From IMG/VR virus record IMGVR_UViG_3300019124_000003, positions 1 to 64,000 of that record: 64,000 nt of DNA; one strand, written 5' to 3'. This DNA comes from a virus. How positions within the stretch are numbered: the first letter of the stretch is position 1; every line of letters starts with the position of its first letter. The translations under genes and the position numbers were made by a program. A model generated the notes under the pieces. It worked only from the letters and a program-made list of their open reading frames with translations. It was not told the origin of the DNA and searched no databases. Positions 1 to 64,000 of this stretch are shown here, in pieces.

Positions 1-459
1 ACGATCGTGCTCGTCGGCATCACCCGGCACGGGGACCTGCTCAAGAAGAAGATGCAGGAGGCCGGGCTCAAGGTCGCCTTCATCCAGGGCGAGGACAACC
101 AGGCCGAGCGCAAGGCCCAGCTCACGGCCCTGAAGGACGGCGAGATCGACGTTCTGATCGGCACCACGATCCTCGATGTCGGCGTGGACGTGCCGGCCGT
201 GGGCATGGTGATCCTTGCCGGCGGCGGCAAGGCCGAAGTGGCGCTGCGCCAGCGCATCGGCCGCGGACTTCGCGCCAAGAAGACCGGCCCGAACGTCTGC
301 TTCATCGTGGACTTCGCCGACGACCTTAACACCCACCTCAAGGAACACGCCCGGACGCGCCGGGCCATCGTCGAATCCACTCCAGGGTTTGCCGAGAACA
401 TCCTGTCCGACCACGAGGATTTCGACTGGTCGGTGTTCGAAATGCGCAAGGCTGCATGA
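1..459 (+). CDS. SF2 (DEAD/DEAH-type) helicase, C-terminal domain; 5' end outside window
   Basis: Frame 1 open from base 1; helicase-C motifs TTILDVGVDVP (V) and QRIGRGLR (VI); stop 457-459. Confidence 0.75.
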   Translation, partial: TIVLVGITRHGDLLKKKMQEAGLKVAFIQGEDNQAERKAQLTALKDGEIDVLIGTTILDVGVDVPAVGMVILAGGGKAEVALRQRIGRGLRAKKTGPNVCFIVDFADDLNTHLKEHARTRRAIVESTPGFAENILSDHEDFDWSVFEMRKAA

Positions 460-466
460 GAGCGCT

Positions 467-670
467 ATGTCAGACGACAAGATGAACAGACCCAAGGTCG
501 ATCCCATCCACTTCTTCGACGAGCGCGGCAACGCCCTGGTCAACGTCGATCACCTCTATCGGGAGATCGAGCGCCTGGCGAAAGAGGTCCACGAACGGGA
601 TCTCACCATCGCCAGGCTCCAGGGACGCCTGTCCGCCCTGCTTCGAGGAGAAGACCTGAAACGCCACTGA
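467..670 (+). CDS. hypothetical small coiled-coil protein (67 aa)
   Basis: ATG 8 nt after helicase stop, in-frame part of ORF 215..670; charged heptad-like sequence; no family recognised. Confidence 0.45.
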   Translation: MSDDKMNRPKVDPIHFFDERGNALVNVDHLYREIERLAKEVHERDLTIARLQGRLSALLRGEDLKRH

Positions 671-730
671 CCGGTTCTTGAGCCGGGCAGCGGCATCGTC
701 ATGCAACCCCTTATCAGTAAGAACTGACTT

Positions 731-1327
731 ATGAGCAACACGACCCCGACTCTTCCCCGCTTCATCGCGATCTGCGGCAACCCGAAATCCGGCAAGTCGC
801 TCGTCCAGGAGATCCTGTTCCAGAACTACGGCGTGCAGCCGATCGACGATGGCGAGCCCATGCGCGACTTCGCCATCCGTCACCTCGGGCTGACCTACGA
901 GGACTGCTACACCCAGGAAGGGAAGCTGCGCTTCACCAACGTCCTCGGCGAGGACTGGCAGAACCGGAAGATCCTCGGCGAGCTGGGCAACCGGTTCGAG
1001 GAGATGTTCGGCAAGCACATCATGCCCTGGATGGCCGTGCAGAAGACCAAGGGCCGGCCCGGATCCTTCTCGTTCGGATCCGTGCGCCGCGACCAGGGCG
1101 CCTTCTACAAGAGCCAGGGCCCGGCCCTCATCCTCGAGGTCGATAACCCGCTCGCCAGCCCCTCCCCTTACGAGTTCGACCGGTTCGACCGTGAGATCGT
1201 GGACATTCGGCTCAACAATGACGGCCTGGCTGCCGGCATGAGCCCGGCCATGGCCCGGCGCGACCTCGAGATCAAGGTCGCCGACGCCCTCGCCTCCTGG
1301 GCTCTCAAGCAGAAGGCGGCCGCGTGA
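731..1327 (+). CDS. P-loop NTPase, phage dNMP-kinase-like
   Basis: Walker A GNPKSGKS at N-terminus; layout resembles T4 gp1-type deoxynucleotide monophosphate kinases; preceded by CAGTAAGAACTGACTT leader box. Confidence 0.6.
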   Translation: MSNTTPTLPRFIAICGNPKSGKSLVQEILFQNYGVQPIDDGEPMRDFAIRHLGLTYEDCYTQEGKLRFTNVLGEDWQNRKILGELGNRFEEMFGKHIMPWMAVQKTKGRPGSFSFGSVRRDQGAFYKSQGPALILEVDNPLASPSPYEFDRFDREIVDIRLNNDGLAAGMSPAMARRDLEIKVADALASWALKQKAAA

Positions 1328-1434
1328 TGCTCGACCGCTCCTCTCTCACCCCGCCCAAGGGCGCCGGCTGCCTCGCCGCGATCGGGGCCGTCGCCTGGAT
1401 CCTGCTCATCGCCTGGCTCATGGGAGCGTTCTGA
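1327..1434 (+). CDS. small hydrophobic protein (35 aa)
   Basis: MLDRSSLTPPKGAGCLAAIGAVAWILLIAWLMGAF; TGATG overlaps at both ends (coupled to 731..1327 and 1434..2348); below ORF-track size cut-off. Confidence 0.4.
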   Translation: MLDRSSLTPPKGAGCLAAIGAVAWILLIAWLMGAF

Positions 1435-2348
1435 TGCGTCACCGCAAGGACAACGCCCTCGAGGTCTGCCTCGAAACCCCGTCCTCGGGCCTGCGCCTGG
1501 TCGGCTGGCTCACCGACGCCCGCATGTCCCGGCACATGTATCTCGGCTCCACCTATCGGGTGCGGCAGATCACCTTCGACGAATACGGCGAGGCGATCGA
1601 CGACGAGAGGAGCTTTCCCTACGGCCGGCTGCGCTGGGAGCTGGACATGAGCCGGCTCTCCGGATCCCCGATCGCCATGATCGAGAAGAACACGCCGCGC
1701 TACGCGACGGAGGATGTCGATGTGGCGCGGGACATGTCGATCTACACCTGGCCGGTCCTGAAGCTCACCAGCCTCGACGACTACGAGTGGCTGTTCGACC
1801 ACTCGGCGTTCGAGCCCTTCGACGAGGGCCCGCCCGACGTGGAAACCAGGAAGATCTGCGCCGATCTCGCCCGCGGCATCCTCGAGGAGAAGGGCGAGGA
1901 CCTGCTCAAGGAGCTCGCCGGGACCGGCAAGACGATGGGCGCGGTGAGCGCCATGACCGCCCATCGCCGGGGCAAGTCGATGCTGGGATCGATGATCGCC
2001 GAGGGCACGATCAGGGCCGACAAGCTGAAGACCAGCGAGATCAAGGGCGTGAGCGCGACAACGATCGTAGTGGATGAATGCGAGAGCCTCGATGCCGCGG
2101 CCGTCGAGGAGGTGAAGCGTCGGGCCCTCGAGGCGGAGCTGGAGATCAAGAAGCGGGAAATGGAGGAACACGCCCGGGCCGCAGCGGCCTTCTACAGCGG
2201 GGTGCTTCGTCCGAGGCTCACGGTCGCGATCAAGAACGAGGACAAGCCCTTGTCCAAGGAGCTCGCCGGCAGGACGTTCGGGCTTTCCGGCCTCAAGGAC
2301 CTGCTCCGGCTCAAGACCAAGCCCGTTATCAACGAGGGAGTCGCCTAG
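1434..2348 (+). CDS. hypothetical protein (304 aa)
   Basis: Long ORF with protein-like composition, coupled start; no family recognised. Confidence 0.7.
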   Translation: MRHRKDNALEVCLETPSSGLRLVGWLTDARMSRHMYLGSTYRVRQITFDEYGEAIDDERSFPYGRLRWELDMSRLSGSPIAMIEKNTPRYATEDVDVARDMSIYTWPVLKLTSLDDYEWLFDHSAFEPFDEGPPDVETRKICADLARGILEEKGEDLLKELAGTGKTMGAVSAMTAHRRGKSMLGSMIAEGTIRADKLKTSEIKGVSATTIVVDECESLDAAAVEEVKRRALEAELEIKKREMEEHARAAAAFYSGVLRPRLTVAIKNEDKPLSKELAGRTFGLSGLKDLLRLKTKPVINEGVA

Positions 2349-2432
2349 CGACTCCTTTTCACACTGTTAACGAGGCGTTAACTCGCGTATGGGAACGAAT
2401 TAGCGAAATGCCTAAAGCGCGAGTTCGCCCAA

Positions 2433-3071
2433 ATGCTAACAATCGCCTGTCTCTCTCAGAAGGGTGGATGCGGTAAGTCCACTCTTTCGCGTCTCATAGC
2501 CCGCACCTACGCTCAGGCCGATTGGCGAGTGAAGATCGCGGACTTCAACACCAAGCAGAAAACCTCCGTCGATTGGGTCGCCTTGAGGCTCCATCAGAAG
2601 ATCGAGCCCGTGATCCAGGCCGAGCCATTCACGTCGGTCAAGACGGCCCTCAAGCAATCGAACTTCGACCTGATGGTGTTCGACGGCAAACCGGATTCCG
2701 AGCCGTCCACCCTCGATCTCGCCAAGGAAGCCAATCTGGTCGTCATTCCTGCGGTCCCGACCCAGGACGACCTGATCCCCAATATCAAGTTCGCCCACGA
2801 GCTGCGGGCGCGGGCCGTCCATCAGCCGAAGATCTTCTTCGTCATCAACAAGACAACCGAATCCCAGGTCTGGGCGGATGCGGCACGCGCCTATATCCAG
2901 GAAGCGGGCTACTCCGTCGCCAGGACGGAGCTGCCCTACAAGACGGGCTACCAGACGGCACAGAACACGGGTCGCGCCGTCTCGGAGACGAACTACCCTT
3001 CACTGAACGAGAAAGCCGATGCCCTCGCAGCCGAGATCGTGGAACGCCTCACCCAGCTCACAGGGAATTAG
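2433..3071 (+). CDS. parA: ParA/Soj-family partition ATPase (small type Ib-like, 212 aa)
   Basis: Deviant Walker A KGGCGKST near N-terminus; ParA-like length and layout. Confidence 0.9.
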   Translation: MLTIACLSQKGGCGKSTLSRLIARTYAQADWRVKIADFNTKQKTSVDWVALRLHQKIEPVIQAEPFTSVKTALKQSNFDLMVFDGKPDSEPSTLDLAKEANLVVIPAVPTQDDLIPNIKFAHELRARAVHQPKIFFVINKTTESQVWADAARAYIQEAGYSVARTELPYKTGYQTAQNTGRAVSETNYPSLNEKADALAAEIVERLTQLTGN

Positions 3072-3072
3072 A

Positions 3073-3369
3073 ATGTCGCCGACCCCGAAGAAGCCCAACG
3101 TTCCTCCGCCCCCTGGCAAAGGTAGCTCCGCTCCCAAGCAACGGTTCATGACCAGCGTTCCGACGCTGGACACGGCGCCCGACAACCTGTCCAGGCCCTC
3201 CGAGACGACGCTCCAGGACCTCAACTTCAAGGTCAGCCCGGACTTCCACCGCGCGTTCAAAGTCGCGGCGACCACCCGCGGCATGACCATGAAGGAGCTC
3301 CTGGAAGCCTGCTACTCCCACTACATGCAGGCCTTCCCGATGAAGCAGGACGACCTGTTCCGGAAGTGA
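3073..3369 (+). CDS. ribbon-helix-helix DNA-binding protein, ParG-like partner of ParA
   Basis: ATG 1 nt after parA stop; disordered basic N-terminus then beta-alpha-alpha pattern LNFKVSPDFHRAFKVAATTRGMTMKELLEACY. Confidence 0.65.
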   Translation: MSPTPKKPNVPPPPGKGSSAPKQRFMTSVPTLDTAPDNLSRPSETTLQDLNFKVSPDFHRAFKVAATTRGMTMKELLEACYSHYMQAFPMKQDDLFRK

Positions 3370-3527
3370 CGGCCAAGGATGGAGATCCGGGAGTGTCGGT
3401 CTACCGCCAAGGACCGTGCCGGGAGTGAGGTGGAGCCAGGCGGCATCCTCCTCGCGCGAAAGCTGTCAATCTAGGACTTCGACTTTTTGCACGATTGCAA
3501 CTTTCTTGCGCGACACTCACAAGCGCG

Positions 3528-3561
3528 AAAAAAAACAAGCGCTAGAGTCGCTCTAGCGCTT
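3528..3561 (-). terminator. intrinsic terminator after 3620..4300
   Basis: AAGCGCTAGAG-CGA-CTCTAGCGCTT followed by G and T8 on the minus strand; a second hairpin with the same stem lies at 3579-3603. Confidence 0.7.
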
Positions 3562-3619
3562 GCGTAGTGTCTGAGACTGCTAGAGCGCTTGAAGCGCTCT
3601 AGCGTGCGTTAGAAGCGAT

Positions 3620-4300
3620 TTAATCGCTATTCTTTTTGCGACGCGAAGCTTTCTTGTCAGTCGCTTCACTCTCGCTCGCTTCTGTTACGTTGTTCTCTTT
3701 CATCTTGAGCGAGAGTTTCGACGCAAGCAACTTTGTTGCTTCGCTATCGTAGTTCACGCGATAAGCGTGCGTGCGCGACATAGACGCGACACGCTTAATG
3801 ATGTTGAACACTTGCAACGCATTAACGTTCATCGACGTTTGAGCGCTTGCAGTCGAAGCAGACGCGCGCGTAGTAGTGTAACGTTCGATATGCTTCTCGC
3901 GCTCTGCGCTGAAAGCGTTACACTCTAACGAACAAGCTGCGCGAAAGTCTTCTGCGTTGCAGTCGAGATCAGCAGCGCTCAGATTGAAGACGCTGCGAAT
4001 GCAACTCAAGAACATTGCATTCATGTGCGTGACAGTCTCGTTGTTCGCGAACAAGCGCGCGAGTTCAGCAACGCGCTTGAGAGAATGAACGTTGAATTGT
4101 GCATCTGCGTTGCGCGACGAAACAACGAAGTCGCAAGCAACGTTGAGTTTCATCATGACTTCAGCAAGTCGCACGTCGTTGATCTTTTTGCGATAATCTT
4201 GCAGATTACGAACGTTGCTTTCGTTCTTATCTTTCGCAATGCGCGAATCGACGAAAGCAAGATGCGCGTCGAGATAGTCTTTAGCAGTAGCGTAGTTCAT
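3620..4300 (-). CDS. hypothetical protein in low-GC island; paralog of 6628..7476
   Basis: Start chosen at MNYATAK behind leader CAGCAACACACAAAAGAGAG; C-terminal SASTASAQTSMNVNALQVFNIIK matches SASTASTQTSSTMHALQALGIVK of 6628..7476. Confidence 0.7.
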   Translation of the reverse strand: MNYATAKDYLDAHLAFVDSRIAKDKNESNVRNLQDYRKKINDVRLAEVMMKLNVACDFVVSSRNADAQFNVHSLKRVAELARLFANNETVTHMNAMFLSCIRSVFNLSAADLDCNAEDFRAACSLECNAFSAEREKHIERYTTTRASASTASAQTSMNVNALQVFNIIKRVASMSRTHAYRVNYDSEATKLLASKLSLKMKENNVTEASESEATDKKASRRKKNSD

Positions 4301-4356
4301 GTTTCTAACTCTCTTTTGTGTGTTGCTGTTATCAGTTGTGTTCAACTGACAATGCA

Positions 4357-4385
4357 AATCTAGTGACTTGCACATGTGCAGTCAA
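4357..4385 (-). promoter_or_regulatory. sigma-70-like promoter with palindromic operator
   Basis: TTGACT-N17-TAGATT upstream of 3620..4300; spacer holds the 12-bp palindrome TGCACATGTGCA (4369-4380). Confidence 0.5.
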
Positions 4386-4787
4386 TACTGACTGTTATGC
4401 AAAAACGCATGTGAACTTTGCAGGGTTGCAGCAACGAAATAGCCTTGTGCAATGTAATGGGATTGCGCTACGTCAGAACGTAGCGAGGCGCTATCACGTA
4501 GCGCGACGTTGCATCATAGCGCGACGTTGTTCTATTGCGCAACGATAGAACAGAGCGAAACGTTACAAAGCCGCGTCCCATGGGCTTGCCCTGGGCGCGG
4601 CGGGTCCCTCGGTTCCTGGCCGTGCCACACGACCGGACGCCGTATCATGGAATTCGCCTATGGCTGGCCCAAGACCCCGCACACGAGCCATACCTAACCG
4701 GGCCACCGAGATCCAGCCCCTAGGGACACCGGACGCACCGACACCGTCCCTTCCTGCCCCGCCCGGCTCCCAAGGCAACGACCGGGA

Positions 4788-4820
4788 GACGACGAAAGGG
4801 GCGCCCCTCCTAGCGCCCCT
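4788..4820 (-). terminator. terminator-like hairpin after 4838..5188
   Basis: AGGGGCGC-loop-GCGCCCCT then TTCGTCGTC (weak T-run). Confidence 0.4.
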
Positions 4821-4837
4821 TCCGCCTTCGAGAGCCC

Positions 4838-5188
4838 CTATAGGGCGCTCTCGAACGCCGCCTGCTCAGCCTCCTTCTGAGCCCTGCGTTGCCTGATCAC
4901 GCGCACGCGAGCCGCCTCCCTGCGCGCGATTTCCTCGTTGACCGCCTCAGTCACCGAGTCGAGATCTGCGATCCCGATGTTCCCGAGAGCTGCTGCCGCG
5001 CGCTCGACCATGATCGCCTTCTGCGACTGAATCTGCGCCCACAGCTCCCGCGAGTAGCGAAGCTGCTGCGATTTGAAGCCTCGCTCGACGCCCCGGCAGA
5101 ACTCCTCGAAGTCAGCCATCAGCGAGACGAAGCGCGCGCGAGTCGCGGGAGCGATCTTAGCGAGAGCGACGAAATCGACGTTGAGCAT
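4838..5188 (-). CDS. hypothetical protein (116 aa)
   Basis: Class-1 promoter and leader GCAACACGCGAAAGGG upstream of ATG. Confidence 0.7.
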   Translation of the reverse strand: MLNVDFVALAKIAPATRARFVSLMADFEEFCRGVERGFKSQQLRYSRELWAQIQSQKAIMVERAAAALGNIGIADLDSVTEAVNEEIARREAARVRVIRQRRAQKEAEQAAFESAL

Positions 5189-5227
5189 CTGAGTATCCCT
5201 TTCGCGTGTTGCTCTAACATCGTGATC

Positions 5228-5259
5228 TTCGCTAATTCGCTATTTCGCGTCGGCTGGGA
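5228..5259 (-). promoter_or_regulatory. class-1 phage promoter
   Basis: TCCCAGCCGA-N14-TTAGCGAA upstream of 4838..5188. Confidence 0.5.
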
Positions 5260-5428
5260 AACGCGAGGGATCGAGATGGCCCGTCCTGTGGTTTGCGCAT
5301 GGGAAGGCTCAAGGGATCCGGAATGGGCGCCCGGCGTGGCATTCCCCTGGGAAGCGTCCGTGGCCTGGCCGGCGCGGACTGGACCGGCCTGGCCGGCATG
5401 GACCGGACCACCATGGGACCGGCCGGGT

Positions 5429-5459
5429 GGTAAAGAAAAGGCGCCTGGTGCGGCGCCTT
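5429..5459 (-). terminator. intrinsic terminator
   Basis: AAGGCGCC-GCACCA-GGCGCCTT then TTCTTTACC. Confidence 0.65.
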
Positions 5460-5586
5460 AATAGGGCAGTATCCTGGCCTCGATCCCACGGCGCGTGAGG
5501 TTGCGGTAGATGCGGGATGCCTGGCGGAAGCTCAGGTCGCGCGCCTTGACGCGACCCTTGCACATGATGGCGAAGCGGATGGTCAT
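5458..5586 (-). CDS. small basic protein (42 aa)
   Basis: MTIRFAIMCKGRVKARDLSFRQASRIYRNLTRRGIEARILPY; ATG directly follows stop of 5587..5724; stop runs into intrinsic terminator. Confidence 0.4.
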   Translation of the reverse strand: MTIRFAIMCKGRVKARDLSFRQASRIYRNLTRRGIEARILPY

Positions 5587-5724
5587 CTAGCCATTCACGA
5601 TGATGTAGGTGGCTGCGACGACGGTGCAGATGCAGGCGCAGCCGATGAGCGAGAGAATGGCGTCGAGGGTCGCATGGACACGACGCTTGGCGTTGTCGCT
5701 GAGAGTGAAACCTTGATGGCGCAT
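5587..5724 (-). CDS. small membrane protein (45 aa)
   Basis: Leader GTCAGCAACACGAAAGGAG then ATG; C-terminal hydrophobic helix ILSLIGCACICTVVAATYIIV. Confidence 0.5.
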   Translation of the reverse strand: MRHQGFTLSDNAKRRVHATLDAILSLIGCACICTVVAATYIIVNG

Positions 5725-5758
5725 GTTGCGCTCCTTTCGTGTTGCTGACACGAAGAGA

Positions 5759-5790
5759 GTCGCAAATTTAGAGACGGGGTTCGGCTGGGA
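5759..5790 (-). promoter_or_regulatory. class-1 phage promoter
   Basis: TCCCAGCCGA-N14-TTTGCGAC upstream of 5587..5724. Confidence 0.55.
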
Positions 5791-5836
5791 TCGGCGCGGG
5801 AAATGTGATGGCCGGGTCCCATGGGCGCAGCACGCG

Positions 5837-5867
5837 CACAAGAAAGGGGCGCTTCCCTAGCACCCCT
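5837..5867 (-). terminator. intrinsic terminator after 5876..6109
   Basis: AGGGGTGC-loop-GCGCCCCT then TTCTTGTG. Confidence 0.55.
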
Positions 5868-5875
5868 CTCCCTCG

Positions 5876-6109
5876 TCAGAGCTGACGAACCAACTCTACG
5901 CTGTTGTCGTATCCCGTGACCTGCGCGTGTGCCAACATGCGCTGCTTCAAGAACTCCCGCGACACCTCCCGTCTGAAGATCGTCGCGATGTGGTCGAACG
6001 CTTGCTTCATGTCCCGTGCGTTGTCGAACGCTTCGACTGCGAGGGAGCAGATCGCATCGATGTCAGCTCCCAGGTCGCGCATCATCTTCTTGAACTTGCG
6101 AAAATTCAT
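5876..6109 (-). CDS. hypothetical protein (77 aa)
   Basis: RBS GGGAGAG after stop of 6122..6418; followed by terminator. Confidence 0.65.
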   Translation of the reverse strand: MNFRKFKKMMRDLGADIDAICSLAVEAFDNARDMKQAFDHIATIFRREVSREFLKQRMLAHAQVTGYDNSVELVRQL

Positions 6110-6121
6110 GGTCGCTCTCCC

Positions 6122-6418
6122 TTACTGCACGACGTAGGTCGAATAGACAGAATTGGCGGCTTCGATGGTCGCGTCGTCGTTGCTTCCCTCGCTCATGTTG
6201 AAGGTCAGCACAGCGACAGCGAGATCAGCGATGCGCTTGGCAGCGATCTTGGCCTTCTCAGGGGAGAGCTTCATCTCAGAGAGGTGATACGAGAGGCGCA
6301 CGAAGAGGTCGAACTGCTCGTCATCGCGCTCGATCATGAGGGAATGCAGCTCGTCGTAATCGAACGCTGCGTTCGGGATGTCGAGGTTGTATGCGAGGTA
6401 TTCTCTGATGGTCTGCAT
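6122..6418 (-). CDS. hypothetical protein (98 aa)
   Basis: Start at MQTIREY behind class-1 promoter and leader GCAACACACGAG. Confidence 0.65.
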   Translation of the reverse strand: MQTIREYLAYNLDIPNAAFDYDELHSLMIERDDEQFDLFVRLSYHLSEMKLSPEKAKIAAKRIADLAVAVLTFNMSEGSNDDATIEAANSVYSTYVVQ

Positions 6419-6464
6419 TGTTCTGCTCGTGTGTTGCGTCGCTCTCTCTTGCGACATGATCAAC

Positions 6465-6496
6465 ATAGCGAGCAGCGAGCAGGCATTCGGCTGGGA
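6465..6496 (-). promoter_or_regulatory. class-1 phage promoter
   Basis: TCCCAGCCGA-N14-CTCGCTAT upstream of 6122..6418. Confidence 0.5.
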
Positions 6497-6583
6497 TCTG
6501 ACAGGGATCGACGTGGCACTCTCCGCGGGAGCCGCGGGCCGGCCCAAGGGAATGTCAACAGCCACCCCAAGGGATCGACCTGG

Positions 6584-6611
6584 CGCAAAAGAGAAGGGGC
6601 ACTAGGCCCCT
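6584..6611 (-). terminator. intrinsic terminator after 6628..7476
   Basis: AGGGGC-CTAGT-GCCCCT then TCTCTTTTG. Confidence 0.6.
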
Positions 6612-6627
6612 CCCCTTCTCGCTCGCC

Positions 6628-7476
6628 TTACGCTGCCTTGAGAGCCACCTCCCTGAGCTTCTTCGTCACGGGAGATTCCTGCACGATGTAGGTCGGGTTG
6701 CGTCCCGAGCCGGTCGCCTTGACGATCCCGAGCGCCTGCAGGGCGTGCATGGTGCTCGAGGTCTGCGTGGACGCCGTCGAGGCGCTGACCGTGTGCCGGA
6801 CCAGGTGTTGACGGATGGTGAAGTCCACCGGGATCTTGTTGGACGCTGCCGCCTTCGCCACCTCGTGCGTGAACGCCACCTTCGCCTTCTCGCAGTTGAA
6901 GAGGCTCTTGATCAGGGCGACGTTGATGGCATTCGTCAGCCCCTCGTCAGTCAGCCCCTTCACGATGTCCGCGAGCTTGCCAAGCCCATAGACGTTGAAG
7001 AACGAGCCCTCGTGGACCGAGCGATTGATGAAGGTCGGCTCCACGTTGCACGCCAGGAGCACACGCGCGGCACGCTTAGTGACGAGCTTGGCGCGAGCGT
7101 TCTTGAGGTTCTTTTGGATCGACTCGTTGTCGGGATGATCGGCAGCCTCCTGGGCCGCGCGAATGTCGATCTGCTTGGCGATGGCGTGGACCATGACCTC
7201 GACCGCCTCCTCGCCCTGAGCGAGCAGCAGCTCGTCGAAGGACGGCATGTCGGTCTCGTCGCCGGCAGCTTCGGTCTCGGTGGCATCGACCGCCTCCGCC
7301 TCGGCGAGAGCCACGCCCTCGACCTCAGCCTCTTGGACCTCGACCGTCTCGAGAGCCTGCTCCTGCTCTGCGGCAGCTTCGGCTTCAGCGGCGGCGATGA
7401 TGGCCGGATCGATCTCGATCTCGCGAACCTCAGCGAGAGCAGCGACCATGTTCTGAGAAGCGTTCTTGCGAGCCAT
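6628..7476 (-). CDS. hypothetical protein, acidic Ala/Glu-rich N-terminus plus conserved C-terminal domain
   Basis: Start at MARKNAS behind GCAACACACGAAGGAG leader; ORF-track N-terminal extension to 8109 is non-coding-like. Confidence 0.75.
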   Translation of the reverse strand: MARKNASQNMVAALAEVREIEIDPAIIAAAEAEAAAEQEQALETVEVQEAEVEGVALAEAEAVDATETEAAGDETDMPSFDELLLAQGEEAVEVMVHAIAKQIDIRAAQEAADHPDNESIQKNLKNARAKLVTKRAARVLLACNVEPTFINRSVHEGSFFNVYGLGKLADIVKGLTDEGLTNAINVALIKSLFNCEKAKVAFTHEVAKAAASNKIPVDFTIRQHLVRHTVSASTASTQTSSTMHALQALGIVKATGSGRNPTYIVQESPVTKKLREVALKAA

Positions 7477-7528
7477 GTTCAAACTCCTTCGTGTGTTGCA
7501 AGTCAGCGTCGTTGCTGACACTTCGCTT

Positions 7529-7560
7529 GTCTCACAGCAGGAGTTGGGGTTCGGCTGGGA
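7529..7560 (-). promoter_or_regulatory. class-1 phage promoter
   Basis: TCCCAGCCGA-N14-TGTGAGAC upstream of 6628..7476. Confidence 0.6.
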
Positions 7561-7721
7561 TCGAAGAGGGAAATAAAATTGCCTGGGCTCCCGGAGCCTA
7601 CGCACTTTTATTGCCTTGGGGCCTTTACGTGCGCGCGTCGCGTTCATTAGATCTATGCGAGCGCAGGAGCCGGGAGTTGCCTTGGGAGCGGCTCGAAGGT
7701 CACGGCCGGAGCCATGGTCAT

Positions 7722-7790
7722 GCCCAAAGCCAACGCCGAATAATATTAGATATATAGATACTACTAATATATCGGGAGTTGGCTTTGGGC
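7722..7790. repeat. 13-bp perfect inverted repeat flanking an extremely AT-rich core
   Basis: GCCCAAAGCCAAC (7722-7734) / GTTGGCTTTGGGC (7778-7790) around AATAATATTAGATATATAGATACTACTAATATAT. Confidence 0.9.
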
Positions 7791-7842
7791 ACGCCCTTGG
7801 TAGACTGCTCCCGGGTCTGTGCCGTGGGCCCTCCCATGGGAA

Positions 7843-8054
7843 TGCCAACACTCCGGCCTCGGTGTCGCCTTGGCTCTCCCATGGGGTTGCCTCGGTCTCC
7901 CCATGGCAATGCCTAGGCACAACCATGTGCCTGCCTCGGGACGGCGCTCGGTTCCGGGCATGGGCTGCCTCGGCAGATCCGTTATCCTGGCTCCTTGCCA
8001 GCTCCCGCCTTGGTTCCTGCGGCCGTGGCAAACCTCGGCGAGCCATGGCAGGCG
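7843..8054. repeat. array of CCCATGG-N3-TGCC-like direct repeats
   Basis: Copies at 7843-7856, 7878-7891, 7900-7913; degenerate copies at 7957-7969 and 8042-8054; non-coding context. Confidence 0.7.
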
Positions 8055-8059
8055 ACCGA

Positions 8060-8089
8060 CCAAAAAGAAGGGCGGCCCGAAGACCGCCC
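8060..8089 (-). terminator. intrinsic terminator (UUCG tetraloop)
   Basis: GGGCGGTC-TTCG-GGCCGCCC then TTCTTTTTGG; G-U pair only in the minus-strand RNA. Confidence 0.7.
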
Positions 8090-8235
8090 GTAAAGTGTCG
8101 GAGACCCAAGCCTCTGCCGTTCGTCGCCCGGAGTCCGCGGACAGAGGCTCAGACCTCGTCAGCAACACACGCGAGAGAGTGGATGAACGCCTCCGGGGTG
8201 CTTGTTAGCGCGTTCGCTCGCTCACGTTTCGACAT
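8060..8235 (-). ncRNA. candidate ~170-nt sRNA antisense to the conserved early-gene leader
   Basis: Class-1-like promoter 8236-8268 and intrinsic terminator 8060-8089 with no credible ORF between; contains CUCUCUCGCGUGUGUUGCUGAC (8179->8158). Confidence 0.4.
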
Positions 8236-8268
8236 ATAGCGACACGCAGTCGGAGCGTCGAGTGGGGA
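8236..8268 (-). promoter_or_regulatory. class-1-like promoter of the candidate sRNA
   Basis: CCCCACTCGA-CGCTCCGACTGCG-TGTCGCTAT; spacer nearly identical to that of 12077-12108. Confidence 0.45.
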
Positions 8269-8328
8269 AAGGTAGGCTTGAAGAGTGCCTATGCCGTGGT
8301 AGGCGAGCGCCGCACGTCTTCCTTGTCC

Positions 8329-8585
8329 GTCTCTATAGGTGTCTCTCTACGGTCCATTCTCTACCGGTAGGTCTCTCTGTAGAGGCTATATCGTTTACCG
8401 GGTCCTCAGATGCCCGAAGCCGTCTCTCTATCTCTTATACGTAGTATCTATGTTCTATATCGAGAGACGGATTTGGGTCTCTCCGGAATATGTATTCGGG
8501 CTTGCCAGGTAAGCGATTGCCGCTTCCGCTCTCATGAGCGTGTCTCTCTTGAGCCCATGCTATCCGCTGAATTTTCGTCTCAAGA
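8329..8585. repeat. iteron-like array of GTCTCTCT(A/G) repeats
   Basis: Copies start at 8329, 8341, 8371, 8422, 8477, 8542, 8577, plus an inverted copy at 8462-8468, in a ~700-bp gene-free region. Confidence 0.8.
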
Positions 8586-8833
8586 GCTATTCCCCGCTGC
8601 CTCTGTCTGAAGCCCTTCCGGAAATGAGCCGGATTCCAAGCCTTTGCTCCCTTGGGAGCCTGATGTTGAGCGGAAAATGGGTTCGGTCGCTCAACATAGA
8701 CCAAACATAGGACCAAGAAGCTTCAACATCCTTGGCGGGTCGTTTCTTGGTCGCTTGTTACGTGGATGTTTGGCCGGTGTTTAGCGGACCGGCCGTGGCC
8801 TTGAGGACCAGGACCGCTGATTCAACATTTTGG

Positions 8834-9154
8834 TCAGGGCTGGCCGATGCCGAGATTGAGCGTCCACAGGCATTCGAACTCGCCGTCGGGGCGGATGCAG
8901 GCGTAGTCCTCTCCCCGGTAGATCATGGTCTTCATGATCCATCCCTTCCCTGCTTTCAGCCTGCCGCAGTCGCCGCTCTGATACTTCTCCTGCATGAAGC
9001 GGGCTGCCGTGGCCTTGTCCTGCTCGTTGAGCTGGATCAGCTTGTGGAAGTCCGCGATGGCGATGCAGGCCGGTAGGCTCGTCTCGATGGTGACGGGCTT
9101 TGCGAGAGCGGGTGTGGCGACTGCCAGTGCCAGCAGGAAAGCGGGTAGTCTCAT
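8834..9154 (-). CDS. secreted small protein (signal peptide)
   Basis: MRLPAFLLALAVATPALA-KP signal-like N-terminus; RBS AAAGGAGA; 4 Cys. Confidence 0.7.
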   Translation of the reverse strand: MRLPAFLLALAVATPALAKPVTIETSLPACIAIADFHKLIQLNEQDKATAARFMQEKYQSGDCGRLKAGKGWIMKTMIYRGEDYACIRPDGEFECLWTLNLGIGQP

Positions 9155-9366
9155 GTGGTGTTCTCCTTTCTTGGGGCGTATCTAGCGGTTTCTAATTCCT
9201 TGTTCCAGTCGATCGGCTTGAGGCTGATACGGCGAAGCATAGCCAGCTCTTCCTCTGTGAGGTTGGCGATGAAATTGTGACTCTTGGTCCATCCCTCGAG
9301 GGCGCCGCGGAGCTTTCCCATGAGGGCTTCGATGTCGGCTGTGATCTTCTTGGCGTGATCGCTCAT
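9151..9366 (-). CDS. hypothetical protein (71 aa)
   Basis: Start at MSDHAKK with RBS GGGAGAAG; 4-nt overlap with next gene. Confidence 0.6.
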   Translation of the reverse strand: MSDHAKKITADIEALMGKLRGALEGWTKSHNFIANLTEEELAMLRRISLKPIDWNKELETARYAPRKENTT

Positions 9367-9391
9367 AGGCTTCTCCCGCAATGATCGATGA

Positions 9392-9769
9392 TCAGATCCC
9401 CAGGCTCGCCCGGTAGCTTATGTCGAACAGAGACCAGCTCAGGCGGTCGTGGACCTGGTTGCGGTCGTGGTCCGTCATGCTCACGACCGGGAAGACATCC
9501 ACCTCGAAATCCGTGTCCGGCACGACCCGCGAGAGATCCTTGGCAACCTCCATCGGGTCGTTGGGGTCGATGTGGATCTGATAGTCGTTGAAGGCATCCG
9601 CGATCGTGGTGCCGGCGAGCTGGCAGAGCATCTCCGTTGCCGCCTCGGCGGAGAACGCCACGGCGCCGACCTCGGGCCAGTGGTCGTTGCCGGCGTCGAA
9701 ATCCCGGCGCTTGATGGTCCAGATGACCGGGTGATCGCTGGTGTTGGAATAGAGGGTCTTCGTAGGCAT
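9392..9769 (-). CDS. hypothetical protein (125 aa)
   Basis: Start at MPTKTLY with RBS GAGGA; lies downstream of palindrome-rich intergenic region. Confidence 0.65.
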   Translation of the reverse strand: MPTKTLYSNTSDHPVIWTIKRRDFDAGNDHWPEVGAVAFSAEAATEMLCQLAGTTIADAFNDYQIHIDPNDPMEVAKDLSRVVPDTDFEVDVFPVVSMTDHDRNQVHDRLSWSLFDISYRASLGI

Positions 9770-9928
9770 GGCGTCCTCGTATTGGCAGAGGACTCCTTTT
9801 ATTAGCGGTGTTTTGCCCGCCTGCAACAACCAAAAACAACGAAGTGCAAAACGCCTGACGAGTTCTCGTCGATAATTCCTTAGTTGCGATATTTAGGTAG
9901 TTCATAGCGAGTGCAAGTCCTTGCCGCG

Positions 9929-9986
9929 CAAAGGATTGAGGTGACGAATTTTCGTCAGAAATCCTTTGGTTTAACCGAATCCTTTG
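9929..9986. promoter_or_regulatory. operator-like palindromes
   Basis: CAAAGGATT (9929-9937) / AATCCTTTG (9960-9968, 9978-9986) bracket the palindrome TGACGAATTTTCGTCA (9942-9957); GACGAGTTCTCGTC at 9857-9870. Confidence 0.6.
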
Positions 9987-10198
9987 CTGTTCACATTTTC
10001 GTGATCGGGCTTCGCCTGGCGCGGCTGCCAGGAGAACCAGAGCAGGAAAACGGCGAACCAGATGGCCCAGGCGACGAAGCCGACGGCCGTGGCGATCGCC
10101 TGAAGGCTGCTGCCGAGCAGAAGCCCGTAGAGGGCCACCGGAACGCAGATCCCGAACGTCAGCATGAGGCCGAACTGGATGAGGCGTGTCGGGGTCAT
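9971..10198 (-). CDS. small membrane protein (2-3 TM)
   Basis: RBS AAGGAGAAG; strongly hydrophobic sequence. Confidence 0.65.
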   Translation of the reverse strand: MTPTRLIQFGLMLTFGICVPVALYGLLLGSSLQAIATAVGFVAWAIWFAVFLLWFSWQPRQAKPDHENVNSKGFG

Positions 10199-10207
10199 GG
10201 CTTCTCC

Positions 10208-10492
10208 TTACCTGCAACGATAGATGGATCCGGTCTGGGAGCACCTGGTGCCGTCCTCGAAGAGGATGGTCGGCTCCCGGCGCCGCGAGGGCATGTCGTC
10301 CCGTCGGCCGGTGCGGTCGCGGGTGTTGTCCTCGTTAATGATGGCCTTGCCGTCGTCGCAGTTAAGGACCGTGGTGCGGCTGTAGCGCTCCACGTAGCAG
10401 TCCTTCGCCTGGGCGACGCAGATCGCGGCGAGCCATAGAGCCGCGGCCACGCCCGCGATGATCAGAGGCATGTAGCTGTCCTGTCTCCTCAT
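10208..10492 (-). CDS. secreted or anchored Cys-containing small protein
   Basis: ATGA overlap with upstream stop; signal-like MPLIIAGVAAALWLAAICVAQA; alternative start at MPLII. Confidence 0.6.
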   Translation of the reverse strand: MRRQDSYMPLIIAGVAAALWLAAICVAQAKDCYVERYSRTTVLNCDDGKAIINEDNTRDRTGRRDDMPSRRREPTILFEDGTRCSQTGSIYRCR

Positions 10493-10935
10493 GCGTGGGC
10501 CCTCCTGTGGATCTCCTCGAGCCGCAGCCACTCCTCCAGCTCCGCGAGACGCTCGCTGGCAGAGGCCCGGCGCCAGTTCTCGTATTCGTCCAGATCATTG
10601 TCATAGACGCGGCAGAAATACATGCCCGCGGTGCCGCCGTCCGTGATCCCGAGCGGATCCATGATCGCCCGCAGCGCCGCGTCCAGATCGTCGATCTCGA
10701 TGGCCTTCGCCATGAGCCCCTGCTCCTTCGCTATCACGGCGTAGGTCTTGCGGAGCTGTGGCTCCTCGATCGGGATCTCGACCACGCCGTTCTCTTCGGG
10801 CCGGACGTTGAGGACCTCGTTGTAGTGGCCCGAGGCCCGGCAGCACGCCTGGTGCTTGGCGTCCTCCTCGTTCTCGGCCTCAACCATGAAGGCCTCGATC
10901 ATCTCCACACGGACCGATACCTCGTAGAGTGCCAT
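10489..10935 (-). CDS. hypothetical protein (148 aa)
   Basis: Start MALYEVS, RBS GGAGGGG, TGATG coupling. Confidence 0.7.
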   Translation of the reverse strand: MALYEVSVRVEMIEAFMVEAENEEDAKHQACCRASGHYNEVLNVRPEENGVVEIPIEEPQLRKTYAVIAKEQGLMAKAIEIDDLDAALRAIMDPLGITDGGTAGMYFCRVYDNDLDEYENWRRASASERLAELEEWLRLEEIHRRAHA

Positions 10936-11417
10936 CAGTTCCCCTCCCCGATCATGTCCAACAGCCAGCCGACCGCCTGCATGTGATCGTCCTCGTTCGG
11001 ATCCGCGGCTCGAGAGGCGAGCTCCAGCAGCGTCCGCAGGTGATCCATCTCGTCCGCGTCGCAGCACGCCAGGATTCCCTCAAGGTGCTCGCGGTATTCA
11101 GGGCTGATGCCAGCCTTCATGTCCCGGAGCCGCTGGAGCTTCTGCTCTTTGGTCAGCTCGGGCTCCGGAACCGCGTTCGGATCGGCGCCCCAGAGCATGA
11201 TCTGGCGGTAATCGCGGATCACGCCGAAGCGGTCGATATGCTCGACGATGACCTTCGCCGCGGGCATATCCCATGTGCGGTTCGCCCGCGCCCGTCGCTT
11301 GATGTAGTCCCAGCCGGCCCGCGCATCGTCGAACTCGGCGATGTCGGTCAGCTCCCCGACGGGGAGCTCCTGGGAATCGATGGAGTTGTAGAGGTAGAGG
11401 ACGAAGCGGGTGGTCAT
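10935..11417 (-). CDS. hypothetical protein (160 aa)
   Basis: Full ORF, ATGA coupling to upstream gene. Confidence 0.7.
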   Translation of the reverse strand: MTTRFVLYLYNSIDSQELPVGELTDIAEFDDARAGWDYIKRRARANRTWDMPAAKVIVEHIDRFGVIRDYRQIMLWGADPNAVPEPELTKEQKLQRLRDMKAGISPEYREHLEGILACCDADEMDHLRTLLELASRAADPNEDDHMQAVGWLLDMIGEGN

Positions 11418-11617
11418 GAAGCCCTCCTGACCGTGTGCCAGCAGCCGACGAAGCCGAGGATGCGATACTCCTCGCCCTTTTCGAGCGCGGCGCGGAGCTG
11501 CTCCTTCTCGCCTTCGAGCGCATCGGCGTTGACTTCGAGGAAGTGGTTGAGGTCGAAGGTGCCGATCGACACCTCTTCCTTCATTTCGAGTCCGCCTTCG
11601 AAAACCTGGATCTGCAT
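11414..11617 (-). CDS. hypothetical protein (67 aa)
   Basis: Start MQIQVFE behind class-1 promoter and leader CAACAACACGCGAGACGGAG. Confidence 0.6.
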   Translation of the reverse strand: MQIQVFEGGLEMKEEVSIGTFDLNHFLEVNADALEGEKEQLRAALEKGEEYRILGFVGCWHTVRRAS

Positions 11618-11658
11618 GGTTTCAGAACTCCGTCTCGCGTGTTGTTGACGCTCACACT

Positions 11659-11690
11659 GTCGCATGAGCGTCTGCGGATTACGGGTGGGA
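11659..11690 (-). promoter_or_regulatory. class-1 phage promoter
   Basis: TCCCACCCGT-N14-CATGCGAC upstream of 11414..11617. Confidence 0.5.
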
Positions 11691-12041
11691 AGTGAGCTTC
11701 AGAAGATCGACGCAGATCGGCACGAAACGCATCCAAAGGTGCTCGTCCTCGGGCGGCTGATCGAGGGTGCCGTCGAGGTCGTCGTAGCGGGGATGAAGCC
11801 CGATGTGGAAGCGGCGCTCGGCATCGGTGGTGCCCCAGATCGACCCCTTGTCGGCCGAGATGGACAGCCACTTCCCTTCTTCGCCGTCCCAGAGGTAGGC
11901 GTGGTTCAGGGTGCGGAGCTGGAGCTTGCGCTCGTCGGCGAGCTGCCACAGGCGATCGAAGAATTCTTGGCTCGGCGTGTCGAAGGACAGCACGTGCATG
12001 TGGATGTCGGCGTCGAAGTATATCTTAGGGTTGTGGAACAT
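11679..12041 (-). CDS. hypothetical protein (120 aa)
   Basis: Start MFHNPKI behind class-1 promoter and leader CAGCAACACGCGAGAACAG. Confidence 0.65.
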   Translation of the reverse strand: MFHNPKIYFDADIHMHVLSFDTPSQEFFDRLWQLADERKLQLRTLNHAYLWDGEEGKWLSISADKGSIWGTTDAERRFHIGLHPRYDDLDGTLDQPPEDEHLWMRFVPICVDLLKLTSHP

Positions 12042-12076
12042 TTCTGTTCTCGCGTGTTGCTGTTGACGCTTCGACA

Positions 12077-12108
12077 GTCTCACACGCTCAGCGGAGCGTC
12101 GGCTGGGA
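12077..12108 (-). promoter_or_regulatory. class-1 phage promoter
   Basis: TCCCAGCCGA-N14-TGTGAGAC upstream of 11679..12041. Confidence 0.6.
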
Positions 12109-12109
12109 T

Positions 12110-12358
12110 CTACGCGGCAATTTCTCTGGCGATCTGCCGGCCCTTTGCCGTCAGCCGCGCCACGTCGTTGTCGTTGTCCACCTCGACCAGGCCCTTCGGC
12201 GCCAAGCGGAAGATGGTGCCGGTCACGGCGCGCTCGCCGATCCACCAGGAGTAGTCGGACTGTTGGTTCGAGCGAAAGACGCGCCTTGCCTCGCCGTGCT
12301 GCCGCAGCAGCCGGATCACCTGGCGCTCGGTGTCGGTGATGAAGGTCTTCTTCGCCAT
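12110..12358 (-). CDS. hypothetical protein (82 aa), possibly DNA-binding
   Basis: Start MAKKTFI with RBS GAGAGGAA; basic, helix-rich. Confidence 0.6.
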   Translation of the reverse strand: MAKKTFITDTERQVIRLLRQHGEARRVFRSNQQSDYSWWIGERAVTGTIFRLAPKGLVEVDNDNDVARLTAKGRQIAREIAA

Positions 12359-12493
12359 TTCCTCTCGTCTCTTCGGGCTCGAAAATTCGCTCAGTGAGCG
12401 ACGGAAACGCGCTGCGCTGTCTGTGATCGTCAGATGCGCTGCCGTCGCTCTACGATGCGTTTCTGTGCGTTTTTGAGCGCTCCTCATCGAGCG

Positions 12494-12811
12494 CTATGCA
12501 GCGCTCTCGCGCAGCTTCTTGCCCCGCACATGCTTGAGCACGGCGGCGACGTTCGGCTCGACACTCGCCTCCCTGCACTTGTCGAGGTCGAGGGCGACTT
12601 CGAAGGACGACACCTCGTCCCGCTGGATGACCGAGAAGCGATGATCTCCGGTCGCGGACTGCGCGAGAATGATGGCGCCATCCACCGTGAATTCCTTCAC
12701 GAGATGGCTGTGGCCGTGCTCCGTCTCGATGATCACGCCCTTCACCAGGTCGGTCTTGGCCGGATTGAGGTCCTCAAGCGCCTTGAGGATGAGCGTCTGT
12801 GCCAGCTTCAT
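12494..12811 (-). CDS. hypothetical protein (105 aa)
   Basis: Start MKLAQTL with RBS GGGAGA just after upstream stop. Confidence 0.65.
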   Translation of the reverse strand: MKLAQTLILKALEDLNPAKTDLVKGVIIETEHGHSHLVKEFTVDGAIILAQSATGDHRFSVIQRDEVSSFEVALDLDKCREASVEPNVAAVLKHVRGKKLRESAA

Positions 12812-12821
12812 GCGGTTCTCC

Positions 12822-13049
12822 CTAGATAGCTTCCTTGATGGCCTTGAGCTTGCGCTCCAGCGCCTTCTCCCGTTCCCGCGCCGGCAGATGGATATGACCG
12901 ACGACGAACTGCTCACCGCAGCGCTCGCACGGAGCGAGGCAGTCGGCATGTTCGGTGTTGAGCCCATCGATCGCCGTCGGCCGGACGCGGAAGTAGACCG
13001 GTCGCCGCGGCGGCACGTGGCCGAAGGTCTTGCAGAGGTAGTGCGCCAT
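12822..13049 (-). CDS. small Cys-rich (zinc-binding-like) protein
   Basis: RBS GGAAGGAGGAAGG, TGATG coupling; Cys pattern C-x30-CxxxCxxC. Confidence 0.6.
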   Translation of the reverse strand: MAHYLCKTFGHVPPRRPVYFRVRPTAIDGLNTEHADCLAPCERCGEQFVVGHIHLPAREREKALERKLKAIKEAI

Positions 13050-13354
13050 CAGCCTTCCTCCTTCCAGCCGAAGGGCCGCGCCTCGATCTCCTCGCGCGTC
13101 TCGTCGGCGACGGCGTGGCAGAGGATCATCTTGTCGGCGCGGACCGAGAACGAGTTGATGTCCCTCGCGCAGCGCCCGCAGTAGTAGCGCCTGGTCGAGA
13201 GGTTGAAGTAGTTGGCGCCCGGCGCCTGGCAGGCCTCGCGGTTGCAAGAGCCCTGATACTGGCCCTTGTCGGGCTTGGTCCGGAGCGCCTCGACGATGCG
13301 CTGCGGCAGCGGGTTGCGCAGGCGCCGGCCCAGCATTTGCGAATAGCGGCCCAT
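13049..13354 (-). CDS. zinc-ribbon-like small protein
   Basis: TGATG coupling; CNREAC ... CGRC. Confidence 0.6.
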   Translation of the reverse strand: MGRYSQMLGRRLRNPLPQRIVEALRTKPDKGQYQGSCNREACQAPGANYFNLSTRRYYCGRCARDINSFSVRADKMILCHAVADETREEIEARPFGWKEEG

Positions 13355-13707
13355 CAGTCGTTCTCCGTTCCAATCGTGATGCGAATGTCGTTCTCGGCGA
13401 GCGTCTCCGCGGTCAACGAAAGTGCGAAGGCGATGATCTTCAGCTTCAGGTCGTCGAGGCTGTAGGTCTCGACACCCTCGCCGTGGCTGCCGATCTCGTA
13501 GGTGAGGTTGTAGAGAGGCGGCGGATCCTCGACGTAAGCCAGGCTCTCGCACTCGGGGCAGCGGCCCGCTGGCGACGGATCGCCGGGCGTGAGAATGGCA
13601 TCGCCGATCTCCAGCAGCTCGGACGCGGTGCCGCCCCATTCGCAGCTTCCGCAGGAAACCGGGGTGTCGTTGTCCATATCGAACACAGTTGCGGCATATC
13701 CGGTCAT
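13354..13707 (-). CDS. zinc-ribbon-like small protein
   Basis: ATGA coupling; CGSC ... CPEC. Confidence 0.65.
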   Translation of the reverse strand: MTGYAATVFDMDNDTPVSCGSCEWGGTASELLEIGDAILTPGDPSPAGRCPECESLAYVEDPPPLYNLTYEIGSHGEGVETYSLDDLKLKIIAFALSLTAETLAENDIRITIGTEND

Positions 13708-14039
13708 AGGCTCATCTCCTGGCATCCGTTTTCGCGATAGAAGGTGCGGAGCTGCTCCGCGGGCGTCTCCAGGGCGCCCTCTTCATGGGCGCGGCGGTAG
13801 AGGTAGCTTTCGGCTTCGGTGAGGGTGTCGAACACTTCCAGCTCGCCCCAGGCCTCGACCTCGAAGGCGCCGTTCAGCTCGGCGATGACCAGGAAGGCAT
13901 TCGGGTTGAGCGGGTAGACGTGGAAGGTCTCGTCGGGATCGTTGCGATAGCCCTCGCCCAGGACCTCGACGATCTTCGCATCAGCGGCCTCGCCCGAGAT
14001 CCGGGCGGCGCGAAACTGCTCTAGCGTGTGCGTTGGCAT
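13704..14039 (-). CDS. hypothetical protein (111 aa)
   Basis: First gene behind class-1 promoter at 14076-14107; SD sits in loop of CAGTCAGGAGTGACTG hairpin. Confidence 0.7.
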   Translation of the reverse strand: MPTHTLEQFRAARISGEAADAKIVEVLGEGYRNDPDETFHVYPLNPNAFLVIAELNGAFEVEAWGELEVFDTLTEAESYLYRRAHEEGALETPAEQLRTFYRENGCQEMSL

Positions 14040-14075
14040 CAGTCACTCCTGACTGTCGTTTGCTGACGTTCTTTT

Positions 14076-14107
14076 GTCTCACGACACGATTCGGAAGTCG
14101 GTTGGGA
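14076..14107 (-). promoter_or_regulatory. class-1 phage promoter
   Basis: TCCCAACCGA-N14-CGTGAGAC upstream of 13704..14039. Confidence 0.55.
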
Positions 14108-14160
14108 TGTGATAGGATAAGTAAGAACTGACTTCAAGCGATCTTTAGGGAGAGAGTCCG

Positions 14161-14826
14161 ATGATCGAAGCCTTGGCGTATTTCTTCGCCTACCTCTACG
14201 CCCCGATGAAGGCTGCCATGGTGCCGGTCGGGGTCTTCAGCAACGCGATCCGGGGCGGCCGCTACCTGCCGGAGATCGGCACGGCCAAGAAGCTCTGGCT
14301 CGCGGCCTTCCTGCTCTCGGCTTTTGCCGCCTTTCTCTATCCGCCCCATATCGCCGTGGCGATCGGCCTGGTCTTCGTGATCTGGGACTGCCTGCTGCCC
14401 TGGGGCCGCTACTTCACTCTCAATCGGCTGCCGCGGGAGCTCTCCGAGGGCCACACCCTCATCGAGCGCCTGATCGAACGCGTTTCGGACGTGGGCGGCG
14501 TTCGTCGCGACCGCGTTGCCTTCTTCATCCGTAACGTGATTGCGTTCACGGTCGCCCTGGTCGTCCTGGCGATCGCCCTGGGCGAGCCGATGCTGATCGT
14601 GCTCGCCGTCACCAGCGGCAACCCTGCCCTGCTCTGGTCGGCTCTCGCCGCTGCCAACTGGAACGTGCTGTGGCTGGCTCCGGTCGCCGCCCTTGCCCAG
14701 AACCTCGCCTACGAGATCGGTTGGGCCGTGGCCGACCGTGTGAACCCGCGGGGCGGCATCAATTATTCGGAGCATGTCTTCGGCGCCATGTGGGGCGCCG
14801 CGATCGGGTTCGGGGCGGGTTTGTAA
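14161..14826 (+). CDS. multi-pass membrane protein (221 aa)
   Basis: RBS GGGAGAGAG; several hydrophobic helices; plus-strand gene diverging from the minus-strand array. Confidence 0.75.
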   Translation: MIEALAYFFAYLYAPMKAAMVPVGVFSNAIRGGRYLPEIGTAKKLWLAAFLLSAFAAFLYPPHIAVAIGLVFVIWDCLLPWGRYFTLNRLPRELSEGHTLIERLIERVSDVGGVRRDRVAFFIRNVIAFTVALVVLAIALGEPMLIVLAVTSGNPALLWSALAAANWNVLWLAPVAALAQNLAYEIGWAVADRVNPRGGINYSEHVFGAMWGAAIGFGAGL

Positions 14827-14848
14827 CCGCGCGCTCCCGTGCTATATA
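14821..14848 (+). promoter_or_regulatory. sigma-70-like / class-2-like promoter
   Basis: TTGTAA-N16-TATATA (also TAACCG-N11-GCTATATA) at the stop of 14161..14826. Confidence 0.4.
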
Positions 14849-14851
14849 AGA

Positions 14852-14962
14852 GGCAGCCCTGTCGAGGGGTTGGAGTGGAGCCGGGGATTTCTCCCCGACC
14901 CCGTTTCCTTAGCCTATCTTTAGACGGAGGATGAGGGACCAGCTCATCCTCCGTTTCCATTT
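14852..14962 (+). ncRNA. candidate ~100-nt sRNA
   Basis: TTGTAA-N16-TATATA (14821-14848) followed by structured RNA (CGGGGA-TTTC-TCCCCG) and a 12-bp hairpin plus UUCCAUUU; no credible ORF. Confidence 0.35.
14924..14962 (+). terminator. terminator-like hairpin
   Basis: ACGGAGGATGAG-GGACCAG-CTCATCCTCCGT then TTCCATTT. Confidence 0.5.
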
Positions 14963-15157
14963 GAGGCCAAGGGCTACGCGAATCCGCGGCAGTAGCCACT
15001 TCATCTTGCAGTCCTCCGTTAGAGGGGCGGTGCCGTCGCCCTACAGACACCCAGCGGCTTACTGGGCATGGGGGCCTGGCCGCCCCTGGCGTTTCCGCAT
15101 CCTCCAACACTCTCTTCATAGCATAGCTTCGTTAACGAGCAACCCCTTGGAAATTAT

Positions 15158-15176
15158 GGTTAATTTATAATTAACC
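15158..15176. repeat. AT-rich palindrome upstream of the serine recombinase
   Basis: GGTTAATT-TAT-AATTAACC, about 150 bp upstream of 15330. Confidence 0.8.
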
Positions 15177-15329
15177 GTAGCTATATCGGCTTTCGATTCG
15201 TTCACCTTGACCATTCCGCGGCGCCTGGTTTTGCGGCTCCGGAAGGTCCCCTCCCCTGCCCGCTGGAAGCTAGGCAAATCACGGTTACATCGGTAAACGT
15301 GCGTTTACAGACCGCAATCTGAGCCGCAA

Positions 15330-15989
15330 ATGCCCACCTACGTCGCCTATCTCCGCAGATCCACGGCCAAGCAGGCCATCACCGTCGAGGCCCAGGAGGA
15401 AGCGATCCGCCGCTTCATCGGCGGCCGCGGCGAGATCATTGCGAGCTACACGGAGACGGAAAGCGGCAAGCGCAAGGACCGTCCGGAGCTCCTGAAGGCC
15501 CTCGACCACTGCCGGCGCACGAAAAGCGTCCTGGTCATCGCCAAGCTCGACCGCCTGGCGCGCAACGTCGCCTTCATCGCCAACCTGATGGAAGCGGGCG
15601 TCGAGTTCCTGGCCGTGGACTTCCCGGAGGCGAACCGGCTCACGCTCCACATTCTCGCGGCCGTGGCCGAGCACGAATTGCGGATGATCTCGGAGCGGAC
15701 CAGGACGGCGCTCCAGCAGCTCAAGCGGCAGGGCCGGCGGCTCGGCAATCCGAAGAACCTGCCCCAGGCTCAGGCATTGGGCCGGGCGACCCAGATCGAG
15801 CGGGCGGCGCAGCGCGCCGAAGACATCGCTCCGGTCATCGAGGAGATCAGGCAGACCGGCCTCAAGACCCTCGAGGAGATCGCCGTTGCGCTCAACCGTC
15901 GGGGCTACAAGACGGCGCGCGGCCGCCCCTGGCACAAGACATCGGTTTCGCGGGCCCTGACCCGCGCCAGAAACCTAGAGGGCGTGTGA
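15330..15989 (+). CDS. small serine recombinase (resolvase/invertase family)
   Basis: N-terminal YLRRSTAKQ catalytic-serine block, VIAKLDRLAR, C-terminal HTH-like LEEIAVALNRRGYKTARGRPW. Confidence 0.85.
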   Translation: MPTYVAYLRRSTAKQAITVEAQEEAIRRFIGGRGEIIASYTETESGKRKDRPELLKALDHCRRTKSVLVIAKLDRLARNVAFIANLMEAGVEFLAVDFPEANRLTLHILAAVAEHELRMISERTRTALQQLKRQGRRLGNPKNLPQAQALGRATQIERAAQRAEDIAPVIEEIRQTGLKTLEEIAVALNRRGYKTARGRPWHKTSVSRALTRARNLEGV

Positions 15990-16309
15990 TGGGTATCTAC
16001 TGGAAGCGGACCCGCGAGGTCTATCCGGACGCGGGCTATGACGACACCTATTGGACGGCCTTCGATCCGGCCGTGCGGTTTCTGCGCTTTCACATGGAGA
16101 CGGGTGACGAGACGATCGGCAACGTCCACCAGGTCAAGGGCGGACCGGAGGACGGGCTCTGGCAATGGTCGATGACGGTTTCTCTGCCAGGCCCTCGCTA
16201 CGGAGTGACGAACGGCAGGGAGGCGGACGCGAAGGCGGCGGGCCGGAAGGTGATCGAGTGCTATCGCCACTACCTTTCGACCCGCCCAGGCACCTACAGG
16301 CAGCGCTAG
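15989..16309 (+). CDS. hypothetical protein (106 aa)
   Basis: TGATG overlap with recombinase stop. Confidence 0.6.
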   Translation: MGIYWKRTREVYPDAGYDDTYWTAFDPAVRFLRFHMETGDETIGNVHQVKGGPEDGLWQWSMTVSLPGPRYGVTNGREADAKAAGRKVIECYRHYLSTRPGTYRQR

Positions 16310-16398
16310 GCTCGTCCGAAACTTCGGATCATCAGCCCGACGTTAGCGATGGCGCAGACGACGCAGATCAGGGCGGCGATGTCGTCGATGCAATTCAT
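16306..16398 (-). CDS. possible small hydrophobic peptide (30 aa)
   Basis: MNCIDDIAALICVVCAIANVGLMIRSFGRA, 22 nt after stop of 16421..16786; weak RBS. Confidence 0.3.
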   Translation of the reverse strand: MNCIDDIAALICVVCAIANVGLMIRSFGRA

Positions 16399-16420
16399 GG
16401 TTCGACCTCAATCCCGTCCG

Positions 16421-16786
16421 TCAGTCGTCGTCAGTAATCACTGAGATTACAGCGGCTTCGATCTGCTCGGGTGTCGCGGTCCCAACATCGGCCCCAACAG
16501 GGAGGGTTACGCGGAAAGCGGCAATCCGCTTCCACGCCGCCTCCGACTGCGCCGCTGCTTCCTCAAACCCCTTGAACCGAAGTGCTTTCGTTGCGGCCTT
16601 TAGTTCGCGTTCAGCCGCCTCCAACTCGGCCCTAACAGCGGCCCCAACAGATGCTCGGCCTTGCCGCCACGCCTCCTGAAGCTTAGACGCAATCAGTTGC
16701 GTCTCCTCCTCCAGCTCATCTGGATAAGGGCAACTCCATATCTGTTCCCTAAGCCATTGCGCCTCTTCTGCGAAGTCGATCTTCAT
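16421..16786 (-). CDS. hypothetical protein (121 aa)
   Basis: Start MKIDFAE with RBS GAGGGAAG. Confidence 0.65.
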   Translation of the reverse strand: MKIDFAEEAQWLREQIWSCPYPDELEEETQLIASKLQEAWRQGRASVGAAVRAELEAAERELKAATKALRFKGFEEAAAQSEAAWKRIAAFRVTLPVGADVGTATPEQIEAAVISVITDDD

Positions 16787-16824
16787 CGCTTTACTTCCCT
16801 CTTTTGCTCGTAATCCCGTCCGCC

Positions 16825-17076
16825 TCACTCTTGATCCCAACCGGGATGCTTGGCGTCCATTTCGTTCATGTCGGCAAGATTCAGAGGCGACGATGCGGAT
16901 TCTTCCGAGGGCTGTTCACCGGCCCCAACGGGTCGCACGGCTTTCAGGTCGGCTAGGCAACGATCAAGCGCCTCTTTTGCGGCGTTCGGGTCGCCCTGCT
17001 CGAGCCGCAACCGCGCAATCCCGATCCACTTCTCGGTGATGTAGTGGTGTTGCTCTAGGTAGTTCTCGCGGCTCAT
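16825..17076 (-). CDS. hypothetical protein (83 aa)
   Basis: RBS GAGGGA; full ORF. Confidence 0.65.
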   Translation of the reverse strand: MSRENYLEQHHYITEKWIGIARLRLEQGDPNAAKEALDRCLADLKAVRPVGAGEQPSEESASSPLNLADMNEMDAKHPGWDQE

Positions 17077-17095
17077 GCTCTATCCCTCGTCGTAG

Positions 17096-17296
17096 TCATC
17101 CTCGATCAGGACGACGCCTGTGCAGCCGTTGATCAGATCCTCGTAGCTCACTGTCTTTCCTCTCCCGTTCGTGCGCTTCCTTTGCGTCGCGATACTGGTT
17201 CGGGTTGAGGTTCCTGTGGTCCTCGCACGGGAACCACAGGAACCAAGTGTCCGCCTCGACCGACGGCTTGCCGCAGAAGCACTTGAAGGCGGTCAT
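17096..17296 (-). CDS. small Cys-containing protein (66 aa)
   Basis: ATGA coupling; MTAFKCFCGK...WFPCEDH; C-terminal 18 aa look out-of-frame-like (see rejected notes). Confidence 0.5.
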   Translation of the reverse strand: MTAFKCFCGKPSVEADTWFLWFPCEDHRNLNPNQYRDAKEAHERERKDSELRGSDQRLHRRRPDRG

Positions 17297-17889
17297 GCTG
17301 CTGCCTTCAGCGACTCCCGAAGCTCCCTGAGCCACCTGTTGCGCCCTTCGGTGCGCTCGATCTCCTCGCGCTGCCCCTTCTCGTGATACTCCACGTTCCA
17401 GAGGGCGCTCTTGAGCGCGGCGTGCAGCCACTCCTCGCTCGTCTTGCGCTTGGGCGGCTCGCGGTCGCGGCAGTCGAACTCGATGGATTCGCGGAGCTGG
17501 CTCGCCATGAACTCCTTCAGGCCCGTGTGATCGGGTGTCGGCGGCACCCAGGCCTCGACCTTCGCCAGCATGTCCTCGTAGCGCTTGCGCTGAAGCGCTG
17601 TCTCCGCGACGCGCTTGTTGTGGTAGTCGAGCTCCGTCTGCCAGGCCTTCTCGGCCTCGGCCTCGATCTGCTCGGGCGTGAGCGAACGCAGCCGCTCCAG
17701 CTCCGCCTTCGCCTCCGCAAGCCGCCTGGTGTGATAGTCGCTCGGCTCGAAGGCGTCCGGGATCTTGGCGTCCATCGGCTCGTCGCGCATCATCACCAGG
17801 GCTCCGAAGGCCCTGGCGCACTGCAAGGCGAAGTCCTTGAACTCCGTGATTTCGCCCGACTGAACGGGCGCCGTGTATCCTGTCGGCAT
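17293..17889 (-). CDS. hypothetical protein (198 aa)
   Basis: Full ORF, start 1 nt after upstream stop. Confidence 0.7.
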   Translation of the reverse strand: MPTGYTAPVQSGEITEFKDFALQCARAFGALVMMRDEPMDAKIPDAFEPSDYHTRRLAEAKAELERLRSLTPEQIEAEAEKAWQTELDYHNKRVAETALQRKRYEDMLAKVEAWVPPTPDHTGLKEFMASQLRESIEFDCRDREPPKRKTSEEWLHAALKSALWNVEYHEKGQREEIERTEGRNRWLRELRESLKAAA

Positions 17890-17890
17890 G

Positions 17891-18118
17891 TCAGCCCTCC
17901 CCTTCCCTTTCCAGCACCCTCTGAACGTTCGCCGGGTCCGCAGCCTTGAGCGCCGCGATCACGCAGTTCTCGATGGCCTGGCGATCGCGCGGCATAAGAT
18001 GCTCCCAAGCCGGGACCAGCTTCTCGACGTTCATGCCGCGCTTGACGCATTCCAGGCGGTAGGCGACGAGCCAGGCCTGCGTCGCCACCCGGATCTGATC
18101 GGACGTGAACTTCGCCAT
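17891..18118 (-). CDS. hypothetical protein (75 aa)
   Basis: Start MAKFTSD, TGATG coupling. Confidence 0.6.
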   Translation of the reverse strand: MAKFTSDQIRVATQAWLVAYRLECVKRGMNVEKLVPAWEHLMPRDRQAIENCVIAALKAADPANVQRVLEREGEG

Positions 18119-18612
18119 CACGCAGCGCTCGCCTCGTCCGGGACCTCGACCTTCAGAGCGTGATAAGCCTTCGACCACTTGTCCGCCTGCTCCTCCTCGT
18201 TCTTGAGGGCGGCTTTCGTCGCGGCGAGCTCCTGCTCCAGCAGCTCGATCTCCTCGCGGCGCTCGACGAGCTCCTCGGCGATGGCCGCAACGTTGTCGCC
18301 GATGCTGACATCGGGCTTGGCGAGCTTGTGCTGGTCGAGGGCGTTCTCGACGGCGCGCAGGTCGCGTTCCGCGGCGCGGGCGCGATCGAGATAGAGGTTG
18401 TTGGCCTCTAACAGTTCGGTCACGCGCTCGTCGTGGCGATTGAAGCGGCGCAGCTTGTCGAGCAGCAGAAAGGTGAGCGAGGAGTCGGCCCGGCGATCTG
18501 CCAGCGTCTCCTTCAGCACCCGCGTCGTGTAGCGGCTGGTGTGAATGAACATGGCTGTCGAGCCGGCGGCCGCGGCGAAGCTGATGACAGCGGAAGCTGT
18601 TGCGAAATCCAT
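18118..18612 (-). CDS. N-terminally anchored coiled-coil protein
   Basis: First gene behind class-2 promoter at 18649-18672; hydrophobic N-terminus, long heptad region. Confidence 0.7.
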   Translation of the reverse strand: MDFATASAVISFAAAAGSTAMFIHTSRYTTRVLKETLADRRADSSLTFLLLDKLRRFNRHDERVTELLEANNLYLDRARAAERDLRAVENALDQHKLAKPDVSIGDNVAAIAEELVERREEIELLEQELAATKAALKNEEEQADKWSKAYHALKVEVPDEASAA

Positions 18613-18648
18613 CGTGTGTTTTCCTCGTAAGTCATTGCTGACTGATTA

Positions 18649-18672
18649 AACATAGCAAGCGAATAGCGGCGT
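18649..18672 (-). promoter_or_regulatory. class-2 phage promoter
   Basis: ACGCCG-N10-GCTATGTT upstream of 18118..18612. Confidence 0.5.
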
Positions 18673-18683
18673 GCGCGCGGGAT

Positions 18684-19070
18684 TCACGCGCCGCCCAGCT
18701 CCACGTTCCGCACGGAGCTCGGGCCCCAGCGTTGGCCCAGCGCGGGTTTGATGCCGCGTTTGTTCAGCTCCTCGGCGATGCCGCGATAGCTGTTGATGCC
18801 GTTCGCCCGGATCTCCTTGATGACCGGACGGACCTGCTCCCGAAACTCGATCGCCTGCTTGTGCCTGGTTTCGTGGCCGCGGTGCCGGCCCAGATGCAGC
18901 CCGGCGAGCCGTCCTGGCTTGCCGCGCTGCTCCAGCGCTGCCCTCAAGTTCTCCCGGGCGACACGGAACTGGTCCCAGAAGGTCGGCGATTCCGGATCGA
19001 GGTTCACGATCACCTCGGCCGCCCTTCGCAGGTTCCGATGTCGCACCTGGAGCGCTTTCAGGTCAGGCAT
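18684..19070 (-). CDS. stand-alone recombinase-type HTH domain protein
   Basis: RPVIKEIRANGINSYRGIAEELNKRGIKPALGQRWGPSSV parallels the C-terminus of serine recombinase 15330..15989; no catalytic domain. Confidence 0.6.
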   Translation of the reverse strand: MPDLKALQVRHRNLRRAAEVIVNLDPESPTFWDQFRVARENLRAALEQRGKPGRLAGLHLGRHRGHETRHKQAIEFREQVRPVIKEIRANGINSYRGIAEELNKRGIKPALGQRWGPSSVRNVELGGA

Positions 19071-19260
19071 CCTTCTCTTCCTCCGTCACGTAGTCGATGA
19101 CAAAGGGCGGATCGACCTCTTCGAGCGCCACTTTCACGGCGGCGTCGATGTTATCGAACCGACCCTGCCATCGCGCGCCCTTCTTGGGCAGTTTGATCTG
19201 AAGCTTTCCGGACTTGGCGTCGCGGAACACCTTCAGAACAGGCTTAACGGCGTCATCCAT
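19063..19260 (-). CDS. hypothetical protein (65 aa)
   Basis: Full ORF, overlaps neighbours by a few nt. Confidence 0.55.
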   Translation of the reverse strand: MDDAVKPVLKVFRDAKSGKLQIKLPKKGARWQGRFDNIDAAVKVALEEVDPPFVIDYVTEEEKDA

Positions 19261-19384
19261 CGCTTCGTGCCCAGGCGATTGTGGTCACGAAGTCGCGAAC
19301 GACGCGCAGTCCGGGAAGTGTCACCACCCCGGCCAGGAAGGACAGGATGCCAAGCACAACGTAGGAATAAGTCGTCGGGTCCAT
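19256..19384 (-). CDS. small membrane protein (42 aa)
   Basis: RBS GGAGGA; MDPTTYSYVVLGILSFLAGVVTLPG...; below ORF-track cut-off. Confidence 0.45.
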
Positions 19385-19433
19385 CGATGTTCCTCCAAGT
19401 CACTTCTGACTGTCAACCCCGGCTAAAGGGTCA

Positions 19434-19691
19434 TCAGTTGAGGGTGACTTCCATCGCGGTCATCGTCTCGCTCGCCATGTAGAGCTGATCGAGGATCGCC
19501 GGATTCTTCAGGGCGTAGGCGAGCGCCAGGATCTTCCTGCCCTGGTCGATCTGGGCGTCCGTCAGCGTCTCCGGATCGATCTCGCCGGTGGAGAAGACCT
19601 GGAAGGTGCCGTCGGGCTTAAGGACGATGCCGGCGTCGCCGCGCTGGATCGGGGTGGTCAGGACGTTCTCGGTGGTGATCAGTGCCGTCAC
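19434..19691 (-). CDS. hypothetical protein (85 aa, GTG start)
   Basis: Leader GCAACACGAGAGGAGAAATC then GTG; class-2-like promoter at 19725-19748. Confidence 0.55.
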   Translation of the reverse strand: MTALITTENVLTTPIQRGDAGIVLKPDGTFQVFSTGEIDPETLTDAQIDQGRKILALAYALKNPAILDQLYMASETMTAMEVTLN

Positions 19692-19724
19692 GATTTCTCC
19701 TCTCGTGTTGCGTTTCGTGCTTCT

Positions 19725-19748
19725 CACATAGCGATGGCGCAGCGGGAG
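19725..19748 (-). promoter_or_regulatory. class-2 phage promoter
   Basis: CTCCCG-N10-GCTATGTG upstream of 19434..19691. Confidence 0.45.
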
Positions 19749-19752
19749 CGCG

Positions 19753-19914
19753 TCAGATGCCGAACAGTCCCAAAACGTCGGAAGCCTCGGACCGGGCTGG
19801 GTTCCGAGGCTTCCTGGTGTAGGCCTTCTTTGACCTGACGATGCGCTGGCGATAGAGCGGTTTCGCCAGTTCGCGGGCGGCATGATTCGGCTTCTTGCTA
19901 AGCTTCTTCCGCAT
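19753..19914 (-). CDS. small basic protein, ArfA-like (alternative ribosome-rescue factor A pattern)
   Basis: MRKKLSKKPNHAARELAKPLYRQRIVRSKKAYTRKPRN...; PL(F/Y)RQR(V/I)...KK...Y.RK resembles E. coli ArfA [34 protein letters not shown]; sigma-70-like promoter. Confidence 0.45.
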   Translation of the reverse strand: MRKKLSKKPNHAARELAKPLYRQRIVRSKKAYTRKPRNPARSEASDVLGLFGI

Positions 19915-19938
19915 CCTTATCTCCTATAAATTTGTTCT

Positions 19939-19966
19939 TGCATACAACTTGTGTGCAACTTGTAAA
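19939..19966 (-). promoter_or_regulatory. sigma-70-like promoter
   Basis: TTTACA-N16-TATGCA upstream of the ArfA-like gene; direct repeat ACAAGTTG x2 across it. Confidence 0.5.
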
Positions 19967-20135
19967 TACTTAGCATAAGTTACACGGTAACGCTACGGGA
20001 TTTAGCGAAAAGGCGACTTCGCGCAAAGGCGAATTAGCGTGGTGAAAACGCCGCAGCCTTTGAAAACGTTGGATAAATCGGAATGGTTAAGCTGTGAACT
20101 GTTTTTTTGTTCACAGTTTGTTCTCGTTCACCATA

Positions 20136-20165
20136 TTGACGAGAGCCTCGGCAACCCTCATTAAA
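20136..20165 (+). promoter_or_regulatory. sigma-70-like promoter
   Basis: TTGACG-N18-ATTAAA upstream of the EF-hand gene. Confidence 0.4.
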
Positions 20166-20234
20166 AGTGGCGCGGCTGGTTGGGGCGAATACAGATAAGA
20201 TAGCCCCTAGTCTGCTTTCCAAAAGGTATAAGCC

Positions 20235-20699
20235 ATGACAGTCACTATTAGGGGCAGCTTCCAGACACACAAAGAAGGTCTCGCTGCTGCAATGTTGATC
20301 GCCGCAAGAAATTACGTTGCGGCAAAGGGGCTGGGTTATTTCGATGCCTCCAAGCTTTCCGAATACCCACGTCGCCTCGAAGACCATGCCGGCGAGATCC
20401 TTGCGCTCGGCACCAATGCCTTCGATGACGAAGAGGAAAGCGAGGAGCGTTCGAGAACGCGCTCCATGAACACTGCCGTCGAGGTGGTCCGGCAACATGG
20501 GCGCCGCCTGGCGCTGATTATTTTCGTGCTCGCCGCATTGCCGGCCTATTCCATCCTCGACTGCGATGCCGACGGCATGATCAGTCTTGCCGAGATCGAG
20601 TGCGTCTTCGACGGCTCGCATTCGCATGGCGCAAGCGTCGTCGCGGCGACGGATAGCGCGCGCACGAAGTCCGCTGCCATGCTCGGGGAGAACCAATAG
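20235..20699 (+). CDS. membrane protein with canonical EF-hand loop
   Basis: DCDADGMISLAE fits the 12-residue EF-hand loop; TM LALIIFVLAALPAYSIL; own promoter and terminator; opposite strand to neighbours. Confidence 0.7.
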   Translation: MTVTIRGSFQTHKEGLAAAMLIAARNYVAAKGLGYFDASKLSEYPRRLEDHAGEILALGTNAFDDEEESEERSRTRSMNTAVEVVRQHGRRLALIIFVLAALPAYSILDCDADGMISLAEIECVFDGSHSHGASVVAATDSARTKSAAMLGENQ

Positions 20700-20752
20700 A
20701 TCTTCGACGCCGATTTGGCTGAAACCAACTGATCCGCTGCGGCAGCAGCGAC

Positions 20753-20783
20753 ACCCCGGGTCCAAGACCCGGGGTTCTTGCTT
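20753..20783 (+). terminator. intrinsic terminator after the EF-hand gene
   Basis: ACCCCGGG-TCCAAGA-CCCGGGGT then TCTTGCTT; abuts the 3' end of tRNA-Cys on the other strand. Confidence 0.65.
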
Positions 20784-20787
20784 GAAT

Positions 20788-20862
20788 TGGAGTTGCGGGA
20801 GGGACTTGAACCCTCATAGACGGATTTGCAGTCCGCCGCCTCACCCTTCGGTCCACCGCAAC
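20788..20862 (-). tRNA. tRNA-Cys (GCA)
   Basis: Manual fold: 7-bp acceptor GTTGCGG/CCGCAAC, anticodon loop CTGCAAA, T-arm GAGGG-TTCAAGT-CCCTC, discriminator U73, CCA encoded; D-stem weak. Confidence 0.85.
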
Positions 20863-21080
20863 GAAATTTCGGCCCGCTGAATCGGGATGCCAGGCAAGCC
20901 GGGGATCGGAGCCAGACGGGCCCGGATGGTTTCGGTTCATCCTACTGCCACCCATGTTCGGGTCGATGCGGGCCGGATTGGCTACCGGCACCCGGTTTTG
21001 CGACCCAACCCGTCGGCTGGGGCTCAGGGCGGTCCCGACTCTAGCGAGCTCCCGGAGGATCTACCTCTGCCGCATCGAAA

Positions 21081-21156
21081 TGGTTGCTCCGGCTGGATTT
21101 GAACCAGCGCTCCCGGATTATGAGTCCGGCGCTCTACCAGGCTGAGCTACGGAGCC
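21081..21156 (-). tRNA. tRNA with CAT anticodon (Met, Ile2 or initiator unresolved)
   Basis: Manual fold: D-arm GCTC-AGCCTGGTA-GAGC, anticodon arm CCGGA-CTCATAA-TCCGG, T-arm GCTGG-TTCAAAT-CCAGC, CCA encoded; G1-A72 mismatch. Confidence 0.8.
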
Positions 21157-21256
21157 GAAGAGTGCAGGTCGGACGCTACCCCGACCCTGTGGACGATAGG
21201 CGTGGTATCGACGCCTCGTTTTACGTCATCGGCATTGCTGCCGACCCTGGAAGGCG

Positions 21257-21329
21257 TGGAGCCGGCCGGAATCGAACCGGGCATCCTTCGCAGACCGTTC
21301 TGGACGCTCTACCCTTGAGCTACGGCCCC
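21257..21329 (-). tRNA. tRNA-Ala-like element with non-canonical anticodon arm
   Basis: Acceptor GGGGCCG/CGGCTCC with G3:U70, canonical D-arm GCTC-AAGGGTA-GAGC and T-loop TTCGATT. The anticodon region TCCAGAACGGTCTGCGA cannot form a 5-bp stem with a 7-nt loop and has no U33. Confidence 0.5.
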
Positions 21330-21843
21330 AAAACTCGTTGGGGCTTCCCCGTCCCAGGTTCTCGTTCCACTGATTAGCGTGTTCGCTCCCACGCCGCTGC
21401 ACTCTCCGTAAAACTCGGTGATGGGGAGGGACCAGTTGGATCCCACTGGGTTGGTGGAAGGCCCCTCCCCTATTCGGTGCTCCGATTATCGTCGTGGCCC
21501 TCGGAGCAACGGGCGGTCGCATCACGCTCGATCCAGGCGTCCGCCGTTCACGCCAGCGAGACCACACGCAAGTTTAGGTCATTGCAGACCCGCTTCCGCG
21601 AGAGATGGCACGGAACCCTGGCTCAGACGCGCGAGGCGTCCCCAAGTAGGCGGTGCGTGCCGAGATCAAAGATTTGATGTCGGTGTTGCGGCAGGTCTCC
21701 CGGATCAGTGTTTAGCGATGCGGGCGACGGTATAAGGCCGCTATGGCGAACGTGTCAAGTCAGAACTGACTTAGCTAACGTCGGAGCATGGTTCCCTCCC
21801 CTGTTGTCGCTGCGCGTGTCGCTCATGCGCTGTCGATGATTTG

Positions 21844-21867
21844 ACTATAGCAGCGCATGAGCGGCTG
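21844..21867 (-). promoter_or_regulatory. class-2 phage promoter of the tRNA region
   Basis: CAGCCG-N10-GCTATAGT; no ORF follows for ~500 nt before the tRNA-like element. Confidence 0.5.
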
Positions 21868-21910
21868 TGTGTCGGGATTTAGCGAAGCAGCGAAATAGCC
21901 GCTTCGCCCT

Positions 21911-22186
21911 TTAGCGCCACTGAGCCTTGAGCTCCTGCACGCCCTTCGTGACCTCGGCCTGGTCGTAGCGGGGATGGCGCTTCCAGTAAGCCATCTTCTT
22001 CTCGCAGATCGCCATCTCCTTGCGCGCCTGGGCCCGCTCGCGCCCGTCCTTCGAGGCCTTGGCGATGAAGTCGAGGTAGAGGTAGTTCGCGTAGTGCTTG
22101 AGATAGTGCTTGACCGCGTTCCAGCGCTCATACGGGACGGTTGGAGCTCCGCCCTCGTGTCGTTCTTCGCTATAGATGATCGCCAT
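21911..22186 (-). CDS. hypothetical protein (91 aa)
   Basis: Start MAIIYSE behind class-1 promoter and leader CAGCAACACGGAGG. Confidence 0.65.
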   Translation of the reverse strand: MAIIYSEERHEGGAPTVPYERWNAVKHYLKHYANYLYLDFIAKASKDGRERAQARKEMAICEKKMAYWKRHPRYDQAEVTKGVQELKAQWR

Positions 22187-22219
22187 ATGCGAACCTCCGT
22201 GTTGCTGAACGATCACATG

Positions 22220-22251
22220 ATCGCGCAGCAGAGCACGGAAGTCGGGTGGGA
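22220..22251 (-). promoter_or_regulatory. class-1 phage promoter
   Basis: TCCCACCCGA-N14-TGCGCGAT upstream of 21911..22186. Confidence 0.5.
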
Positions 22252-22274
22252 AATTAGCGGTTTAGCGAAATCGC

Positions 22275-22499
22275 CTATTCGCTCTCGTCCTCGACAGTCT
22301 CCTTCAGCAGTTGCCTGAGCAGAAGGTCCTGGTTGTAGGAGTTGAGCTGGCGCGTCACCAGCACCGTCACGTAGACCAGGTGCTTCGGATCCTTGATCTC
22401 GGCGAAGGCTCTCCGGACGTTGAGCCCCTCCCCTATCCGCACCCAGCCGGCAATCCGGTCGGCCTTGTCAGCCAGAACTCTCAGCTCCCCTTCGGTCAT
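22275..22499 (-). CDS. hypothetical protein (74 aa)
   Basis: RBS GGGGACGGAG; full ORF. Confidence 0.65.
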   Translation of the reverse strand: MTEGELRVLADKADRIAGWVRIGEGLNVRRAFAEIKDPKHLVYVTVLVTRQLNSYNQDLLLRQLLKETVEDESE

Positions 22500-22556
22500 C
22501 TCCGTCCCCTTTTAGCGCTTTCGCGAATTCGTCATCGGTCAGGAGGTGGATATACA

Positions 22557-22739
22557 TCAGGCCACCCATTTTCCGCCACCGCAGCTCCATGAGCGGGGCT
22601 GCTTCACGCCGATGATCTGGTCGTCCGGGAAGATGGCCCGATGCTTCTCCCGGGCTTCTTTGGGCGAATTAGCGAAATGGTCGGCCGCGAAGCTGCGATT
22701 CCAGCCGGGCCGCTTCCAGAACACGAGATAGTGGTTCAT
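22557..22739 (-). CDS. hypothetical protein (60 aa)
   Basis: Start MNHYLVF, ATGA coupling. Confidence 0.55.
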   Translation of the reverse strand: MNHYLVFWKRPGWNRSFAADHFANSPKEAREKHRAIFPDDQIIGVKQPRSWSCGGGKWVA

Positions 22740-22912
22740 CGGGCCGCCTCCCTGGCGACAATCACGCCGTCCTTCAGCAGCACCACCTGCCGGATGCCGC
22801 CTTTGGCGATCCGCGCGCACTCGCGGGCGTAGCGGGCCCGGGCGGCGTCGCCGTCCTCGACCGGAGCGCGCCAGGTCGGCGCGCCGCGGTAATCCACGAT
22901 CACCTGATACAT
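22736..22912 (-). CDS. hypothetical protein (58 aa)
   Basis: MYQVIVDYRGAPTWRAPVED...; strong RBS CGCGAAAGGAGGAA; below ORF-track cut-off. Confidence 0.5.
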   Translation of the reverse strand: MYQVIVDYRGAPTWRAPVEDGDAARARYARECARIAKGGIRQVVLLKDGVIVAREAAR

Positions 22913-22958
22913 CGCTGATTCCTCCTTTCGCGAATGGGCGATTTAGCGAAACGAAGGC

Positions 22959-23417
22959 TCACCAGGAGCCCTCTTCCGCAAGCTGCGCGGGATCCGGCCG
23001 CTTGACCTTCAGCCGGAGCCGAACCAGGTCCACGTCGTCATTGACGCCGCGATTTAGCGATTTCGCGAGTTCGCGCGGCCGCGCCGGCGGTGCGTCGTAG
23101 ACGACCAGTCCGCCGTTGGCCTCGATCTCCTCGAGGAGCTGGCGCCAGTATTTGCGGAGCATCGGTCGCGCTTTCGCTAATTGGCGATCGGTCATGTGAT
23201 TGCGCCACCTCGGCAGCGCCTTCGCGATCGAGGTCAGGAACGGCGCGTCGTTGGCGTTGAAGCCGCGGCCGTTGCGGACCCGGGTGGTCTCGTCGGACTG
23301 CTCGTCTTCGGTCTGCCGGGCGAACAGGGTCAGGATCGCTTTGGCGACCGCCTGATCGTTGGTGTCGAGGAGCTGGATGATCGCGTCTTTGTCCCAGACT
23401 TTCTGCTGCGTGGTCAT
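22959..23417 (-). CDS. hypothetical protein (152 aa)
   Basis: Start MTTQQKV behind class-1 promoter at 23455-23486. Confidence 0.7.
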   Translation of the reverse strand: MTTQQKVWDKDAIIQLLDTNDQAVAKAILTLFARQTEDEQSDETTRVRNGRGFNANDAPFLTSIAKALPRWRNHMTDRQLAKARPMLRKYWRQLLEEIEANGGLVVYDAPPARPRELAKSLNRGVNDDVDLVRLRLKVKRPDPAQLAEEGSW

Positions 23418-23454
23418 CGTCGTGTCCTGCAATAGCGTTGCTGACGAGACGACG

Positions 23455-23486
23455 ATCTCAAATTCCTGACGGACAGTCGGGTGGGA
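23455..23486 (-). promoter_or_regulatory. class-1 phage promoter
   Basis: TCCCACCCGA-N14-TTTGAGAT upstream of 22959..23417. Confidence 0.5.
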
Positions 23487-23827
23487 TTTCGCGAATGCGC
23501 GAATGGGAGATTTAGCGATAGCGCGGAATCGCTTTAGAGCGTCGCTGAGCGACGGCAGCGCGTGTCGAGTGTCGCTCTAGTGACGAGAGCGCCCCGTCGC
23601 TCTGTGAGCGCTTAGAAGCGCTGCAAAGCTATAACCAGTTCAACGCTACTTGAACGATTGCGCGATCTTGCGCGTTGTGCGCTGGACGCGGCTCCGGCCG
23701 ATGGCTAGGAAGCCGCGTCTAACTGGAAAGCAGACAAACTTGGCGGCTCCGGTCTCGGCTGGAGTCGCCCTTTTAACGCCTGGGATTCGAAAAGGTTTGG
23801 TCGGGGGATCGACCGCGAATCCGCTAT

Positions 23828-23992
23828 TTAGCGAAACCAGCTCATCACCGTGCCGCCCGCGGCCACAAAGCCCAAGAGCACCAGGAATCCGAAGGCGGCC
23901 ACGCCGAGCATTTGGACGATCTCCGGCAGCTCCCGTTCGATGAAGAACTGGATGGAGATCCGGAGGTTTCTCAGATGCCAGCGGATGCCCAT
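23828..23992 (-). CDS. small membrane protein (54 aa)
   Basis: RBS AAAGGAGGAA; MGIRWHLRNL...GVAAFGFLVLLGFVAAGG; below ORF-track cut-off. Confidence 0.45.
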   Translation of the reverse strand: MGIRWHLRNLRISIQFFIERELPEIVQMLGVAAFGFLVLLGFVAAGGTVMSWFR

Positions 23993-24013
23993 TTTCGCTA
24001 ATTCCTCCTTTCG

Positions 24014-24280
24014 TTAAATCGTTATCGGAAACCAGACGCGGACGTGGCTGGAGCCGGGATGGTCCCAGTCCCAGGTCACGTTCTCGGTGATGCTGAAGGC
24101 TTTGAGCCAGTGCTCCATCGCCGGCCGGTCCGACGCAGGGATCACGATTCTTGCCTTCACATTCGGCTCGGCGCCGTCAAGCACGACGACCACATCGAAG
24201 ACGGCGAGATCCGTCGTCTTCTTGAGGTGGTCGATCAGCAGCTTGAGGGGAGGGACGTAGGATTTCGCGGTTTCGCTCAT
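24014..24280 (-). CDS. hypothetical protein (88 aa)
   Basis: ATG 3 nt after rtcB stop; RBS AAGGGGA. Confidence 0.65.
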   Translation of the reverse strand: MSETAKSYVPPLKLLIDHLKKTTDLAVFDVVVVLDGAEPNVKARIVIPASDRPAMEHWLKAFSITENVTWDWDHPGSSHVRVWFPITI

Positions 24281-24283
24281 TCG

Positions 24284-25657
24284 CTAATTCCCCTTCTTCT
24301 TGCGCCAGGGCGCGTCCTTCTCCCAGTCGCCGGCCATGATCGAGCCATAGGGCAGGATCTCGTCGGTGATCTGTGCCAGACCATACTTGGCGATCTGGAA
24401 CCGCACCGCGTCGGCGTTCTTGTAGGCGGACGGCAGCTCGGAGTGGTCCGGGATACCGCAGAACGAGCGAATGTCGAGGCCCTGCGCCTGGAGCGCCGCT
24501 AATTCGTCCTTTAGCGATTCCGCGTTCTCGCGAAGGTGCTGCGAGCGGGAGGAGTTGCGGCCGGCGCCGTGCGGCGCGAAGCCGAGCGCCTCCTTCCTGT
24601 TCTTGTGCCGCGCGATCAGGATCGGCTGGCTCATGTTGAGCGGGATCAGGGTCCGGCCGTCATCGTCCGCGGAGAAGCCGTCCCACGAGGGCGTGGCGCC
24701 CTTGCCGTGATAGAACAGCCCGTCGGACTTCTGGAAAACGAAATTATGTTCGTTCCAGAACCGATCGACGATCTTGTTGCCGATCATCATCGCGGCGAGG
24801 TCATGGATCGCGAAATGCGAGCGCTTGGTCCAGTCGCGGACGATCTGAAGGGCCTTCCAGTATTCCTGCCCGTCGGCCGAATCCGCCTTGAGCCAGGCAT
24901 TGTGCGCCGGGACCTTCGGGGCGTGGATCGCCGTGTGCCGCTTCGCATCGGCCATGCCGCGCTTGTAGAGCTGCGCGCCCAAGCCCCTCGAGCCGTGATG
25001 GGTCACGAGGGCGAGCTGTCCCGTGCTCTTGAGGCGGCCCACATAGGCGAAGTGGTTGCCGTCGCCCTGGGAGGCGAAGTGCCCGAGCGCATAGTTCTCC
25101 AGGCCCGCTAAATAGCGATTTCCCGAAATCGCGCTCATGATGGCCCGCGGCGGCTCGATCATCTTGTCGCGCCCGCCCGGCCCGAAATGCGTCACCGACT
25201 GCACCGCGTCGAGCAGCTTCTTGGGCTCGTCCTGGCGCATGAACACCGAGATCGCCACCGAGCAGCAGATGTCGGACGAGTGGAAGCCCGGATGGATCGC
25301 GTCTTCGCAGGCGACCGCGCCGCCGACCGGAATCGTGCCGAGCTGGCTGCCGGCAGGGCAGGCGTCGGGCATCACCGCGCCGGCCTTGATCGTCGGCACC
25401 CGCATCAGAGCGTCCATGTGCTTGACGACCGCTTCCAGGTTCTCGCGCTCCTGGTCCGTCTCCGGATCAAGGAAGACGGAGTAGGGGAGGGCGTTCGTCC
25501 GCAGCAAGGTTTCGACCGGCTGCATCGTCTGGAGATGGGCGAAGATTGCGTCATCGTCCGCACCCTCCGCGCGCATACGGTTGGCCGTCAGGAGCGCGTC
25601 CTTGAACCACCTGCCGGGCTTGAAGCCCCATTCTTGTAGTGTGAGCCCCGTGATCAT
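24284..25657 (-). CDS. rtcB: RtcB-family RNA 3'-phosphate ligase
   Basis: 457 aa with GDGNHFAYVG, HHGSRGLG and C-terminal PHGAGR blocks typical of RtcB. Confidence 0.9.
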   Translation of the reverse strand: MITGLTLQEWGFKPGRWFKDALLTANRMRAEGADDDAIFAHLQTMQPVETLLRTNALPYSVFLDPETDQERENLEAVVKHMDALMRVPTIKAGAVMPDACPAGSQLGTIPVGGAVACEDAIHPGFHSSDICCSVAISVFMRQDEPKKLLDAVQSVTHFGPGGRDKMIEPPRAIMSAISGNRYLAGLENYALGHFASQGDGNHFAYVGRLKSTGQLALVTHHGSRGLGAQLYKRGMADAKRHTAIHAPKVPAHNAWLKADSADGQEYWKALQIVRDWTKRSHFAIHDLAAMMIGNKIVDRFWNEHNFVFQKSDGLFYHGKGATPSWDGFSADDDGRTLIPLNMSQPILIARHKNRKEALGFAPHGAGRNSSRSQHLRENAESLKDELAALQAQGLDIRSFCGIPDHSELPSAYKNADAVRFQIAKYGLAQITDEILPYGSIMAGDWEKDAPWRKKKGN

Positions 25658-25691
25658 CGTTCTTTCGTCCTTTCGCTATTTCGCGGAATCG

Positions 25692-26051
25692 TTACTGGTT
25701 GCGCTTCTTGCGCGGATCCTGGTCCTCGCGCAGCGCGCGGCTCTGCTCGGCCATCTCCTTCGTGATGTTCATCACGGCGCCCAGATCCTCGTATTCGTGG
25801 ACCATCGCCGTCTCGACCTTCATCGGAACCGGGTGAGGGGTCAGCGTCGTGATCGCGACCGAGCCGCCCGCGTTGAGCAGGGCGAGCTCCTCCTTCGTCG
25901 GCTTCCACATCGACGTGACGGTGTAAGCCTGAATGTCCGGATACCAGATGCGCTGCACGGACAGCTCACCGCACGGCCCGAGCTTGCCCTCGTCCCAGCC
26001 TTCCGGCTGGCCGTAGCGCTGGTTGGCTCCTTCGAACAGAATCGGGCGCAT
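25692..26051 (-). CDS. hypothetical protein (119 aa)
   Basis: Full ORF, immediately upstream of rtcB. Confidence 0.7.
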   Translation of the reverse strand: MRPILFEGANQRYGQPEGWDEGKLGPCGELSVQRIWYPDIQAYTVTSMWKPTKEELALLNAGGSVAITTLTPHPVPMKVETAMVHEYEDLGAVMNITKEMAEQSRALREDQDPRKKRNQ

Positions 26052-26065
26052 GAAACCTCCTGTTG

Positions 26066-26365
26066 TTACGCCACGTTGCGGACGGGGATCTTGAGGGCCT
26101 CGTAGAGGGTCACGGCGCGCGGGCAGAAGCCGAAGAAGCCGGAGAGCTCCTCCAGGCGCGCGAACTGCTCGACCCGCTCGATGTTCTGGCGCGTATCGAG
26201 GTGATAGGCGACGTAGGGCTTCTCGACGCCCTGGACCTCAAAGACCTGCATGAAGCCGCGGCTCCGATCGAACCCGCATCCCCAGCGTTGGCTCGCGAGC
26301 TTCACGCCCTCGATCGTGAGGGATCCGCCGTCGGCAAGTGAAATGGTGTGACGCTCGATCTGCAT
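26066..26365 (-). CDS. hypothetical protein (99 aa)
   Basis: Full ORF; RBS GGGAAAGGG. Confidence 0.7.
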   Translation of the reverse strand: MQIERHTISLADGGSLTIEGVKLASQRWGCGFDRSRGFMQVFEVQGVEKPYVAYHLDTRQNIERVEQFARLEELSGFFGFCPRAVTLYEALKIPVRNVA

Positions 26366-26404
26366 GGAATTCGCCCTTTCCCGAATCCGCTAATTCGCTA
26401 TTTC

Positions 26405-26432
26405 GCCAAAAGGGGAGGGCGTTACCCTCCCC
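26405..26432 (-). terminator. intrinsic terminator after 26457..27308
   Basis: GGGGAGGG-TAACG-CCCTCCCC then TTTTGG. Confidence 0.65.
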
Positions 26433-26456
26433 GTTTTCGTCAATCGGTGATGAGGA

Positions 26457-27308
26457 TCACTCCTCGCTCTTGCCCATCAGGTCCTTGAGCGCCTGGGCGA
26501 GCATCGAGTCGGCGCGCAGCTTCAAGGTCTGCTTCTCGCGATCCGCGATCTTGAGGATCGGGAAGAGCGCCATGATCTGACCCGCCTGACTGCGCGCGGT
26601 GCCTTCCGAATACTTCTTGCGGAGTGCGGCCACGAGGTCGGTCGAGGTCGTCTCGCCGGTCTTCGCCAGGACCTCGAAGCACTCCATCACGTAGACGGAC
26701 GGCTTGCGGCCCGCGGCGACCGCGGCGAGCACGTTGTCGAACTTCTCGGCAACCTTCTTGATCGCCGGGCGCGAGGCGAGCACGGCCGCCTTGTTGGCGT
26801 CGAGATCCTCCGGGATCTCGGTCGTGAGCACGAAGTTCTCGGCCGGCAGGCTCGACAGGTCGCGGGCGACGCGCGGAACGCCGGTGCCTTTCGAAGCCTT
26901 CGTCTTCGCAGGCTTCGTCTCGACCGGCGTCGCCTCGGTCGTCATGTCGCTGCCTTCGGCGCTCTCATACGCCTCGGACTTGGCGATCTCGATCTCGACG
27001 GCCCGATCGATGTCCTCGTCCACCAGGTCCTCGATTTGGGCATCGTCCGCAGTCTGCGCCTCAAGCGCCGTCTCGTCGGGCTCCTCCACGATGTCCTCCT
27101 CGATCGCCGGCTCGTCGCGGTCCTCGACCGGAAGATCATCGAGCAGGTCGAGGGCGGCCATCACGTCGTCGGCCACAACATCGCCAGAAGTCACGCCAGG
27201 GTTCACAGTCATCGCTTCAATCTCCTCTAGTAGTGCGCTCGTCGCGTCATCGCTTGCGACAGTTTCAGTTATAGCGTCGTCCTGACGGAGCTGCGGGTGG
27301 GATTGCAT
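26457..27308 (-). CDS. acidic protein with C-terminal domain related to 6628..7476
   Basis: N-terminal half very Asp/Glu-rich; C-terminal TARSQAGQIMALFPILKIA resembles TASTQTSSTMHALQALGIVKA; alternative start at MTVNPG (RBS AGAGGAGA). Confidence 0.7.
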   Translation of the reverse strand: MQSHPQLRQDDAITETVASDDATSALLEEIEAMTVNPGVTSGDVVADDVMAALDLLDDLPVEDRDEPAIEEDIVEEPDETALEAQTADDAQIEDLVDEDIDRAVEIEIAKSEAYESAEGSDMTTEATPVETKPAKTKASKGTGVPRVARDLSSLPAENFVLTTEIPEDLDANKAAVLASRPAIKKVAEKFDNVLAAVAAGRKPSVYVMECFEVLAKTGETTSTDLVAALRKKYSEGTARSQAGQIMALFPILKIADREKQTLKLRADSMLAQALKDLMGKSEE

Positions 27309-27332
27309 GAATTCCTCGCGGGATCTGGATGG

Positions 27333-27650
27333 TTACACGACGCGCAGGAATGACGGGCGCGGCTTTACTTCAGTATTCTTGGGCGCAGTCGGAATCCCGG
27401 ACATGGCTGGCGTCTTGCCGTCCCAGGGCGGGCAGAGCGGGTGCGGCTGCGCGGCGATCCCGACGGCAGCCGGCATGGCGTAACCCCGGTCGCGATGCCA
27501 GAACCGCTTCATCAGGAACCACGCGCCATCGGGCGCCCTTGCCTCAACCAGGATCCGCATGTCCGTGCCAAGCATGGCCCCGGTAGGGGAGGGGACTTTG
27601 CCCGCGTGGAACTCGTCCGCCGTCAGATTGTCGTTCACTGCCACGAACAT
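27333..27650 (-). CDS. hypothetical protein (105 aa)
   Basis: RBS AAGGAG inside GTCAGTAAGGAGTGAC hairpin. Confidence 0.6.
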   Translation of the reverse strand: MFVAVNDNLTADEFHAGKVPSPTGAMLGTDMRILVEARAPDGAWFLMKRFWHRDRGYAMPAAVGIAAQPHPLCPPWDGKTPAMSGIPTAPKNTEVKPRPSFLRVV

Positions 27651-27653
27651 AAG

Positions 27654-27932
27654 TCACTCCTTACTGACGTTGCGGGACACGCGACCAAGCAGCCCGAGGA
27701 CCACGAAACCGATCCGGGTGATCAGCCAGATCAGGATTGCGCCGATGAAGTAGCCGGTGGCGCCGAGCAGCGCGAAGAAGGGCAGCTTCATGGCGTGCAG
27801 CAGAGTGCCAGGCGCGTAGAAGATGCCGCCCTTCAGGCCCAGATAGACCGACTGCCAGTAATTCGGATTGGGCCCGTTGAACCTGAACTCGGCGAGCTCC
27901 GGCGCCTGGTCTGCCTCAAGCTGCTTCTGCAC
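27654..27932 (-). CDS. membrane protein (92 aa, GTG start)
   Basis: RBS GGAGGTG; two hydrophobic helices; 17-nt overlap with exonuclease gene. Confidence 0.6.
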   Translation of the reverse strand: MQKQLEADQAPELAEFRFNGPNPNYWQSVYLGLKGGIFYAPGTLLHAMKLPFFALLGATGYFIGAILIWLITRIGFVVLGLLGRVSRNVSKE

Positions 27933-28482
27933 GTGCCACCTCCATGCCTTCCGGCAGTCTGAACCAGCCCCAGTCGAGGCCCCTGAAGAAAGCGTCCATC
28001 ATCACGCCCACGTCGTAGTCGGCGGCGTGCGCCTTCTCGGTGTCGTAGGGAATGTCGGTCGCAAAGCATAAGGCGCCGAGATTGGGGATCGCCCCGTTCG
28101 CCGTCGCCCAGCGGCCATTGAGCATCGTATCGACGATCGGCTTGTCGATCGGCTCCAGCCCGACGCGCTCCAGTTCGTAGTTGATGAACGGGCCGTCGAA
28201 CTTCTTCCAGTTGTGGCCGACGACCACATCCGCCTCGTCGAGCATGTCGCGGACACGAGGCGCAACGACGTTCCAGGTCGGGCAGCCTTCCACGTCCGCG
28301 AGGCTGATGCCGTGAACGCGCTGCGTCTCGATGGGGATCGAGCGCTGCGGATCGAGCCTGGTGTAGAACTTCTTGACCAGCTTGCGCGAGGTCAGATCCC
28401 AGTGGCCGAGATAGATCTCGACCATGCGATGATCGCCTGGCTCAAGCCCGGTCGTCTCAATATCTCCGCCCAGAATGATCAT
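27916..28482 (-). CDS. DEDDh 3'-5' exonuclease (DnaQ-like)
   Basis: DIETTG (Exo I), HNWKKFD (Exo II), HAADYD (Exo III); ATGA coupling; ORF-track N-terminal extension is non-coding-like. Confidence 0.85.
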   Translation of the reverse strand: MIILGGDIETTGLEPGDHRMVEIYLGHWDLTSRKLVKKFYTRLDPQRSIPIETQRVHGISLADVEGCPTWNVVAPRVRDMLDEADVVVGHNWKKFDGPFINYELERVGLEPIDKPIVDTMLNGRWATANGAIPNLGALCFATDIPYDTEKAHAADYDVGVMMDAFFRGLDWGWFRLPEGMEVARAEAA

Positions 28483-28988
28483 ACATGGCTCCACGTCTTG
28501 CCCGCGATGATGTCGCGGATCGTTCGTTCGCTGACTGAATACTTTATAGCGAGCGCTGAGAGGTCGTGCGGGATGGCAGCGCGAATCTCCTCGACCTGGC
28601 GCGCGGTAAGTTTCGCGTTGGAGTTCGACGAGCCGCGGGTGATCTTGAGGCCCGTCTTGAAGGCGTGCTCCTCGTTCTCGCTCTGCGTCGCCCATTCCAG
28701 ATTCTTGGGGTGGTTGTTCCGCTTGTTGCCGTCCAGGTGATTGACGTGCGGCTTGTTCTCCGGGTTCGGATGATAGGCCCAGGCGACCATCCGGTTGACC
28801 AGCACCGATTTCGTGATGCCCTTGAAGGTCATCGTGAAATAGACGCGGCCCGTTTTCTTGTGGACGCGCGGCACCACGCTGACGTAGCGCCCGCCCTTGA
28901 ACTTCTGGATCGTGCCGTCGAGCAGGACGCGGTAGGCGCCGCAGCGCAGCGCGTCCTTGATCCATTCGTCCTTGTCGAACTTCACCAT
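28479..28988 (-). CDS. HNH homing-type endonuclease
   Basis: VNHLDGNKRNNHPKNLEWATQSEN HNH block plus C-terminal HTH-like tail. Confidence 0.85.
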   Translation of the reverse strand: MVKFDKDEWIKDALRCGAYRVLLDGTIQKFKGGRYVSVVPRVHKKTGRVYFTMTFKGITKSVLVNRMVAWAYHPNPENKPHVNHLDGNKRNNHPKNLEWATQSENEEHAFKTGLKITRGSSNSNAKLTARQVEEIRAAIPHDLSALAIKYSVSERTIRDIIAGKTWSHV

Positions 28989-29437
28989 ACGTCCTCGCTG
29001 AACAGATGGCTCTTGGGCTCGCCATCGAGCGTCTGCTTGGCTTCCGAGGCGATCCAGCCGGCGATCTCCCGGTCTACGAACACGCCCTTGTCCGTGACGA
29101 AGCCCTGCTCGCAGGCGACCATGCTCGGAATGCCGGCGCCGAGCGCGGCGTGCATGACGTGGACGTGACGGCCGGGCGCCTCGCACATAAGGACCAGGGG
29201 CGGCATCGCATCGCCGTGCGGCCCGACGAGGCCGTGCAGCCTCACGGCCGCGGCGACGATCCGGGTTCCGTATTTCTCGAAGCGCTCCGCCTTCCAGGTC
29301 TCCGCGATCTTGGCGAGGTCGCGGCGCAGCTCGTCGAGGCTGCGCCCTTCCGGATGCAGCATCAGCGAGGCGGCTTCGAGCGGCATCGCCGTGCCGAACA
29401 GATTCCAGATTTCTTCCTGGGTGAGTTGATCGGTCAT
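28982..29437 (-). CDS. hypothetical protein (151 aa)
   Basis: ATGA coupling at MTDQLTQ. Confidence 0.65.
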   Translation of the reverse strand: MTDQLTQEEIWNLFGTAMPLEAASLMLHPEGRSLDELRRDLAKIAETWKAERFEKYGTRIVAAAVRLHGLVGPHGDAMPPLVLMCEAPGRHVHVMHAALGAGIPSMVACEQGFVTDKGVFVDREIAGWIASEAKQTLDGEPKSHLFSEDVW

Positions 29438-29751
29438 TGGCACAGATCCTTCTGAGTCTTGGCGAGCAGCTCGGCGACCTCCCAGGGCACCAGGCCCGTG
29501 ATCGAGTGGTAGAGGCTGTCGATGATCAGGCTGAGTTCGCGCTTGGTGATCTCGCCCTGGTCGAGCTGGAACACGCGCTCTTGGAGCTGCTCCAGGACCT
29601 TGCGCGAGAGCTCCTCTTGGTGAGAGGGCCAGGAGGAGTCCTGTTTGAACTGCTCCCGGACCATTTCGAGGACCTTGCGCAGGAGAGGGGAGGGCACCTT
29701 GTCGAAGTTCCGGATGGTCTTATCGACGGCTGCGACAACCTTCTCGCGCAT
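29434..29751 (-). CDS. hypothetical protein (105 aa)
   Basis: RBS AAGGAGAAG. Confidence 0.7.
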   Translation of the reverse strand: MREKVVAAVDKTIRNFDKVPSPLLRKVLEMVREQFKQDSSWPSHQEELSRKVLEQLQERVFQLDQGEITKRELSLIIDSLYHSITGLVPWEVAELLAKTQKDLCQ

Positions 29752-29761
29752 GAGCTTCTCC

Positions 29762-29929
29762 TTACGGTCGGTATCCGGCGATGCAGAGCTTGTCGCCGTT
29801 GATGCGCGCGAGGACGAAGCCCTCGCGGCAGATCGGGTCGGGAGCGGGCGGGCCGACGATCAGATGCGCCGCAATCGTCGGCCCCGCGACGACGAGCGCG
29901 ACGATCAGAACCAGCTTCCAGAACGGCAT
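29762..29929 (-). CDS. small secreted or anchored protein (55 aa)
   Basis: TGATG coupling; MPFWKLVLIVALVVAGPTIAA hydrophobic N-terminus, 2 Cys. Confidence 0.5.
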   Translation of the reverse strand: MPFWKLVLIVALVVAGPTIAAHLIVGPPAPDPICREGFVLARINGDKLCIAGYRP

Positions 29930-30633
29930 CACGCCACCTCGAGGCCGCGCCGCGTCGCGAGGCTGTGGAAGCGGCGCATGAACAGGTGCTTGGCCTGCTC
30001 CGGGTTCCAGAACTGGAGCTTCACGTCCGCCTCGACCGAGGAATCGTGCAGGTGGCCCTTGTGCGGATTGTTGATGTTCTGCGCCATCTCCGCCGTGACC
30101 ACGGCCTCGTCCGCCTTCTTGACCGATGCCGGCCACGGATAGACGAGCCCGAAGCGCTGCGCGATCACCGCCTCGTTCGCGGCCTCGATCGGCAGATAGG
30201 CGTCACGAAGCTGCGGGATCAGCTTCAGCGGCCGGATGATGTCGCCGATATAGGCCTCGGCCGCGTCGTGCAGCAGACGCTCCAGCGCCTCGTCTTCCGG
30301 GCCGATGTAGGAGGCCCAGTAGCAATGTTCGGCGACCGACAGGAAGCGGCGCGACTGCCCATTGAAGCGGCACTGGTTGGAGAGCCCGTGCGCGATGTCC
30401 TCGATGTGGACTTCCTCGACGCGCGGATCGAGCGGGAAATACCAGCGGCCCGAGAACGTGTGCATTCCGTAGCCGACACGCTCGGGGTTCGACGGGCAGT
30501 GAATGCCGCCGGCGATGGCCTGAGCCTTCGCGATCAGCTCCGCGACCGTGTTCTTGATGGCGTCGGAGATGATCAGGTTGCCTTCCGGCACCGTCGGCAC
30601 GATCACCTTCTTTTTCTGCGTCTTGGTTGTCAT
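29929..30633 (-). CDS. HD-domain phosphohydrolase (5'-deoxynucleotidase-like)
   Basis: VAEHCYW ... LLHDAAEAYIGD His/HD metal-binding pattern; behind class-2 promoter. Confidence 0.8.
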   Translation of the reverse strand: MTTKTQKKKVIVPTVPEGNLIISDAIKNTVAELIAKAQAIAGGIHCPSNPERVGYGMHTFSGRWYFPLDPRVEEVHIEDIAHGLSNQCRFNGQSRRFLSVAEHCYWASYIGPEDEALERLLHDAAEAYIGDIIRPLKLIPQLRDAYLPIEAANEAVIAQRFGLVYPWPASVKKADEAVVTAEMAQNINNPHKGHLHDSSVEADVKLQFWNPEQAKHLFMRRFHSLATRRGLEVA

Positions 30634-30684
30634 GGAATCCTTCCTTGAGACAGCTCGCCGTCTGCTAAGTCAGTTCTTACTGAT

Positions 30685-30708
30685 AACATAGCAGACGACG
30701 AGCGGCTG
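30685..30708 (-). promoter_or_regulatory. class-2 phage promoter
   Basis: CAGCCG-N10-GCTATGTT upstream of HD gene. Confidence 0.55.
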
Positions 30709-30722
30709 TGATCAGGGATCGA

Positions 30723-32075
30723 TCAGGCTGCCTTGAGGTGCTTGGCGAGCGACTTGCGGCACATGCCGAGCTTCTTCTCGATCTCGCGGAGCGAGAGCCC
30801 GTTGCCGTTGTCGTAGAGCTTCTTCGCCTTTTCGAGCTTCTTGGCGTAGTCGGCCGCCTTCTTCTCGGCAGGGGAGAGCTTGGACTTCTTGACGGGATCC
30901 GCCGCCTTCTTCGTGACCGCCTTGACATCGGCCTTCGCCGACTTCAGCGACTTCATCACCGGCGAGTCCTTCTTGGGCTTCGTGCGCTTGTCGAGGTTCG
31001 CCCGTGCGGCGCCCTGTGTGATCGCCAGGCTCATGTCGCCGGTCATCGCCGCCTGGATGAGCTGCCGCGCCTGCTTCGGATCGACCTTCGGGGCCACATC
31101 GACCTTGCGGGGCTTCACCTTCTTGGCGACCTTGCCCGTCGCACCCTCGACCGGCCGGACCTCGATCGGCGTATCCTTGTCCTGGTAGGTCGAGCCGTGA
31201 ACGATCACCTCCTCGATCACGTCGATGTGGTTGCCGGCGAGAACCTCCTCGACGACCTTCTTGCCAGCCGGGTCGGTGATCGCCGAGATTCCCTGCCGGG
31301 TCTGGTGATAGGCGCTCTGAGGCAGGATCGCGACCAGGTGATAGGCGGCGCAGCGCATCTTGCCGTTCTCGTTGAGCGGCACCGCGATCACGTCGGCAGG
31401 CCTGACCTTCGCCAGGAACACCGTGTTGCCGTAGGAGCCATACTTCGACGAGCACACATGCAGGCCCGTCGAACACTGGACGCGGCGGTTGTCGTCCACC
31501 TTCTCGACCGGCATCATCACCTTCGAGCCGAGGCGCTGCTTCACCTTGCCGGTGTGGTGATCGACGTAGACGCCTGCCTCGCCGGCCTTGTCGAGATACT
31601 TGTAGACCAGGATCGAGCCGTCGTCGCAGATCGGCAGGTCGTTGATCCGCATGAACTCCAGGAGCTCCTGCGCCGAGTGCTTGTGCGGAATGCGGGCGAA
31701 GTCGCTCATGAACGCCTGGAAGCCCTTCGCGCCCTCGCCATAGGCCGCACGCTCCAGGTGCTTCTTGAGCTTGTCGCCGTCCTCGACCGTCACGGTCCCG
31801 GTCGAGATCGCGGTCTTGCCGTTCTTCTCCTCGACCTTGATCGCGCCGCCGGTCATCTCCTCGACGCGCTTGGCGAGCGAGAACTTGCCGAGGTCGATCG
31901 CGTAGGGCTTGCCGGGATTGCGGGCTAGGCCGGGCAGGACTTCCTCGACGATGGCCTGGGTGCGATAGCTCTCGCTCGCCAGGACTTCCGAGGTGCCGTC
32001 GGCGAGAAACAGCGTCACGCCGTTCTTTGAGACGATGGCACCCATGACATTGATCGTGCTCATGTCGTGCTCCAT
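30723..32075 (-). CDS. rIIB: rIIB-like protein with Lys-rich C-terminal extension
   Basis: CSTGLHVCSSKY and GKMRCAAYHLV parallel T4 rIIB CSRGLHVCSKSY and AKMRTCQYEVV; directly downstream of rIIA; alternative start MSTINV. Confidence 0.8.
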   Translation of the reverse strand: MEHDMSTINVMGAIVSKNGVTLFLADGTSEVLASESYRTQAIVEEVLPGLARNPGKPYAIDLGKFSLAKRVEEMTGGAIKVEEKNGKTAISTGTVTVEDGDKLKKHLERAAYGEGAKGFQAFMSDFARIPHKHSAQELLEFMRINDLPICDDGSILVYKYLDKAGEAGVYVDHHTGKVKQRLGSKVMMPVEKVDDNRRVQCSTGLHVCSSKYGSYGNTVFLAKVRPADVIAVPLNENGKMRCAAYHLVAILPQSAYHQTRQGISAITDPAGKKVVEEVLAGNHIDVIEEVIVHGSTYQDKDTPIEVRPVEGATGKVAKKVKPRKVDVAPKVDPKQARQLIQAAMTGDMSLAITQGAARANLDKRTKPKKDSPVMKSLKSAKADVKAVTKKAADPVKKSKLSPAEKKAADYAKKLEKAKKLYDNGNGLSLREIEKKLGMCRKSLAKHLKAA

Positions 32076-34522
32076 TAAGCGGCGATCGGCAGCGGGGCCG
32101 GAACGCCTGTGGTTGCTTCAGGGGTGGGTTCGGTCGAAGCCTTCTGTTCTTCCGCCTTGCGCTCCGACCGCTCGCGCTTGCGGTTTTCCTCGACCAGCTC
32201 GCAGAGCCGGTCCAATTCCTCGTCCTTGAGGCTCGTCACGGCCTCGGAATGGTAGGTCGTCAGCCGGGCAAACAGGCTCAGGTGCGGGAAGGGTTCCCGC
32301 TCGATCTTGATCCCGGGCGGGTTCTTCTTCAGAAGCTCCGTCAGAACGTCCTCGAACAGCGTCTCGATCCCGAGCAGCTCCACCGTCTCCGCCTCGTTGA
32401 CCACGACGGCGTGATGCGAGCGGTTTCGGAACAGAATCCGGGCACCCAGCCACAGGCTCCACGCCTCGTCACGGTCGGCGTTCTCGCGATAGGGCAGGCC
32501 GAAGGCGACATGCGCGGCCTTGCGCGAGCGCCGATACATCTTGAGCGCGAAGCCGAGCGGCGAGCCGCTGTCGTGATGGTGCGTCACGATGAAGTCGGCC
32601 ATGTAGGCGTAGAAGCTCTCGTAGGGCTTCCTCTTCGCCACGCGCCGCTTGATCGCGTCGAGGACCAGGCTCTCGAGCCGCGGAATCCCGGCCGCTTCCA
32701 TCTTCTTGATCGTCGTGACGTTGGTCGCGACTGCAACATCGTTGCCGAGAGACCCGAGATAGTCGAGCAGCCGCCTCTGGCCGGTCGAACTATACATGGC
32801 GACGCCCGGACCTTCGTAGGCGGAGCGGATCAGCTTGCCCGCATAGAACGATGACGGCGTGAACGCCTCCGGATCGTTTATGGCCCAGCCGGCGACATGG
32901 CCGTAATGGCTGACGTTGCTGGCCATCGTCAGACGCCGATAGGTGGCACCCTTGACCGCCTTCGGCTTCGGCGGCGCCTTCGGCCTGGGCTCGGGCTTCT
33001 CCAGCTCGACGACCGGAACCTTCAGCTTTTCGGCCTTCGCCTTGATCGCATCGATCTGCTCGGGCGTGAGCTTGCTGGTGTTGACGTAGAAGCCGCGATC
33101 CTGCTTGAGGATCATCGCCTCGCGGGTCGGAGCCAGGAAGAGGCGCTGCGTCAGAGGATATGACGAGTGCCGCTTGATTTGAAACTTGCGAAGCTGCTCG
33201 GCGTAACGGCCCGGCGTCAGGCGCAGATAGGTCGCATCGACCGCGCCGCCCGCGCCAACGATCCGGACCATCCGGCGCAGGACGTAGAATGCCTGCTCGC
33301 TCGTGAAGTCCATATAGCGGCGCATACTCGGAATGTAGGTGTTATAGCCATCGAGCTTGCGCAGGATCCTCGTATGGTCGCGAAGGGTCCTGGCCGCGAT
33401 CCGCGTGAACTGGCGCAGGTCGATGTTGAACCGGCGCATGTTGTAGCGCGCCACGAAGCGGGCGATGGCCTCGCCGCCGCAGATCGCACCCTCCGGGATC
33501 ACTTCCGGCTTGTCGGCACGGGAGCGCCAGTTGTGCAGCCCGTCGCGTCCGAGCTTCTTGGCGTGCTCCGTCATCTCCTCGCGAATAAAGCGCGGATAGC
33601 GCCGGCCGACCTCGTGCGTCACCCGCCGCAGCATCTTGGAGAGCACCTTCAGGGTGATCGGATCGTAGGACAGACTCTCACGCGAGGGCGTGATGCCGAT
33701 CGTGTCGGGCTTGGCGTAGAGCACCAGGTCGTAATCGCCCGGCATGAAGGCGATCACCTTGCCGATCGCCTTGCCCAGATCGTTGTGATGATCGAGCGGG
33801 TAGAGCACGTTGGCGTAGAGCACCTTGATCGTGGTGGCGCCATAGTCGCCGTGCCGCTGCCGCACCAGGCCGAAGCCGTGCTCCTTCAGCTCCACGTAGT
33901 CTCGGGTCGGCAACCGCTTGCCGTTGAGCCTGACCTTCATGCCGCCTTCGAGCACGACCGCGCGGAGCGCCTGATCCATCGCATTGCGCATTGCGCCGCT
34001 CTCAAGAGGGATCGAGACTGCGAGGCCCGTCTTGTCGTGGGGAACCCGCGCCATCTCGCGCACTTCCGGCTCGCCCGAACCCTCGCCGATGGTCATGGCG
34101 TAGACGACTTTGAAGCCGTCGTGAGCGTTGATGACGGTGAAATGGTCGGTGATTGAGAACGGGGCCTTCGCGCCCAGGCCGAAGCCGCCAGTCTGACGTT
34201 TGTCCTGGGTCTTCGTCGAGCCGAACAAGGTGCAATAGACCGGCACGATCTTCTCGTGGGGAATGCCGGGCCCGAAGTCCTCGATCCGCAGCTCGGTGTC
34301 GGTCAGCGTGACCTCGACCGGCAGATCGGGCTTGCCTGCCGCGATATGGGCGTCGATGGCGTTGCAGAGCGTCTCGCGGGCGACGGCCCTGATCTTGTCG
34401 CGATACAGGGTATCGGACATCAGTTTGAAGGCGTATCCGCTCGCGTTGATCTGGAATTTCTGGGCTTCGCCTCCTCCGACAAGCGCGAAGGCGTCGGACT
34501 CGACGGCATGACTGACCTGCAT
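32075..34522 (-). CDS. rIIA: rIIA-like protein (GHKL ATPase-like N-terminus)
   Basis: RAVARETLCNAIDAH, DFGPGI, GGFGLGAKAPFS, ITPSRESLSYD are collinear with T4 rIIA RAVVRELITNMIDAH, DFGPGM, GGFGLGSKSPFS, IAPSREALSLD. Confidence 0.9.
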   Translation of the reverse strand: MQVSHAVESDAFALVGGGEAQKFQINASGYAFKLMSDTLYRDKIRAVARETLCNAIDAHIAAGKPDLPVEVTLTDTELRIEDFGPGIPHEKIVPVYCTLFGSTKTQDKRQTGGFGLGAKAPFSITDHFTVINAHDGFKVVYAMTIGEGSGEPEVREMARVPHDKTGLAVSIPLESGAMRNAMDQALRAVVLEGGMKVRLNGKRLPTRDYVELKEHGFGLVRQRHGDYGATTIKVLYANVLYPLDHHNDLGKAIGKVIAFMPGDYDLVLYAKPDTIGITPSRESLSYDPITLKVLSKMLRRVTHEVGRRYPRFIREEMTEHAKKLGRDGLHNWRSRADKPEVIPEGAICGGEAIARFVARYNMRRFNIDLRQFTRIAARTLRDHTRILRKLDGYNTYIPSMRRYMDFTSEQAFYVLRRMVRIVGAGGAVDATYLRLTPGRYAEQLRKFQIKRHSSYPLTQRLFLAPTREAMILKQDRGFYVNTSKLTPEQIDAIKAKAEKLKVPVVELEKPEPRPKAPPKPKAVKGATYRRLTMASNVSHYGHVAGWAINDPEAFTPSSFYAGKLIRSAYEGPGVAMYSSTGQRRLLDYLGSLGNDVAVATNVTTIKKMEAAGIPRLESLVLDAIKRRVAKRKPYESFYAYMADFIVTHHHDSGSPLGFALKMYRRSRKAAHVAFGLPYRENADRDEAWSLWLGARILFRNRSHHAVVVNEAETVELLGIETLFEDVLTELLKKNPPGIKIEREPFPHLSLFARLTTYHSEAVTSLKDEELDRLCELVEENRKRERSERKAEEQKASTEPTPEATTGVPAPLPIAA

Positions 34523-34568
34523 GTGCAGTCGCTCCTCTCGTTGTGCGTGTGCGTTGCGCTACAGTCTT

Positions 34569-34592
34569 GTTATAGCGACTGTAGCGCGGCTG
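34569..34592 (-). promoter_or_regulatory. class-2 phage promoter
   Basis: CAGCCG-N10-GCTATAAC upstream of rIIA. Confidence 0.55.
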
Positions 34593-34615
34593 TGTCAGTC
34601 AAAACTGACTTATTT

Positions 34616-35230
34616 TTAGTGGTAAATTGCAGTCCGCTTCTGGGCGGAAATCTGCTCCAACCGCTCGCAGATCACGCCGGCCGAGGCCGAGATCCGGGTC
34701 TCCAGGTCGGCCACGTTGAGGATGCCGACGGTGACGGTGCGATCCACCTGCTTGAGCGCCCCTTCGAGGATGAACTGAAGGTGGTGCTGGTAGGCGATGT
34801 TCGGCGGCGGCTTGCCTTCCTCGACCTTGTAGTTGCCCGGCAGCGGCTTGCAGACGATCAGGGTGTCGTAATTCTGTTTCGTCAGGTCGATGCAGCGCTG
34901 CACATAGGCCAGGATCCGCTGCTGGAGCTCCGGCGAGGCGTCGTGGTGCATTCCGATCTCGCCGAGCGTGTAGGTGATCATGTCCATGGGCGTCCGGTCG
35001 GTGAGACAAGGCCGCGGGGCGGCCTTGATCTCCTCGATGTGCCGGTCGAGCACCTTCTCCTGCATGTCGATGCGCTCGGAGAGCGACATCGGCGCCACGG
35101 AATCGTAGCCGAGATCCTTCGCGATGCGGCCGAAGGACGAGTCCTGGAAGTGGATTCCCAGGCGCTCGCTCAACTCCCGGGCAAGAGTTGTCTTGCCCGA
35201 GCGATGAGTGCCGACGACACCGAACATCAT
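34616..35230 (-). CDS. P-loop NTPase/kinase-like protein
   Basis: Walker A GTHRSGKTT at N-terminus; ATGA coupling to dut. Confidence 0.65.
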   Translation of the reverse strand: MMFGVVGTHRSGKTTLARELSERLGIHFQDSSFGRIAKDLGYDSVAPMSLSERIDMQEKVLDRHIEEIKAAPRPCLTDRTPMDMITYTLGEIGMHHDASPELQQRILAYVQRCIDLTKQNYDTLIVCKPLPGNYKVEEGKPPPNIAYQHHLQFILEGALKQVDRTVTVGILNVADLETRISASAGVICERLEQISAQKRTAIYH

Positions 35231-35856
35231 GCCTGAAGACCCGTGGAGCCGAAGCCGCCTTCGCCGCGCTCCGTCTCGTCGAGGCTCTCGACGACGCGCC
35301 ACTTGGCGCGGGCGTAGGGCGTGATCACGAGCTGGGCGACGCGCATCCCGTAGGTGACGGTGAACGGCTCGTCGCCGAGGTTGATCAGCATCGCCTTCAG
35401 CTCGCCGCGGTAGTCCTCGTCGATAACGCCGGGCCCGTTGAGCACGGTGATGCCGTGATTGAGCGCCAGGCCGGAGCGCGGGCACACCAGGCCCACGGAG
35501 GACGCCGGCAGCTTCACGGCGATGCCAGTCGGGACCAGGGCCCGGTCGCCGGGATGCAGCACAATCGGCTGCTTCACGTCGGCCGAGAGATCGAGCCCCG
35601 CGGCGCCGGCCGAGCCGTAGGACGGAATGATGGCCGTGTCGGTGAGCTTCTTGAACTCCACGTCCGCGCTGAAGACGGTCGGCTCGTCCTCGTCGTAGAA
35701 GTCGCGGTAATAGAGGCCGGCAGGCTCGCGAGCCTCTTCCAGCTCGTCATCATCATTGGCCGCGACGGGACCCGTCGCCACGGTGTCGTTCTCATCCGTC
35801 TCCGGCAGACCCGCGTCGAAGAGGAAACGGTGAATGGCACGTCCGATCGCACCCAT
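35227..35856 (-). CDS. dut: dUTPase (trimeric type) with ~65-aa acidic N-terminal extension
   Basis: AGLDL, PRSG, GVIDEDYRGE, RVAQLV, RGEGGFGSTG motifs I-V. Confidence 0.9.
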   Translation of the reverse strand: MGAIGRAIHRFLFDAGLPETDENDTVATGPVAANDDDELEEAREPAGLYYRDFYDEDEPTVFSADVEFKKLTDTAIIPSYGSAGAAGLDLSADVKQPIVLHPGDRALVPTGIAVKLPASSVGLVCPRSGLALNHGITVLNGPGVIDEDYRGELKAMLINLGDEPFTVTYGMRVAQLVITPYARAKWRVVESLDETERGEGGFGSTGLQA

Positions 35857-36263
35857 TATGCAAGCTCCTTGTCGTCGTGAGAGAGGGGAAGGACGCCGAC
35901 CTCGCTCTCGGCGAGCGGCTCGGCAGGGGTCTTGAACATGACCAGCGGCAGGGTCTCCTCGCTGATCTCCTCGTCCTCGACCATCAGGGCGTTGGGCTCG
36001 AGATCCTCGTCCACCGGCAGGTCGCCGACGAAATCGACCTCTTCCTCCAGCGTGTCGTCGCCCTCGTGCTCCGCGAGCGCGTCCTTGATGAAGGTGACGG
36101 CCGCCTCACGGGCCGCCTCGCGCGTCTCATAGGGGCCGGCGAGCGGGATCGGGTCGCCCTCGACCTCCTCGCCGGTCGGGATCGAGTAGTAGAACCCCGG
36201 CTGGAAACCGGGATTCTCGGAGTTCGTCAGGTCATAGACCTGAAATTCGACGGTATCGCTCAT
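35856..36263 (-). CDS. highly acidic hypothetical protein (135 aa)
   Basis: RBS TAGGAGG after leader box; Asp/Glu-rich. Confidence 0.7.
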   Translation of the reverse strand: MSDTVEFQVYDLTNSENPGFQPGFYYSIPTGEEVEGDPIPLAGPYETREAAREAAVTFIKDALAEHEGDDTLEEEVDFVGDLPVDEDLEPNALMVEDEEISEETLPLVMFKTPAEPLAESEVGVLPLSHDDKELA

Positions 36264-36294
36264 GTGTAGAGCCTCCTAAAGTCAGTAATGACTG

Positions 36295-36831
36295 TTAATT
36301 CTGGGCCGGCTTAGGGTCGGCCACCGTGATGACGAGCGGCTCCTGGCGCAGACGGAAGGGCTTATCCGAATAGAGATACTTGCCGTTCCACTGCCGATAC
36401 TCTCCATTGGTGTTCCAATAGAAGATGTATTCGGCGGACGAGCCCCAGGTGCCTTCGTCCGAGGGCGTGGCGACCGTCTGGTAGGCGGTGCCGCCGTTGG
36501 TGCCGCCGATCGAGAAGCCGCGGACCTCGTAGGGCTTGGTCAGGCGCTTCGATCCCGACGTGATCTTGCCGCGCACGCCCTCATACATGATCGACTGGCC
36601 GGCCTCGTTCATGAGCAGGATGAAGCCGATCTGACCGGGCTTCGAGGTCAGCTCGATGCGCGCCTTGATGTTGTCGATCTCGGCGTTGTCGGTGAAGGTG
36701 ATGGAATTCGCGGCCTCCTGGGCCTTCTGCGCCTGGGTGTTCTTCACCGGCTGCTGGGCCTGCGGCTGCTCGTTGCAGCCCGTGATCAGGAGAGCGGCGC
36801 CCATCAGGGCGAGCAGAGTGGACTTCTTCAT
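36295..36831 (-). CDS. lipoprotein (178 aa)
   Basis: Signal peptide with lipobox LITGC. Confidence 0.75.
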   Translation of the reverse strand: MKKSTLLALMGAALLITGCNEQPQAQQPVKNTQAQKAQEAANSITFTDNAEIDNIKARIELTSKPGQIGFILLMNEAGQSIMYEGVRGKITSGSKRLTKPYEVRGFSIGGTNGGTAYQTVATPSDEGTWGSSAEYIFYWNTNGEYRQWNGKYLYSDKPFRLRQEPLVITVADPKPAQN

Positions 36832-36834
36832 GGC

Positions 36835-37242
36835 TTACTCGCAGATCGAGGGGTTGAGGGATTCCGGCGCCTCACGGCCCATGAAGATGCTCTTGTTGAT
36901 CTTCGTGGCGTTGGCGTTGTAGCGGCCGACGAGATCGCGGCAGCCCTGCTGGATCGCGGACAGCTCGATCCGCAGGCGCGACTTCTCGGCCGCGTCCGTC
37001 GTCTCCTCCAGGATCTTCTTGTGGCCGGCGATCTGGGCCACGCGCGCCTTGACCTGGTTGTTGGCGTCGTGGAACCACTCGTAGGAGGAGATGATGTTGT
37101 TGGTGTCCAGGGTCTTCTGGATCACCCGGCCGGGCGCCGTCGCCACCGAGACCGCGGTGCCGACGAGATTGCTGACGACGACACCGCCGCCGATCAGCGC
37201 GATCGCGCCGACGCCGTAGAGAATATACTTTCCGATGCTCAT
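36835..37242 (-). CDS. N-terminally anchored membrane protein with helical ectodomain
   Basis: RBS AAGGAGGA; TM ILYGVGAIALIGGGVVV followed by a helical region. Confidence 0.7.
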   Translation of the reverse strand: MSIGKYILYGVGAIALIGGGVVVSNLVGTAVSVATAPGRVIQKTLDTNNIISSYEWFHDANNQVKARVAQIAGHKKILEETTDAAEKSRLRIELSAIQQGCRDLVGRYNANATKINKSIFMGREAPESLNPSICE

Positions 37243-37251
37243 GGGTCCTCC

Positions 37252-38109
37252 TTAGACCTTCGGCTTGTCGCACTTGACGAGCGGGAAGCCGTCGTCGCCC
37301 ACGCCGATCTCGAAATCGGCGAAGATGTGCGGAGCCATTTCCTTGAAGTGCTTGGTGAACTCGACCGCGAGACGCCGGATCTCCAGATCCGCGCCTTCAG
37401 CGCCACGCAGGGCGCAGACATGCCGGGCCGCTCGCATGTTCATGGTCCACACCATGCGGGTCTCGGCCGCGTTGAACAGCACGGAGCGTGCCGCCTCCAG
37501 CGCCCGCTTCTTCTTCATGGTGTCGAACTTGATGCCGTGTCCCTTGAGCTGCGCGGCGTCGAGCGCCAGGTTCAGCGCATCGCGGGTGCGCTCGTAGGCC
37601 TGAAGGCTGTAGGCGCAGTCGGCTTCGAACTGCGCGGTCAGCTCCGGATCGCTCAGAGCGGCGATCAGCGGCGGCACGACGAAACGGATGTCCTTCGCGT
37701 CCACGTAGCGCTGGCTCTCCTGGGACGGAGAAGCGCCGGCTCGATGCCGGATCAGCTCGTGGGTGAGAGAACGGGAGATGCCCGACACGGCGAACGACAC
37801 GACGGAGTGCTCCAGCACCGAGCCGTGCTCCATGTCGATGATGTTCTTGATATAGGCGTCGCGCTTTCGCCCTTTCGCGAACGACCGGTAGCAGAAGCGG
37901 CCGGCAAACTCCGGCAGGGCATCGAGGGAGTTCTGCTCGATGTCGTGGCCGTCGGAGAGATCTTCGGCGAGGATGCCGAGAGGCGTGCCCTCTTCGTTGT
38001 AGATGTCCAGGAACCCGTGATCCTCGGCCCACTGATACAGGGCATCGGGATCCATCATCGTGCGCGCAATCGGGATGACACTGGGCTGATAGACGAGTTT
38101 TACGGTCAT
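37252..38109 (-). CDS. thyX: flavin-dependent thymidylate synthase ThyX
   Basis: ThyX signature RHRAGASPSQESQRY. Confidence 0.9.
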   Translation of the reverse strand: MTVKLVYQPSVIPIARTMMDPDALYQWAEDHGFLDIYNEEGTPLGILAEDLSDGHDIEQNSLDALPEFAGRFCYRSFAKGRKRDAYIKNIIDMEHGSVLEHSVVSFAVSGISRSLTHELIRHRAGASPSQESQRYVDAKDIRFVVPPLIAALSDPELTAQFEADCAYSLQAYERTRDALNLALDAAQLKGHGIKFDTMKKKRALEAARSVLFNAAETRMVWTMNMRAARHVCALRGAEGADLEIRRLAVEFTKHFKEMAPHIFADFEIGVGDDGFPLVKCDKPKV

Positions 38110-38120
38110 TGTGTGCCTTC

Positions 38121-38155
38121 TTGAAAAAGGGGAGGGGGCCGTTGATCCCCCTCCC
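38121..38155 (-). terminator. terminator/attenuator hairpin in the thyX leader
   Basis: GGGAGGGGG-8 nt-CCCCCTCCC then CTTTTTC; lies between class-2 promoter 38203-38226 and the thyX ATG. Confidence 0.6.
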
Positions 38156-38202
38156 GTGTGAGGGCTGCTTATCAGAAGTCGTCAGTCATCGCTGACTTAT
38201 CT

Positions 38203-38226
38203 AACATAGCAGCAGACAAGCGGCTG
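38203..38226 (-). promoter_or_regulatory. class-2 phage promoter
   Basis: CAGCCG-N10-GCTATGTT upstream of thyX. Confidence 0.55.
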
Positions 38227-38237
38227 TGCGTCGGAAA

Positions 38238-40817
38238 TCACGCGTCCGCCATAAGGCCCAGATGGGCCACGAGGTCGTCATGACCGCCGATCAGGACCTC
38301 GCTGCCCGCGGCATCGATGGCGTAGACCTTCGGGAAGGTCCGCTTGTCGCCCTCGAAGCCGCGCTCGTCGAGCCAGGCGATGCGGTCGGCCCGGTCGAGG
38401 ATCCGGACATAGTTGAACCGGAAGTCCAGCTCCTCGAGAAGGTTCTTGGCCTTCTCGCACCAGGGGCAGCCGTCGAAGCCGTAGAGGCGATAATCGACGT
38501 TGTTATCCAGGACATAGCTCAGGTCCGGATTGCTGCCCTTTTCGAAGACCTCGCCCTCGTTGAAATCGACCGGGCAACCACCGCTGCCGCAATCGACGTG
38601 CTCGAAGCCGATCTCCTCGCGCATCCCGGCGCCGGCGATTGCCGCGGCGATCTGCTCGAAACGCTCCTTCGTCACCGGCTCCTCGGGCTGATACTCGTAG
38701 GCCGTGGTGTCGGCCTGCGGCATCACCGAGCAGCAGCGGATCGAGAACTGGCCCTCGATCAGCGTCTCCAGGAAGTGCTCGTAGGAGACGGTCTTCGGGT
38801 CATACTTGAGCGTGTAGGAGACCTGGTTGCCCGACTCCTCCAGCGGCGTCACGCCGTCCTCGGCCACGCCCCGGATCCAATACTTCTCCAGCAGGCGAAG
38901 GAACTGATACTGCTCCTCCGGCGTCGCCTCGGCCGCGGTCACGACCCAATCGCCGCCGTCGAGTTCGCAGATCCTCGGCTTGGTCGGGAAGCCCACGACC
39001 GTCGTGCCCTCATACTGGACCAGGCGCTTGATCGGATAGCCCTTCGCCTCGTATTCGGCGACGAGCGGATCGTCGTTGCGGAACTGGACCCAGCGCAGGA
39101 ACTCCCGCATCGAGGGCAGGTGCGCGCCTTCGGTCAGGCCGAACAGCTTCGACGTGGTGCCGGCCGGCTTGAAGGTCGTGTTCGTATGCGGCACCTCGAC
39201 GCCGAGCTGCTTCGCATAGCGATAGGCCTCGTCCACGACGGCCCGCTTGAACCGGGAGAGCGTCAGCCACATGGGCTTAGACTTCGCCTCGTCGATGATG
39301 TCGTGCCAGGTGAACTTGAAGCGGGCATAGGCCCACTCGTGGAAGCCCGTGATGCCGACGCCGATGCGGTTCGTGCGCTGGACCTCGCGCTTGTAGAGCG
39401 AGTCCATCAGGTTCGTGCGGATCAGAGCGCGCACGGCCGTCCGGAACGCATCCTCCGCGTCATCGTCGTTCTGGGCGTGGAAGGGCACCACGTCCGCGAT
39501 CACGCAGTAGCCGCCGAGCATCAGCAGGGTGATCTCGCCGCACGGGTTCGTGATCATCTGGTAGCGCAGGCCCGCGACGACCCGCGCCAGCTCGCGCATG
39601 AGCGGCATGGTCTCGTCGTCGATCCGGAACTTGGCGGACTCGGCGTAAAGCCCGTCCACGTAGTCCGAAATGTCGCCCTTCTGGGTCAGCTTGTCCTGGT
39701 TGATCAGGCCGGGCTCGCCGGTGCCGTCATGGAACGCCGCGTAGGCCAGGCGCCGCAGGACGCGGTAGGCATGAGCCTCGTCGTCGTTGATCTGGCCTGT
39801 GACCAGAAGCACGGACAGACGGTTCTCGATCTCCACTTCCGGGAACTTGGCGACGAGCGGATGAACCTTCTTCACGGCCGTCCGGAACTCGTCGTCGATG
39901 GTGACGGAGTTGTTGGAGCTCCACAGGAAGCCGCCCCGCTTCAACTCGATGAAGTCGAAGATGGTCCGGTCCTTCCAATACTTCGTCGCCATGCGGGCCG
40001 CGCGCCGCGCGCCGCCGACGAGAACGCACTCCGCCGCATAGTGGTCGGCATACATCGCCGCGCGCCAGGGCGCCATGCCGGCGTCACGGATGCGGGCGAT
40101 CTTGGCGATCGCGCCCATCAGCGGGCCGGGACCGGAAGCCGGACGGCCCTGCATTCCCATGATCGGCGCGCCCTGCTCGCGAACGTCGGTGAAGTCGAGG
40201 ATCAGGACCTCCTCGCGCCGGCCTTCGAACGCCATGCGCTCGATGATTTCGATGGCCTTCGCCCAGCCCTCGCGCGAATCCGGAACGCGGAAGACGGTGA
40301 TCTTGCGCCCGCGATAGAGGTGCTCGGCGTCGCGCTGCGTCATGTAGCCCTGCACCAGGCCCCGGGCCACGTCCTTGTGGCTCCAGTCGATGACCGGCAC
40401 GACGATCGGCATGTTGTTGAGGTCGGCCTTGATCATCGCGTCGTCGTAGGCGCGACCGACGCCGGAGCCGTTCAAGAGGAGATAGAACAGGAGGAAGGTC
40501 GCCGCTGCCGTCGAGCAGTTGGTGAACACTTCCATGTTGCGGGTCGGCTGCGTCTCGTCGCCGTGCTGCAAGTGCCGGCCGGACATCAAGAGCGAGGCCT
40601 GCCGCAGATGATGCTCCATCTGGTAGCGCTCATACTCGCGGGAGGCGAGACGCGGCTCCAGCAACGAGTTGCCGAGCGCGACGCGGGCCGCGACCTCGGC
40701 CCAGGTTTCGACCCGGGTGGTGCCGTCGGGGTTCTTGATCTTGCGGTTGACGGTGCGATCCGCGACCGCCTGGCCCATGCCAGGGAAATAGTCGCGAGCG
40801 GGCGTTGGGTGGCCCAT
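38238..40817 (-). CDS. nrdJ: class II (B12-dependent-type) ribonucleotide reductase fused to a C-terminal glutaredoxin-like domain
   Basis: Single 859-aa chain with TNPCGEI active-site block (class II style) and C-terminal Cys pair DCGSGGCP. The last ~85 aa have a Grx pattern: YGFDGCPWCEKAKNLL. Confidence 0.85.
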   Translation of the reverse strand: MGHPTPARDYFPGMGQAVADRTVNRKIKNPDGTTRVETWAEVAARVALGNSLLEPRLASREYERYQMEHHLRQASLLMSGRHLQHGDETQPTRNMEVFTNCSTAAATFLLFYLLLNGSGVGRAYDDAMIKADLNNMPIVVPVIDWSHKDVARGLVQGYMTQRDAEHLYRGRKITVFRVPDSREGWAKAIEIIERMAFEGRREEVLILDFTDVREQGAPIMGMQGRPASGPGPLMGAIAKIARIRDAGMAPWRAAMYADHYAAECVLVGGARRAARMATKYWKDRTIFDFIELKRGGFLWSSNNSVTIDDEFRTAVKKVHPLVAKFPEVEIENRLSVLLVTGQINDDEAHAYRVLRRLAYAAFHDGTGEPGLINQDKLTQKGDISDYVDGLYAESAKFRIDDETMPLMRELARVVAGLRYQMITNPCGEITLLMLGGYCVIADVVPFHAQNDDDAEDAFRTAVRALIRTNLMDSLYKREVQRTNRIGVGITGFHEWAYARFKFTWHDIIDEAKSKPMWLTLSRFKRAVVDEAYRYAKQLGVEVPHTNTTFKPAGTTSKLFGLTEGAHLPSMREFLRWVQFRNDDPLVAEYEAKGYPIKRLVQYEGTTVVGFPTKPRICELDGGDWVVTAAEATPEEQYQFLRLLEKYWIRGVAEDGVTPLEESGNQVSYTLKYDPKTVSYEHFLETLIEGQFSIRCCSVMPQADTTAYEYQPEEPVTKERFEQIAAAIAGAGMREEIGFEHVDCGSGGCPVDFNEGEVFEKGSNPDLSYVLDNNVDYRLYGFDGCPWCEKAKNLLEELDFRFNYVRILDRADRIAWLDERGFEGDKRTFPKVYAIDAAGSEVLIGGHDDLVAHLGLMADA

Positions 40818-40875
40818 CTTGTTCTTCTCCTATGACTGAATGAAAGGGCATATATAGTAGGTCAGTCAGAACTGA

Positions 40876-40899
40876 CTTACTAGACTTGACAAACGGCTA
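40876..40899 (-). promoter_or_regulatory. class-2-like promoter (weaker match)
   Basis: TAGCCG-N10-CTAGTAAG upstream of nrdJ. Confidence 0.35.
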
Positions 40900-41475
40900 C
40901 GCAGCGACAGGTGGCGCGGTGCTCTTCCAGACCGCCAAAAGCTGCTTGAACTCCTGCAATCCGATGCCGGCCTTCGCGATGGCGCAGGCGTCCGCCAGGT
41001 GCTCGTTGTCGTTGGTGTAGACCATCTTGCCCTTGAACTTGCGCTGGCGCCAGGGTGCGTCCGGATACTCCTCGCGCGCCCACTCCATCATCTCCTCTTT
41101 CGAGGCGGTCTTGGTGCCCACGGCCGCGAGCTTCGCCTGGAAGTTCTGCACCTGGAGGATCGGGATCGGCGAGCAGGCGACGAGCCCGATGGCGATGCCG
41201 AAGCCCGTCGCGGCCCGGTGATCCTGCGCGCCCGACGGGATCTCGGCAAAGCCGATCGCGCAGTCCTTCACCGCCTTATGGAAGCCATCGCGCAATTCGA
41301 TGGCCCGGCGCAGGTCATCCGAGTTCTTGCGGATGTTCTTGCCGGCATCGTTCTCGGTCTTGAGCAGGATCAGGTCCTCCACCTTCAAATCGAGGGTGTC
41401 GAGATCGAGCAGCATCCGGGCGATGCCGAAATTGACGAAGCCGGGATCGATGCCGGCGATGCGGATATGTGTCAT
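40897..41475 (-). CDS. RuvC-like Holliday junction resolvase
   Basis: IAGIDPG, FAEIPSG, NEHLADA acidic catalytic pattern of the RNase H fold; start ATG chosen, upstream GTG at 41511 possible. Confidence 0.75.
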   Translation of the reverse strand: MTHIRIAGIDPGFVNFGIARMLLDLDTLDLKVEDLILLKTENDAGKNIRKNSDDLRRAIELRDGFHKAVKDCAIGFAEIPSGAQDHRAATGFGIAIGLVACSPIPILQVQNFQAKLAAVGTKTASKEEMMEWAREEYPDAPWRQRKFKGKMVYTNDNEHLADACAIAKAGIGLQEFKQLLAVWKSTAPPVAA

Positions 41476-41495
41476 TTCGAAAGTTTCCGTTCTCC

Positions 41496-42173
41496 TTAAA
41501 ACTGGCCCCACGTCTCGTCGCTGCCGATCATCGCCAACTGCTTCACGTCCTGAAGCTCCCGGTTCGTGCGCTCCAGATCGGCGCGCAGGTTCTCGATCCG
41601 ATCCTCGAGCGCAACAATGAGCTTCGTGGGATCCGGCGCCGCGGTGAGCATCTTGCCCTTCAACTGCTCCGCGTAGTTGAAGCCGTGCTCGTAGGTGGAC
41701 ACGTAAGGATGGTTGTTGCGAGACCAGCCCATCATTCCGGCCGCGAAGGCGCGCAGAAAGCCCGTCTCCTCCGGCGACATCGCCACAGCGCCCGGAATGG
41801 CCCCATGGGTCCGCCCCTGAAGCTCGATGATCTTGTTCTCGATGGTCATCAGCCGGTCGGCACCAGCGGCGCCGGCATTGAGAGCGCTATGGGCGTTGAG
41901 CATCCAGCACAGCCGACCGCCGAAGATGAAGCCCTTCTCGTAGTTCGGGTTCTTCATCTTCTCCGCATTCGACGGGTTCATCATCAGACCGTCGATCAGG
42001 CCGTCGGCCCACATCAGCCTCGGATCGGGCGTGACCTCGATCGTGCCGGAATAGGTCGCCCCTGGCGCGATCGTGACCGAGAACTCACCCGGGCTCTCGG
42101 CGAGGGTCTCCGGCATCGGAGTCGCGACGATGCCTTCCTGCTCGCCCTCGGGCCACTTGAACTCGACGCCCAT
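41496..42173 (-). CDS. hypothetical protein (225 aa)
   Basis: TGATG coupling at MGVEFKW; ends SDETWGQF. Confidence 0.7.
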   Translation of the reverse strand: MGVEFKWPEGEQEGIVATPMPETLAESPGEFSVTIAPGATYSGTIEVTPDPRLMWADGLIDGLMMNPSNAEKMKNPNYEKGFIFGGRLCWMLNAHSALNAGAAGADRLMTIENKIIELQGRTHGAIPGAVAMSPEETGFLRAFAAGMMGWSRNNHPYVSTYEHGFNYAEQLKGKMLTAAPDPTKLIVALEDRIENLRADLERTNRELQDVKQLAMIGSDETWGQF

Positions 42174-42637
42174 CACCAGGATCCCCAAGTGTCGTCGTCG
42201 GCATAGACGGCCGCCGTCTCGGCCTCGGCCTTCGCCTGCTCTTCCTTCTTGGCCTTCTCGATCTCGCGCTTGGCGGCGGCGACGAACTTACGCTTCGCCG
42301 ACGGCCAGCCCGTGTCCTCGGAATAGCCGAGCGCGTGGCAGAGCATGGGCTCCAGGTCCGGGAACGTGTCGAAGACCTTCTTCTCGTCCAGCTCCATCTG
42401 CTTGAAGGGCTGGGAATCGACCGGCTCGAACTCGAAGATGAACTGCGACCGCACGCCTTCGCGCACGCCGCTGAACAGGAATTCCGTGCCGCCGGCCAGG
42501 TTCTTGTTCTTGTATTTGCCATCGACCATCAGGAGCGTCGCCATGATCGGCGCCTTGAGGGTGAAGACCCCATCGACGGCCTTCAGATGGGCCGTCACCT
42601 TGTCGATGATCTGCTGTGATGGATTGGTTTCAGTCAT
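42173..42637 (-). CDS. hypothetical protein (154 aa)
   Basis: Behind class-2 promoter; ends DDDTWGSW. Confidence 0.7.
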   Translation of the reverse strand: MTETNPSQQIIDKVTAHLKAVDGVFTLKAPIMATLLMVDGKYKNKNLAGGTEFLFSGVREGVRSQFIFEFEPVDSQPFKQMELDEKKVFDTFPDLEPMLCHALGYSEDTGWPSAKRKFVAAAKREIEKAKKEEQAKAEAETAAVYADDDTWGSW

Positions 42638-42673
42638 CGGTTCGTCCTTGTAAGTAAGTTCTGACTGATATGT

Positions 42674-42901
42674 TCAGTTATAGCGAAATCTGCTCGGCTG
42701 CGCGTCGGAGCTCCCTCGGACTGCTCGCTTGATCAGCGCCTTGATGTTGGCGAGGTTGCGATAATCGCCGGGCGTCTTCGCGGTGAAGAAGAACTCGCCG
42801 TTGGGCGCCTTCCAACGCAGGTGCTTGGCCGACGGCTCGATGATCCATCCCTCGGCACGCTTCTCGCGCACCAGCTTGTTCATGTCTCCTTTCAAACTCA
42901 T
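42674..42901 (-). CDS. small protein with weak HicA/YcfA-like pattern
   Basis: ATGA coupling at MSLKGD; GW...KH...NG...TP.D.R pattern only loosely HicA-like. Confidence 0.5.
   Translation of the reverse strand: MSLKGDMNKLVREKRAEGWIIEPSAKHLRWKAPNGEFFFTAKTPGDYRNLANIKALIKRAVRGSSDAQPSRFRYN
42677..42700 (-). promoter_or_regulatory. class-2 phage promoter
   Basis: CAGCCG-N10-GCTATAAC upstream of 42173..42637. Confidence 0.55.
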
Positions 42902-43368
42902 GGGCTCCAATACCTTGCAACGTTACGAATGGGTTTGCCGACTTCGAGGGCATAACTGATGGTCCGGTCGGTGCCGCCGGGAGTGCCGTTGTAGAGCGCC
43001 AGCAGCAGGTCACAGCGGTCCACCATCCACTTGTCACGGGCGAACATCTTGTAGGGCTCGTATTCGCCTTCCGAGACGACCACGACCTCATCGGCCTGCT
43101 CCAGGATCTTGCGGTAGAGATCCTGATAGTCCGCGGCCCACCGCGTCTCCTGGCCTTTGAAGGGAAGGGCACATGTCAGTGGGATGCGCCGATCGATTGC
43201 GCCGATCGCGAGCGCCATGTCCCAACCCAGCGCCATGCCGGAGATGACGCGCTCCACGCCTTCAATCTGCCCGAGCTGCTCGATGGCGAAGTGGGTCAGC
43301 TTGGTGAAGACCCGCTTCGAATAGCCACCGAGCTTGTTAGGGCGATGCCCCGTGCCCGCGACGATCAT
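42898..43368 (-). CDS. SLOG/DUF1273 (YpsA/YoqJ)-like protein
   Basis: N-terminal IVAGTGHRP block and Rossmann-like layout. Confidence 0.6.
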   Translation of the reverse strand: MIVAGTGHRPNKLGGYSKRVFTKLTHFAIEQLGQIEGVERVISGMALGWDMALAIGAIDRRIPLTCALPFKGQETRWAADYQDLYRKILEQADEVVVVSEGEYEPYKMFARDKWMVDRCDLLLALYNGTPGGTDRTISYALEVGKPIRNVARYWSP

Positions 43369-45311
43369 TCCGCCGTCTCCACAACCGTTGACTTCTTGCC
43401 CTTCTTGACGACTGTGATGCTGTTACGCACCCAGTCCTTCAGGTCGTTGTGGCTGATGATGAAGACCGAGCCCCGCTCGCGCGCCTTCTCCTCCAGGATC
43501 ACCATCAGGCGCTCCAGCCCGGCCTTGTCCAAAGCGTCGTCGATTTCGTCGCCGATGAAGAGGTCGATCGGCTTCGAGGCACGACGGGCCACGAGATCCT
43601 GCAGAGCCAATGCCGCAGCGACCCGGACCTTGCGCTTCTCGCCGCCGGAGACGAGCCCGAAACTGTCGCCGCCCTCGGCGTGGGTCACGTCGATGGTGAA
43701 CTTCTCGCGCAATTCGCCCTTCGCCGTCTTCGTCAGCGTGTTCCAGGTCGCAACGATGTTGCCGTCGGAGAGCGTTCCGAGATACTTCGCGGTCTGGTCG
43801 TTGAGAAACGGCGTCACGTCGTCGAGGATGTGAGCCCGGACGCCGGCCGGCGAGAACACCTTCGCGATCGCCTCGGCGACCTTCAGCTTCTCCTGCTCGT
43901 GCCGGACGACCTTCTCGCGCTCGGCGAAGTCGATCGTCCGGGACTCGATCTGAGCCTCGCACTTCTTGATCTGGATGTCGTAGGGGTTCTCCTCGGCGCT
44001 GACGCGCTTGATCTCCTCGGCGAGACGCTTTGTCTCCTTCACGGCCAGGGCCAAGTCGCGCTCAAGCCTGGCGATCTCGTCTAACTGGGCCTGAAATTTC
44101 GCTCTCTCAGCGCTTGTTGCTGAAAGATCAGTCATCGACGCTCTGAACGCGTCCCGCGCGTCTGTGACGCTCTGAAGCGATTTCTGAGCACGTTCCACGA
44201 CGCTCTTAGCTGCGCGCACTTTCGCGAGCGTATCGTTCGCGGCAGCGGCAGCCGCGGCCTTCGCAGGCTTGATGTCCTCGGCCGTGAACGGACGCGCGCA
44301 GCCGGAGCATGGGCAGCCGATCTTGTGATCGAGTTCGTCGTGGACCTTGCGCTCCCGGACGAGCTGCTCGGCGAGGCTCTTGAGGGTCGTCTCGGCCGCG
44401 GTGAGTTCGGCCTGGGCCTTCATCACCTCCTCGTCGTGCTTGCGCAGCTCCTTATGCTCCGCAGCGCAGCCGGCGATCTTGGCGTCGCAATCGGCGATAC
44501 CCTTCAGGACCGCGGGCTTGTCGCGCAGGTCGATGTTCTCCTTGATCGACTTGGCAAGACCCGCCTTTGTCTTCGCCTGCGCCGTCAGATCGGCGACCTT
44601 CAGGCGCCGGCCTTCCTCCCAGGACTCGTGCATATCCTTCAGTTCGACCAGGTGATCCTTCGCGTCGTTGAGGCGCCGCTCGGCGTCGTCGCGGTTGCGG
44701 CTCGCCGCTTCCGTGTCCGCCTTCTGCTTGGCGAGACGCCCCGACGCCTCCTTGTAGGCCTTTTCGAGAACGTCGGTGCCGGCAGCCTCCTCGACCAGCA
44801 TCTTGAGCTTCTTGTCGGTCATGCCGGGAAGGTCGGGCATGGCGTCCTGGCCGGCATAGATGGCCGCGACGAAGACCTCATAGGAGCAGCCGAGAATCTG
44901 TCGGATCTTCTCCTGGGTCAGGTCGATCTTGCCCTGAGTCAGGTTGATCTTCTCGGTTACGCCGTCCTTGTCCTCCAACTTGAACAGATGAAGCTCGTTC
45001 TTGCCCGTCTTATGCTTGCGGTAGCGCACGACCTCATAGAGTTCGTCGCCGTCCTCGACCATCACGCGCCCGAAGCAATCCTTGCCGGCCGTGCGATTAA
45101 CAACCGCATCGCCCGACGCGCCGCGCGCCGTTTCTCCCCAAAGGGTCCAGCACAGGAGATCGGCAAGCGACGACTTGCCCGAGCCGTTCGAATCCGCGGA
45201 CGTGTCGTCGTGATTCTCGCCCTGGATCAGCACCAGGCCCCGGTCGCGCAGATCGAGGCTGACCTTGCCCAGCGTGAGAAAGTTCTCGCCTTCGAGGAGT
45301 GGAAACTTCAT
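43365..45311 (-). CDS. sbcC: SbcC/Rad50-like ATPase (T4 gp46 analogue)
   Basis: Walker A GSGKSS, long coiled coil with CPCSGC zinc hook, signature SGGEKRK, Walker B LFIGDEID. Confidence 0.9.
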   Translation of the reverse strand: MKFPLLEGENFLTLGKVSLDLRDRGLVLIQGENHDDTSADSNGSGKSSLADLLCWTLWGETARGASGDAVVNRTAGKDCFGRVMVEDGDELYEVVRYRKHKTGKNELHLFKLEDKDGVTEKINLTQGKIDLTQEKIRQILGCSYEVFVAAIYAGQDAMPDLPGMTDKKLKMLVEEAAGTDVLEKAYKEASGRLAKQKADTEAASRNRDDAERRLNDAKDHLVELKDMHESWEEGRRLKVADLTAQAKTKAGLAKSIKENIDLRDKPAVLKGIADCDAKIAGCAAEHKELRKHDEEVMKAQAELTAAETTLKSLAEQLVRERKVHDELDHKIGCPCSGCARPFTAEDIKPAKAAAAAAANDTLAKVRAAKSVVERAQKSLQSVTDARDAFRASMTDLSATSAERAKFQAQLDEIARLERDLALAVKETKRLAEEIKRVSAEENPYDIQIKKCEAQIESRTIDFAEREKVVRHEQEKLKVAEAIAKVFSPAGVRAHILDDVTPFLNDQTAKYLGTLSDGNIVATWNTLTKTAKGELREKFTIDVTHAEGGDSFGLVSGGEKRKVRVAAALALQDLVARRASKPIDLFIGDEIDDALDKAGLERLMVILEEKARERGSVFIISHNDLKDWVRNSITVVKKGKKSTVVETAE

Positions 45312-45475
45312 GGCTTATACCCCGCAACACAGGTCCAACCGTTGATTGCGCCGTGCCAACGCGCGACATGACCGGGAGTGCACTCGGGCCGGAACGCCGA
45401 GTGCAGCATGACCCCGATGACGACCAGGAACGCCAGGATCATCCAGGCGAGCGCCGTGATCTGAGCCTGGCTCAC
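45308..45475 (-). CDS. small membrane protein (55 aa, GTG start)
   Basis: GTGA overlap upstream and ATGA overlap with sbcC; TM LAWMILAFLVVIGVML. Confidence 0.45.
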   Translation of the reverse strand: MSQAQITALAWMILAFLVVIGVMLHSAFRPECTPGHVARWHGAINGWTCVAGYKP

Positions 45476-45849
45476 GAAGCCCTCCCGGCCATGCGGGTCA
45501 CGACATCGGCGTAGTCGCCGGTCATGATCGTCGGGCTCTTGGTCTTGGCCTTCTTCTCGGTCTTCTTCTTCGGACCGAAGCTGAAGCCCTTCTTCGCGGA
45601 ACGGCCCATGTCGTAGGTGTAGCCGCCGGCCGTCGAGACGCCGCCCTTCTTGCTGCTCATGCCGTATTGCCTTTCGATGCGAACGTTGGCGTCCGGAAAC
45701 TTCTTCCTGTAGGCCTCCGCCGTAGACAGAGGCAGGTCGTGGAACGAGATCGGGATGCGCTCGACCTTCTCGCCGGTCTTCCGGCCCTTCGTATCGAACA
45801 CCGAAATTCGTTGTTCACGCTCCATGTGGACAGTATAAAAGTCAGCCAT
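45472..45849 (-). CDS. hypothetical basic protein (125 aa)
   Basis: RBS CAGGAGGA; full ORF. Confidence 0.7.
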   Translation of the reverse strand: MADFYTVHMEREQRISVFDTKGRKTGEKVERIPISFHDLPLSTAEAYRKKFPDANVRIERQYGMSSKKGGVSTAGGYTYDMGRSAKKGFSFGPKKKTEKKAKTKSPTIMTGDYADVVTRMAGRAS

Positions 45850-45910
45850 AACAGTAATCCTCCTGTCGATGCTGAAATTGTATCAAGCAGAACGCGGTGC
45901 GAGCGCGGGT

Positions 45911-46987
45911 TTACACGCTCGCACTACGGACAAACGTCAGCACATCGAGGCAGCCAGCCTTGACGGCGGCAGGATCATCGACGCCCATCGCGTCCACGTA
46001 GTTCGCGACCGAGGCCTCGAGGCTCGGGGCCGACGAGGCAGCGCTGCGGGATCGAGCGACCGCTTCTTCGCGGATCGCGTCGAAGATCACGCCCTTCGCG
46101 CCCATTCCTTCGAGATCGGCCCGGAAGTAGCGGGCCTGCTCCGCGGTCAGCTTCATCGACCGGACGCGCACATAGTTGCCGTCGGCGATCAGCGGCAGCT
46201 CGTCCTCTTCCGTGTCAGCCGTGACATCGACGAATAGCGGCGCGTGGGTGGCCCGATACTCGACGCGATCCTCATGCACGATCAGGAAACCGGCCTTCGT
46301 GCCGACATCGGAGAAGGTCTGGTGATTGAGCGCGCCGATCGAGATCACGCGCCCGCCTTCGAAGACGCAATGATGGTGGTAGTGACCGGCGAAGACGCGC
46401 TTGAAGCCCCAGGAGGCGATCTCGGCGCTGGTCAATCCGTGCGCCGGAACGCCGGAGAGCACGCCGTCGATGCCGGCATGGATGATCAGGTCCATTTCGT
46501 CGCGGTCGGCGATCGCGCCGCGGATCTCGTCAACCGCCTCGCGCAGACCCTTCAGGTCGCGGCACCAGGGGATCATCACGACCGGCTGGCGATCGGCGAG
46601 GCCGGACTGGAACACATAAGGACTCGTGACGACGGTGAAGCCGTCGAGGCCGCCGATGGTCTGGATCGCGTTGCCCAGCTCCGTCGTATCCTGGTCCTTG
46701 TTGTCGTGATTGCCCGGGATCGCGTAGATCCGCACGCCCGACGCCAGGATCTCCTTGATCGTCGCATGGGTCGGGTTGAACACCTCCGGATCCATCGATC
46801 CGCGGGTGTGAAACAAATCGCCCGCGAAGAACAGGGTATCGCCGCCCGCTTTCTTCACCTCGACGGCGGCGCGCTTCATTTCGTCGAGGGTGATTTGGAG
46901 ACGCGAATTGACGCCCGACTCCAGGCGCTTCGAGAACATGCTCCAGTTGTGGCAATGCTGGTCGGACAGAACACCGTGCGGCTTCAT
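45911..46987 (-). CDS. sbcD: SbcD/Mre11-like nuclease (T4 gp47 analogue)
   Basis: Metallophosphatase motifs SDQHCH, GDLFH, GNHD, GHYH; start at MKPHGV; ORF-track extension rejected. Confidence 0.9.
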   Translation of the reverse strand: MKPHGVLSDQHCHNWSMFSKRLESGVNSRLQITLDEMKRAAVEVKKAGGDTLFFAGDLFHTRGSMDPEVFNPTHATIKEILASGVRIYAIPGNHDNKDQDTTELGNAIQTIGGLDGFTVVTSPYVFQSGLADRQPVVMIPWCRDLKGLREAVDEIRGAIADRDEMDLIIHAGIDGVLSGVPAHGLTSAEIASWGFKRVFAGHYHHHCVFEGGRVISIGALNHQTFSDVGTKAGFLIVHEDRVEYRATHAPLFVDVTADTEEDELPLIADGNYVRVRSMKLTAEQARYFRADLEGMGAKGVIFDAIREEAVARSRSAASSAPSLEASVANYVDAMGVDDPAAVKAGCLDVLTFVRSASV

Positions 46988-47057
46988 CGAGATCTCCGGT
47001 CGAGAGGGCAGGGGAGGGGGCCAGTCATTACTGACTGACCCCAACGGATGCGAACGG

Positions 47058-47777
47058 TCAGTGCTGAACCCGGAAAGCCCGGACCTGAACGTTGGCACCC
47101 TCGCCGGCGAACTTCGCCTGGAGACGCTGGAGGAGCGCCGCAATCTCCGGCGGCATGTCGTCGGCGCCGACGGGCTGGATCTGGTCGGCGTTGACGCCGA
47201 CCTGCTCGGCGATCTGCGAGCGAATGAAGGCACCTTCGCCCGTCATGGCATCGACCTTCGGATCGACCGCATCGGCCGGAGCCTCGAAGTTCTGACGCAC
47301 GGCTGCCTGGGCCTCGTGCTCCGCCTGGCACTCGGGACAGTCGCATTCCTGCTGCGCCTCGGCGAGCTTGCCCGCGAGAGCCTGACCGAAGATCGCCTGA
47401 AGCAGGTTCTCGGCGCCGCGGCGAGCCGCCTCGTCGTTGTCGCGGGCCGCGGCCTGGGCCTGCTCATTCTCACGCATGGCCGAGATCAGGCCGGCCTGGA
47501 CGTTCGCGGTGGCGAGGATCCGGGCGATGGTCGGGATACGATCGGCGAGCGCATCGACCTCCTTGAGGTTTTCGAGCGCGAGGCCCACGAAGAGAGCGGC
47601 GTTCTCGATCTTGCCGACCACATCGACCCCGAGAGCCTCGCGCTGGGCCTGGTCGCGCAGCCCGGACGGCATCGTGCTCAGGGACTCGGTGTAAGCCGAG
47701 AGGGTGTCTCCGCCTTCGGTGAGGGCGTCGAACAGCTCGGAATCGGCGAAGCGGAAACCATTGGCGTTGCGAAGCAT
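47058..47777 (-). CDS. hypothetical protein (239 aa)
   Basis: Start MLRNANG behind class-2 promoter; CDCPEC pair. Confidence 0.7.
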   Translation of the reverse strand: MLRNANGFRFADSELFDALTEGGDTLSAYTESLSTMPSGLRDQAQREALGVDVVGKIENAALFVGLALENLKEVDALADRIPTIARILATANVQAGLISAMRENEQAQAAARDNDEAARRGAENLLQAIFGQALAGKLAEAQQECDCPECQAEHEAQAAVRQNFEAPADAVDPKVDAMTGEGAFIRSQIAEQVGVNADQIQPVGADDMPPEIAALLQRLQAKFAGEGANVQVRAFRVQH

Positions 47778-47831
47778 GTGTGAAGTCCTTTCTAGCTGCG
47801 CGTTGCTGTCGTAAGTCATTGCTGACTGTTC

Positions 47832-47855
47832 ACTTATAGCGAACAGTCAGCGGGT
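47832..47855 (-). promoter_or_regulatory. class-2 phage promoter
   Basis: CACCCG-N10-GCTATAAG upstream of 47058..47777. Confidence 0.5.
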
Positions 47856-47878
47856 GTGTCGTGGAAACGCGAAGGATT

Positions 47879-49600
47879 TTACTTCGCCATCTCCTTCTCG
47901 AATGAGGTCACGTTGGCGATGACCTTCTCCAGGGCCGGCAGATCGACCTTCGTGCCGCCCGCCTTCGCGAGGGTCTGGGTGAGCCGGATCACGTTCTTGA
48001 TCTGACGCCCGTTGATGTCGTGCGTGGCGAGCTTGTCGATCTCGGACGCGTCCAGCGTGATGCCGGCAGCATCGAGCAGGTTCGTCCAGATCTTCCGACG
48101 CTTGTTGTTGTCGGCGCCGTCGAAGCGCAGGGCCATCGAAATGCGCGAGTAGAAGGCGCGGTCGATGTTCTTGATGCGGTTCGTGGTCAGGAACAGCACG
48201 CCCTGGTGGTATTCGAGCAGGCGCAGGAACACGCCGACCATCGCGTTGCGCAGGATGTCCTTCTCGTCGCGGGCCTCCAGGAAGATGTCGGCCTCGTCGA
48301 GCAGGAGCACCGCGTTCCAGACGGTCGCAATGTCGAGGATCTCGCGGAGCGTATCCTCGAGCTTGTCCGGGTTGGTGCCCAGCTCACCCACCGACACCGA
48401 GTAGAGCGGACGGTGCAGGAGCTCGGCGACCGTCTCGGCCGTGAGCGTCTTGCCCTGCCCGGGCTCGCCGTGCAGCATGAAGATGCAGCCGCCCGACTTG
48501 CCGTCCACGATGTCGGAGAACGACCCGCCCGAGTGCTCGACCAGGGCCCGGATCATCTCCTTCTTCTCCGGGTCCAGCACCAGCTTGTCGAAGGCGCCGT
48601 CGGCCCACTGGATCTCACTCATGCCCTCAACCGGCATGATGCCCCACTGTTTCGCCCGGAACGAGAACCCGAACAGGTAGGGCCAGGTCATGTAGAGGTT
48701 GTCCTCCGTGATCTGAACCTCGTTGTCCTTCTGGGTCTCCGAGTTGTCGTATTCGAGGCCGATCATGCGGGCGCAATCCCGGAAGGTCTCGGAATCGATG
48801 CGCTGCATGGACTTCGAATCGACCATCACGCGGCCGTCGGCGCGGTAGGTGCGATCGCCCCACCAGGACTTCTGCGTGATGAGGCCCTGGAACGCGACGA
48901 AGTTGGCGCCGGTGGCGAACTTCTGGAACTTGCGCCCGCGCTCGTTGAGCTTGTCGCGCATCTCCTTCGTGAGGATCTTGACCGGCAGGGCCGAGATCTC
49001 CTTGAGGCCGCCCCACGCATAGACCTTCGCGTTCGTCGTGCCCTTCGCCACGAAGCCGTTCATGGCGTGCAGGACCTCGACCTTGATCTCCAGGTAGCGA
49101 CCCATGAAGAACGAGGACTTCTGCGCCACGGAGACGACCTTGCCGCCGAGATCATACTCGCCGTCGGACCAGGTGACGGGCGTATCCTTCTCGTAGATGT
49201 AGGAGAGGTCGTCGAACTCGATCAGGCCCTTCGCCACGCGGGTCATGATGGACTTCGCCTGCTCGGCGCGATGCTTGTCGATGAAGTCGAGCGCCGGCTT
49301 CCAGTCCGGGAACGGCTCGAAGCCTTCTTCCTCCCACTGGGCCCGGATCGCCGGCAGCATCTTGGCGATGTAGTCGAGCGGATAGACGTGCTCGAAGCTG
49401 CGCGCCCGATGACCCTCGATGTCCACCAGGGTGTAAAAGAGCTTGTTGCGGAACTCGTGGTCGCGGACCGCCCGGCCCGCGAAGGACAGATAAACGTCCG
49501 CCCCGACCTCGATGATCTGGAACGCCTTGCCTTCCAGGACGATGATGTTGCCGCGCTCGTCGCGCTTCGGCCCTTCGGCCGCGTTCACTACTGCCAGCAT
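47879..49600 (-). CDS. AAA+ ATPase with large N-terminal domain
   Basis: Walker A GEPGQGKT, Walker B LLLDEADI, classic AAA second region of homology. Confidence 0.85.
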   Translation of the reverse strand: MLAVVNAAEGPKRDERGNIIVLEGKAFQIIEVGADVYLSFAGRAVRDHEFRNKLFYTLVDIEGHRARSFEHVYPLDYIAKMLPAIRAQWEEEGFEPFPDWKPALDFIDKHRAEQAKSIMTRVAKGLIEFDDLSYIYEKDTPVTWSDGEYDLGGKVVSVAQKSSFFMGRYLEIKVEVLHAMNGFVAKGTTNAKVYAWGGLKEISALPVKILTKEMRDKLNERGRKFQKFATGANFVAFQGLITQKSWWGDRTYRADGRVMVDSKSMQRIDSETFRDCARMIGLEYDNSETQKDNEVQITEDNLYMTWPYLFGFSFRAKQWGIMPVEGMSEIQWADGAFDKLVLDPEKKEMIRALVEHSGGSFSDIVDGKSGGCIFMLHGEPGQGKTLTAETVAELLHRPLYSVSVGELGTNPDKLEDTLREILDIATVWNAVLLLDEADIFLEARDEKDILRNAMVGVFLRLLEYHQGVLFLTTNRIKNIDRAFYSRISMALRFDGADNNKRRKIWTNLLDAAGITLDASEIDKLATHDINGRQIKNVIRLTQTLAKAGGTKVDLPALEKVIANVTSFEKEMAK

Positions 49601-49650
49601 TCGTTGCTCCTCTATAGCTGTGCGTCTCGTCAGTCAGCGCTGACTTATCG

Positions 49651-49674
49651 AACATAGCAAGCGCTGATCGGCTG
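49651..49674 (-). promoter_or_regulatory. class-2 phage promoter
   Basis: CAGCCG-N10-GCTATGTT upstream of AAA+ ATPase. Confidence 0.55.
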
Positions 49675-49699
49675 TGCGTCGGAATCGATGCGGAAAAAT

Positions 49700-50098
49700 T
49701 CACACACGGACGCGGCCGGGCTGGAGCTTGAAGTGCTGGAACGGCAGGTAGCGCTGGAGCGCGCCGCCCCGGGCCTCGTAGTTGAGGATCTTGGCCGCGG
49801 AGCGGTCGAAGAACTTGTCCAGCGTGGTCATGTAGACATCGTTGGTGTCGCGGACCTTCACGCCCACGAACTTGATGCCCTCGGCGCGCATCCGGATCAG
49901 GTCCTCCTCGTCGATGGCCCAGCAGGCCGTGCCCTTCCGGATGGCGTCTGAAATGGTCTTCTCGCCGGACCGGAAGATGTCCTGAATCCGGCGATAGGCG
50001 AGGTAGCACCGCTTGCCGCTAGGAAGCGTGTATATACCGCCATAGACCCTGCGGCCCTTCTTGACCTGTGTGATCGTAACTTTCTTTGAGCGCGCCAT
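49700..50098 (-). CDS. hypothetical basic protein (132 aa)
   Basis: Only in-frame start; overlaps the ASCH gene end by 80 nt. Confidence 0.6.
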   Translation of the reverse strand: MARSKKVTITQVKKGRRVYGGIYTLPSGKRCYLAYRRIQDIFRSGEKTISDAIRKGTACWAIDEEDLIRMRAEGIKFVGVKVRDTNDVYMTTLDKFFDRSAAKILNYEARGGALQRYLPFQHFKLQPGRVRV

Positions 50099-50519
50099 GT
50101 GGATCCCATTCCCAGATGCCCTGCGCGCCGCGGGCGACGACCGGGTGAGGGAAGGGCATCGGGCGTCTGACGCGCCAGGCGTAGCGACCCGGGGTGAACC
50201 AGCCGAAGGCCTCTTCCTCGCTCGTTATGTCGTCCGTGAAGTCGGCCCCGATCGGCTCACAGTCGAACAGCTCCACCGTGCCTAAGATGCAGCCCTTCGG
50301 CAGCTCGTCGAGCTCCGGCAGGCCCGTCTGGCGGTAGTAGCGCTGAAAGTTCGGATCGAGGTAGTGGACGCGCTGCTCGGGTTTGACGGTCTTGGTCGCC
50401 GCGATCCCGATCCGCTGTCCGATCACCGACTTGGGCGCAGGCCATCCTCTTGTTTCGATGACCTTGTGGCCGTGGACGATCAAAGATGCCCACGGCTGCC
50501 AGATGCTTATGACCTTCAT
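50019..50519 (-). CDS. ASCH-domain protein
   Basis: ISIWQPWASLIVHGHKVIETR N-terminal ASCH/PUA-like block. Confidence 0.75.
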   Translation of the reverse strand: MKVISIWQPWASLIVHGHKVIETRGWPAPKSVIGQRIGIAATKTVKPEQRVHYLDPNFQRYYRQTGLPELDELPKGCILGTVELFDCEPIGADFTDDITSEEEAFGWFTPGRYAWRVRRPMPFPHPVVARGAQGIWEWDPHGALKESYDHTGQEGPQGLWRYIHAS

Positions 50520-50583
50520 CGCGAATTCCCTGCTCTGTCTGTTCGACAGATAGGGCTATTCGCGATTTAGCGAAAGAGGAGGC

Positions 50584-50817
50584 TTACTCCTCTTCCACGA
50601 TCTCCTCGTCGTCGAGGACCTTCTCGACCTTCTTGACGAACGGAGCGCCCCAGGGGCTCATGCCCGTCTCGGTCCATTCGACCTCGGTGGCCTTCGTCCG
50701 GGCGATGGCCTTCGCCGCGTCGGCCGCCTCCTCCTTCGAGGGCGCCTCGACAGTCACGGTGGCCCGCTCCGTCACGGTCGCCTCACGCTCCAGGTCCACT
50801 TCGAATACAGGACTCAT
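50584..50817 (-). CDS. hypothetical acidic protein (77 aa)
   Basis: ATGA coupling at MSPVFEV. Confidence 0.6.
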   Translation of the reverse strand: MSPVFEVDLEREATVTERATVTVEAPSKEEAADAAKAIARTKATEVEWTETGMSPWGAPFVKKVEKVLDDEEIVEEE

Positions 50818-51092
50818 TCCGCCTTCCATCCTTCCGTTGCGTGACCGGTGCCGGCAGGCTCGCCCGCCTGGACGCCCTCGTAGACGAGGAGCGATCCGAT
50901 CGCGGCGCCGACGGCAACCGACGTAATCTTGCCGAGCGCGTCCGAGTCCGACTTCTTCGGCTTGGAAGCCTTGTAGGTCTTCGACGAATAAGACTTGGAC
51001 GAGAACGACTTGCCGCCGGAGCGGCCGCCCTTCGCAGCGGCCGGAGCCGCCGCGAGGGTCAGGGCAAGGGCGAGAGCGACGGCCCGGATCAT
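50814..51092 (-). CDS. secreted Ser/Lys-rich small protein
   Basis: ATGA coupling; signal-like MIRAVALALALTLAAAPAAA. Confidence 0.6.
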   Translation of the reverse strand: MIRAVALALALTLAAAPAAAKGGRSGGKSFSSKSYSSKTYKASKPKKSDSDALGKITSVAVGAAIGSLLVYEGVQAGEPAGTGHATEGWKAE

Positions 51093-52189
51093 GCCGCATC
51101 CTTCAGGTCGTCGCCGGCCTCGATCTCGGTCGAGAGCGCCGCGATCTCCTCGGCGCTCATGGTCTCGCCGTCGAAGGACTTCGGCAGCAGCGCCAGGAGC
51201 TCGCGCATCTTGTTCTCGCGCTGGATCAGGCGCGCGAGAGCCTCCTTGCCGATCTGCTTGCCCTCCCACTCGACGAAGCCAGGCCGGCCCTTCTTGAGAA
51301 GACCCTGCGCCTCAAGAAACTCGACCGTCGAGCGCTCCACGTCGAAGCGGCCGGTGCCGTCGGGCTGGAACATGAAGCGATAGGTCGCCTTCTGGAACGG
51401 ACGCGTGACCTTGTTCTTGATGAACTTCGCCGTCACCTCGTTGCCGATGATCTCGTCGCCCTGCTTGATCTGCTTGGCAGACAGCATGAGGCGCTGGCTG
51501 AAGTAGAACTTCGGCGAGTCACCGCCCGGAGTCGTGGTCGGGTCGCCATACATGACGCCGATCTTGGTGCGGGTCTGGTTGAGGAAGATGCCGCACATGT
51601 CGAGATCCTCGCACCACTGGGCGAAGGCCGGGAAGTGGGCCGAGGTCGCTCGCGCCAGCGCCGTGTTGTCGTTCATGTTGCGGTCTTCGGCGTTGCGGTC
51701 CTTGCCGGTCTTCTGGTCGATCAGCACGGACTGGGGCACCATCGAGGCGAGGGAGTCGAAGACCCACACGATCGGCGAGGTCGGAGCAATCAGCTTCTTC
51801 TCGCGCACGTAGGACGCCGCCTTGACGGCGATAGTGATCGACTCCTCGAAGGTGCGCGGCTTCTTGTAGACGAAGCGCTCCTTCGTGTTGAGGCCGAGCC
51901 TCTCGGCGAGCGCATAGGAGAACGAGCGCTCGTGGTCGTTGAAGCCGGCCAGGCCGCCCCGGCGCTGCGCGTAGCCCATCGCGGCGGTCGCGAGCGCGGT
52001 CTTGCCCGCGGACGGGGGACCGGCAATCTCGATCATGCGACCGCCCGGAAAGCCGCCGTCGTAGCGGCTCGAGGCCGCGAAGTTGAGCGGCGCGAAGCCG
52101 GTGTCGAGGAAGGTCGAGACGGTCGCCTCCTCGTCGTTCTTGCCGATGACGCTCTCAAGCGCCTTTGCCAGATCTTCTGCGGATGCCAT
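51089..52189 (-). CDS. RecA/UvsX-like recombinase
   Basis: Walker A GPPSAGKT, Walker B VWVFDSLAS, RecA-fold length. Confidence 0.85.
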   Translation of the reverse strand: MASAEDLAKALESVIGKNDEEATVSTFLDTGFAPLNFAASSRYDGGFPGGRMIEIAGPPSAGKTALATAAMGYAQRRGGLAGFNDHERSFSYALAERLGLNTKERFVYKKPRTFEESITIAVKAASYVREKKLIAPTSPIVWVFDSLASMVPQSVLIDQKTGKDRNAEDRNMNDNTALARATSAHFPAFAQWCEDLDMCGIFLNQTRTKIGVMYGDPTTTPGGDSPKFYFSQRLMLSAKQIKQGDEIIGNEVTAKFIKNKVTRPFQKATYRFMFQPDGTGRFDVERSTVEFLEAQGLLKKGRPGFVEWEGKQIGKEALARLIQRENKMRELLALLPKSFDGETMSAEEIAALSTEIEAGDDLKDAA

Positions 52190-52200
52190 GTCGTGTTCTC

Positions 52201-52629
52201 CTATTCGTCAAGAAATTCAATGTCGTTCTCGTCCGGAGGCGTGAGGGCAGGGGCCTTCGGACGGGATTCGAGGTCGAGGGTCTGGGCCGGATAGACGGGC
52301 TGCTTCGAGCCGACGAGCTTGCCTTCCGGCATCACGAAGCGGGTCGGCGGCGTGATGCCCGGCGCCACGATCGTCGTGGTCGTGGGCAGGGCCGCGGTGG
52401 GATGCGCCGTATTCGGCAGGTCCATGTCGAGCGTGAACCTCTCGGCCATGTTGACCTGGCGCGCGACGAGCGCCTGGCGATGCACATTGGCGAAGGTATT
52501 GCCGATGAACTGGAACACCTTGTTCACCTGCTCGTCGTTGAGTTCGGCGCCGTGCTTCTCGAACGCCTTCAGCAGCTCGCCCAATGCCGAGCCGACCTTG
52601 TTGACCGCCTGTTCGATCTTCTGTGTCAT
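52201..52629 (-). CDS. hypothetical protein (142 aa)
   Basis: ATGA coupling with FEN gene; acidic C-terminus DENDIEFLDE. Confidence 0.7.
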   Translation of the reverse strand: MTQKIEQAVNKVGSALGELLKAFEKHGAELNDEQVNKVFQFIGNTFANVHRQALVARQVNMAERFTLDMDLPNTAHPTAALPTTTTIVAPGITPPTRFVMPEGKLVGSKQPVYPAQTLDLESRPKAPALTPPDENDIEFLDE

Positions 52630-53618
52630 GCCGCCTCCTTCATGGTTTCAGCAGGCGCGAACGGCTTGCACCATTCGTCGAGGTCAGTCAGGAATGACTT
52701 AAACATGAAGTCCTCGCAGAACTCGCCGAACTTCGCCTGATCAAACTCTCCTTTCGTGATCTTGAGCCCTTCCGGGGCCGGGACATGCTTGGAGTTGAGG
52801 TCCATCAGCATCATGTTGCGATGGAAGCGCGCGATCTTCTCCTCATCGGAGGCGAAGTCCGCGAGCTTCTTGGGCAGCTTCAGGCCCTCGGTATTGGCCC
52901 GGTTCCAGAACTCCGCGACCGAGCCGAACTGGTTCAGAAGCTCGATGGCGCCCTTCTCGCCGATGCCGCCGACGCCCGGGATCTCGTCCGAGGTGTCGCC
53001 CATCAGCGCCTTGATCTCCAGCCAGGCGCGCGGCGTCCTGACCGGAACCCATCCGAGATCGACGGTCTCGCCATCGACCTTCTTCTGCTTCATGTAGCCG
53101 AGCTTTTCCGGCAGGGACTTCGGGGTGATGTGCATCCCGCGTTGCGGGTCGAGCCAACCGACGCCGGGCTGCACCAACTGGATCCAGTCCTTGTCGCCCG
53201 ACAAGAGCAGGATCTTCTTGCCCTGCGGCTGGTAGCGACGCACCAGGATCGCCGCGAGGTCGTCGGCCTCGAGGTTGGCCGCGATCATCTGCGGCACGGC
53301 GAGCAACTTCAACGCCTGCTTGATGAAAGGCTGTTGCGACTTGAACGAGGCGCGGATCTCGGCCTGCTGCTGCTCATAAGGAGTCTCCGGCTCCTTGTCG
53401 CGATTTGCCTTGTAGTCCTTGAACGCCTGCTTGCGCCACGAGAACCCGTCCCACAGCACGATCGGCTGGAGCATCGGGAAGCGAAGGACCGCGGACTGGA
53501 GCGTTCTCAGGAATCCATAGATCGCCTGGGTCTCCTGCTCGCCGACCTTCAGCTTCTTCGTCGCGGCAGACGCATAACCAATGTTGTTACCGTCGATGAC
53601 GAGAAAGCCTTTATTCAT
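52626..53618 (-). CDS. 5'-3' exonuclease / flap endonuclease
   Basis: PIN-like N-terminus (VIDGNN, EADD) and H3TH GDTSDEIPGVGGIGEKGA; ATGA coupling. Confidence 0.9.
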   Translation of the reverse strand: MNKGFLVIDGNNIGYASAATKKLKVGEQETQAIYGFLRTLQSAVLRFPMLQPIVLWDGFSWRKQAFKDYKANRDKEPETPYEQQQAEIRASFKSQQPFIKQALKLLAVPQMIAANLEADDLAAILVRRYQPQGKKILLLSGDKDWIQLVQPGVGWLDPQRGMHITPKSLPEKLGYMKQKKVDGETVDLGWVPVRTPRAWLEIKALMGDTSDEIPGVGGIGEKGAIELLNQFGSVAEFWNRANTEGLKLPKKLADFASDEEKIARFHRNMMLMDLNSKHVPAPEGLKITKGEFDQAKFGEFCEDFMFKSFLTDLDEWCKPFAPAETMKEAA

Positions 53619-53848
53619 AGTTCGACATCCACGACGCGCGCCGGAGCCTCGTTCCAGCCATGCACACCCTCTGTCGAGCGCATTGGCGGAACCTCGTGAA
53701 CACCAACCGCGATCACGCCTTCTTCGGGAAGCTCGTCCCTGCGAAACTCGCGCCACAGAACAATCGCGCGCTCATCCGACGCTGCCGTAACGAGCTGATC
53801 ATGGCTCGTGCCATCATCGTCGGTATAGTTGATAAGAAACTGCTTCAT
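53615..53848 (-). CDS. hypothetical protein (77 aa)
   Basis: RBS AAGGAGGA at MKQFLIN. Confidence 0.6.
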   Translation of the reverse strand: MKQFLINYTDDDGTSHDQLVTAASDERAIVLWREFRRDELPEEGVIAVGVHEVPPMRSTEGVHGWNEAPARVVDVEL

Positions 53849-53861
53849 TTCGATCCTCCTT

Positions 53862-53909
53862 GAGACGAAACGGGCGGCAGAGCGCGGGGCTTGAGACGCT
53901 CTGCCGCCC
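53862..53909 (-). terminator. intrinsic terminator after the SSB gene
   Basis: 13-bp stem GGGCGGCAGAGCG/CGCTCTGCCGCCC then GTTTCGTCTC. Confidence 0.65.
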
Positions 53910-53951
53910 ATGAGGCCCGGAGGAAGCGGCTGGACCGGGCCTCAAGCTCGA

Positions 53952-54929
53952 TTAACCGGTCAGGCCGTCGAGTTCGCCCAGGAGCTCCTCGATCTCGTTC
54001 TCCGGCAGGTCGGCGCCGAAGTCGTCAGCGGCCTTCTCGGCCTTCGGGGCCGGCTTCTCCTCGGCCTTCGGAGCGGGCTTCGCGGCCGGCTTGTAGCTCT
54101 CCGGGACGCTCTCACCCATGATCTCCGTCTCGGAGACCTCGACCTCCTCCAGCACCACGTCGTTATCGACCTCCTCGACGGTCGCCTTCGTCAGAAGGGC
54201 AGCCGTCTTCGAAGCGCCGGACGAGCCGATGCTCTTCGTGGTCACGTCGATGCCGATCATGTTGGAGATCGCGATCAGCGCCTTGCGCTCCTCGCCGTCG
54301 CGGAAGTATTCGCGCTCGATCAGGGCATCGAGGTCGTGCAGCTTGTCGAGGGTCTCCTTCGAAACCTTCTTCGACTTGAACTGCGGCATCACCTTGTATT
54401 CGGTGTCGCGACCCTTGCCGGTGCGCTCGATGGTGAAGTCGTAGCCCGACTCCGGATCGACCGCGTTGCCGTAGTCGGCGTAATACTCTTCCATCATGGC
54501 CGTGATCATGCCGAACACGGTGACGGGCAGGTTGAGCGGAACCGGATCTTCGCTCTCCTCCGAGCCCGAGCGGATGCAGGCGTTGACCAGGACGGTCTTC
54601 TTGGGCTTCCAGTCCTTGATGATGGCGAGCGTCTCGTCGTCGGGAGCGACGCGGGAGGCCTTCTCGATGGCAAGATCGATCGGGCAGGTTTCGCCCTTGA
54701 TGATCTCGCGGCAGCCCGCGACGGCGACGGGCTTGCCATTCAGCTCGGTCTTGATCCAGTGGACCCCGACCTCGCGGAAGAAGACGATGTTGGAAGGATC
54801 CCAGGACGGGAGAATGCGGACGCGGGTCTTGCCCTCCTTGAGGGTGACGATCTTGCCCGAAGAACGGTTGAACTTGGTCTTCGCGCCCTTGATGACGGCG
54901 AGCATGTCAGCGGCAGATGGTGCGGCCAT
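53952..54929 (-). CDS. gp32-like single-stranded DNA-binding protein
   Basis: RVRILPSW, Cys pair C-x9-CP, YDFTIERTGKG and an acidic C-terminal tail parallel T4 gp32; class-2 promoter upstream, strong terminator downstream. Confidence 0.7.
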   Translation of the reverse strand: MAAPSAADMLAVIKGAKTKFNRSSGKIVTLKEGKTRVRILPSWDPSNIVFFREVGVHWIKTELNGKPVAVAGCREIIKGETCPIDLAIEKASRVAPDDETLAIIKDWKPKKTVLVNACIRSGSEESEDPVPLNLPVTVFGMITAMMEEYYADYGNAVDPESGYDFTIERTGKGRDTEYKVMPQFKSKKVSKETLDKLHDLDALIEREYFRDGEERKALIAISNMIGIDVTTKSIGSSGASKTAALLTKATVEEVDNDVVLEEVEVSETEIMGESVPESYKPAAKPAPKAEEKPAPKAEKAADDFGADLPENEIEELLGELDGLTG

Positions 54930-55010
54930 ACGGCTATCCTTTCTTGCGTTCGTTCGTGTTGCGATTACGGCTTGCGCGCTAGATTAGCGATTTAGCGATT
55001 TCGCTATTTC

Positions 55011-55034
55011 AATATAGCAATCTGCGAGCGGTCG
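55011..55034 (-). promoter_or_regulatory. class-2 phage promoter
   Basis: CGACCG-N10-GCTATATT upstream of SSB gene. Confidence 0.5.
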
Positions 55035-55074
55035 TGCATGTTTGAGCAGGAAAAATTTTCGGGTTCGTCCTCCT

Positions 55075-55656
55075 CTAGTGGGTCTTTCCGGCGTCGGCGG
55101 CCATCTGCTTGATGAGCCGATCGACGGTCGCGGCGGTCTCGGCTTCCGCCTCCTTGCGGCGGTTGATCGAGACCTCGCCTTTAAGCTCCTCGCGGGCGAG
55201 CAAGCCCTGCGACACCAGCATGTCCTTGCGGTGCCGGAAGGCCTCGACCGCGATCTTGGCGTTCGCCTCGATCTGCTTGGCCTCGTTGAGGGCCTTCTTG
55301 ACCTCGATCACCTGGGGATGGGTCGCGACCAGCTTTTCGAGCTGGGCCTCCGTGACCTTCTCGCCCTTCGCGGCCACCTCGTCGCGGATGCGGCGATAGA
55401 CCTTCGCCTCGGTGACTTCGAGGAGCATTTTCAGGTCGTCCACCTGGCGCGAGGCCCGTGACGACTGCACGCCGTAGTGAACGAGAAGGGACGCCTGCTC
55501 CATCATCGCGTCGGACAGGTTCGCGAGCGAATAGGTGGAATCCGCAGCCAGCTTCTTCTCGTCCACGTAGTTGCGGACTGTGACCTTGCGCACCGAGGGC
55601 CTCGGCGCGGGTGTCTCTTCGGTATCGTCGGCAGGCTCTCCGTGCCGATTGCTCAT
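55075..55656 (-). CDS. hypothetical coiled-coil protein (193 aa)
   Basis: Behind class-2 promoter; RBS AAAGGAGAAG. Confidence 0.7.
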   Translation of the reverse strand: MSNRHGEPADDTEETPAPRPSVRKVTVRNYVDEKKLAADSTYSLANLSDAMMEQASLLVHYGVQSSRASRQVDDLKMLLEVTEAKVYRRIRDEVAAKGEKVTEAQLEKLVATHPQVIEVKKALNEAKQIEANAKIAVEAFRHRKDMLVSQGLLAREELKGEVSINRRKEAEAETAATVDRLIKQMAADAGKTH

Positions 55657-55694
55657 GGGCTTCTCCTTTCAGTCAGTTCTGACTGACACTTGCT

Positions 55695-55718
55695 GACATA
55701 GCGAAACGCGAGCGGGTG
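55695..55718 (-). promoter_or_regulatory. class-2 phage promoter
   Basis: CACCCG-N10-GCTATGTC upstream of 55075..55656. Confidence 0.5.
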
Positions 55719-55904
55719 TTACTTGGACAAGATCTTCTTGACCGAGGCCGCGTAGATGAAGCCAACAATTGGCGATCTAAGCGTCTGAACCTCCGCCCGC
55801 TCGTAGATCGTCACCTCGATGTCGCTTTCGCGAGCCTTTGCGATCAGCTCGTTGAGCCGGTCCATCGCCTTCTTGATCTCGGTCGTGATTTCCTCGTCTG
55901 TCAT
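55719..55904 (-). CDS. hypothetical protein (61 aa)
   Basis: RBS TAGGAGGA just after dnaE stop. Confidence 0.6.
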   Translation of the reverse strand: MTDEEITTEIKKAMDRLNELIAKARESDIEVTIYERAEVQTLRSPIVGFIYAASVKKILSK

Positions 55905-55913
55905 CCAATCCTC

Positions 55914-58900
55914 CTATTCGGCCAGCGATGCTGCCGTTGCGAAAACCTCGTTGAGCGGGATCTGCTTGTCCGGATCATGATAGACCTCGCCCGGCGAGAA
56001 CCCGACGATCAGGTTGGCGTCGAGCTTCTCCGAGTAGATCACCTTGCCGGCAGCATCCGACGCCTTGCCCTTGAAGTCGGGGATGAAGTGGCGCACGGTC
56101 GCCGAGCCCAGCATGACGATCACCGGCGGCTTCAGGATCTCGATCTCGCGGTGCAGATAGGGCGCGTAGGTCTTGATCTCTTCCGGCGAGACCTGCTTGC
56201 CCTCCTTCGGCCGCTTGATCAGCGCCGTCCAGTAGGCGTCCTTCGTCGAGAGCCCCGCCTCGTGCAGAGCCTCGCAGGTCGCCTGCCAACTGAACCCGTC
56301 GCCCATCGTCATCTGACCCTTGCGCTCCTCGGGTGCCGACGGACAGTCGAAGATCACCATGAAGCGCGCATCGCGGCCCAACGCCGGCTTTACGGGCGTT
56401 CCGTCCTCGGCGTGGGATGCGCGGTATTCGGACACGAGCGCGCCGAGCTTCGCCTTCGCGAACTTGTCGCGCTCCATGTCGCGATGAACCGGAACGATGT
56501 CCGTGATCAGGCCCGGGATCAGCTCGCGCTGGTCACGGATCCGGTCAGGGTGCTTCGCCGGCAGCGAGCCAGGCTCGATCGCGGCAAAGGCCCCGACCTT
56601 CTCCAGCTTCGTGACGTGGCCGATGTTGCAGCGCCGCTTCTCGACCCTGGCGATGAAGTCCGCCTTCGACTTGAACGGGCCGTCCTCGCGCGCAGTCAGG
56701 ATCGCCTTCACCGTGTTCTCGCCCACGCCCTTGATGCGCGAGAGCGGCATCGCGAGCTTGGTGTCGGTGACGATCTCGAAGCGGTCGGTGGACAGGTTCA
56801 CGTCCGGCAGCATCAGCTCGACGCCGAAGCGCTCCGCGTCCTTCAGGATCGCCGGCAGCTTGTCCTGATCCATCAGCGTCAAGGCGGCCGCGAAGAACTC
56901 GACCGGGTAATAGGTCTTGAGCCACATCGACTGGTAGGAGATCAGGGTGTATTCGACCGAGTGCGACTTGTTGAAGCCGTAGCCGGCGAAGCCCTCGATC
57001 TTGTCGAAGAGTTCACCCGCCCACTCCTCGTCGCAGCCGATGGTCTTGACGCAGCCTTCGACGAACTTGGAGCGCTCCTTCTTCATCTCCTCGGGCAGCT
57101 TCTTGCCCATGATCTTGCGCAGCTTGTCGGCGTCGGGCGCGGAATAGCCCGCGATCACGCGCGACACCTGCATGACCTGTTCCTGATACACCATAACGCC
57201 GAACGTCGGCGCCAGGATCGGCTCCATCAGCGGGTGGTCGTATTCGACGGACTCGATGCCCTGCTTGCGGCGCCAGTAGCTATCCATCATGCCGGATTCC
57301 ATCGGACCCGGACGATAGAGCGCGGTCGCGGCCGTGATGTCGTCGAAGGTGATCGTGCCGTCCTTGCCGAGCTCCTTGAGCAGGCGACGCATACCGCCCG
57401 ACTCGAACTGGAAGATGCCGACGGTCAGCGCCTTCGCGAAGTTCGCCAGCACCTTCTCGTCGTCGAGCGGGATCCGCATCAGATCGACCTTCTTCGAATG
57501 CCGGCGACGGATATAGTCGAGCGTCAGCTTGATCAGGTCGAGGGTTTCGAGGCCCAGAATATCCATCTTGACCAGGCCCATATCCTCGACGATGCGCTTG
57601 TCCCAGTTGACCGTCGCGCCGTCCTTCCGGCGCTCGATCACGCCGCGCTCGACCAGATCGCAGCCGCCCACGACGATGCCGGCCGCGTGACGCCCGAGCG
57701 TCTTCGTGACGCCCTCGACCTTGAGGCTCGTCTCCCAGATCGGCCCGAACTTGTCGCGGAACTCGCCGATCTCCGGCACCATGTCGGCCGCCTCTTTAAG
57801 CGGAATGTGCGCGCCGTGCTTCTTCGGCATCAGCTTGGTGCAGGCATAGAGCGACTCCGGCAGGCCGAAGGCCTTCGCCACGTCGCGGATTGCGGACGCA
57901 GGGCCCAACGCAATGAAGTTGGACACGCCCGCGACGCGCTTCTCGCCGTATTTCGAGGTCAGGTAGTCGATGATCTCGCCGCGCCGTGTTGACATGAAAT
58001 CGAGATCGGCATCGGGAAGGTCAATACGATCCGGGTTGATGAACCGTTCGAAGAGCAGACCGAAGCGAATAGGATCGCAATCAGTGATTCCCATAAGATA
58101 CGCAACAAGAGAACCGCCCACGGAGCCGCGGCCAGGACCCACCAGAATGCCATTCGATTTCGCAAAGCGAACAACGTCCTGAACCAGGAGGAAGTAGCCG
58201 GAGAAGTTGAGCTTCTTGAGGACTTCGAGTTCATAGGCGAGCCTGGGCTTGTAGACATCGCGCAGCTCCTCTGCCGACGGCTTGTGACCGAACACGCTGG
58301 ACCCGAAGCGATGGCTCCAGCCCTTCCTGCATTCCTCGACCACGGTGGCGAACTCGTCCGCGGCCATCTTAGGCAGGCTCACCGGCGCCTTCGACCACTC
58401 GTAGGCAACCTTGTTCACGAAGTCGGCCGTCGCCACGAGGCCCTGCTTGAACCAGGCGCCGGCGTCGCTGACCCCGAAGCGATCGATCAGGCGCCGGGCC
58501 GCGCTCGTCGCATGGGCGACGAGATCCTTCGTGCCCATCGGGTGCAGATCATGGAAGGCTGGCTGATAGTGCCAAAGATCCTCCAGGCGAACGTTGCGCG
58601 TCACCGCCGTCATGATCTCGGCGGCCGCCTGGTCGCCTTCCGCGTAGAGGGTAGGGCGGGCAACCAGCGTGAGCAGGCCGAACTTCGTTGCAGCGGCAAT
58701 CGCGCGCTTGTTCACCACGTCGAAATAGGGCGTGTCGATCGGCGTGAGCTGGGCGTAGATGCCGGTCGCGCCGAGCTGTTCGAGCCAGCCCTCGATGATG
58801 GTGTCGGCCTTCGGATGCGCGAGCACCGAGAACTGGTCGCCCGTCGTGATCACGAGGTCGTCGGAGCTCAGCGTCGAGAGGGCGTCGTGCAGATCCTCGA

Positions 58901-59267
58901 AACCGAGCTTCGGCACGTTGTAGAAGCGCTCGTCCGAGTTCGCCTTCGTGAGCAGCTTGAAGACTTCCTTCAGGCCCTTCTCCGAACGCACATAGACGGT
59001 CGCGAAATATTCCGGGGGAGCCTTCTTGTCCTCCTTCGTCTTGCGCCAGGACGGGTCGTCCACCAGGCGCAGACGGCAGCCGATGATCGGCTTGATGCCG
59101 GCCTTCTTCGCCTTGTTGGTGAAGTCGATCATGCCCGTCACGGACATGGTGTCGGTGAGGGCGACCGCCGTCGCCCCCACGGACTTTGCGCCCTCGACGA
59201 GGCGCTCGACCGTCATGATCGATTCACCGATAGAGAAGTTCGACCGAGCGGCCAACATCGAGTGCAT
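55914..59267 (-). CDS. dnaE: DNA polymerase III alpha subunit (DnaE-type, PHP domain)
   Basis: 1117 aa; N-terminal PHP region, FSGYFLLVQDVVRFAKSNGILVGPGRGS, C-family polymerase core. Confidence 0.95.
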   Translation of the reverse strand: MHSMLAARSNFSIGESIMTVERLVEGAKSVGATAVALTDTMSVTGMIDFTNKAKKAGIKPIIGCRLRLVDDPSWRKTKEDKKAPPEYFATVYVRSEKGLKEVFKLLTKANSDERFYNVPKLGFEDLHDALSTLSSDDLVITTGDQFSVLAHPKADTIIEGWLEQLGATGIYAQLTPIDTPYFDVVNKRAIAAATKFGLLTLVARPTLYAEGDQAAAEIMTAVTRNVRLEDLWHYQPAFHDLHPMGTKDLVAHATSAARRLIDRFGVSDAGAWFKQGLVATADFVNKVAYEWSKAPVSLPKMAADEFATVVEECRKGWSHRFGSSVFGHKPSAEELRDVYKPRLAYELEVLKKLNFSGYFLLVQDVVRFAKSNGILVGPGRGSVGGSLVAYLMGITDCDPIRFGLLFERFINPDRIDLPDADLDFMSTRRGEIIDYLTSKYGEKRVAGVSNFIALGPASAIRDVAKAFGLPESLYACTKLMPKKHGAHIPLKEAADMVPEIGEFRDKFGPIWETSLKVEGVTKTLGRHAAGIVVGGCDLVERGVIERRKDGATVNWDKRIVEDMGLVKMDILGLETLDLIKLTLDYIRRRHSKKVDLMRIPLDDEKVLANFAKALTVGIFQFESGGMRRLLKELGKDGTITFDDITAATALYRPGPMESGMMDSYWRRKQGIESVEYDHPLMEPILAPTFGVMVYQEQVMQVSRVIAGYSAPDADKLRKIMGKKLPEEMKKERSKFVEGCVKTIGCDEEWAGELFDKIEGFAGYGFNKSHSVEYTLISYQSMWLKTYYPVEFFAAALTLMDQDKLPAILKDAERFGVELMLPDVNLSTDRFEIVTDTKLAMPLSRIKGVGENTVKAILTAREDGPFKSKADFIARVEKRRCNIGHVTKLEKVGAFAAIEPGSLPAKHPDRIRDQRELIPGLITDIVPVHRDMERDKFAKAKLGALVSEYRASHAEDGTPVKPALGRDARFMVIFDCPSAPEERKGQMTMGDGFSWQATCEALHEAGLSTKDAYWTALIKRPKEGKQVSPEEIKTYAPYLHREIEILKPPVIVMLGSATVRHFIPDFKGKASDAAGKVIYSEKLDANLIVGFSPGEVYHDPDKQIPLNEVFATAASLAE

Positions 59268-59271
59268 CTAC

Positions 59272-59631
59272 TTACGCCTCCAGCGCCTTCCAGTTGGTGA
59301 TCGTGACGCGGGCGAGGGCGCCCTGGCTCTGCTCGATGATCCGCTTCTCGATCTCCTCGATGTCCGCGACCGTCCTGATGTCGCGCAGACGGCGCAGGAA
59401 CACGCGATCGGTGCCGCGGGTGGCGTCGTTGCGGATATAGTCGAACACGACCATCACCTTCGGACCCACGTTGTCGAGGATCTCCTGCACCTGCTCCGGG
59501 GTGTAGGAGACAGGGGCCTTATCGCCCTCGACCGGAGCGTTCGTCTCCGGGTTGGCCTGCTCGTTCGGAGCCTGGGTGTTCTCCGGCGCCGGAGCTTCGT
59601 TCTTGAGTTCGTCGGTCTTCTTCTTGGTCAT
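59272..59631 (-). CDS. hypothetical protein (119 aa)
   Basis: Full ORF between dnaE and the upstream gene. Confidence 0.7.
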   Translation of the reverse strand: MTKKKTDELKNEAPAPENTQAPNEQANPETNAPVEGDKAPVSYTPEQVQEILDNVGPKVMVVFDYIRNDATRGTDRVFLRRLRDIRTVADIEEIEKRIIEQSQGALARVTITNWKALEA

Positions 59632-60159
59632 CTACGCTCTCTTCAGCATGATCCGGCCATTGAGTTCGACGGCGGCGCCGAGCGCGGTGAGCACCTGGCA
59701 CGCCTGGATCGCATGGGCGGCCGCGGTCCCTTGCGTCCAATTCAGCTTCTTCATGAGCGCCATCCGGAGCTGCTCGCGGGTCAGGCCCGTCTCCAGGTGC
59801 AGCAGCAGATGGCAGGTCACGCGCAGGAAACCGATCGAGTTCTCGGGGAAGGGGTTCTCGCCCTTCGCCAGCTTCTCCGTGACCTTGATGCCGGCCTTCT
59901 CGATGCGCCTGAGCAGCGCCTCGACCTTCACCGGCAGTCCCGTTGTGAGCGCCGCGCCCGGCTCGCGCTCGGGCTTCGGGCGCTTGGGCCTCGTGCCGCG
60001 GAATTCGACCCCGAGTTTCTCGCGCAGGAGATTCCGCCGCCGCTCGCTCTCCGGTTTGCAGGACTCGGCAAACGGGCAAGAGCGGCACTCTTGAATGTCG
60101 TCGCCGTAGGACATCGGCGAGCCGTAGCAACCAGGGGCAAGGGCAAGCGTATCAGTCAT
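59632..60159 (-). CDS. Cys-rich N-terminus plus winged-helix-like C-terminus protein
   Basis: CYG...CRSCPFAESC; C-terminal WTQGTAAAHAIQACQVLTALGAAVELNG resembles the C-terminal motif of 6628..7476, 3620..4300 and 26457..27308. Confidence 0.65.
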   Translation of the reverse strand: MTDTLALAPGCYGSPMSYGDDIQECRSCPFAESCKPESERRRNLLREKLGVEFRGTRPKRPKPEREPGAALTTGLPVKVEALLRRIEKAGIKVTEKLAKGENPFPENSIGFLRVTCHLLLHLETGLTREQLRMALMKKLNWTQGTAAAHAIQACQVLTALGAAVELNGRIMLKRA

Positions 60160-60788
60160 TACTTACTTACTTCCTCGGCCAAAAGACGAAGTTCGCGGTA
60201 GATCTTGGAGCGGTCGGTGCGGTTCAGGCCCATAAGGTCGAACACGAGCGGGGCGGTCACGTCGCGCGGCGCGAAGGTGTTCAAGCCTCGCGAGCGGCCC
60301 CACTCGGCGCGGGCCTGGATCGCCTGCACCTCTTCGAGCAGCTCCTTCGGCGGATCGGTCAGAAGCGTGACGAACTGACGGGCGAGGGGAGACAGCCGCT
60401 CCAGCACGTAAGCCTTCTGATTGGCAAGCTCCACGATCTCGTCGGGCAGGGATCCGCCGTCCGCGATCACGTTATGGAGCGAGTTGTCGTCCTCGTCGTC
60501 GCCGCCCGTCGCGTCGAGCGCGACCGGCGCCATCAGACGCTCGCCGATCTCTTCCTTGATCCAGCGGTTGATATGCTGCTGCATTCCGCGCATCAGGTAG
60601 GCCCCGAAGGGCACGCCCGTTGTGGCATCGTAGCGGTCGCGGGCCTGACACCACGCGACCCAGCACTCCTGCACGATGTCGGCAAGCTGCACCGACTTCG
60701 CGCCGGCCGCTTGCGCACGCCGCATCACGCGACGGGCGAAGCTGTTCACCAGGCGTTCCGACGCCTGATAGGAGATCTGCGCCGCCAT
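60159..60788 (-). CDS. sigma-70-family RNA polymerase sigma factor (phage-encoded)
   Basis: Region-2-like ADIVQECWVAWCQARDRYDATTGVPFGAYLMRGMQQHINRWI; C-terminal region-4-like helix. Confidence 0.75.
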   Translation of the reverse strand: MAAQISYQASERLVNSFARRVMRRAQAAGAKSVQLADIVQECWVAWCQARDRYDATTGVPFGAYLMRGMQQHINRWIKEEIGERLMAPVALDATGGDDEDDNSLHNVIADGGSLPDEIVELANQKAYVLERLSPLARQFVTLLTDPPKELLEEVQAIQARAEWGRSRGLNTFAPRDVTAPLVFDLMGLNRTDRSKIYRELRLLAEEVSK

Positions 60789-61966
60789 CAGCCGAACACC
60801 CGCTGCGCGAACTGGTCGATCACCTCCTTGTCCACGCGCGACAGACGACCCGAATAGGCGAGCTTCAGACCGCCCTTCCAGTCGGAGCCGCGGACGCGCC
60901 CGAGCTTCGCGGCGTTGATCAGCTCGCGCGGAGAGATCGTCGAGCCGACGCGCCCGCCCTTGAACGCGGTGCGAACGTCGTTCGCGAAGGTGACGAGCTT
61001 CTCGGCCGCGGTGCGGTCGATCTTCGCCTGACCGGCGATGATCGCGGACTCGATCTTAGGCTCCATGTAGCCGACCTCTTCGACGATGCCGAAGCGCGAG
61101 TAGTTCGCGGCGTTCTGGAGCTGGGTGCCCTGATAGAGGCCCGTCTCGTCGCCGCCGCCGTTGGTGTTGCCGGTCGCGACGAAGCGGAAGTTCGGGTGCG
61201 GGCGGATCACGCGGAACTCAGGGGGCGCGTCCTTGATGACGAGCGGCTTGCCCTCGAGGACCGGCTGATAGACCGACAGCACGCTCGGCATGGCGAAGTC
61301 GTATTCGTCGGCGCAGTAGACGTAGCCCTCCTTCATGGCGATCGCCAGCGGGCCGAGATTGAACACCGTCTCCGGGCCGTGCTCGCCGCTCTTGACGATG
61401 AACTGGCCGATGATGTGCGCCTCTTCGGTGTTGATGGTGTGCTGAACGCGCATGAAGGGCGTGTTCGTGCGGGCGCAGATCTGCTCCCAGGCGGTCGTCT
61501 TGCCGGTGCCGTGATAGCCCCAGAAGTAGGCCGGCATGTTGAGTTCGAGCGCCATCAGGCCGGTCTTGGTCAGCTCGATGTTGAACACGTAGTTCTCATC
61601 CACGTCCGGAACGAGGGCCTGCGCCTTCTCCGAGAGGCCGCCGCGCACCGTGATCATGATCGGGGTGCCGCGCTTCGACATGGCGGCCGGAACCTCGCCG
61701 AGGCTGAACACCTCGTGGAAGGGCTTCTTGGTGTCTTCGCTCATGGTGATCGCTCCGCCGCTCTCTGCGGCCTTCCGCTCGGCAAGCTTGCGCTGCGCGA
61801 TCGCCTTCGCCTTCTCGGACATGAGCGGAGCGCCCGGAAACTCGGCCTTGTAGCGTTCAAGGGTCCAGTCCGGATGATGATCCTTGATGTGTCCAAGAAT
61901 AGTGTGAACTCTGGCGCCGTCGATCTGGCAGGTGATCTTGCCGTCGTTTTCAGCCGACTCCGACAT
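60788..61966 (-). CDS. cobS: CobS-like MoxR-type AAA ATPase
   Basis: Walker A GYHGTGKTT, Walker B YCADEYD, STISPRELI; start at MSESAEN. Confidence 0.85.
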   Translation of the reverse strand: MSESAENDGKITCQIDGARVHTILGHIKDHHPDWTLERYKAEFPGAPLMSEKAKAIAQRKLAERKAAESGGAITMSEDTKKPFHEVFSLGEVPAAMSKRGTPIMITVRGGLSEKAQALVPDVDENYVFNIELTKTGLMALELNMPAYFWGYHGTGKTTAWEQICARTNTPFMRVQHTINTEEAHIIGQFIVKSGEHGPETVFNLGPLAIAMKEGYVYCADEYDFAMPSVLSVYQPVLEGKPLVIKDAPPEFRVIRPHPNFRFVATGNTNGGGDETGLYQGTQLQNAANYSRFGIVEEVGYMEPKIESAIIAGQAKIDRTAAEKLVTFANDVRTAFKGGRVGSTISPRELINAAKLGRVRGSDWKGGLKLAYSGRLSRVDKEVIDQFAQRVFG

Positions 61967-62046
61967 ATCTAAACCTCTTCTGTTGTGTGCTTGTTTCTCT
62001 ACATAACACGACGTTCGACGGTTTATCAAGTCAGTTCTGACTTACC

Positions 62047-62075
62047 GTTATAGATCCCGTCGAACGTCTTTGCAA
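62047..62075 (-). promoter_or_regulatory. sigma-70-like promoter
   Basis: TTGCAA-N17-TATAAC upstream of the leader box and cobS. Confidence 0.45.
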
Positions 62076-62082
62076 GGGGATC

Positions 62083-64000
62083 CTACGCAGTCAGGATCCG
62101 TTTCAGTTCGCCCATGACGGTGCCCGGCAGCGAGTCCAGGTCCTCGAGGACGAAGTAGCGGGGATAGTAGTCCTTGACCGCCTTCGACATGATGCCGATG
62201 CCGACAAGCTCGATCCCCATCTTCTTCGCGTTGTCGATGGCGCGATGAAGGTTGGCATACTGCTCGTGGGGCACGCCGTAGCCGGCCGGCAGGCCGTCGG
62301 AGAGCACCAGGAGCACCTTGCGGCTCTCCTTGCGCTTCGCCAGGCGCAGCGCGGCATTCTCGACGCACTCGCCGTCGATGTTATTGGCAAGGTGCCGGGG
62401 CGAGTGAGCCGCGGCCGCGAAACGCCGCTTCACTTCGGGCGTCAGACGCTCGGCGAAGTCCTTGTAGATCGGCATGTAGAGCGCTTCCGTGCGCGAGAAC
62501 TGCCGGCCGATGCGACGCTCCTCTGCCTGAATGAGGCGAGGGGAACAACCGGTGTAGCCGTAGCCCTGCGTCGTGAAGCCTAAGACCTCGTGCGCGATGC
62601 CGACCCGCTCAAGCGTCTGCGACAGCGCAAAGCCTGCCGACATGGCGACCTCGATCGGTCCGCCGCCCATCGAGCCCGAGTTGTCGATGAGGAGGCCGAC
62701 GGCCGTATCCTTCGACGTGTTCTCCTGGGTGCGACGGAACACGCGGTCGTCGTTCGCGACCAGGCGATGCAGGCCTGCCGAGTGCAGACGGCCCGAGCGG
62801 AATCCCGGCACACGCACGGTCTGGGACCGGGCGGCCATCATGCGCTCGATGTCCTTCTGCATCACGCCGACCATGTGCCGGGTGGTGCCCTCCAGCTCGT
62901 TGAGCCAGTCGTCCTTGTAGTCGGCGCGCACGGGGTATTTCTCGATCTTGTCGAAGTCCTTCGAGAACACGATGTAATCGGCGTCCCGGGCGTGCCTGGC
63001 GCTCTCCGAGCCGATCTTCTCGGCCACCGCATCCTCGAACGTCTCCGGGATCGGGCACTCGGCGCCTTCGAACGGGTTTGGCCGCGGACGCGATGCCGCT
63101 CGCGCATCGTCCTCGCCTTCGCCACCCTTCGTGCCGACCTCGCCCTCGTCGCCGTCGGCGTCGTCTGCGTCGTCGCCGGAGCCGTCCTCGCTCTCGTCGT
63201 CGCCGTCAGCGTCGCCCTCGTCCTCTTCCTCGCCGTCGAGGTGCTCCTCGTCCTCGCCATCGTCACTGCCGGCGCCGCTCTCGTCTTCGGAGGAACCTTC
63301 GTCCTCGCCCTCGCCACCTTCGGCTTCGGATTCGTCGTCGCCTTCGCCGCTCTCCTCGTCCTCGTCGTCCTCGCTCTTGTCAGCCTTCTTCGGCTTGGAC
63401 TTGGGCTCCTCGCCAGCGCCCCTCTCAGGCTTGGACTTCGACTTCTTGGAGGACGGCTTGCCGCCCTTCTTCTTCGACGAGGATTCACTCTCGCTCTCGT
63501 CCTCCTCTTCACCCTCACCTTCGCCTTCGGGCTTGGGCGGATGGATGATGTCGTGGAGAACCTGCGCGATCTCCCAACCCTCTTTGGTCGAGGCGATCTT
63601 GGGGAAGCGCTTGATGATGTCCTCCGGCACCCGCTCGACGAACGCCTTCACGACCGGGTGTTCCCAGAGCCCTTCCTCGTCCATGAAGTCCTTGAAGCGC
63701 TTCTGACCCGCCCAGGCACGTGCGATCACCACGAGCAGCACGCCGAACTCGGCCATCGGGTCGCCCTTGACGCGCTCCAGCGCCGGTTTGGTGATCTCCT
63801 CGATGAAGAAGTCGTGCAGGCGCTCGACGTTGTAGGCCGAGCCCGGGAACTTCTTGCCCATCGCCCGCTCGATGAACGTGTCCTCGACGATGTTCTGAAG
63901 GTTGTGATGCCGCTTGCCGCGCTTCATCGCGGTCTTCACGATTTTCCAATCGGTGAAGAGGATGTGCGCAACCTCGTGATCGATGAAGCCCTGGATCGCC
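62083..64000 (-). CDS. cobT: CobT-like vWA-domain protein; 5' end outside window
   Basis: C-terminal vWA MIDAS LLIDNSGSMGG; long Asp/Glu/Gly low-complexity insert. The frame stays open upstream of the GTG at 63939 to the window edge (..GFIDHEVAHILFTDWKI). Confidence 0.8.
   Translation of the reverse strand, partial: AIQGFIDHEVAHILFTDWKIVKTAMKRGKRHHNLQNIVEDTFIERAMGKKFPGSAYNVERLHDFFIEEITKPALERVKGDPMAEFGVLLVVIARAWAGQKRFKDFMDEEGLWEHPVVKAFVERVPEDIIKRFPKIASTKEGWEIAQVLHDIIHPPKPEGEGEGEEEDESESESSSKKKGGKPSSKKSKSKPERGAGEEPKSKPKKADKSEDDEDEESGEGDDESEAEGGEGEDEGSSEDESGAGSDDGEDEEHLDGEEEDEGDADGDDESEDGSGDDADDADGDEGEVGTKGGEGEDDARAASRPRPNPFEGAECPIPETFEDAVAEKIGSESARHARDADYIVFSKDFDKIEKYPVRADYKDDWLNELEGTTRHMVGVMQKDIERMMAARSQTVRVPGFRSGRLHSAGLHRLVANDDRVFRRTQENTSKDTAVGLLIDNSGSMGGGPIEVAMSAGFALSQTLERVGIAHEVLGFTTQGYGYTGCSPRLIQAEERRIGRQFSRTEALYMPIYKDFAERLTPEVKRRFAAAAHSPRHLANNIDGECVENAALRLAKRKESRKVLLVLSDGLPAGYGVPHEQYANLHRAIDNAKKMGIELVGIGIMSKAVKDYYPRYFVLEDLDSLPGTVMGELKRILTA

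Follow-up and report, generated by a model that had tools for sequence, protein, structure and literature searches.

What function could be served by a dense field of one short motif, TTAGCGAA, that runs through genes and intergenic gaps alike over 6.4 kb of a viral DNA stretch of 64,000 nucleotides (hereafter, the window)? A first-pass annotation had described about twenty copies, often in tandem with an 8-bp period, and had listed candidate roles ranging from an operator or centromere-like site to a packaging site, a translational operator, and a modification target.

Phased boxes and their selection within genes

The motif counts reveal that the field is both dense and real. Of the 31 copies of the 6-mer TTAGCG/CGCTAA in the window, 21 fall within 19999-26407, in line with the earlier figure of about twenty, and TTAGCGA (both strands) occurs 20 times against 4.79 ± 1.99 expected from dinucleotide shuffles of the window (shuffle maximum, 10), with 13 of the 20 matches falling within 20002-24517; both TTAGCGAA and TAGCGAAA rank in the top three over-represented 8-mers. 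The sites quoted earlier at 54981-55010, 22251, and 23487 are all present, the last as a TTCGCGAA unit beginning at 23488. The true unit is a near-palindromic 8-bp box, TT(A/C)GC(G/T)AA, composed of a GCGA/TCGC core and an A/T-rich 4-bp spacer. The 8-bp period is likewise borne out: same-strand GCGAA/TTCGC pairs at a distance of exactly 8 bp number 12, against 0.57 expected and 0-1 at other spacings. The boxes form arrays of 3-6 units, in phase every 8 bp and both direct and inverted. With an array defined as three in-phase units scored against TTMGCKAA (cut-off, at least 19/24), the window contains 16 clusters against 0.02 expected from 100 order-3 Markov simulations (20 against 0.21 at a cut-off of 18). 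Fourteen of the 16 (15 at the looser cut-off) lie in the field at 19994-26409, which holds about 15 arrays and roughly 60 boxes in total, occupying nearly all the intergenic gaps and four intragenic places. The phased 8-bp box as the unit was absent from the first-pass annotation, as were the phage-plasmid nature of the element and the field counterparts in its relatives. The arrays are as follows (genes on the minus strand are marked -, those on the plus strand +).

2392..2439: array next to parA and its putative operator, GGAACGAA TTAGCGAA ATGCCTAA AGCGCGAG TTCGCCCA AATGCTAA, with its end at the parA ATG
5228..5267: non-field array, TTCGCTAA TTCGCTAT TTCGCGTC .. AACGCGAG, 5' of gene 4838-5188 (-)
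19994..20041: field array 1, six units of alternating orientation, between divergent genes 19753-19914 (-) and 20235-20699 (+)
21871..21918: field array 2, six units, over the TAA stop of 21911-22186 (-); in the minus-strand sense it lies upstream of a three-tRNA cluster
22254..22285: field array 3, four units, on the stop codon of 22275-22499 (-), 5' of 21911-22186 (-)
22512..22535: field array 4, three units, immediately 5' of the 22275-22499 (-) ribosome-binding site
22911..22950: field array 5, five units, across the start of 22736-22912 (-) together with its ribosome-binding site
23046..23077: field array 6, four units, within 22959-23417 (-), with a CTA Leu codon
23165..23188: field array 7, three units, within 22959-23417 (-), with a TTA Leu codon
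23488..23535: field array 8, six units, in a gap of 410 nt, at a distance of 70-120 nt 5' of 22959-23417 (-)
23812..23835: field array 9, three units, covering the stop codon (TAA) of 23828-23992 (-)
23978..24025: field array 10, score 18, GGAGGAATTAGCGAAAATG, across the start of 23828-23992 (-) together with its ribosome-binding site
24264..24287: field array 11, three units, across the rtcB stop (TAG) and the start of 24014-24280 (-)
24495..24534: field array 12, five units, within rtcB (residues ~376-388), with CTA and TTA codons
25104..25135: field array 13, four units, within rtcB (residues ~176-186), with a TTA codon; window lineage only
25672..25695: field array 14, three units, immediately 5' of the start of rtcB and its ribosome-binding site
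26370..26409: field array 15, five units, between a terminator-like hairpin (26412-26432) and the start of 26066-26365 (-)
50559..50574: non-field site of two boxes, following a hairpin, 5' of 50019-50519 (-)
54984..55015: SSB array, just 3' of a -10-like element (CTATAT), preceding the gene for a gp32-like SSB, 53952-54929 (-)

Within genes, the motif is maintained through rare Leu codons, as had been proposed. TTA and CTA account for only 11 and 23, respectively, of the 1417 Leu codons in 81 genes, and field motifs contain three of the TTA and two of the CTA codons; the in-frame readings given earlier for rtcB (TCG CTA AAG GAC GAA TTA GCG and TAT TTA GCG) and for 22959-23417 (CAA TTA GCG AAA) are correct. 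In the 11 field genes, five 7-mers, eight 6-mers, and four arrays were observed, against means of 0.86, 2.5, and 0.07 in 300 protein-preserving codon shuffles, none of which reached the observed counts, whereas in the 70 non-field genes the 6-mer is depleted (2 against 7.4 expected from codon-preserving shuffles). Selection therefore acts at the sequence level in the field genes. Comparison of rtcB codons supports the same conclusion: the CTA and TTA codons of field array 12 are common to the window and to a related phage, L002, while rtcB homologues that lack the box but have Leu there encode it by CTG or CTC.

A compositional artefact might be imagined, since this genome has a G+C content of 62% and the field is slightly lower (0.59-0.62) and richer in non-coding DNA (34% against 21% in the remaining window). 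The excess of arrays, of 8-bp spacings, and of in-gene copies over codon shuffles refutes this explanation, and the arrays are moreover conserved in L002 and in the plasmid pAMS5a; we regard chance as practically negligible.

Partition genes of a phage-plasmid and covariation with the box

The window is part of a ~114-kb RHEph10/pLM21S1-like phage-plasmid of the host order Hyphomicrobiales (Rhizobiales). A plasmid lifestyle is indicated because its relatives are either complete plasmids of 115-119 kb that encode RepC together with full virion modules or ~110-118-kb contigs standing alone in isolate assemblies, and because pLM21S1 has been described as a plasmid-like prophage (PMC5537653). Two adjacent genes of the window are relevant to this state.

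2433..3071, plus strand: parA, 212 aa, a small ParF-like Walker ATPase (type Ib partition ATPase)
3073..3369, plus strand: ParG/omega-like ribbon-helix-helix (RHH) protein, 98 aa, candidate array binder

The parA product matches Pfam CbiA (1.3e-8) and, over its full length, ParF (4dzz) and a TP228-type ParA (5u1g), and its pairing with the downstream RHH gene is kept in ~45 related loci. The RHH protein has a recognition strand, LNFKVSP, preceded by a disordered region (residues 1-48) rich in proline and basic residues, and its AF2 model contains two confident helices (56-68 and 73-87). Each line of its assignment is below threshold when taken singly: Pfam RHH_10 at E=1e-4 lies under the family cut-off, the homologue profile against the PDB gives omega (1irq) as the best match at E=0.036 with ParG (1p94) also in the list, and the top Foldseek matches are nearly all RHH proteins, including ParG, at E of at least 2, none being significant.

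The boxes are linked to these genes by position. They lie directly 5' of parA both in the window and at some 15 related par loci, among them the following.

parA-upstream arrays: L032, L033, L035-L037, L042, L043, L045, L055, L056, L060, pAMS5a

The linkage extends to short metagenome contigs with little besides parA and the RHH gene. Moreover, the box changes with the RHH protein. The NFKV strand pairs with GCGAA/ACGAA boxes and TFNMP with TAGCTA; lineages with an NF(K/R) strand have mainly GCGAA/ACGAA boxes in 13 of 15 cases and mainly TAGCT in none, those with a (T/S)FN(M/V)P strand have mainly TAGCT in 9 of 10, and single lineages combine SFSVP with CCTGAA and QFRIP with TGCAA. Altogether, in 22 of 25 lineages (raw lineage counts, kinship ignored) the box type follows the strand of the par-linked RHH protein, and in a cross-matrix at a distance of 8 bp every lineage repeats only its own box. 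The SSB array, at the same position downstream of the -10 element in the window, pAMS5a, and pLM21S1, is of GCGA type in the first two and TAGCTA in the third, its box type thus changing together with the RHH protein across the three elements.

The field itself is also conserved. A scan of the whole of pAMS5a, a complete plasmid, finds arrays only at parA, in a 4.8-kb syntenic field, and at the SSB gene. At least 12 arrays are kept in L002, where the flanking proteins share only 33-77% of their residues and a number of the small genes are different; a box is present at the junction of the rtcB stop with the next gene, as in field array 11, and the counterpart of field array 14 upstream of rtcB reads GCGAATTAGCGAAAGGACGAAA. 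In pLM21S1, L043, and L041, unlike in the window, the arrays are grouped around par.

The probable reader of the arrays

From these comparisons, we assign a probability of about 0.7 to the reading that the RHH partition protein coats the arrays as its operator/centromere sites, the role among those first listed that the comparative evidence favors. One RHH dimer would occupy each box, with its β-ribbon (LNFKVSP) entering the major groove, and adjacent dimers may bind cooperatively to coat the array. The parA array (2392-2439) would then serve autoregulation of the par operon, and the SSB array (54984-55015), just downstream of the -10 element, repression. The arrays of 19994-26409 may jointly form a centromere-like loading platform for the ParA ATPase while the element exists as a plasmid, and probably also reduce or stop transcription of the module of small genes, tRNAs, and RtcB.

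Phased palindromic boxes of 8 bp point to an RHH protein without saying which, and the arrays could instead be pure operators or roadblocks, with no centromere, for another phage-plasmid protein. A second, CopG-like RHH protein adjoins repC in pLM21S1 and pAMS5a (outside the window), its strand likewise differing between the two plasmids, and the field is distant from par, with arrays close to promoters and start sites; an unrecognized small field protein is the other candidate. However, this is unlikely in view of the covariation with the par-linked strand and the persistence of parA-upstream arrays on contigs bearing little more than the two par genes. Type Ib systems are as a rule autoregulated by their centromere-binding RHH protein (PMC3130281, PMC9499535), and domain searches gave no DNA-binding match among the field proteins. 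No evidence was found for the winged-helix proteins suggested earlier as binders.

A phage-specific promoter element of small early units, recognized by the host sigma-70 or the phage's own sigma factor, or a mobile regulatory cassette resembling T4 PeSL and spread among such genes by recombination, would suit a region of variable small genes, six of which have no counterpart in L002. Relatives encode a sigma-like factor, and TCGCTAAAT resembles CGCTATAA, the -10-like element of ordinary promoters. Nevertheless, we consider this very improbable: sigma-70-like predictions in the field show no excess (1 against 1.6 expected), the boxes occur in both orientations, tandem 8-bp phasing is not a property of promoters, some SSB-gene arrays lie downstream of the -10, and CGCTATAA is unchanged in pLM21S1 although the array boxes differ. 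The copy at 5228, previously taken as the -10 of a class-1 promoter, belongs to a three-box array upstream of 4838-5188.

Many arrays immediately precede or span Shine-Dalgarno sequences and start codons, a placement that speaks against the partition reading and is compatible with a role in translation initiation too. The boxes might accordingly be RNA signals in mRNA leaders, acting as translational operators or enhancers read by a RegA-like repressor, the ribosome, or the cooperative gp32-like SSB (site, ~8 nt), whose gene is preceded by one array; Shine-Dalgarno-like units (AGGACGAA/AGGAGGAA) are phased with the boxes, as is AGGAGGAA in field array 5 (22911..22950). This reading, too, we consider very improbable. 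The translational-operator role proposed earlier is unsupported because the boxes face both ways with respect to transcription, and the prevailing direction flips between relatives (sense TCGCTAA 11 against TTAGCGA 3 in the window locus, 5 against 12 in L002). Palindromic units fit double-stranded DNA and a dimer, some arrays lie at gene ends or past stop codons, par loci on contigs without these genes carry the same boxes, and the boxes covary with a DNA-binding strand.

Among the remaining roles, packaging finds no support because the arrays spread over 6.4 kb and none lies in the 9.3 kb beside the terminase and portal genes; nor does a modification target, the overlap with GANTC being marginal (5 against 1.7 expected). 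The earlier interpretation is thus retained for in-gene selection and for an RHH operator/centromere role, and its other candidate roles are set aside.

Comparison with known plasmid centromeres

The proposed coating is the mode known for ParG on OF/parH of TP228 and for omega on parS of pSM19035. OF/parH consists of tetramer boxes with regular 4-bp AT-rich spacers, direct and inverted, each bound by one ParG dimer (PMC3130281), and the window arrays likewise comprise phased boxes with a G/C core and an A/T spacer in both orientations. As in pSM19035, where six separate parS sites of 7-10 heptads each overlap promoters (PMC9499535), they are divided among several separate sites. In contrast to pSM19035, in which full ParA activation requires at least four contiguous repeats (PMC9499535), most window arrays contain only 3-5 boxes, and unlike the usual type Ib centromeres, the field is 17-24 kb away from the par operon. 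Judged from its sequence, the motif field most likely represents a scattered variant of the known plasmid centromere/operator design.

Phased boxes inside and outside a 6.4-kb field

The dense motif field that the first-pass annotation had picked out from the sequence alone is real and non-random. On both strands of the window, TTAGCGA occurs 20 times, against 4.79 ± 1.99 in dinucleotide shuffles (shuffle maximum 10), with 13 of the 20 copies lying within 20002-24517, and of 31 copies of the 6-mer TTAGCG/CGCTAA, 21 lie in 19999-26407; an unbiased k-mer screen places TTAGCGAA and TAGCGAAA within the top three over-represented 8-mers of the window. The sequence examples given in that annotation are all found in the window, as are its in-frame codons exactly as quoted; the unit it had placed at 23487 is present, but starts one position later, at 23488.

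Read in register, the copies resolve into tandem units, such as TTAGCGAT TTAGCGAT TTCGCTAT and TTCGCCCT TTCCCGAA TCCGCTAA TTCGCTAT TTCGCCAA, the unit (hereafter box) being the degenerate palindrome TT(A/C)GC(G/T)AA, composed of a G/C core, GCGA or TCGC, and a 4-bp A/T-rich spacer. Same-strand GCGAA/TTCGC pairs at exactly 8-bp spacing number 12 versus 0.57 expected, and the remaining spacings of 4-33 bp give 0-3 pairs per strand, almost always 0 or 1. When three in-phase units were scored together (maximum 24) and compared with order-3 Markov simulations, 16 arrays reached the cut-off of 19/24 (0.02 simulated), 14 of them in 19994-26409, and 20 reached 18/24 (0.21 simulated), 15 of them in the same interval, termed here the field. 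The arrays comprise 3-6 boxes, most of them 3-5, amounting to ~60 boxes in ~15 short arrays over 6.4 kb. Chance is excluded as their origin, since the 8-bp spacing, the codon shuffles described below and the array counts versus simulations are all far above expectation.

The map of arrays covers the window and 9.3 kb to its left, with ~41 kb of the source contig (~15 kb right, ~26 kb left) lying outside it, and the complete related plasmid pAMS5a served as a whole-genome proxy for their distribution. The sites are confined to the field, parA, the gene for a gp32-like single-stranded DNA-binding protein (SSB) and two minor places, as follows.

2392-2439, array ending at the ATG of parA
2433-3071 (+), parA, ParF-like ATPase
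3073-3369 (+), gene for the predicted ParG/omega-like ribbon-helix-helix (RHH) protein
5228, array
19994-26409, field with small genes, tRNAs and rtcB
37858, array, probably a fortuitous match
50559, array
53952-54929 (-), SSB gene
54984, array upstream of the SSB gene

In pAMS5a, arrays are restricted to three places: parA, a 4.8-kb field (75976-80779) in syntenic position beside a 3'-5' exonuclease gene, and the SSB gene. In the related phage L002, at least 12 arrays are retained in comparable positions (ahead of rtcB, within it and at its stop codon), although the proteins of L002 are only 33-77% identical to those of the window and six small window genes lack a counterpart there. The field lies 17-24 kb from par in the window; the arrays of the related plasmid pLM21S1 and of loci L041 and L043 are grouped around par. 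The 9.3 kb of left flank, with its terminase, portal and ParB_N-domain genes, is free of arrays, so that the packaging site once considered for the motif is not borne out; nor is a modification target, the overlap with GANTC (5 versus 1.7 expected) being too weak for methylation.

With gene calls taken from the source contig (ENA ERZ27286118 k141_285988, 114,398 bp), the 21 six-mers of the field fall into 11 intergenic, 9 coding (two of them at stop codons) and one across a gene boundary (the rtcB stop). Among the 1417 Leu codons, TTA is used 11 times and CTA 23 times, and the field boxes contain three of the former and two of the latter. The comparison with codon shuffling proposed in the first-pass annotation came out in favor of its claim: when synonymous codons were shuffled per gene with protein and codon usage preserved, none of 300 shuffles matched the 5 seven-mers, 8 six-mers and 4 arrays observed in the 11 field genes (shuffle means 0.86, 2.5 and 0.07, respectively). 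The 70 remaining genes hold 2 six-mers versus 7.4 expected under the same shuffle, indicating that the motif is avoided outside the field. In rtcB, the stretch TCG CTA AAG GAC GAA TTA GCG is common to the window and L002, with adjacent synonymous positions differing, and the RtcB homologues of box-less phages, where they have Leu at those positions, use CTG or CTC. The in-gene copies and the avoidance elsewhere are consistent with selection for densely clustered sites, beyond promoter placement alone.

Operators acting at the RNA level are unlikely, because the ratio of sense TCGCTAA to TTAGCGA, 11:3 in the window locus, is reversed to 5:12 in L002, by which RNA-level and orientation-dependent models in general are rejected, and because the boxes are palindromic. 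The same reversal counts against the translational operator put forward in the first-pass annotation, and for operators of the RegA/gp32 type, which are sense-strand-specific and lie at initiation regions, the arrays at gene 3' ends and inside genes are a further misfit. An Rfam search of 19000-27000 gave only three tRNAs and no cis-regulatory RNA. The third tRNA gene (21257-21329, -), scoring 44.4 bits for RF00005 against a gathering score of 29 and uncalled by ARAGORN, adjoins tRNA-Met (21081-21156) and tRNA-Cys (20788-20862). Nearby, 19753-19914 (-) encodes a very basic 53-aa protein (containing PLYRQRIVRSKKAYTRKPR) with no Pfam match and only PHROG 20887 of unknown function, which we take to resemble the ribosome-rescue factor ArfA; together with RtcB and the tRNAs, this resemblance would suggest an RNA-repair/translation-rescue module.

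It is also unlikely that the boxes are promoter elements or belong to a PeSL-like cassette, as sigma-70-like sites in 19400-26600 number 1 versus 1.6 expected, both box orientations occur and tandem phasing is foreign to promoters. A promoter and terminator scan of the field gave no enrichment, and alignment on sense TCGCTAA or TTAGCGA disclosed no conserved element that could be a fixed -35/-10 partner. A T4-type PeSL or sigma-70 field, with its fixed orientation and adjacent stem-loop, also agrees poorly with the arrays in that a hairpin precedes one array only, that at 26370-26409. This hairpin (26412-26432), located directly before the array, is terminator-like; GGGGAGGG-loop-CCCTCCCC hairpins followed by coding-strand T runs recur in the window, where the 8-mer is counted 17 times.

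Outside the field, a second class of putative regulatory sites consists of a -10-like CGCTATAA/CTATAT element, sometimes with CTGACA 17 nt upstream, and the palindrome AAGTCAG-N3-CTGACTT before or after it; CTGACTTA/TAAGTCAG are among the most enriched 8-mers of the window. Such sites, with the minus strand as sense, are located at 62053, 47839, 42683, 40857, 34575 and 28549, and also at 30660, 19400, 18650 and 21760. The one at 28549 (TCGCTATAA, promoter-like) lies inside the 3' end of an HNH_3 homing-endonuclease gene (28479-28988, -) situated between T4_Y16D-like and RNase T-like genes. pLM21S1 has an identical -10-like element but another palindrome (TAAGTAAG-N3-CTTACTTA), which suggests the site of a second lineage-specific regulator or a 5' mRNA stem-loop.

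The par cassette and its predicted binding sites

ParA (212 aa, Pfam CbiA, 1.3e-8) is of the small Walker type (~200-215 aa, without an N-terminal DNA-binding domain) and aligns end to end with ParF 4dzz (3-203) and ParA 5u1g (3-204). The 98-aa protein encoded immediately downstream (3073-3369) matches Pfam RHH_10 with E=1e-4, under the family cut-off, and the best PDB hit of its homologue profile is the omega repressor 1irq (E=0.036), with ParG at E=0.75, both being weak. In the AF2 model of the monomer, of moderate overall confidence (pLDDT 66), helices 56-68 and 73-87 have pLDDT ~90 and residues 1-48 are disordered; the top Foldseek matches of this model are nearly all RHH proteins, including ParG, at E≥2 and hence none significant. 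These concordant signals, each sub-threshold alone, point to an RHH protein.

Directly upstream of parA, direct and inverted repeats with an 8-bp period, within the 7-8 bp of type Ib partition systems, extend to the ATG (GGAACGAA TTAGCGAA .. AGCGCGAG TTCGCCCA .. ATG), and equivalent parA-upstream arrays are found in more than 20 related par loci. Like boxes stand directly 5' of parA in pAMS5a and in L032 (the same phage as L002), L033, L035-L037, L042, L043, L045, L055, L056 and L060, and some box-bearing par loci are short contigs with little besides parA and the RHH gene. When lineages are counted regardless of kinship, those with the RHH recognition strand (a beta-strand) NF(K/R), to which the window protein (LNFKVSP) belongs, have mainly GCGAA/ACGAA boxes in 13 of 15 non-redundant cases and mainly TAGCT in none of the 15; those with (T/S)FN(M/V)P, counted likewise, have mainly TAGCT(A) boxes in 9 of 10. 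Single lineages with SFSVP and with QFRIP carry CCTGAA arrays and TGCAA boxes, respectively, and in a cross-matrix of 8-bp-spaced pairs each lineage repeats its own box only. RHH strand and box sequence thus covary, as expected of type Ib systems, in a comparison that leaves phylogeny aside. We put at about 0.7 the probability that the par RHH protein binds the arrays, as predicted from these sequence comparisons.

A different binder is disfavored. The leading candidate is a second, CopG-like RHH protein, whose gene adjoins repC in complete relatives (1276-1479 of L053, pLM21S1; 905-1051 of L050, pAMS5a); the repC-equivalent region of the present element lies past the right end of the window. 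Strand comparison alone does not separate this protein from the par RHH; against it, arrays are present on par-only contigs and the boxes covary with the par RHH. Pfam and PHROGs searches with all small field proteins yielded no DNA-binding domains.

On the 5' side of the SSB gene, an array comes after a -10-like CTATAT/CGCTATAA element; this array reads ATAGCGAA ATCGCTAA ATCGCTAA in the window, is of GCGA-type boxes in pAMS5a and reads TAGCTAAA TAGCTAGA TAGCTAGG in pLM21S1. By sequence, the position of the array is kept while its boxes change between elements, and the identity of the CGCTATAA element with both box types indicates that the boxes lie outside the promoter consensus.

Some further observations concern par loci and their surroundings. 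The IMG/VR relatives L006 and L008, with RtcB 69% identical, lack GCGAA boxes and carry instead TTGCAAGCATGCAAAT, that is, TGCAA phased at 8 bp, near start codons, including over that of rtcB; L084, a metagenomic par locus, has an RHH strand QFRIP and TGCAA boxes 5' of parA. Right after the par operon of the window, an island of lower G+C content (3440-4580) with a minus-strand ORF (~3630-4300) contains perfect palindromes AGCGCTAGAG/CTCTAGCGCT (3536-3603), and similar GCGCT-rich palindromes occur at 23520-23620 in the 410-nt gap of the field; the island could be inserted foreign DNA or a further region bound by proteins. Throughout the family, genes for two ParB_N/Srx-domain proteins and a DEAD-box helicase lie beside par (L040 6539-8071, left of the window; pAMS5a; pLM21S1), and neither arrays nor parS-like palindromes were noticed near these genes.

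The element as part of a phage-plasmid

The window encodes rIIA/rIIB-like proteins, T4_Y16D, RtcB, three tRNAs, RNR, a DnaE-type polymerase, SbcCD, a UvsX-like recombinase, the gp32-like SSB, CobS/CobT-like proteins and a resolvase, and its source contig of 114,398 bp has terminase, portal, ParA and resolvase genes. Megablast against a phage database gave no close relative; rtcB alone matched, its hits being Bradyrhizobium phage BDU-MI-1 (75% nt) and RHEph10-like phages. The DnaE polymerase shares 60-64% identity with that of complete 115-119-kb plasmids of Shinella, Methylobacterium (pAMS5a), Rhizobium, Sinorhizobium (pLM21S1) and Pararhizobium, in which RepC and ParA accompany a complete set of tailed-phage virion genes, tail and capsid included. 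More relatives are stand-alone contigs in isolate assemblies of Ancylobacter, Phyllobacterium, Faunimonas and Paracoccus (109-118 kb) and of Chelativorans (70.5 kb). Phage-plasmids of this RHEph10/pLM21S1-like kind occur commonly in rhizobia and in allied bacteria of soil and plants, and to our knowledge their upkeep and regulation are undescribed. The pLM21S1 paper presents that element as a plasmid-like prophage with kinship to phage RHEph10 (PMC5537653), and a text search of the paper did not return the word "repeats". Judged from the polymerase identity to RepC/ParA/virion plasmids, the stand-alone relatives and this description, the window is part of a phage-plasmid of the RHEph10/pLM21S1 type (~110-120 kb, with virion and plasmid genes), RepC being known from the relatives and not from the window. 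A serine recombinase (Pfam Resolvase) encoded at 15330-15989 (+), on the strand opposite to its neighbors, could plausibly serve multimer resolution in the plasmid state.

Proposed roles and comparison with known systems

Because RHH operators and centromeres (TP228, pSM19035, MetJ) have this same architecture, we propose cooperative coating of each array by RHH dimers. The array at parA would then be an autoregulatory operator and that at the SSB gene a repressor site just 3' of the -10 element, and the field may serve the ParA ATPase as its principal loading platform (centromere), probably also braking transcription of the small-gene/tRNA/RtcB module in the plasmid state. If this is right, a cis-regulon and a centromere are predicted for the whole family, the boxes of a centromere protein extend across kilobases and are kept in essential-looking genes despite the cost of rare codons, and the family offers a natural series of RHH-strand/DNA-box covariation, useful for understanding and engineering RHH specificity; the cultured carriers Methylobacterium sp. 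AMS5 and Sinorhizobium sp. LM21 make the proposal directly testable.

A further step, which we regard as speculative and rather improbable, is that the partition RHH doubles as a prophage-state silencer, its boxes having spread to the small-ORF/tRNA/RtcB module and the SSB promoter. Assembly of the partition complex and gene shutdown or road-blocking would then be a single event, with the in-gene boxes acting as elongation blocks. Were this true, the arrays would be an RHH-based tandem counterpart of mycobacteriophage stoperators, and the family would have a readable strand-to-box code (NFKV to GCGAA, TFNMP to TAGCTA, SFSVP to CCTGAA and QFRIP to TGCAA).

Returning to RHH-bound arrays of the centromere/operator kind, a close counterpart is ParF-ParG of TP228, in which OF has eight ACTC boxes, direct and inverted, with regular 4-bp AT-rich spacers and one ParG dimer each, and parH has twelve additional boxes (PMC3130281). 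Common to both are the gene order, with a small ParA encoded ahead of a small RHH protein that has a disordered N-terminal tail (fold and tail being predicted here), and short G/C-containing boxes with 4-bp A/T-rich spacers, an 8-bp period and mixed orientation in an array directly 5' of parA. However, the core is ACTC there and GCGA/TCGC within TT(A/C)GC(G/T)AA here; the 20 TP228 boxes form one ~160-bp block beside parFG, whereas those of the field are scattered 17-24 kb from par and partly in-gene; and the similarity of the window RHH to ParG is marginal (E=0.75), in a replicon that is a phage-plasmid.

In pSM19035, omega binds six separate parS sites of 7-10 heptads each, direct and inverted with one dimer per repeat, of which at least four contiguous ones are required for full ParA activation; as these sites overlap promoters, omega both partitions and regulates the plasmid (PMC9499535). 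Short repeats of an RHH protein (a predicted one here) at several separate places are a shared trait, and omega is the best PDB match of the window RHH profile, but the heptads are non-palindromic and form arrays of 7-10, in contrast to 8-bp near-palindromes in arrays of 3-6, and the targets are copy-number, par and toxin-antitoxin promoters instead of the SSB gene and the small-gene/tRNA/RtcB module. We know of no in-gene sites described for omega.

MetJ is an RHH repressor acting on 8-bp palindromic met boxes (AGACGTCT), two to five in tandem, bound cooperatively by one dimer per box; it differs as a chromosomal regulator of metabolism that depends on a co-repressor and plays no part in partition, and has no homology or functional link to the window RHH. 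The stoperators of cluster A mycobacteriophages (L5 gp71) are likewise many motif copies in short intergenic gaps, often over stop or start codons, and keep genes silent in the prophage. They were rejected as a model because they are single, 13-bp, asymmetric, orientation-dependent and genome-wide sites bound by an HTH immunity repressor, whereas the present boxes are tandem, phased near-palindromes in both orientations, at few loci and linked to the par RHH. In the phage-plasmid N15, the IR sites are interspersed among phage genes and affect the expression of late genes. The Sop system of N15 uses four such separate centromere sites (PMC7205306); it relies on a type Ia HTH ParB (SopB), single palindromes of the 16-bp class and spreading instead of RHH box arrays, but shares with the present element the phage-plasmid setting and several separate centromere sites (a proposed role here) in place of one block. 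Altogether, the boxes are best explained as centromere/operator arrays for the RHH protein of a type Ib system; the kind is known, but its setting, a rhizobial phage-plasmid, is new, as is the layout, with arrays scattered over a 6.4-kb field that reaches into coding sequence.

Follow-up and report, generated by a model that had tools for sequence, protein, structure and literature searches.

A tRNA-shaped gene of 73 nt on the minus strand of a soil phage genome combines the body of a tRNA-Ala with a destroyed anticodon arm, and its product is thus unable to decode. The gene (hereafter the element) lies within the 64,000-nt stretch of DNA that was analyzed as a whole (the window). We consider an inactivated tRNA-Ala gene, for which no selected function is needed, to be the best explanation, with a probability of about 0.5, and infer that the element has no function. 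Among the roles proposed in an earlier note on this DNA, that of a decaying tRNA gene is the best supported: the hairpin in place of the anticodon arm is at chance level, the gene carries two extra defects, and it has no counterpart in relatives. The element, its parts, and its surroundings are listed in Table 1.

Table 1. Positions of the element, its structural parts, and neighboring features in the window
Feature	Position	Strand	Basis
tRNA-Ala-type gene with non-functional anticodon arm (the element)	21257..21329	-	Rfam, ARAGORN, tRNA-Ala consensus
Acceptor stem 5' strand GGGGCCG, element positions 1-7	21323..21329	-	7/7 pairs with CGGCUCC, including G3:U70
D-arm GCUC-AAGGGUA-GAGC, element positions 10-24	21306..21320	-	4-bp stem (4/4 paired); A14, G18, G19, A21 present
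Scrambled "anticodon arm" UCCAGAACGGUCUGCGA, element positions 26-42	21288..21304	-	3/5 canonical pairs; no Y32, U33, R37
Variable loop AGGAU and T-arm GCC(C)GG-UUCGAUU-CCGGC, one nt extra	21265..21287	-	Rfam: 1-nt T-stem insertion
Acceptor 3' strand CGGCUCC and discriminator A73, then CGC rather than CCA	21257..21264	-	Sequence, pairing
tRNA-Met (CAU), canonical, CCA encoded, G1.A72 mismatch	21081..21156	-	ARAGORN; Rfam 65 bits, first pair flagged non-canonical
tRNA-Cys (GCA), canonical, U73, CCA encoded	20788..20862	-	ARAGORN; Rfam 50.2 bits
GC-rich hairpin after tRNA-Cys, T-tail on + strand only	20753..20775		Terminator scan; inverted repeat I13
1.2-kb interval without genes, holds the three-tRNA cassette	20700..21910	-	No gene called on source contig
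Conserved non-coding block upstream of the element	21477..21539	-	78% identity to L004 14356-14420
Possible promoter: TTGACA, spacer 17-18 nt, TTATAC/TATACC	21729..21758	-	By eye; no promoter-scan call
RtcB RNA ligase, 2.95 kb upstream of the element, same strand	24284..25657	-	Pfam PF01139 6.3e-26; PHROG_1075 3e-99

The RNA of the element reads GGGGCCG-UA-GCUC-AAGGGUA-GAGC-G-UCCAGAACGGUCUGCGA-AGGAU-GCC(C)GG-UUCGAUU-CCGGC-CGGCUCC-A. When the whole window was searched against all Rfam families, the tRNA model RF00005 scored 44.4 bits on the element (cutoff 29; E = 3.5e-6), more than expected by chance, which indicates that the tRNA-like gene is real. The alignment runs from end to end and skips only 13 nt of the arm. 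ARAGORN called the neighboring tRNA-Met and tRNA-Cys and no tRNA at 21257-21329; neither program revealed an overlooked canonical fold. The parts first described as tRNA-Ala-like were confirmed: the acceptor stem (with G3:U70 and A73) and the D-stem are fully paired, and the T-loop UUCGAUU is canonical. The universal nucleotides U8, A14, G18, G19, A21, U54, U55, C56, and A58 are all present. The T-stem is irregular, with a bulged C or, alternatively, a C49.C65 mismatch and a 6-nt variable loop. CCA is not encoded after A73, whereas both tRNA-Met and tRNA-Cys of the cluster encode it, as a comparison of their ARAGORN and Rfam ends shows. The unconstrained minimum-energy fold of the element is not a cloverleaf, the sole such case among five tRNAs tested; that of tRNA-Met is.

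The lack of a usable anticodon loop, also noted earlier, was borne out. In the canonical register, the 17-nt arm forms three of five pairs, with C.C and A.G mismatches in the stem and with A33 and U37. No GC is found at positions 35-36, that is, there is no xGC anticodon, and at least four substitutions separate the arm from any canonical one. Folding the isolated arm in this register costs +3.8 to +5.1 kcal/mol. The alternative fold given in the earlier note, CAGA paired with UCUG around an ACGG loop, is indeed the best and, with a C bulged out, reaches 6 bp and -2.7 kcal/mol, compared with -4.2 to -6.6 kcal/mol for real anticodon arms and -7.8 to -8.8 kcal/mol for the short arms of b7a-type RNAs (see below). 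This hairpin is not above chance: among shuffled or random 13-mers kept in the same UC...GA frame, 24%–26% folded equally well or better.

The affiliation of the body with tRNA-Ala is clear. Barring the anticodon loop and the 1-nt insertion, the element agrees with 24 distinct tRNA-Ala genes wherever their conservation reaches 90% or more. It shares with canonical tRNA-Ala (RF00005; the phage tRNA-Ala(UGC) genes L125, L114, and L164) the acceptor GGGG.../...CUCC with G3:U70 and A73, the D-arm GCUC...GAGC, G26, U27-C28/G42-A43, the AGG start of the variable loop, and the UUCGAUU T-loop, with a body identity of ∼70%–75% to the nearest examples. Unlike them, it lacks a 5-bp anticodon stem, U33, an xGC anticodon, R37, and an encoded CCA and has an extra nucleotide at the junction of variable loop and T-stem. 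The framework GAGC-G-UC...GA-AGG...CGGUUCGAUUCCG...CUCCA is common to the element and phage tRNA-Ala(UGC) genes. All 26 phage tRNAs with this framework have a canonical anticodon arm and an ARAGORN call, and so do all of the >120 bacterial tRNAs that have it, except for two truncated at contig ends; an intact body with a scrambled arm is therefore rare, not routine. The concentration of identity relative to individual tRNA-Ala genes was not robust (p from 1.6e-5 to 0.013 for some and 0.18–0.25 for others). An argument from covariation of the Levitt pair (A15:U48) was dropped, since the canonical tRNA-Ala of L164 combines A15 with C48.

The element is the first gene of its cassette, which is probably accessory to the phage. 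The earlier note had placed it in a promoter-driven operon with two canonical tRNAs, next to RtcB and an ArfA-like gene. Both tRNAs are as described, on the same strand as the element. The promoter is a possible one: a perfect TTGACA was found by eye at 21758-21753, but the -10 hexamer is poor and a promoter scan made no call. The RtcB gene is real but not adjacent, as seven small genes lie between. The ArfA-like open reading frame (19753-19914) is weak: its Pfam ArfA score of 13.9 bits (E = 0.037) falls short of the 25.5-bit cutoff, and NCBIfam gave no hit. No direct repeats bound the tRNA cassette, and no integrase was found among the scanned open reading frames near the element.

The phage is an orphan without a close relative and a lytic member of the Bradyrhizobium/Rhizobium phage group; among 5.8e9 proteins, the closest to its RtcB is 77% identical. 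A normal tRNA-Ala was sought in relatives. In the closest one, L004, the flanking genes and the non-coding block are shared, the block being directly followed by a terminator-like hairpin (read by eye), and all three tRNAs are missing from the syntenic site, which holds no tRNA of any kind. Neither the 28 viral loci and 80 metagenomic RtcB loci searched nor the phage database yielded a sequence homologue of the element. It is absent from two contigs with chromosomal stand-alone RtcB genes (P0004 and P0010) and from a different phage (P0015). A megablast search with 20000-23000 against 50,697 phage records gave no match, and a distant blastn returned generic tRNA-Met matches only. In IMG/VR, neither the exact arm pattern nor the tRNA-Met and tRNA-Cys cores of the cassette were matched. 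Searching with the upstream 101-aa gene yielded no syntenic loci, and three identical-protein look-ups for natural variants led to the source contig only.

The distribution of lesions counts against the relic reading. Visible lesions affect 4 of 12 constrained arm positions and 1 of 41 positions in the acceptor, D, and T stems and universal nucleotides (Fisher p = 0.007). Uniform neutral decay thus does not fit the element, and the pattern would imply either a very recent inactivation or a body under selection. For an inactivated gene, the likeliest history is one mutational event that changed a cluster of bases in the arm. A candidate event is a template switch that copied the neighboring D-arm strand, inverted: seven of the nine nucleotides at arm positions 32-40 (ACGGUCUGC) can form Watson-Crick pairs with D-arm positions 18-26 (shuffle P = 0.006), a post hoc value, as the test was devised after the fold was seen, and for an imperfect complementarity. 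The minor lesions, namely the extra nucleotide at the variable-loop/T-stem junction and the loss of the encoded CCA, may have arisen before or after the event in the arm. The element is probably still cotranscribed with tRNA-Met and tRNA-Cys and, its acceptor/T-arm module being intact, would remain a substrate for RNase P cleavage.

Other origins of the arm were considered. A simple inversion was rejected because no inversion yields a canonical arm, and no other sequence in the window matches the arm with up to two mismatches. A likeness, seen by eye, between the arm and a shortened version of the tRNA-Arg(ACG) arm found in L006 (CCAGA-CUACGAA-UCUGG) was taken as coincidence. An integration remnant of the attP/attL type was also rejected, as the element is full length with matching acceptor strands, and neither an integrase among the scanned open reading frames nearby nor bounding repeats were found. 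The rarity of an intact body with a scrambled arm counts against a relic, and so does the tendency of lytic phage genomes to shed useless DNA, although the cassette interval has long spacers in any case.

The second reading to be weighed, possible but tentative, is that of a maintained non-decoding tRNA-shaped RNA, in which the acceptor, T, and D body is under selection and the arm is free to drift. Two mechanisms, which do not exclude each other, are possible. The element may serve as a processing punctuation mark, with RNase P and RNase Z cuts that split an upstream non-coding RNA from tRNA-Met and tRNA-Cys, or its RNA may be CCA-tailed and charged by AlaRS via G3:U70 and A73, acting as a decoy or titrator that anticodon nucleases could not cut. 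Indeed, RNase P requires only the acceptor/T module, and AlaRS charges G3:U70 minihelices that lack any anticodon. The concentration of lesions in the arm argues for this reading, since the seven acceptor pairs, the four D-stem pairs, the T-loop, and the universal nucleotides are all intact. Its position points the same way, first in the cassette and directly downstream of the non-coding block conserved in L004. Precedents also exist: both 16S-23S spacers of L232 (Bacteroidia) contain, after tRNA-Ile and tRNA-Ala, a tRNA-like element that lacks an anticodon, and the RtcB cassettes of Bradyrhizobium have conserved tRNA-like RNAs with short loops. Against a maintained RNA, conservation evidence is nil, as the element is unique to one contig, and the arm hairpin is at chance level. 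The extra T-stem nucleotide, the lack of an encoded CCA, and a minimum-energy fold that is not a cloverleaf would lower its fitness as a tRNA mimic. Moreover, nothing nearby points to the partner pathway that a charged non-decoding Ala-tRNA would need.

From the same clustering of lesions, the roles as a decoy, AlaRS titrator, or primer listed in the earlier note may gain modest plausibility. A more specific proposal combines several of these steps: the phage would keep an anticodon-less alanine-acceptor RNA that RNase P and RNase Z would release and to which CCA would be added. Either charged by host AlaRS via G3:U70 or bound as a decoy, and immune to anticodon nucleases, this RNA would act alongside RtcB in the conflict over cleavage of host tRNAs. 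We regard this as unlikely. If true, the element would be an independently evolved phage equivalent of the bacterial tRNA mimics linked to RtcB (b7a-tRNA and YrlA).

The neighborhood of RtcB is a real lead, since bacterial RtcB cassettes carry tRNA-like RNAs with defective anticodons. The phage RtcB is 67%–70% identical to bacterial RtcBs, and in seven of the eight loci of the latter with enough upstream DNA, an SPFH/Band-7 gene and a tRNA-like RNA with an "anticodon" loop of 4-6 nt precede RtcB. The same arrangement is seen in Bradyrhizobium genomes. In these cassettes, an RNA pair lies ∼150–220 nt ahead of SPFH, and SPFH comes immediately before RtcB; the RNA is thus ∼1.7–2.5 kb from RtcB. 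The original definition of b7a-tRNA is said to be that of Burroughs and Aravind in 2016. According to a preprint, which is second-hand for the definition, the term denotes a predicted Band-7-associated tRNA-like RNA (bioRxiv 10.1101/312249). In addition, YrlA is present at more distant RtcB loci, and its model RF02553 detects it in L074, L095, and L067.

Taken together with the b7a-tRNA concept, at least as that preprint conveys it, these bacterial loci suggest that the element could serve the phage RtcB ligase as a cofactor or partner RNA, a reading that we consider very unlikely. As a claim of family membership, it is largely refuted. A first covariance model (R1) contained the window element and is unusable as evidence of membership. 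A second model (R2), trained on the bacterial short-loop RNAs alone with the element left out, gave the element 38.9 bits, below held-out members (55-56), the window tRNA-Met (48.8), and many ordinary tRNAs (50-62.5). The shared GUC...GAAGG flanks are generic and occur in ordinary tRNA-Ala, tRNA-Thr, and tRNA-Phe as well, and the element was therefore rejected as a b7a-tRNA. The bacterial RNAs look tRNA-Phe-derived and combine an imperfect acceptor with strong arm hairpins, which is the opposite pattern. The element lies downstream of RtcB on the same strand with seven genes between, no SPFH homologue was found in the 64-kb window by tblastn with the L048 SPFH protein and the B1VFA prohibitin (best E 0.4-0.9), and no such RNA was found at other phage-type RtcB loci.

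It is highly improbable that the scrambled arm is a sequence or assembly artefact of a true, normal tRNA-Ala gene. The source is a single metagenome-assembled contig (megahit; ERZ27286118 k141_285988), of which one copy was inspected. However, 13 consecutive altered bases at an exactly preserved length would be atypical of assembly or base-calling errors, a chimeric join within a 73-nt gene is unlikely at k = 141, and no inversion restores a canonical arm. Identical flanking proteins occur on three contigs, and there is a second assembly, 114,497 bp in length. Least credible of all is an unusual tRNA that still decodes, either with an AACGGUC loop presenting CGG (an Ala-charged CCG reader) or with a short loop for frameshifting or suppression: odd decoders do occur in relatives of the phage group, such as the 8-nt (or 6-nt) anticodon loop of Bradyrhizobium phage BDU-MI-1 and the CUA-anticodon tRNAs of L006 and L037, but the stem mismatches, A33, U37, and the cost of the canonical-register fold speak against it, and ARAGORN rejects the element despite tolerating loops of 6-9 nt.

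If the element is a relic, the consequence is mainly one for annotation, as covariance models assign "tRNA" at 44 bits to a gene that does not decode. It would also illustrate cleanly how a clustered change confined to one arm can inactivate a tRNA gene of full length. If instead the body is maintained, the phage would encode a tRNA mimic with alanine identity and no anticodon, and the element would connect the tRNA cassettes of phages with the poorly understood RtcB-associated tRNA-like RNAs. In the Bradyrhizobium SPFH-RtcB cassettes, these RNAs come in tandem, first a short-loop tRNA-Phe-like RNA and then a tRNA with a locus-variable anticodon, possibly baits or sensors for anticodon nucleases. 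Such side observations may outweigh the element itself in worth.

Comparison with known systems places the element close to several classes of tRNA-like RNA. Like b7a-tRNA, it is tRNA-shaped, its anticodon loop is defective, and the RtcB of its genome falls in the same clade. In contrast to b7a-tRNA, it belongs to a different sequence family, is separated from RtcB by seven genes, and has no SPFH gene within the window. The tRNA-Phe-like bodies, mismatched acceptor stems, strong short arms, and abutting partner tRNA of the b7a-type RNAs all have no match in the element. With YrlA (RF02553) it shares the property of a tRNA mimic without a decoding anticodon in a genome with RtcB. YrlA is, however, ∼115 nt long with another topology, and the element lacks the Ro-binding helix; no Ro/Rsr gene was found. 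The window gave no RF02553 match at the gathering score, nor any at E ≤ 1 in 19800-24400, and this identity was rejected.

As in the tRNA-like domain of tmRNA, alanine identity (G3:U70) goes with an unused anticodon. The element differs in having a full D-arm and an arm at the anticodon position and in lacking an mRNA-like domain or tag open reading frame; with no tmRNA family at E ≤ 1 and no tmRNA called by ARAGORN, the tmRNA-like role suggested earlier is rejected. The earlier interpretation holds in part, namely in its structural reading, with the decaying gene as its best-supported role. The L232 spacer element, from a Bacteroidia metagenome-assembled genome, is likewise tRNA-shaped, lies beside genuine tRNAs in a multi-RNA transcript, has an anticodon arm reduced to a short hairpin, and receives an Rfam tRNA score and no ARAGORN call. 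It is present in both rRNA operon copies, whereas the window element is a singleton without sign of maintenance.

Prokaryotic genomes commonly contain non-canonical remnants of tRNA genes (van der Gulik et al., 2023; PMC9897764). Like these, the element was found by a covariance model and fails structural criteria, its arm breaking the 5-7-5 rule. The published remnants are mostly fragments that stem from integration events or CRISPR spacers. In contrast, the element is full length, its acceptor strands are perfectly complementary, and its site is the tRNA cassette of a lytic phage.

Judged by its sequence, the tRNA-Ala-like element is a tRNA-Ala gene in all but the anticodon arm. Its RNA reads GGGGCCG-UA-GCUC-AAGGGUA-GAGC-G-UCCAGAACGGUCUGCGA-AGGAU-GCC(C)GG-UUCGAUU-CCGGC-CGGCUCC-A. 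The acceptor stem is fully paired (7/7), with G3:U70 and A73, the D-stem is intact (4/4) and the T-loop is UUCGAUU, all as claimed in the earlier note. In the canonical register the 17-nt arm forms 3/5 pairs and lacks Y32, U33 and R37, which bears out the claimed absence of a canonical anticodon stem-loop and U33. Two of the tools proposed there as a check gave the same picture. The Rfam tRNA model aligns along the full length of the element with a score of 44.4 bits (gathering score 29; E=3.5e-6 in a scan of the whole window against all families), an alignment possible only with 13 anticodon-arm nucleotides skipped, and ARAGORN did not call the element in its window scan, though it called both neighbouring tRNAs. 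Since these results, the stem pairing and the arm analysis agree, that description was correct; the interpretation placed on it is supported in part. The stretch from the variable loop to the T-loop holds one surplus nucleotide: the T-stem contains a bulged C or, alternatively, a C.C pair is mismatched and the variable loop has 6 nt. CGC follows directly 3′ of the element, and CCA is encoded in tRNA-Met and tRNA-Cys of the same cluster.

A search with the framework pattern (AGAGCGUC, arm, GAAGG, CGGUUCGAUUCCG) matched 26 phage tRNAs, 19 of them tRNA-Ala and all 26 with a normal anticodon arm. The element departs from the tRNA-Ala positions conserved at ≥90% (n=24 distinct genes) only at U33, in the anticodon and by the inserted nucleotide. 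At least four substitutions separate its arm from any arm that combines a 5-bp stem with U33 and R37, and none of the local inversions tried restored a canonical arm. The best arm fold (6 bp, bulged C, ACGG loop) reaches −2.7 kcal/mol, against −4.2 to −6.6 kcal/mol for genuine anticodon arms. The replacement hairpin is not meaningful, because 24–26% of control 13-mers (the 13 interior bases shuffled, random sequences at 62% GC, or samples from the window) fold equally well or better. Folded without constraints, the whole element departs from the cloverleaf in its minimum-energy structure (−30.5 kcal/mol, 68% of the ensemble), where the scrambled arm is paired to the D-arm's 3′ strand; the best structure compatible with a cloverleaf costs ∼4 kcal/mol more. 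By the same method, the minimum-energy fold is the cloverleaf for tRNA-Met, tRNA-Cys and two canonical tRNA-Ala genes.

The window, part of a 114-kb ENA metagenome contig, codes for rIIA, rIIB, a DnaE-type polymerase, SbcC, an exonuclease and RtcB, and so belongs to a large lytic phage. Among named phages, this one is closest to Bradyrhizobium phage BDU-MI-1 (RtcB 68%) and to Rhizobium phages of 115–122 kb; no RtcB closer than 77% identity was found in IMG/VR, JGI metagenomes and 5.8 billion proteins. The polymerase (1117 aa; 55914-59267, minus) combines PHP, pol III alpha, finger and HhH domains with a domain of the uracil-DNA glycosylase superfamily at its C-terminus (residues 999-1092; Pfam UDG, E=2.3e-8).

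The element shares its strand with tRNA-Met and tRNA-Cys inside a 1.2-kb gene-free interval. The supposed promoter-driven operon with two canonical tRNAs thus stands as regards the tRNAs, but the candidate promoter, a TTGACA with a poor −10 hexamer near 21730-21758, was not called in a promoter scan. Upstream of it, in the same interval and just downstream of a 101-aa gene, lies a perfect 13-nt inverted repeat, CGCUCAUGCGCUG / CAGCGCAUGAGCG (21820-21832 / 21851-21863; 18-nt spacer), which could be a terminator or operator. The tRNA-Met has a G1.A72 mismatch atop its acceptor stem (flagged by Rfam) and two of the three anticodon-stem G:C pairs typical of initiators; it may be an initiator, an elongator or a lysidine-type tRNA-Ile2. 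The ArfA-like gene of the earlier note exists as a 53-aa ORF (19753-19914, minus; motif PLYRQRIVRSKK..Y.RK) kept in the closest phage relative, L004 (58% identity over 31 aa), but its Pfam ArfA match is weak (13.9 bits, cutoff 25.5) and it has no NCBIfam match. If real, a ribosome-rescue factor encoded by a phage would be of note.

The window and L004 share, in the same order, an upstream gene, a 63-nt non-coding block, a convergent ORF and the ArfA-like ORF. The block (21477-21539, minus; L004 14356-14420) is 78% identical, where protein identity between the two phages is otherwise only about 50–77%, and may represent a small RNA conserved ahead of the tRNA cassette. Directly after it L004 has what reads as a terminator-like hairpin, ∼225 nt before the convergent ORF; at this site the window instead has ∼780 nt with all three tRNAs, which makes the cassette a lineage-specific accessory. 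No exact or near match to the element or its companion tRNAs was found elsewhere in IMG/VR and the viral and metagenomic loci searched.

Lesions in the element cluster in the arm (4/12 constrained positions, vs 1/41 in other stems and universal nucleotides; Fisher p=0.007), so uniform neutral decay is unlikely. The leading reading, at a probability of about 0.5, is a relic of a tRNA-Ala gene, in which a single clustered mutational event would have struck the arm of a gene otherwise still young. Positions 32-40 of the arm (ACGGUCUGC) are Watson-Crick complementary at 7/9 to the adjacent D-arm strand 18-26 (GUAGAGCGU), the trace expected from a quasi-palindrome template switch; the match is imperfect, and its P=0.006 against shuffles is post hoc, obtained after the fold was seen. 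Alternatively, selection may maintain the acceptor/T/D body of a non-decoding RNA and leave the arm free, the pattern expected of a signal for processing by RNase P/Z or of a decoy that AlaRS can charge. In a Bacteroidia genome, both rRNA operons have a tRNA-like element that lacks an anticodon and follows tRNA-Ile and tRNA-Ala, a possible analogy for a processing signal. However, the arm hairpin is at chance level, the element has two extra defects (the surplus nucleotide and the unencoded CCA) and its conservation is wholly absent, and for these reasons a maintained RNA is only tentatively entertained beside the relic. A purposeful anticodon-less alanine acceptor or decoy RNA allied to RtcB is unlikely. 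That the element is an artefact is very improbable, and that it is an odd decoder is hardly credible. The element would be co-transcribed with tRNA-Met and tRNA-Cys from the candidate promoter near 21730-21758. Because recognition by RNase P is through the acceptor/T module and AlaRS reads G3:U70 independently of the anticodon, the transcript could conceivably be processed at its 5′ end by RNase P and, once its 3′ end had been trimmed and CCA added but not before, alanylated.

Other odd tRNAs were observed. The Bacteroidia element (L232, JAOLBX010000002.1; 743-810 and 7131-7198, minus) is the third tRNA-shaped element of both 16S-23S spacers, with its anticodon arm cut down to UC-CCAUUAGGG-GA (Rfam tRNA 45.7 bits; no ARAGORN call); it may be an rRNA-processing signal. 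In BDU-MI-1, the annotated tRNA-Glu-TTC (KY940711.1 114085-114161; L001 6641-6717) has an irregular arm, CCGGC-CUUCUCGG-GCCGG, with an 8-nt loop or a 6-bp stem and 6-nt loop, and is 'tRNA-???' with a 2-base anticodon in ARAGORN; the tRNA-Glu(CUC) of related loci L007 and L047 is normal. A CUA-anticodon tRNA (amber-suppressor type, ARAGORN 'Pyl') occurs in L006 (7984-8059, minus) and L037 (17960-18035, minus), and L006, which is related to the window phage, has a pair of tRNA-Arg genes (UCG, ACG; 1464-1653) immediately downstream of RtcB. The 152-kb viral contig L020, also with RtcB, carries a permuted tmRNA (tag ANDNFACEARLAA) and a tRNA-Met. Lying between the two is a tRNA-like sequence of 79 nt whose acceptor and T arms are good but which has no recognisable D-arm and no ARAGORN call.

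Mimics of tRNA that are linked to RtcB and have dead anticodon loops do exist, as bacterial SPFH-RtcB cassettes and YrlA loci demonstrate. The loci of bacterial RtcBs 67–70% identical to the phage protein share a layout, a tRNA-like RNA, an abutting second tRNA, an SPFH/Band-7 gene and RtcB, in 7/8 loci whose upstream DNA reaches far enough, as well as in Bradyrhizobium genomes. The first RNA is tRNA-Phe-like, with a 4–6-nt 'anticodon' loop and a mismatched acceptor stem. The second follows after 0–2 nt and has a conserved body and an anticodon that varies by locus (GUG, AUG, UUU, GUU, ACC); L039 (about 8395-8470) has kept it and lost the first. YrlA lies directly upstream of RtcB in more distant loci (52–55% identity), a known association, and the tRNA-based covariance model also matched tRNA-like segments overlapping YrlA in these loci. 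[quoted passage not shown] According to a later description (bioRxiv 10.1101/312249), the RNA still lacked experimental validation; no mention of a hypervariable anticodon was found there.

Coordinates of the tRNA-like features
Feature	Locus	Position	Strand	Basis or context
tRNA-Ala-like element	window	21257-21329	minus	sequence read and Rfam tRNA match
tRNA-Met(CAU)	window	21081-21156	minus	ARAGORN
tRNA-Cys(GCA)	window	20788-20862	minus	ARAGORN
Tandem RNA pair	L048	8274-8419		SPFH(Band-7)-RtcB cassette
Tandem RNA pair	L040	1300-1444		SPFH(Band-7)-RtcB cassette
Tandem RNA pair	L052	4235-4379		SPFH(Band-7)-RtcB cassette
Tandem RNA pair	L038	6502-6645		SPFH(Band-7)-RtcB cassette
Tandem RNA pair	L042	8290-8432		SPFH(Band-7)-RtcB cassette
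Tandem RNA pair	L046	7611-7754		SPFH(Band-7)-RtcB cassette
Tandem RNA pair	L148	4278-4422	minus	SPFH(Band-7)-RtcB cassette
Tandem RNA pair	L184	3041-3184		SPFH(Band-7)-RtcB cassette
YrlA (RF02553)	L074	9202-9317		upstream of RtcB
YrlA (RF02553)	L095	9316-9433		upstream of RtcB
YrlA (RF02553)	L067	9498-9628		upstream of RtcB
Permuted tmRNA	L020	15210-15525
79-nt tRNA-like sequence	L020	16214-16292

Several observations set the element apart from the b7a type. The flanks it shares with these RNAs are common to ordinary tRNA-Ala, tRNA-Thr and tRNA-Phe. Under a covariance model of seven bacterial members, with the element left out, it scored 38.9 bits against 55–56 for held-out members; many ordinary tRNAs also scored above it, with up to 62.5 bits, as did the window tRNA-Met with 48.8. 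No SPFH homologue lies within the 64-kb window, and no short-loop RNA of the b7a type was found at any phage-type RtcB locus examined. A role as RtcB cofactor is improbable, and by sequence comparison the element is not a bacterial-type RtcB-linked mimic. The bacterial RNAs have tRNA-Phe-like arms (still UUGAAGG in L038) and mismatched acceptor stems, whereas the pattern of the element is the reverse; their short arms are very stable (−7.8 to −8.8 kcal/mol), in contrast to −2.7 kcal/mol here. The element adds to a known kind, phage tRNA-cluster genes that derive from a tRNA but do not decode, and is an unusually clean example, with the alanine-identity body intact and the arm dead.
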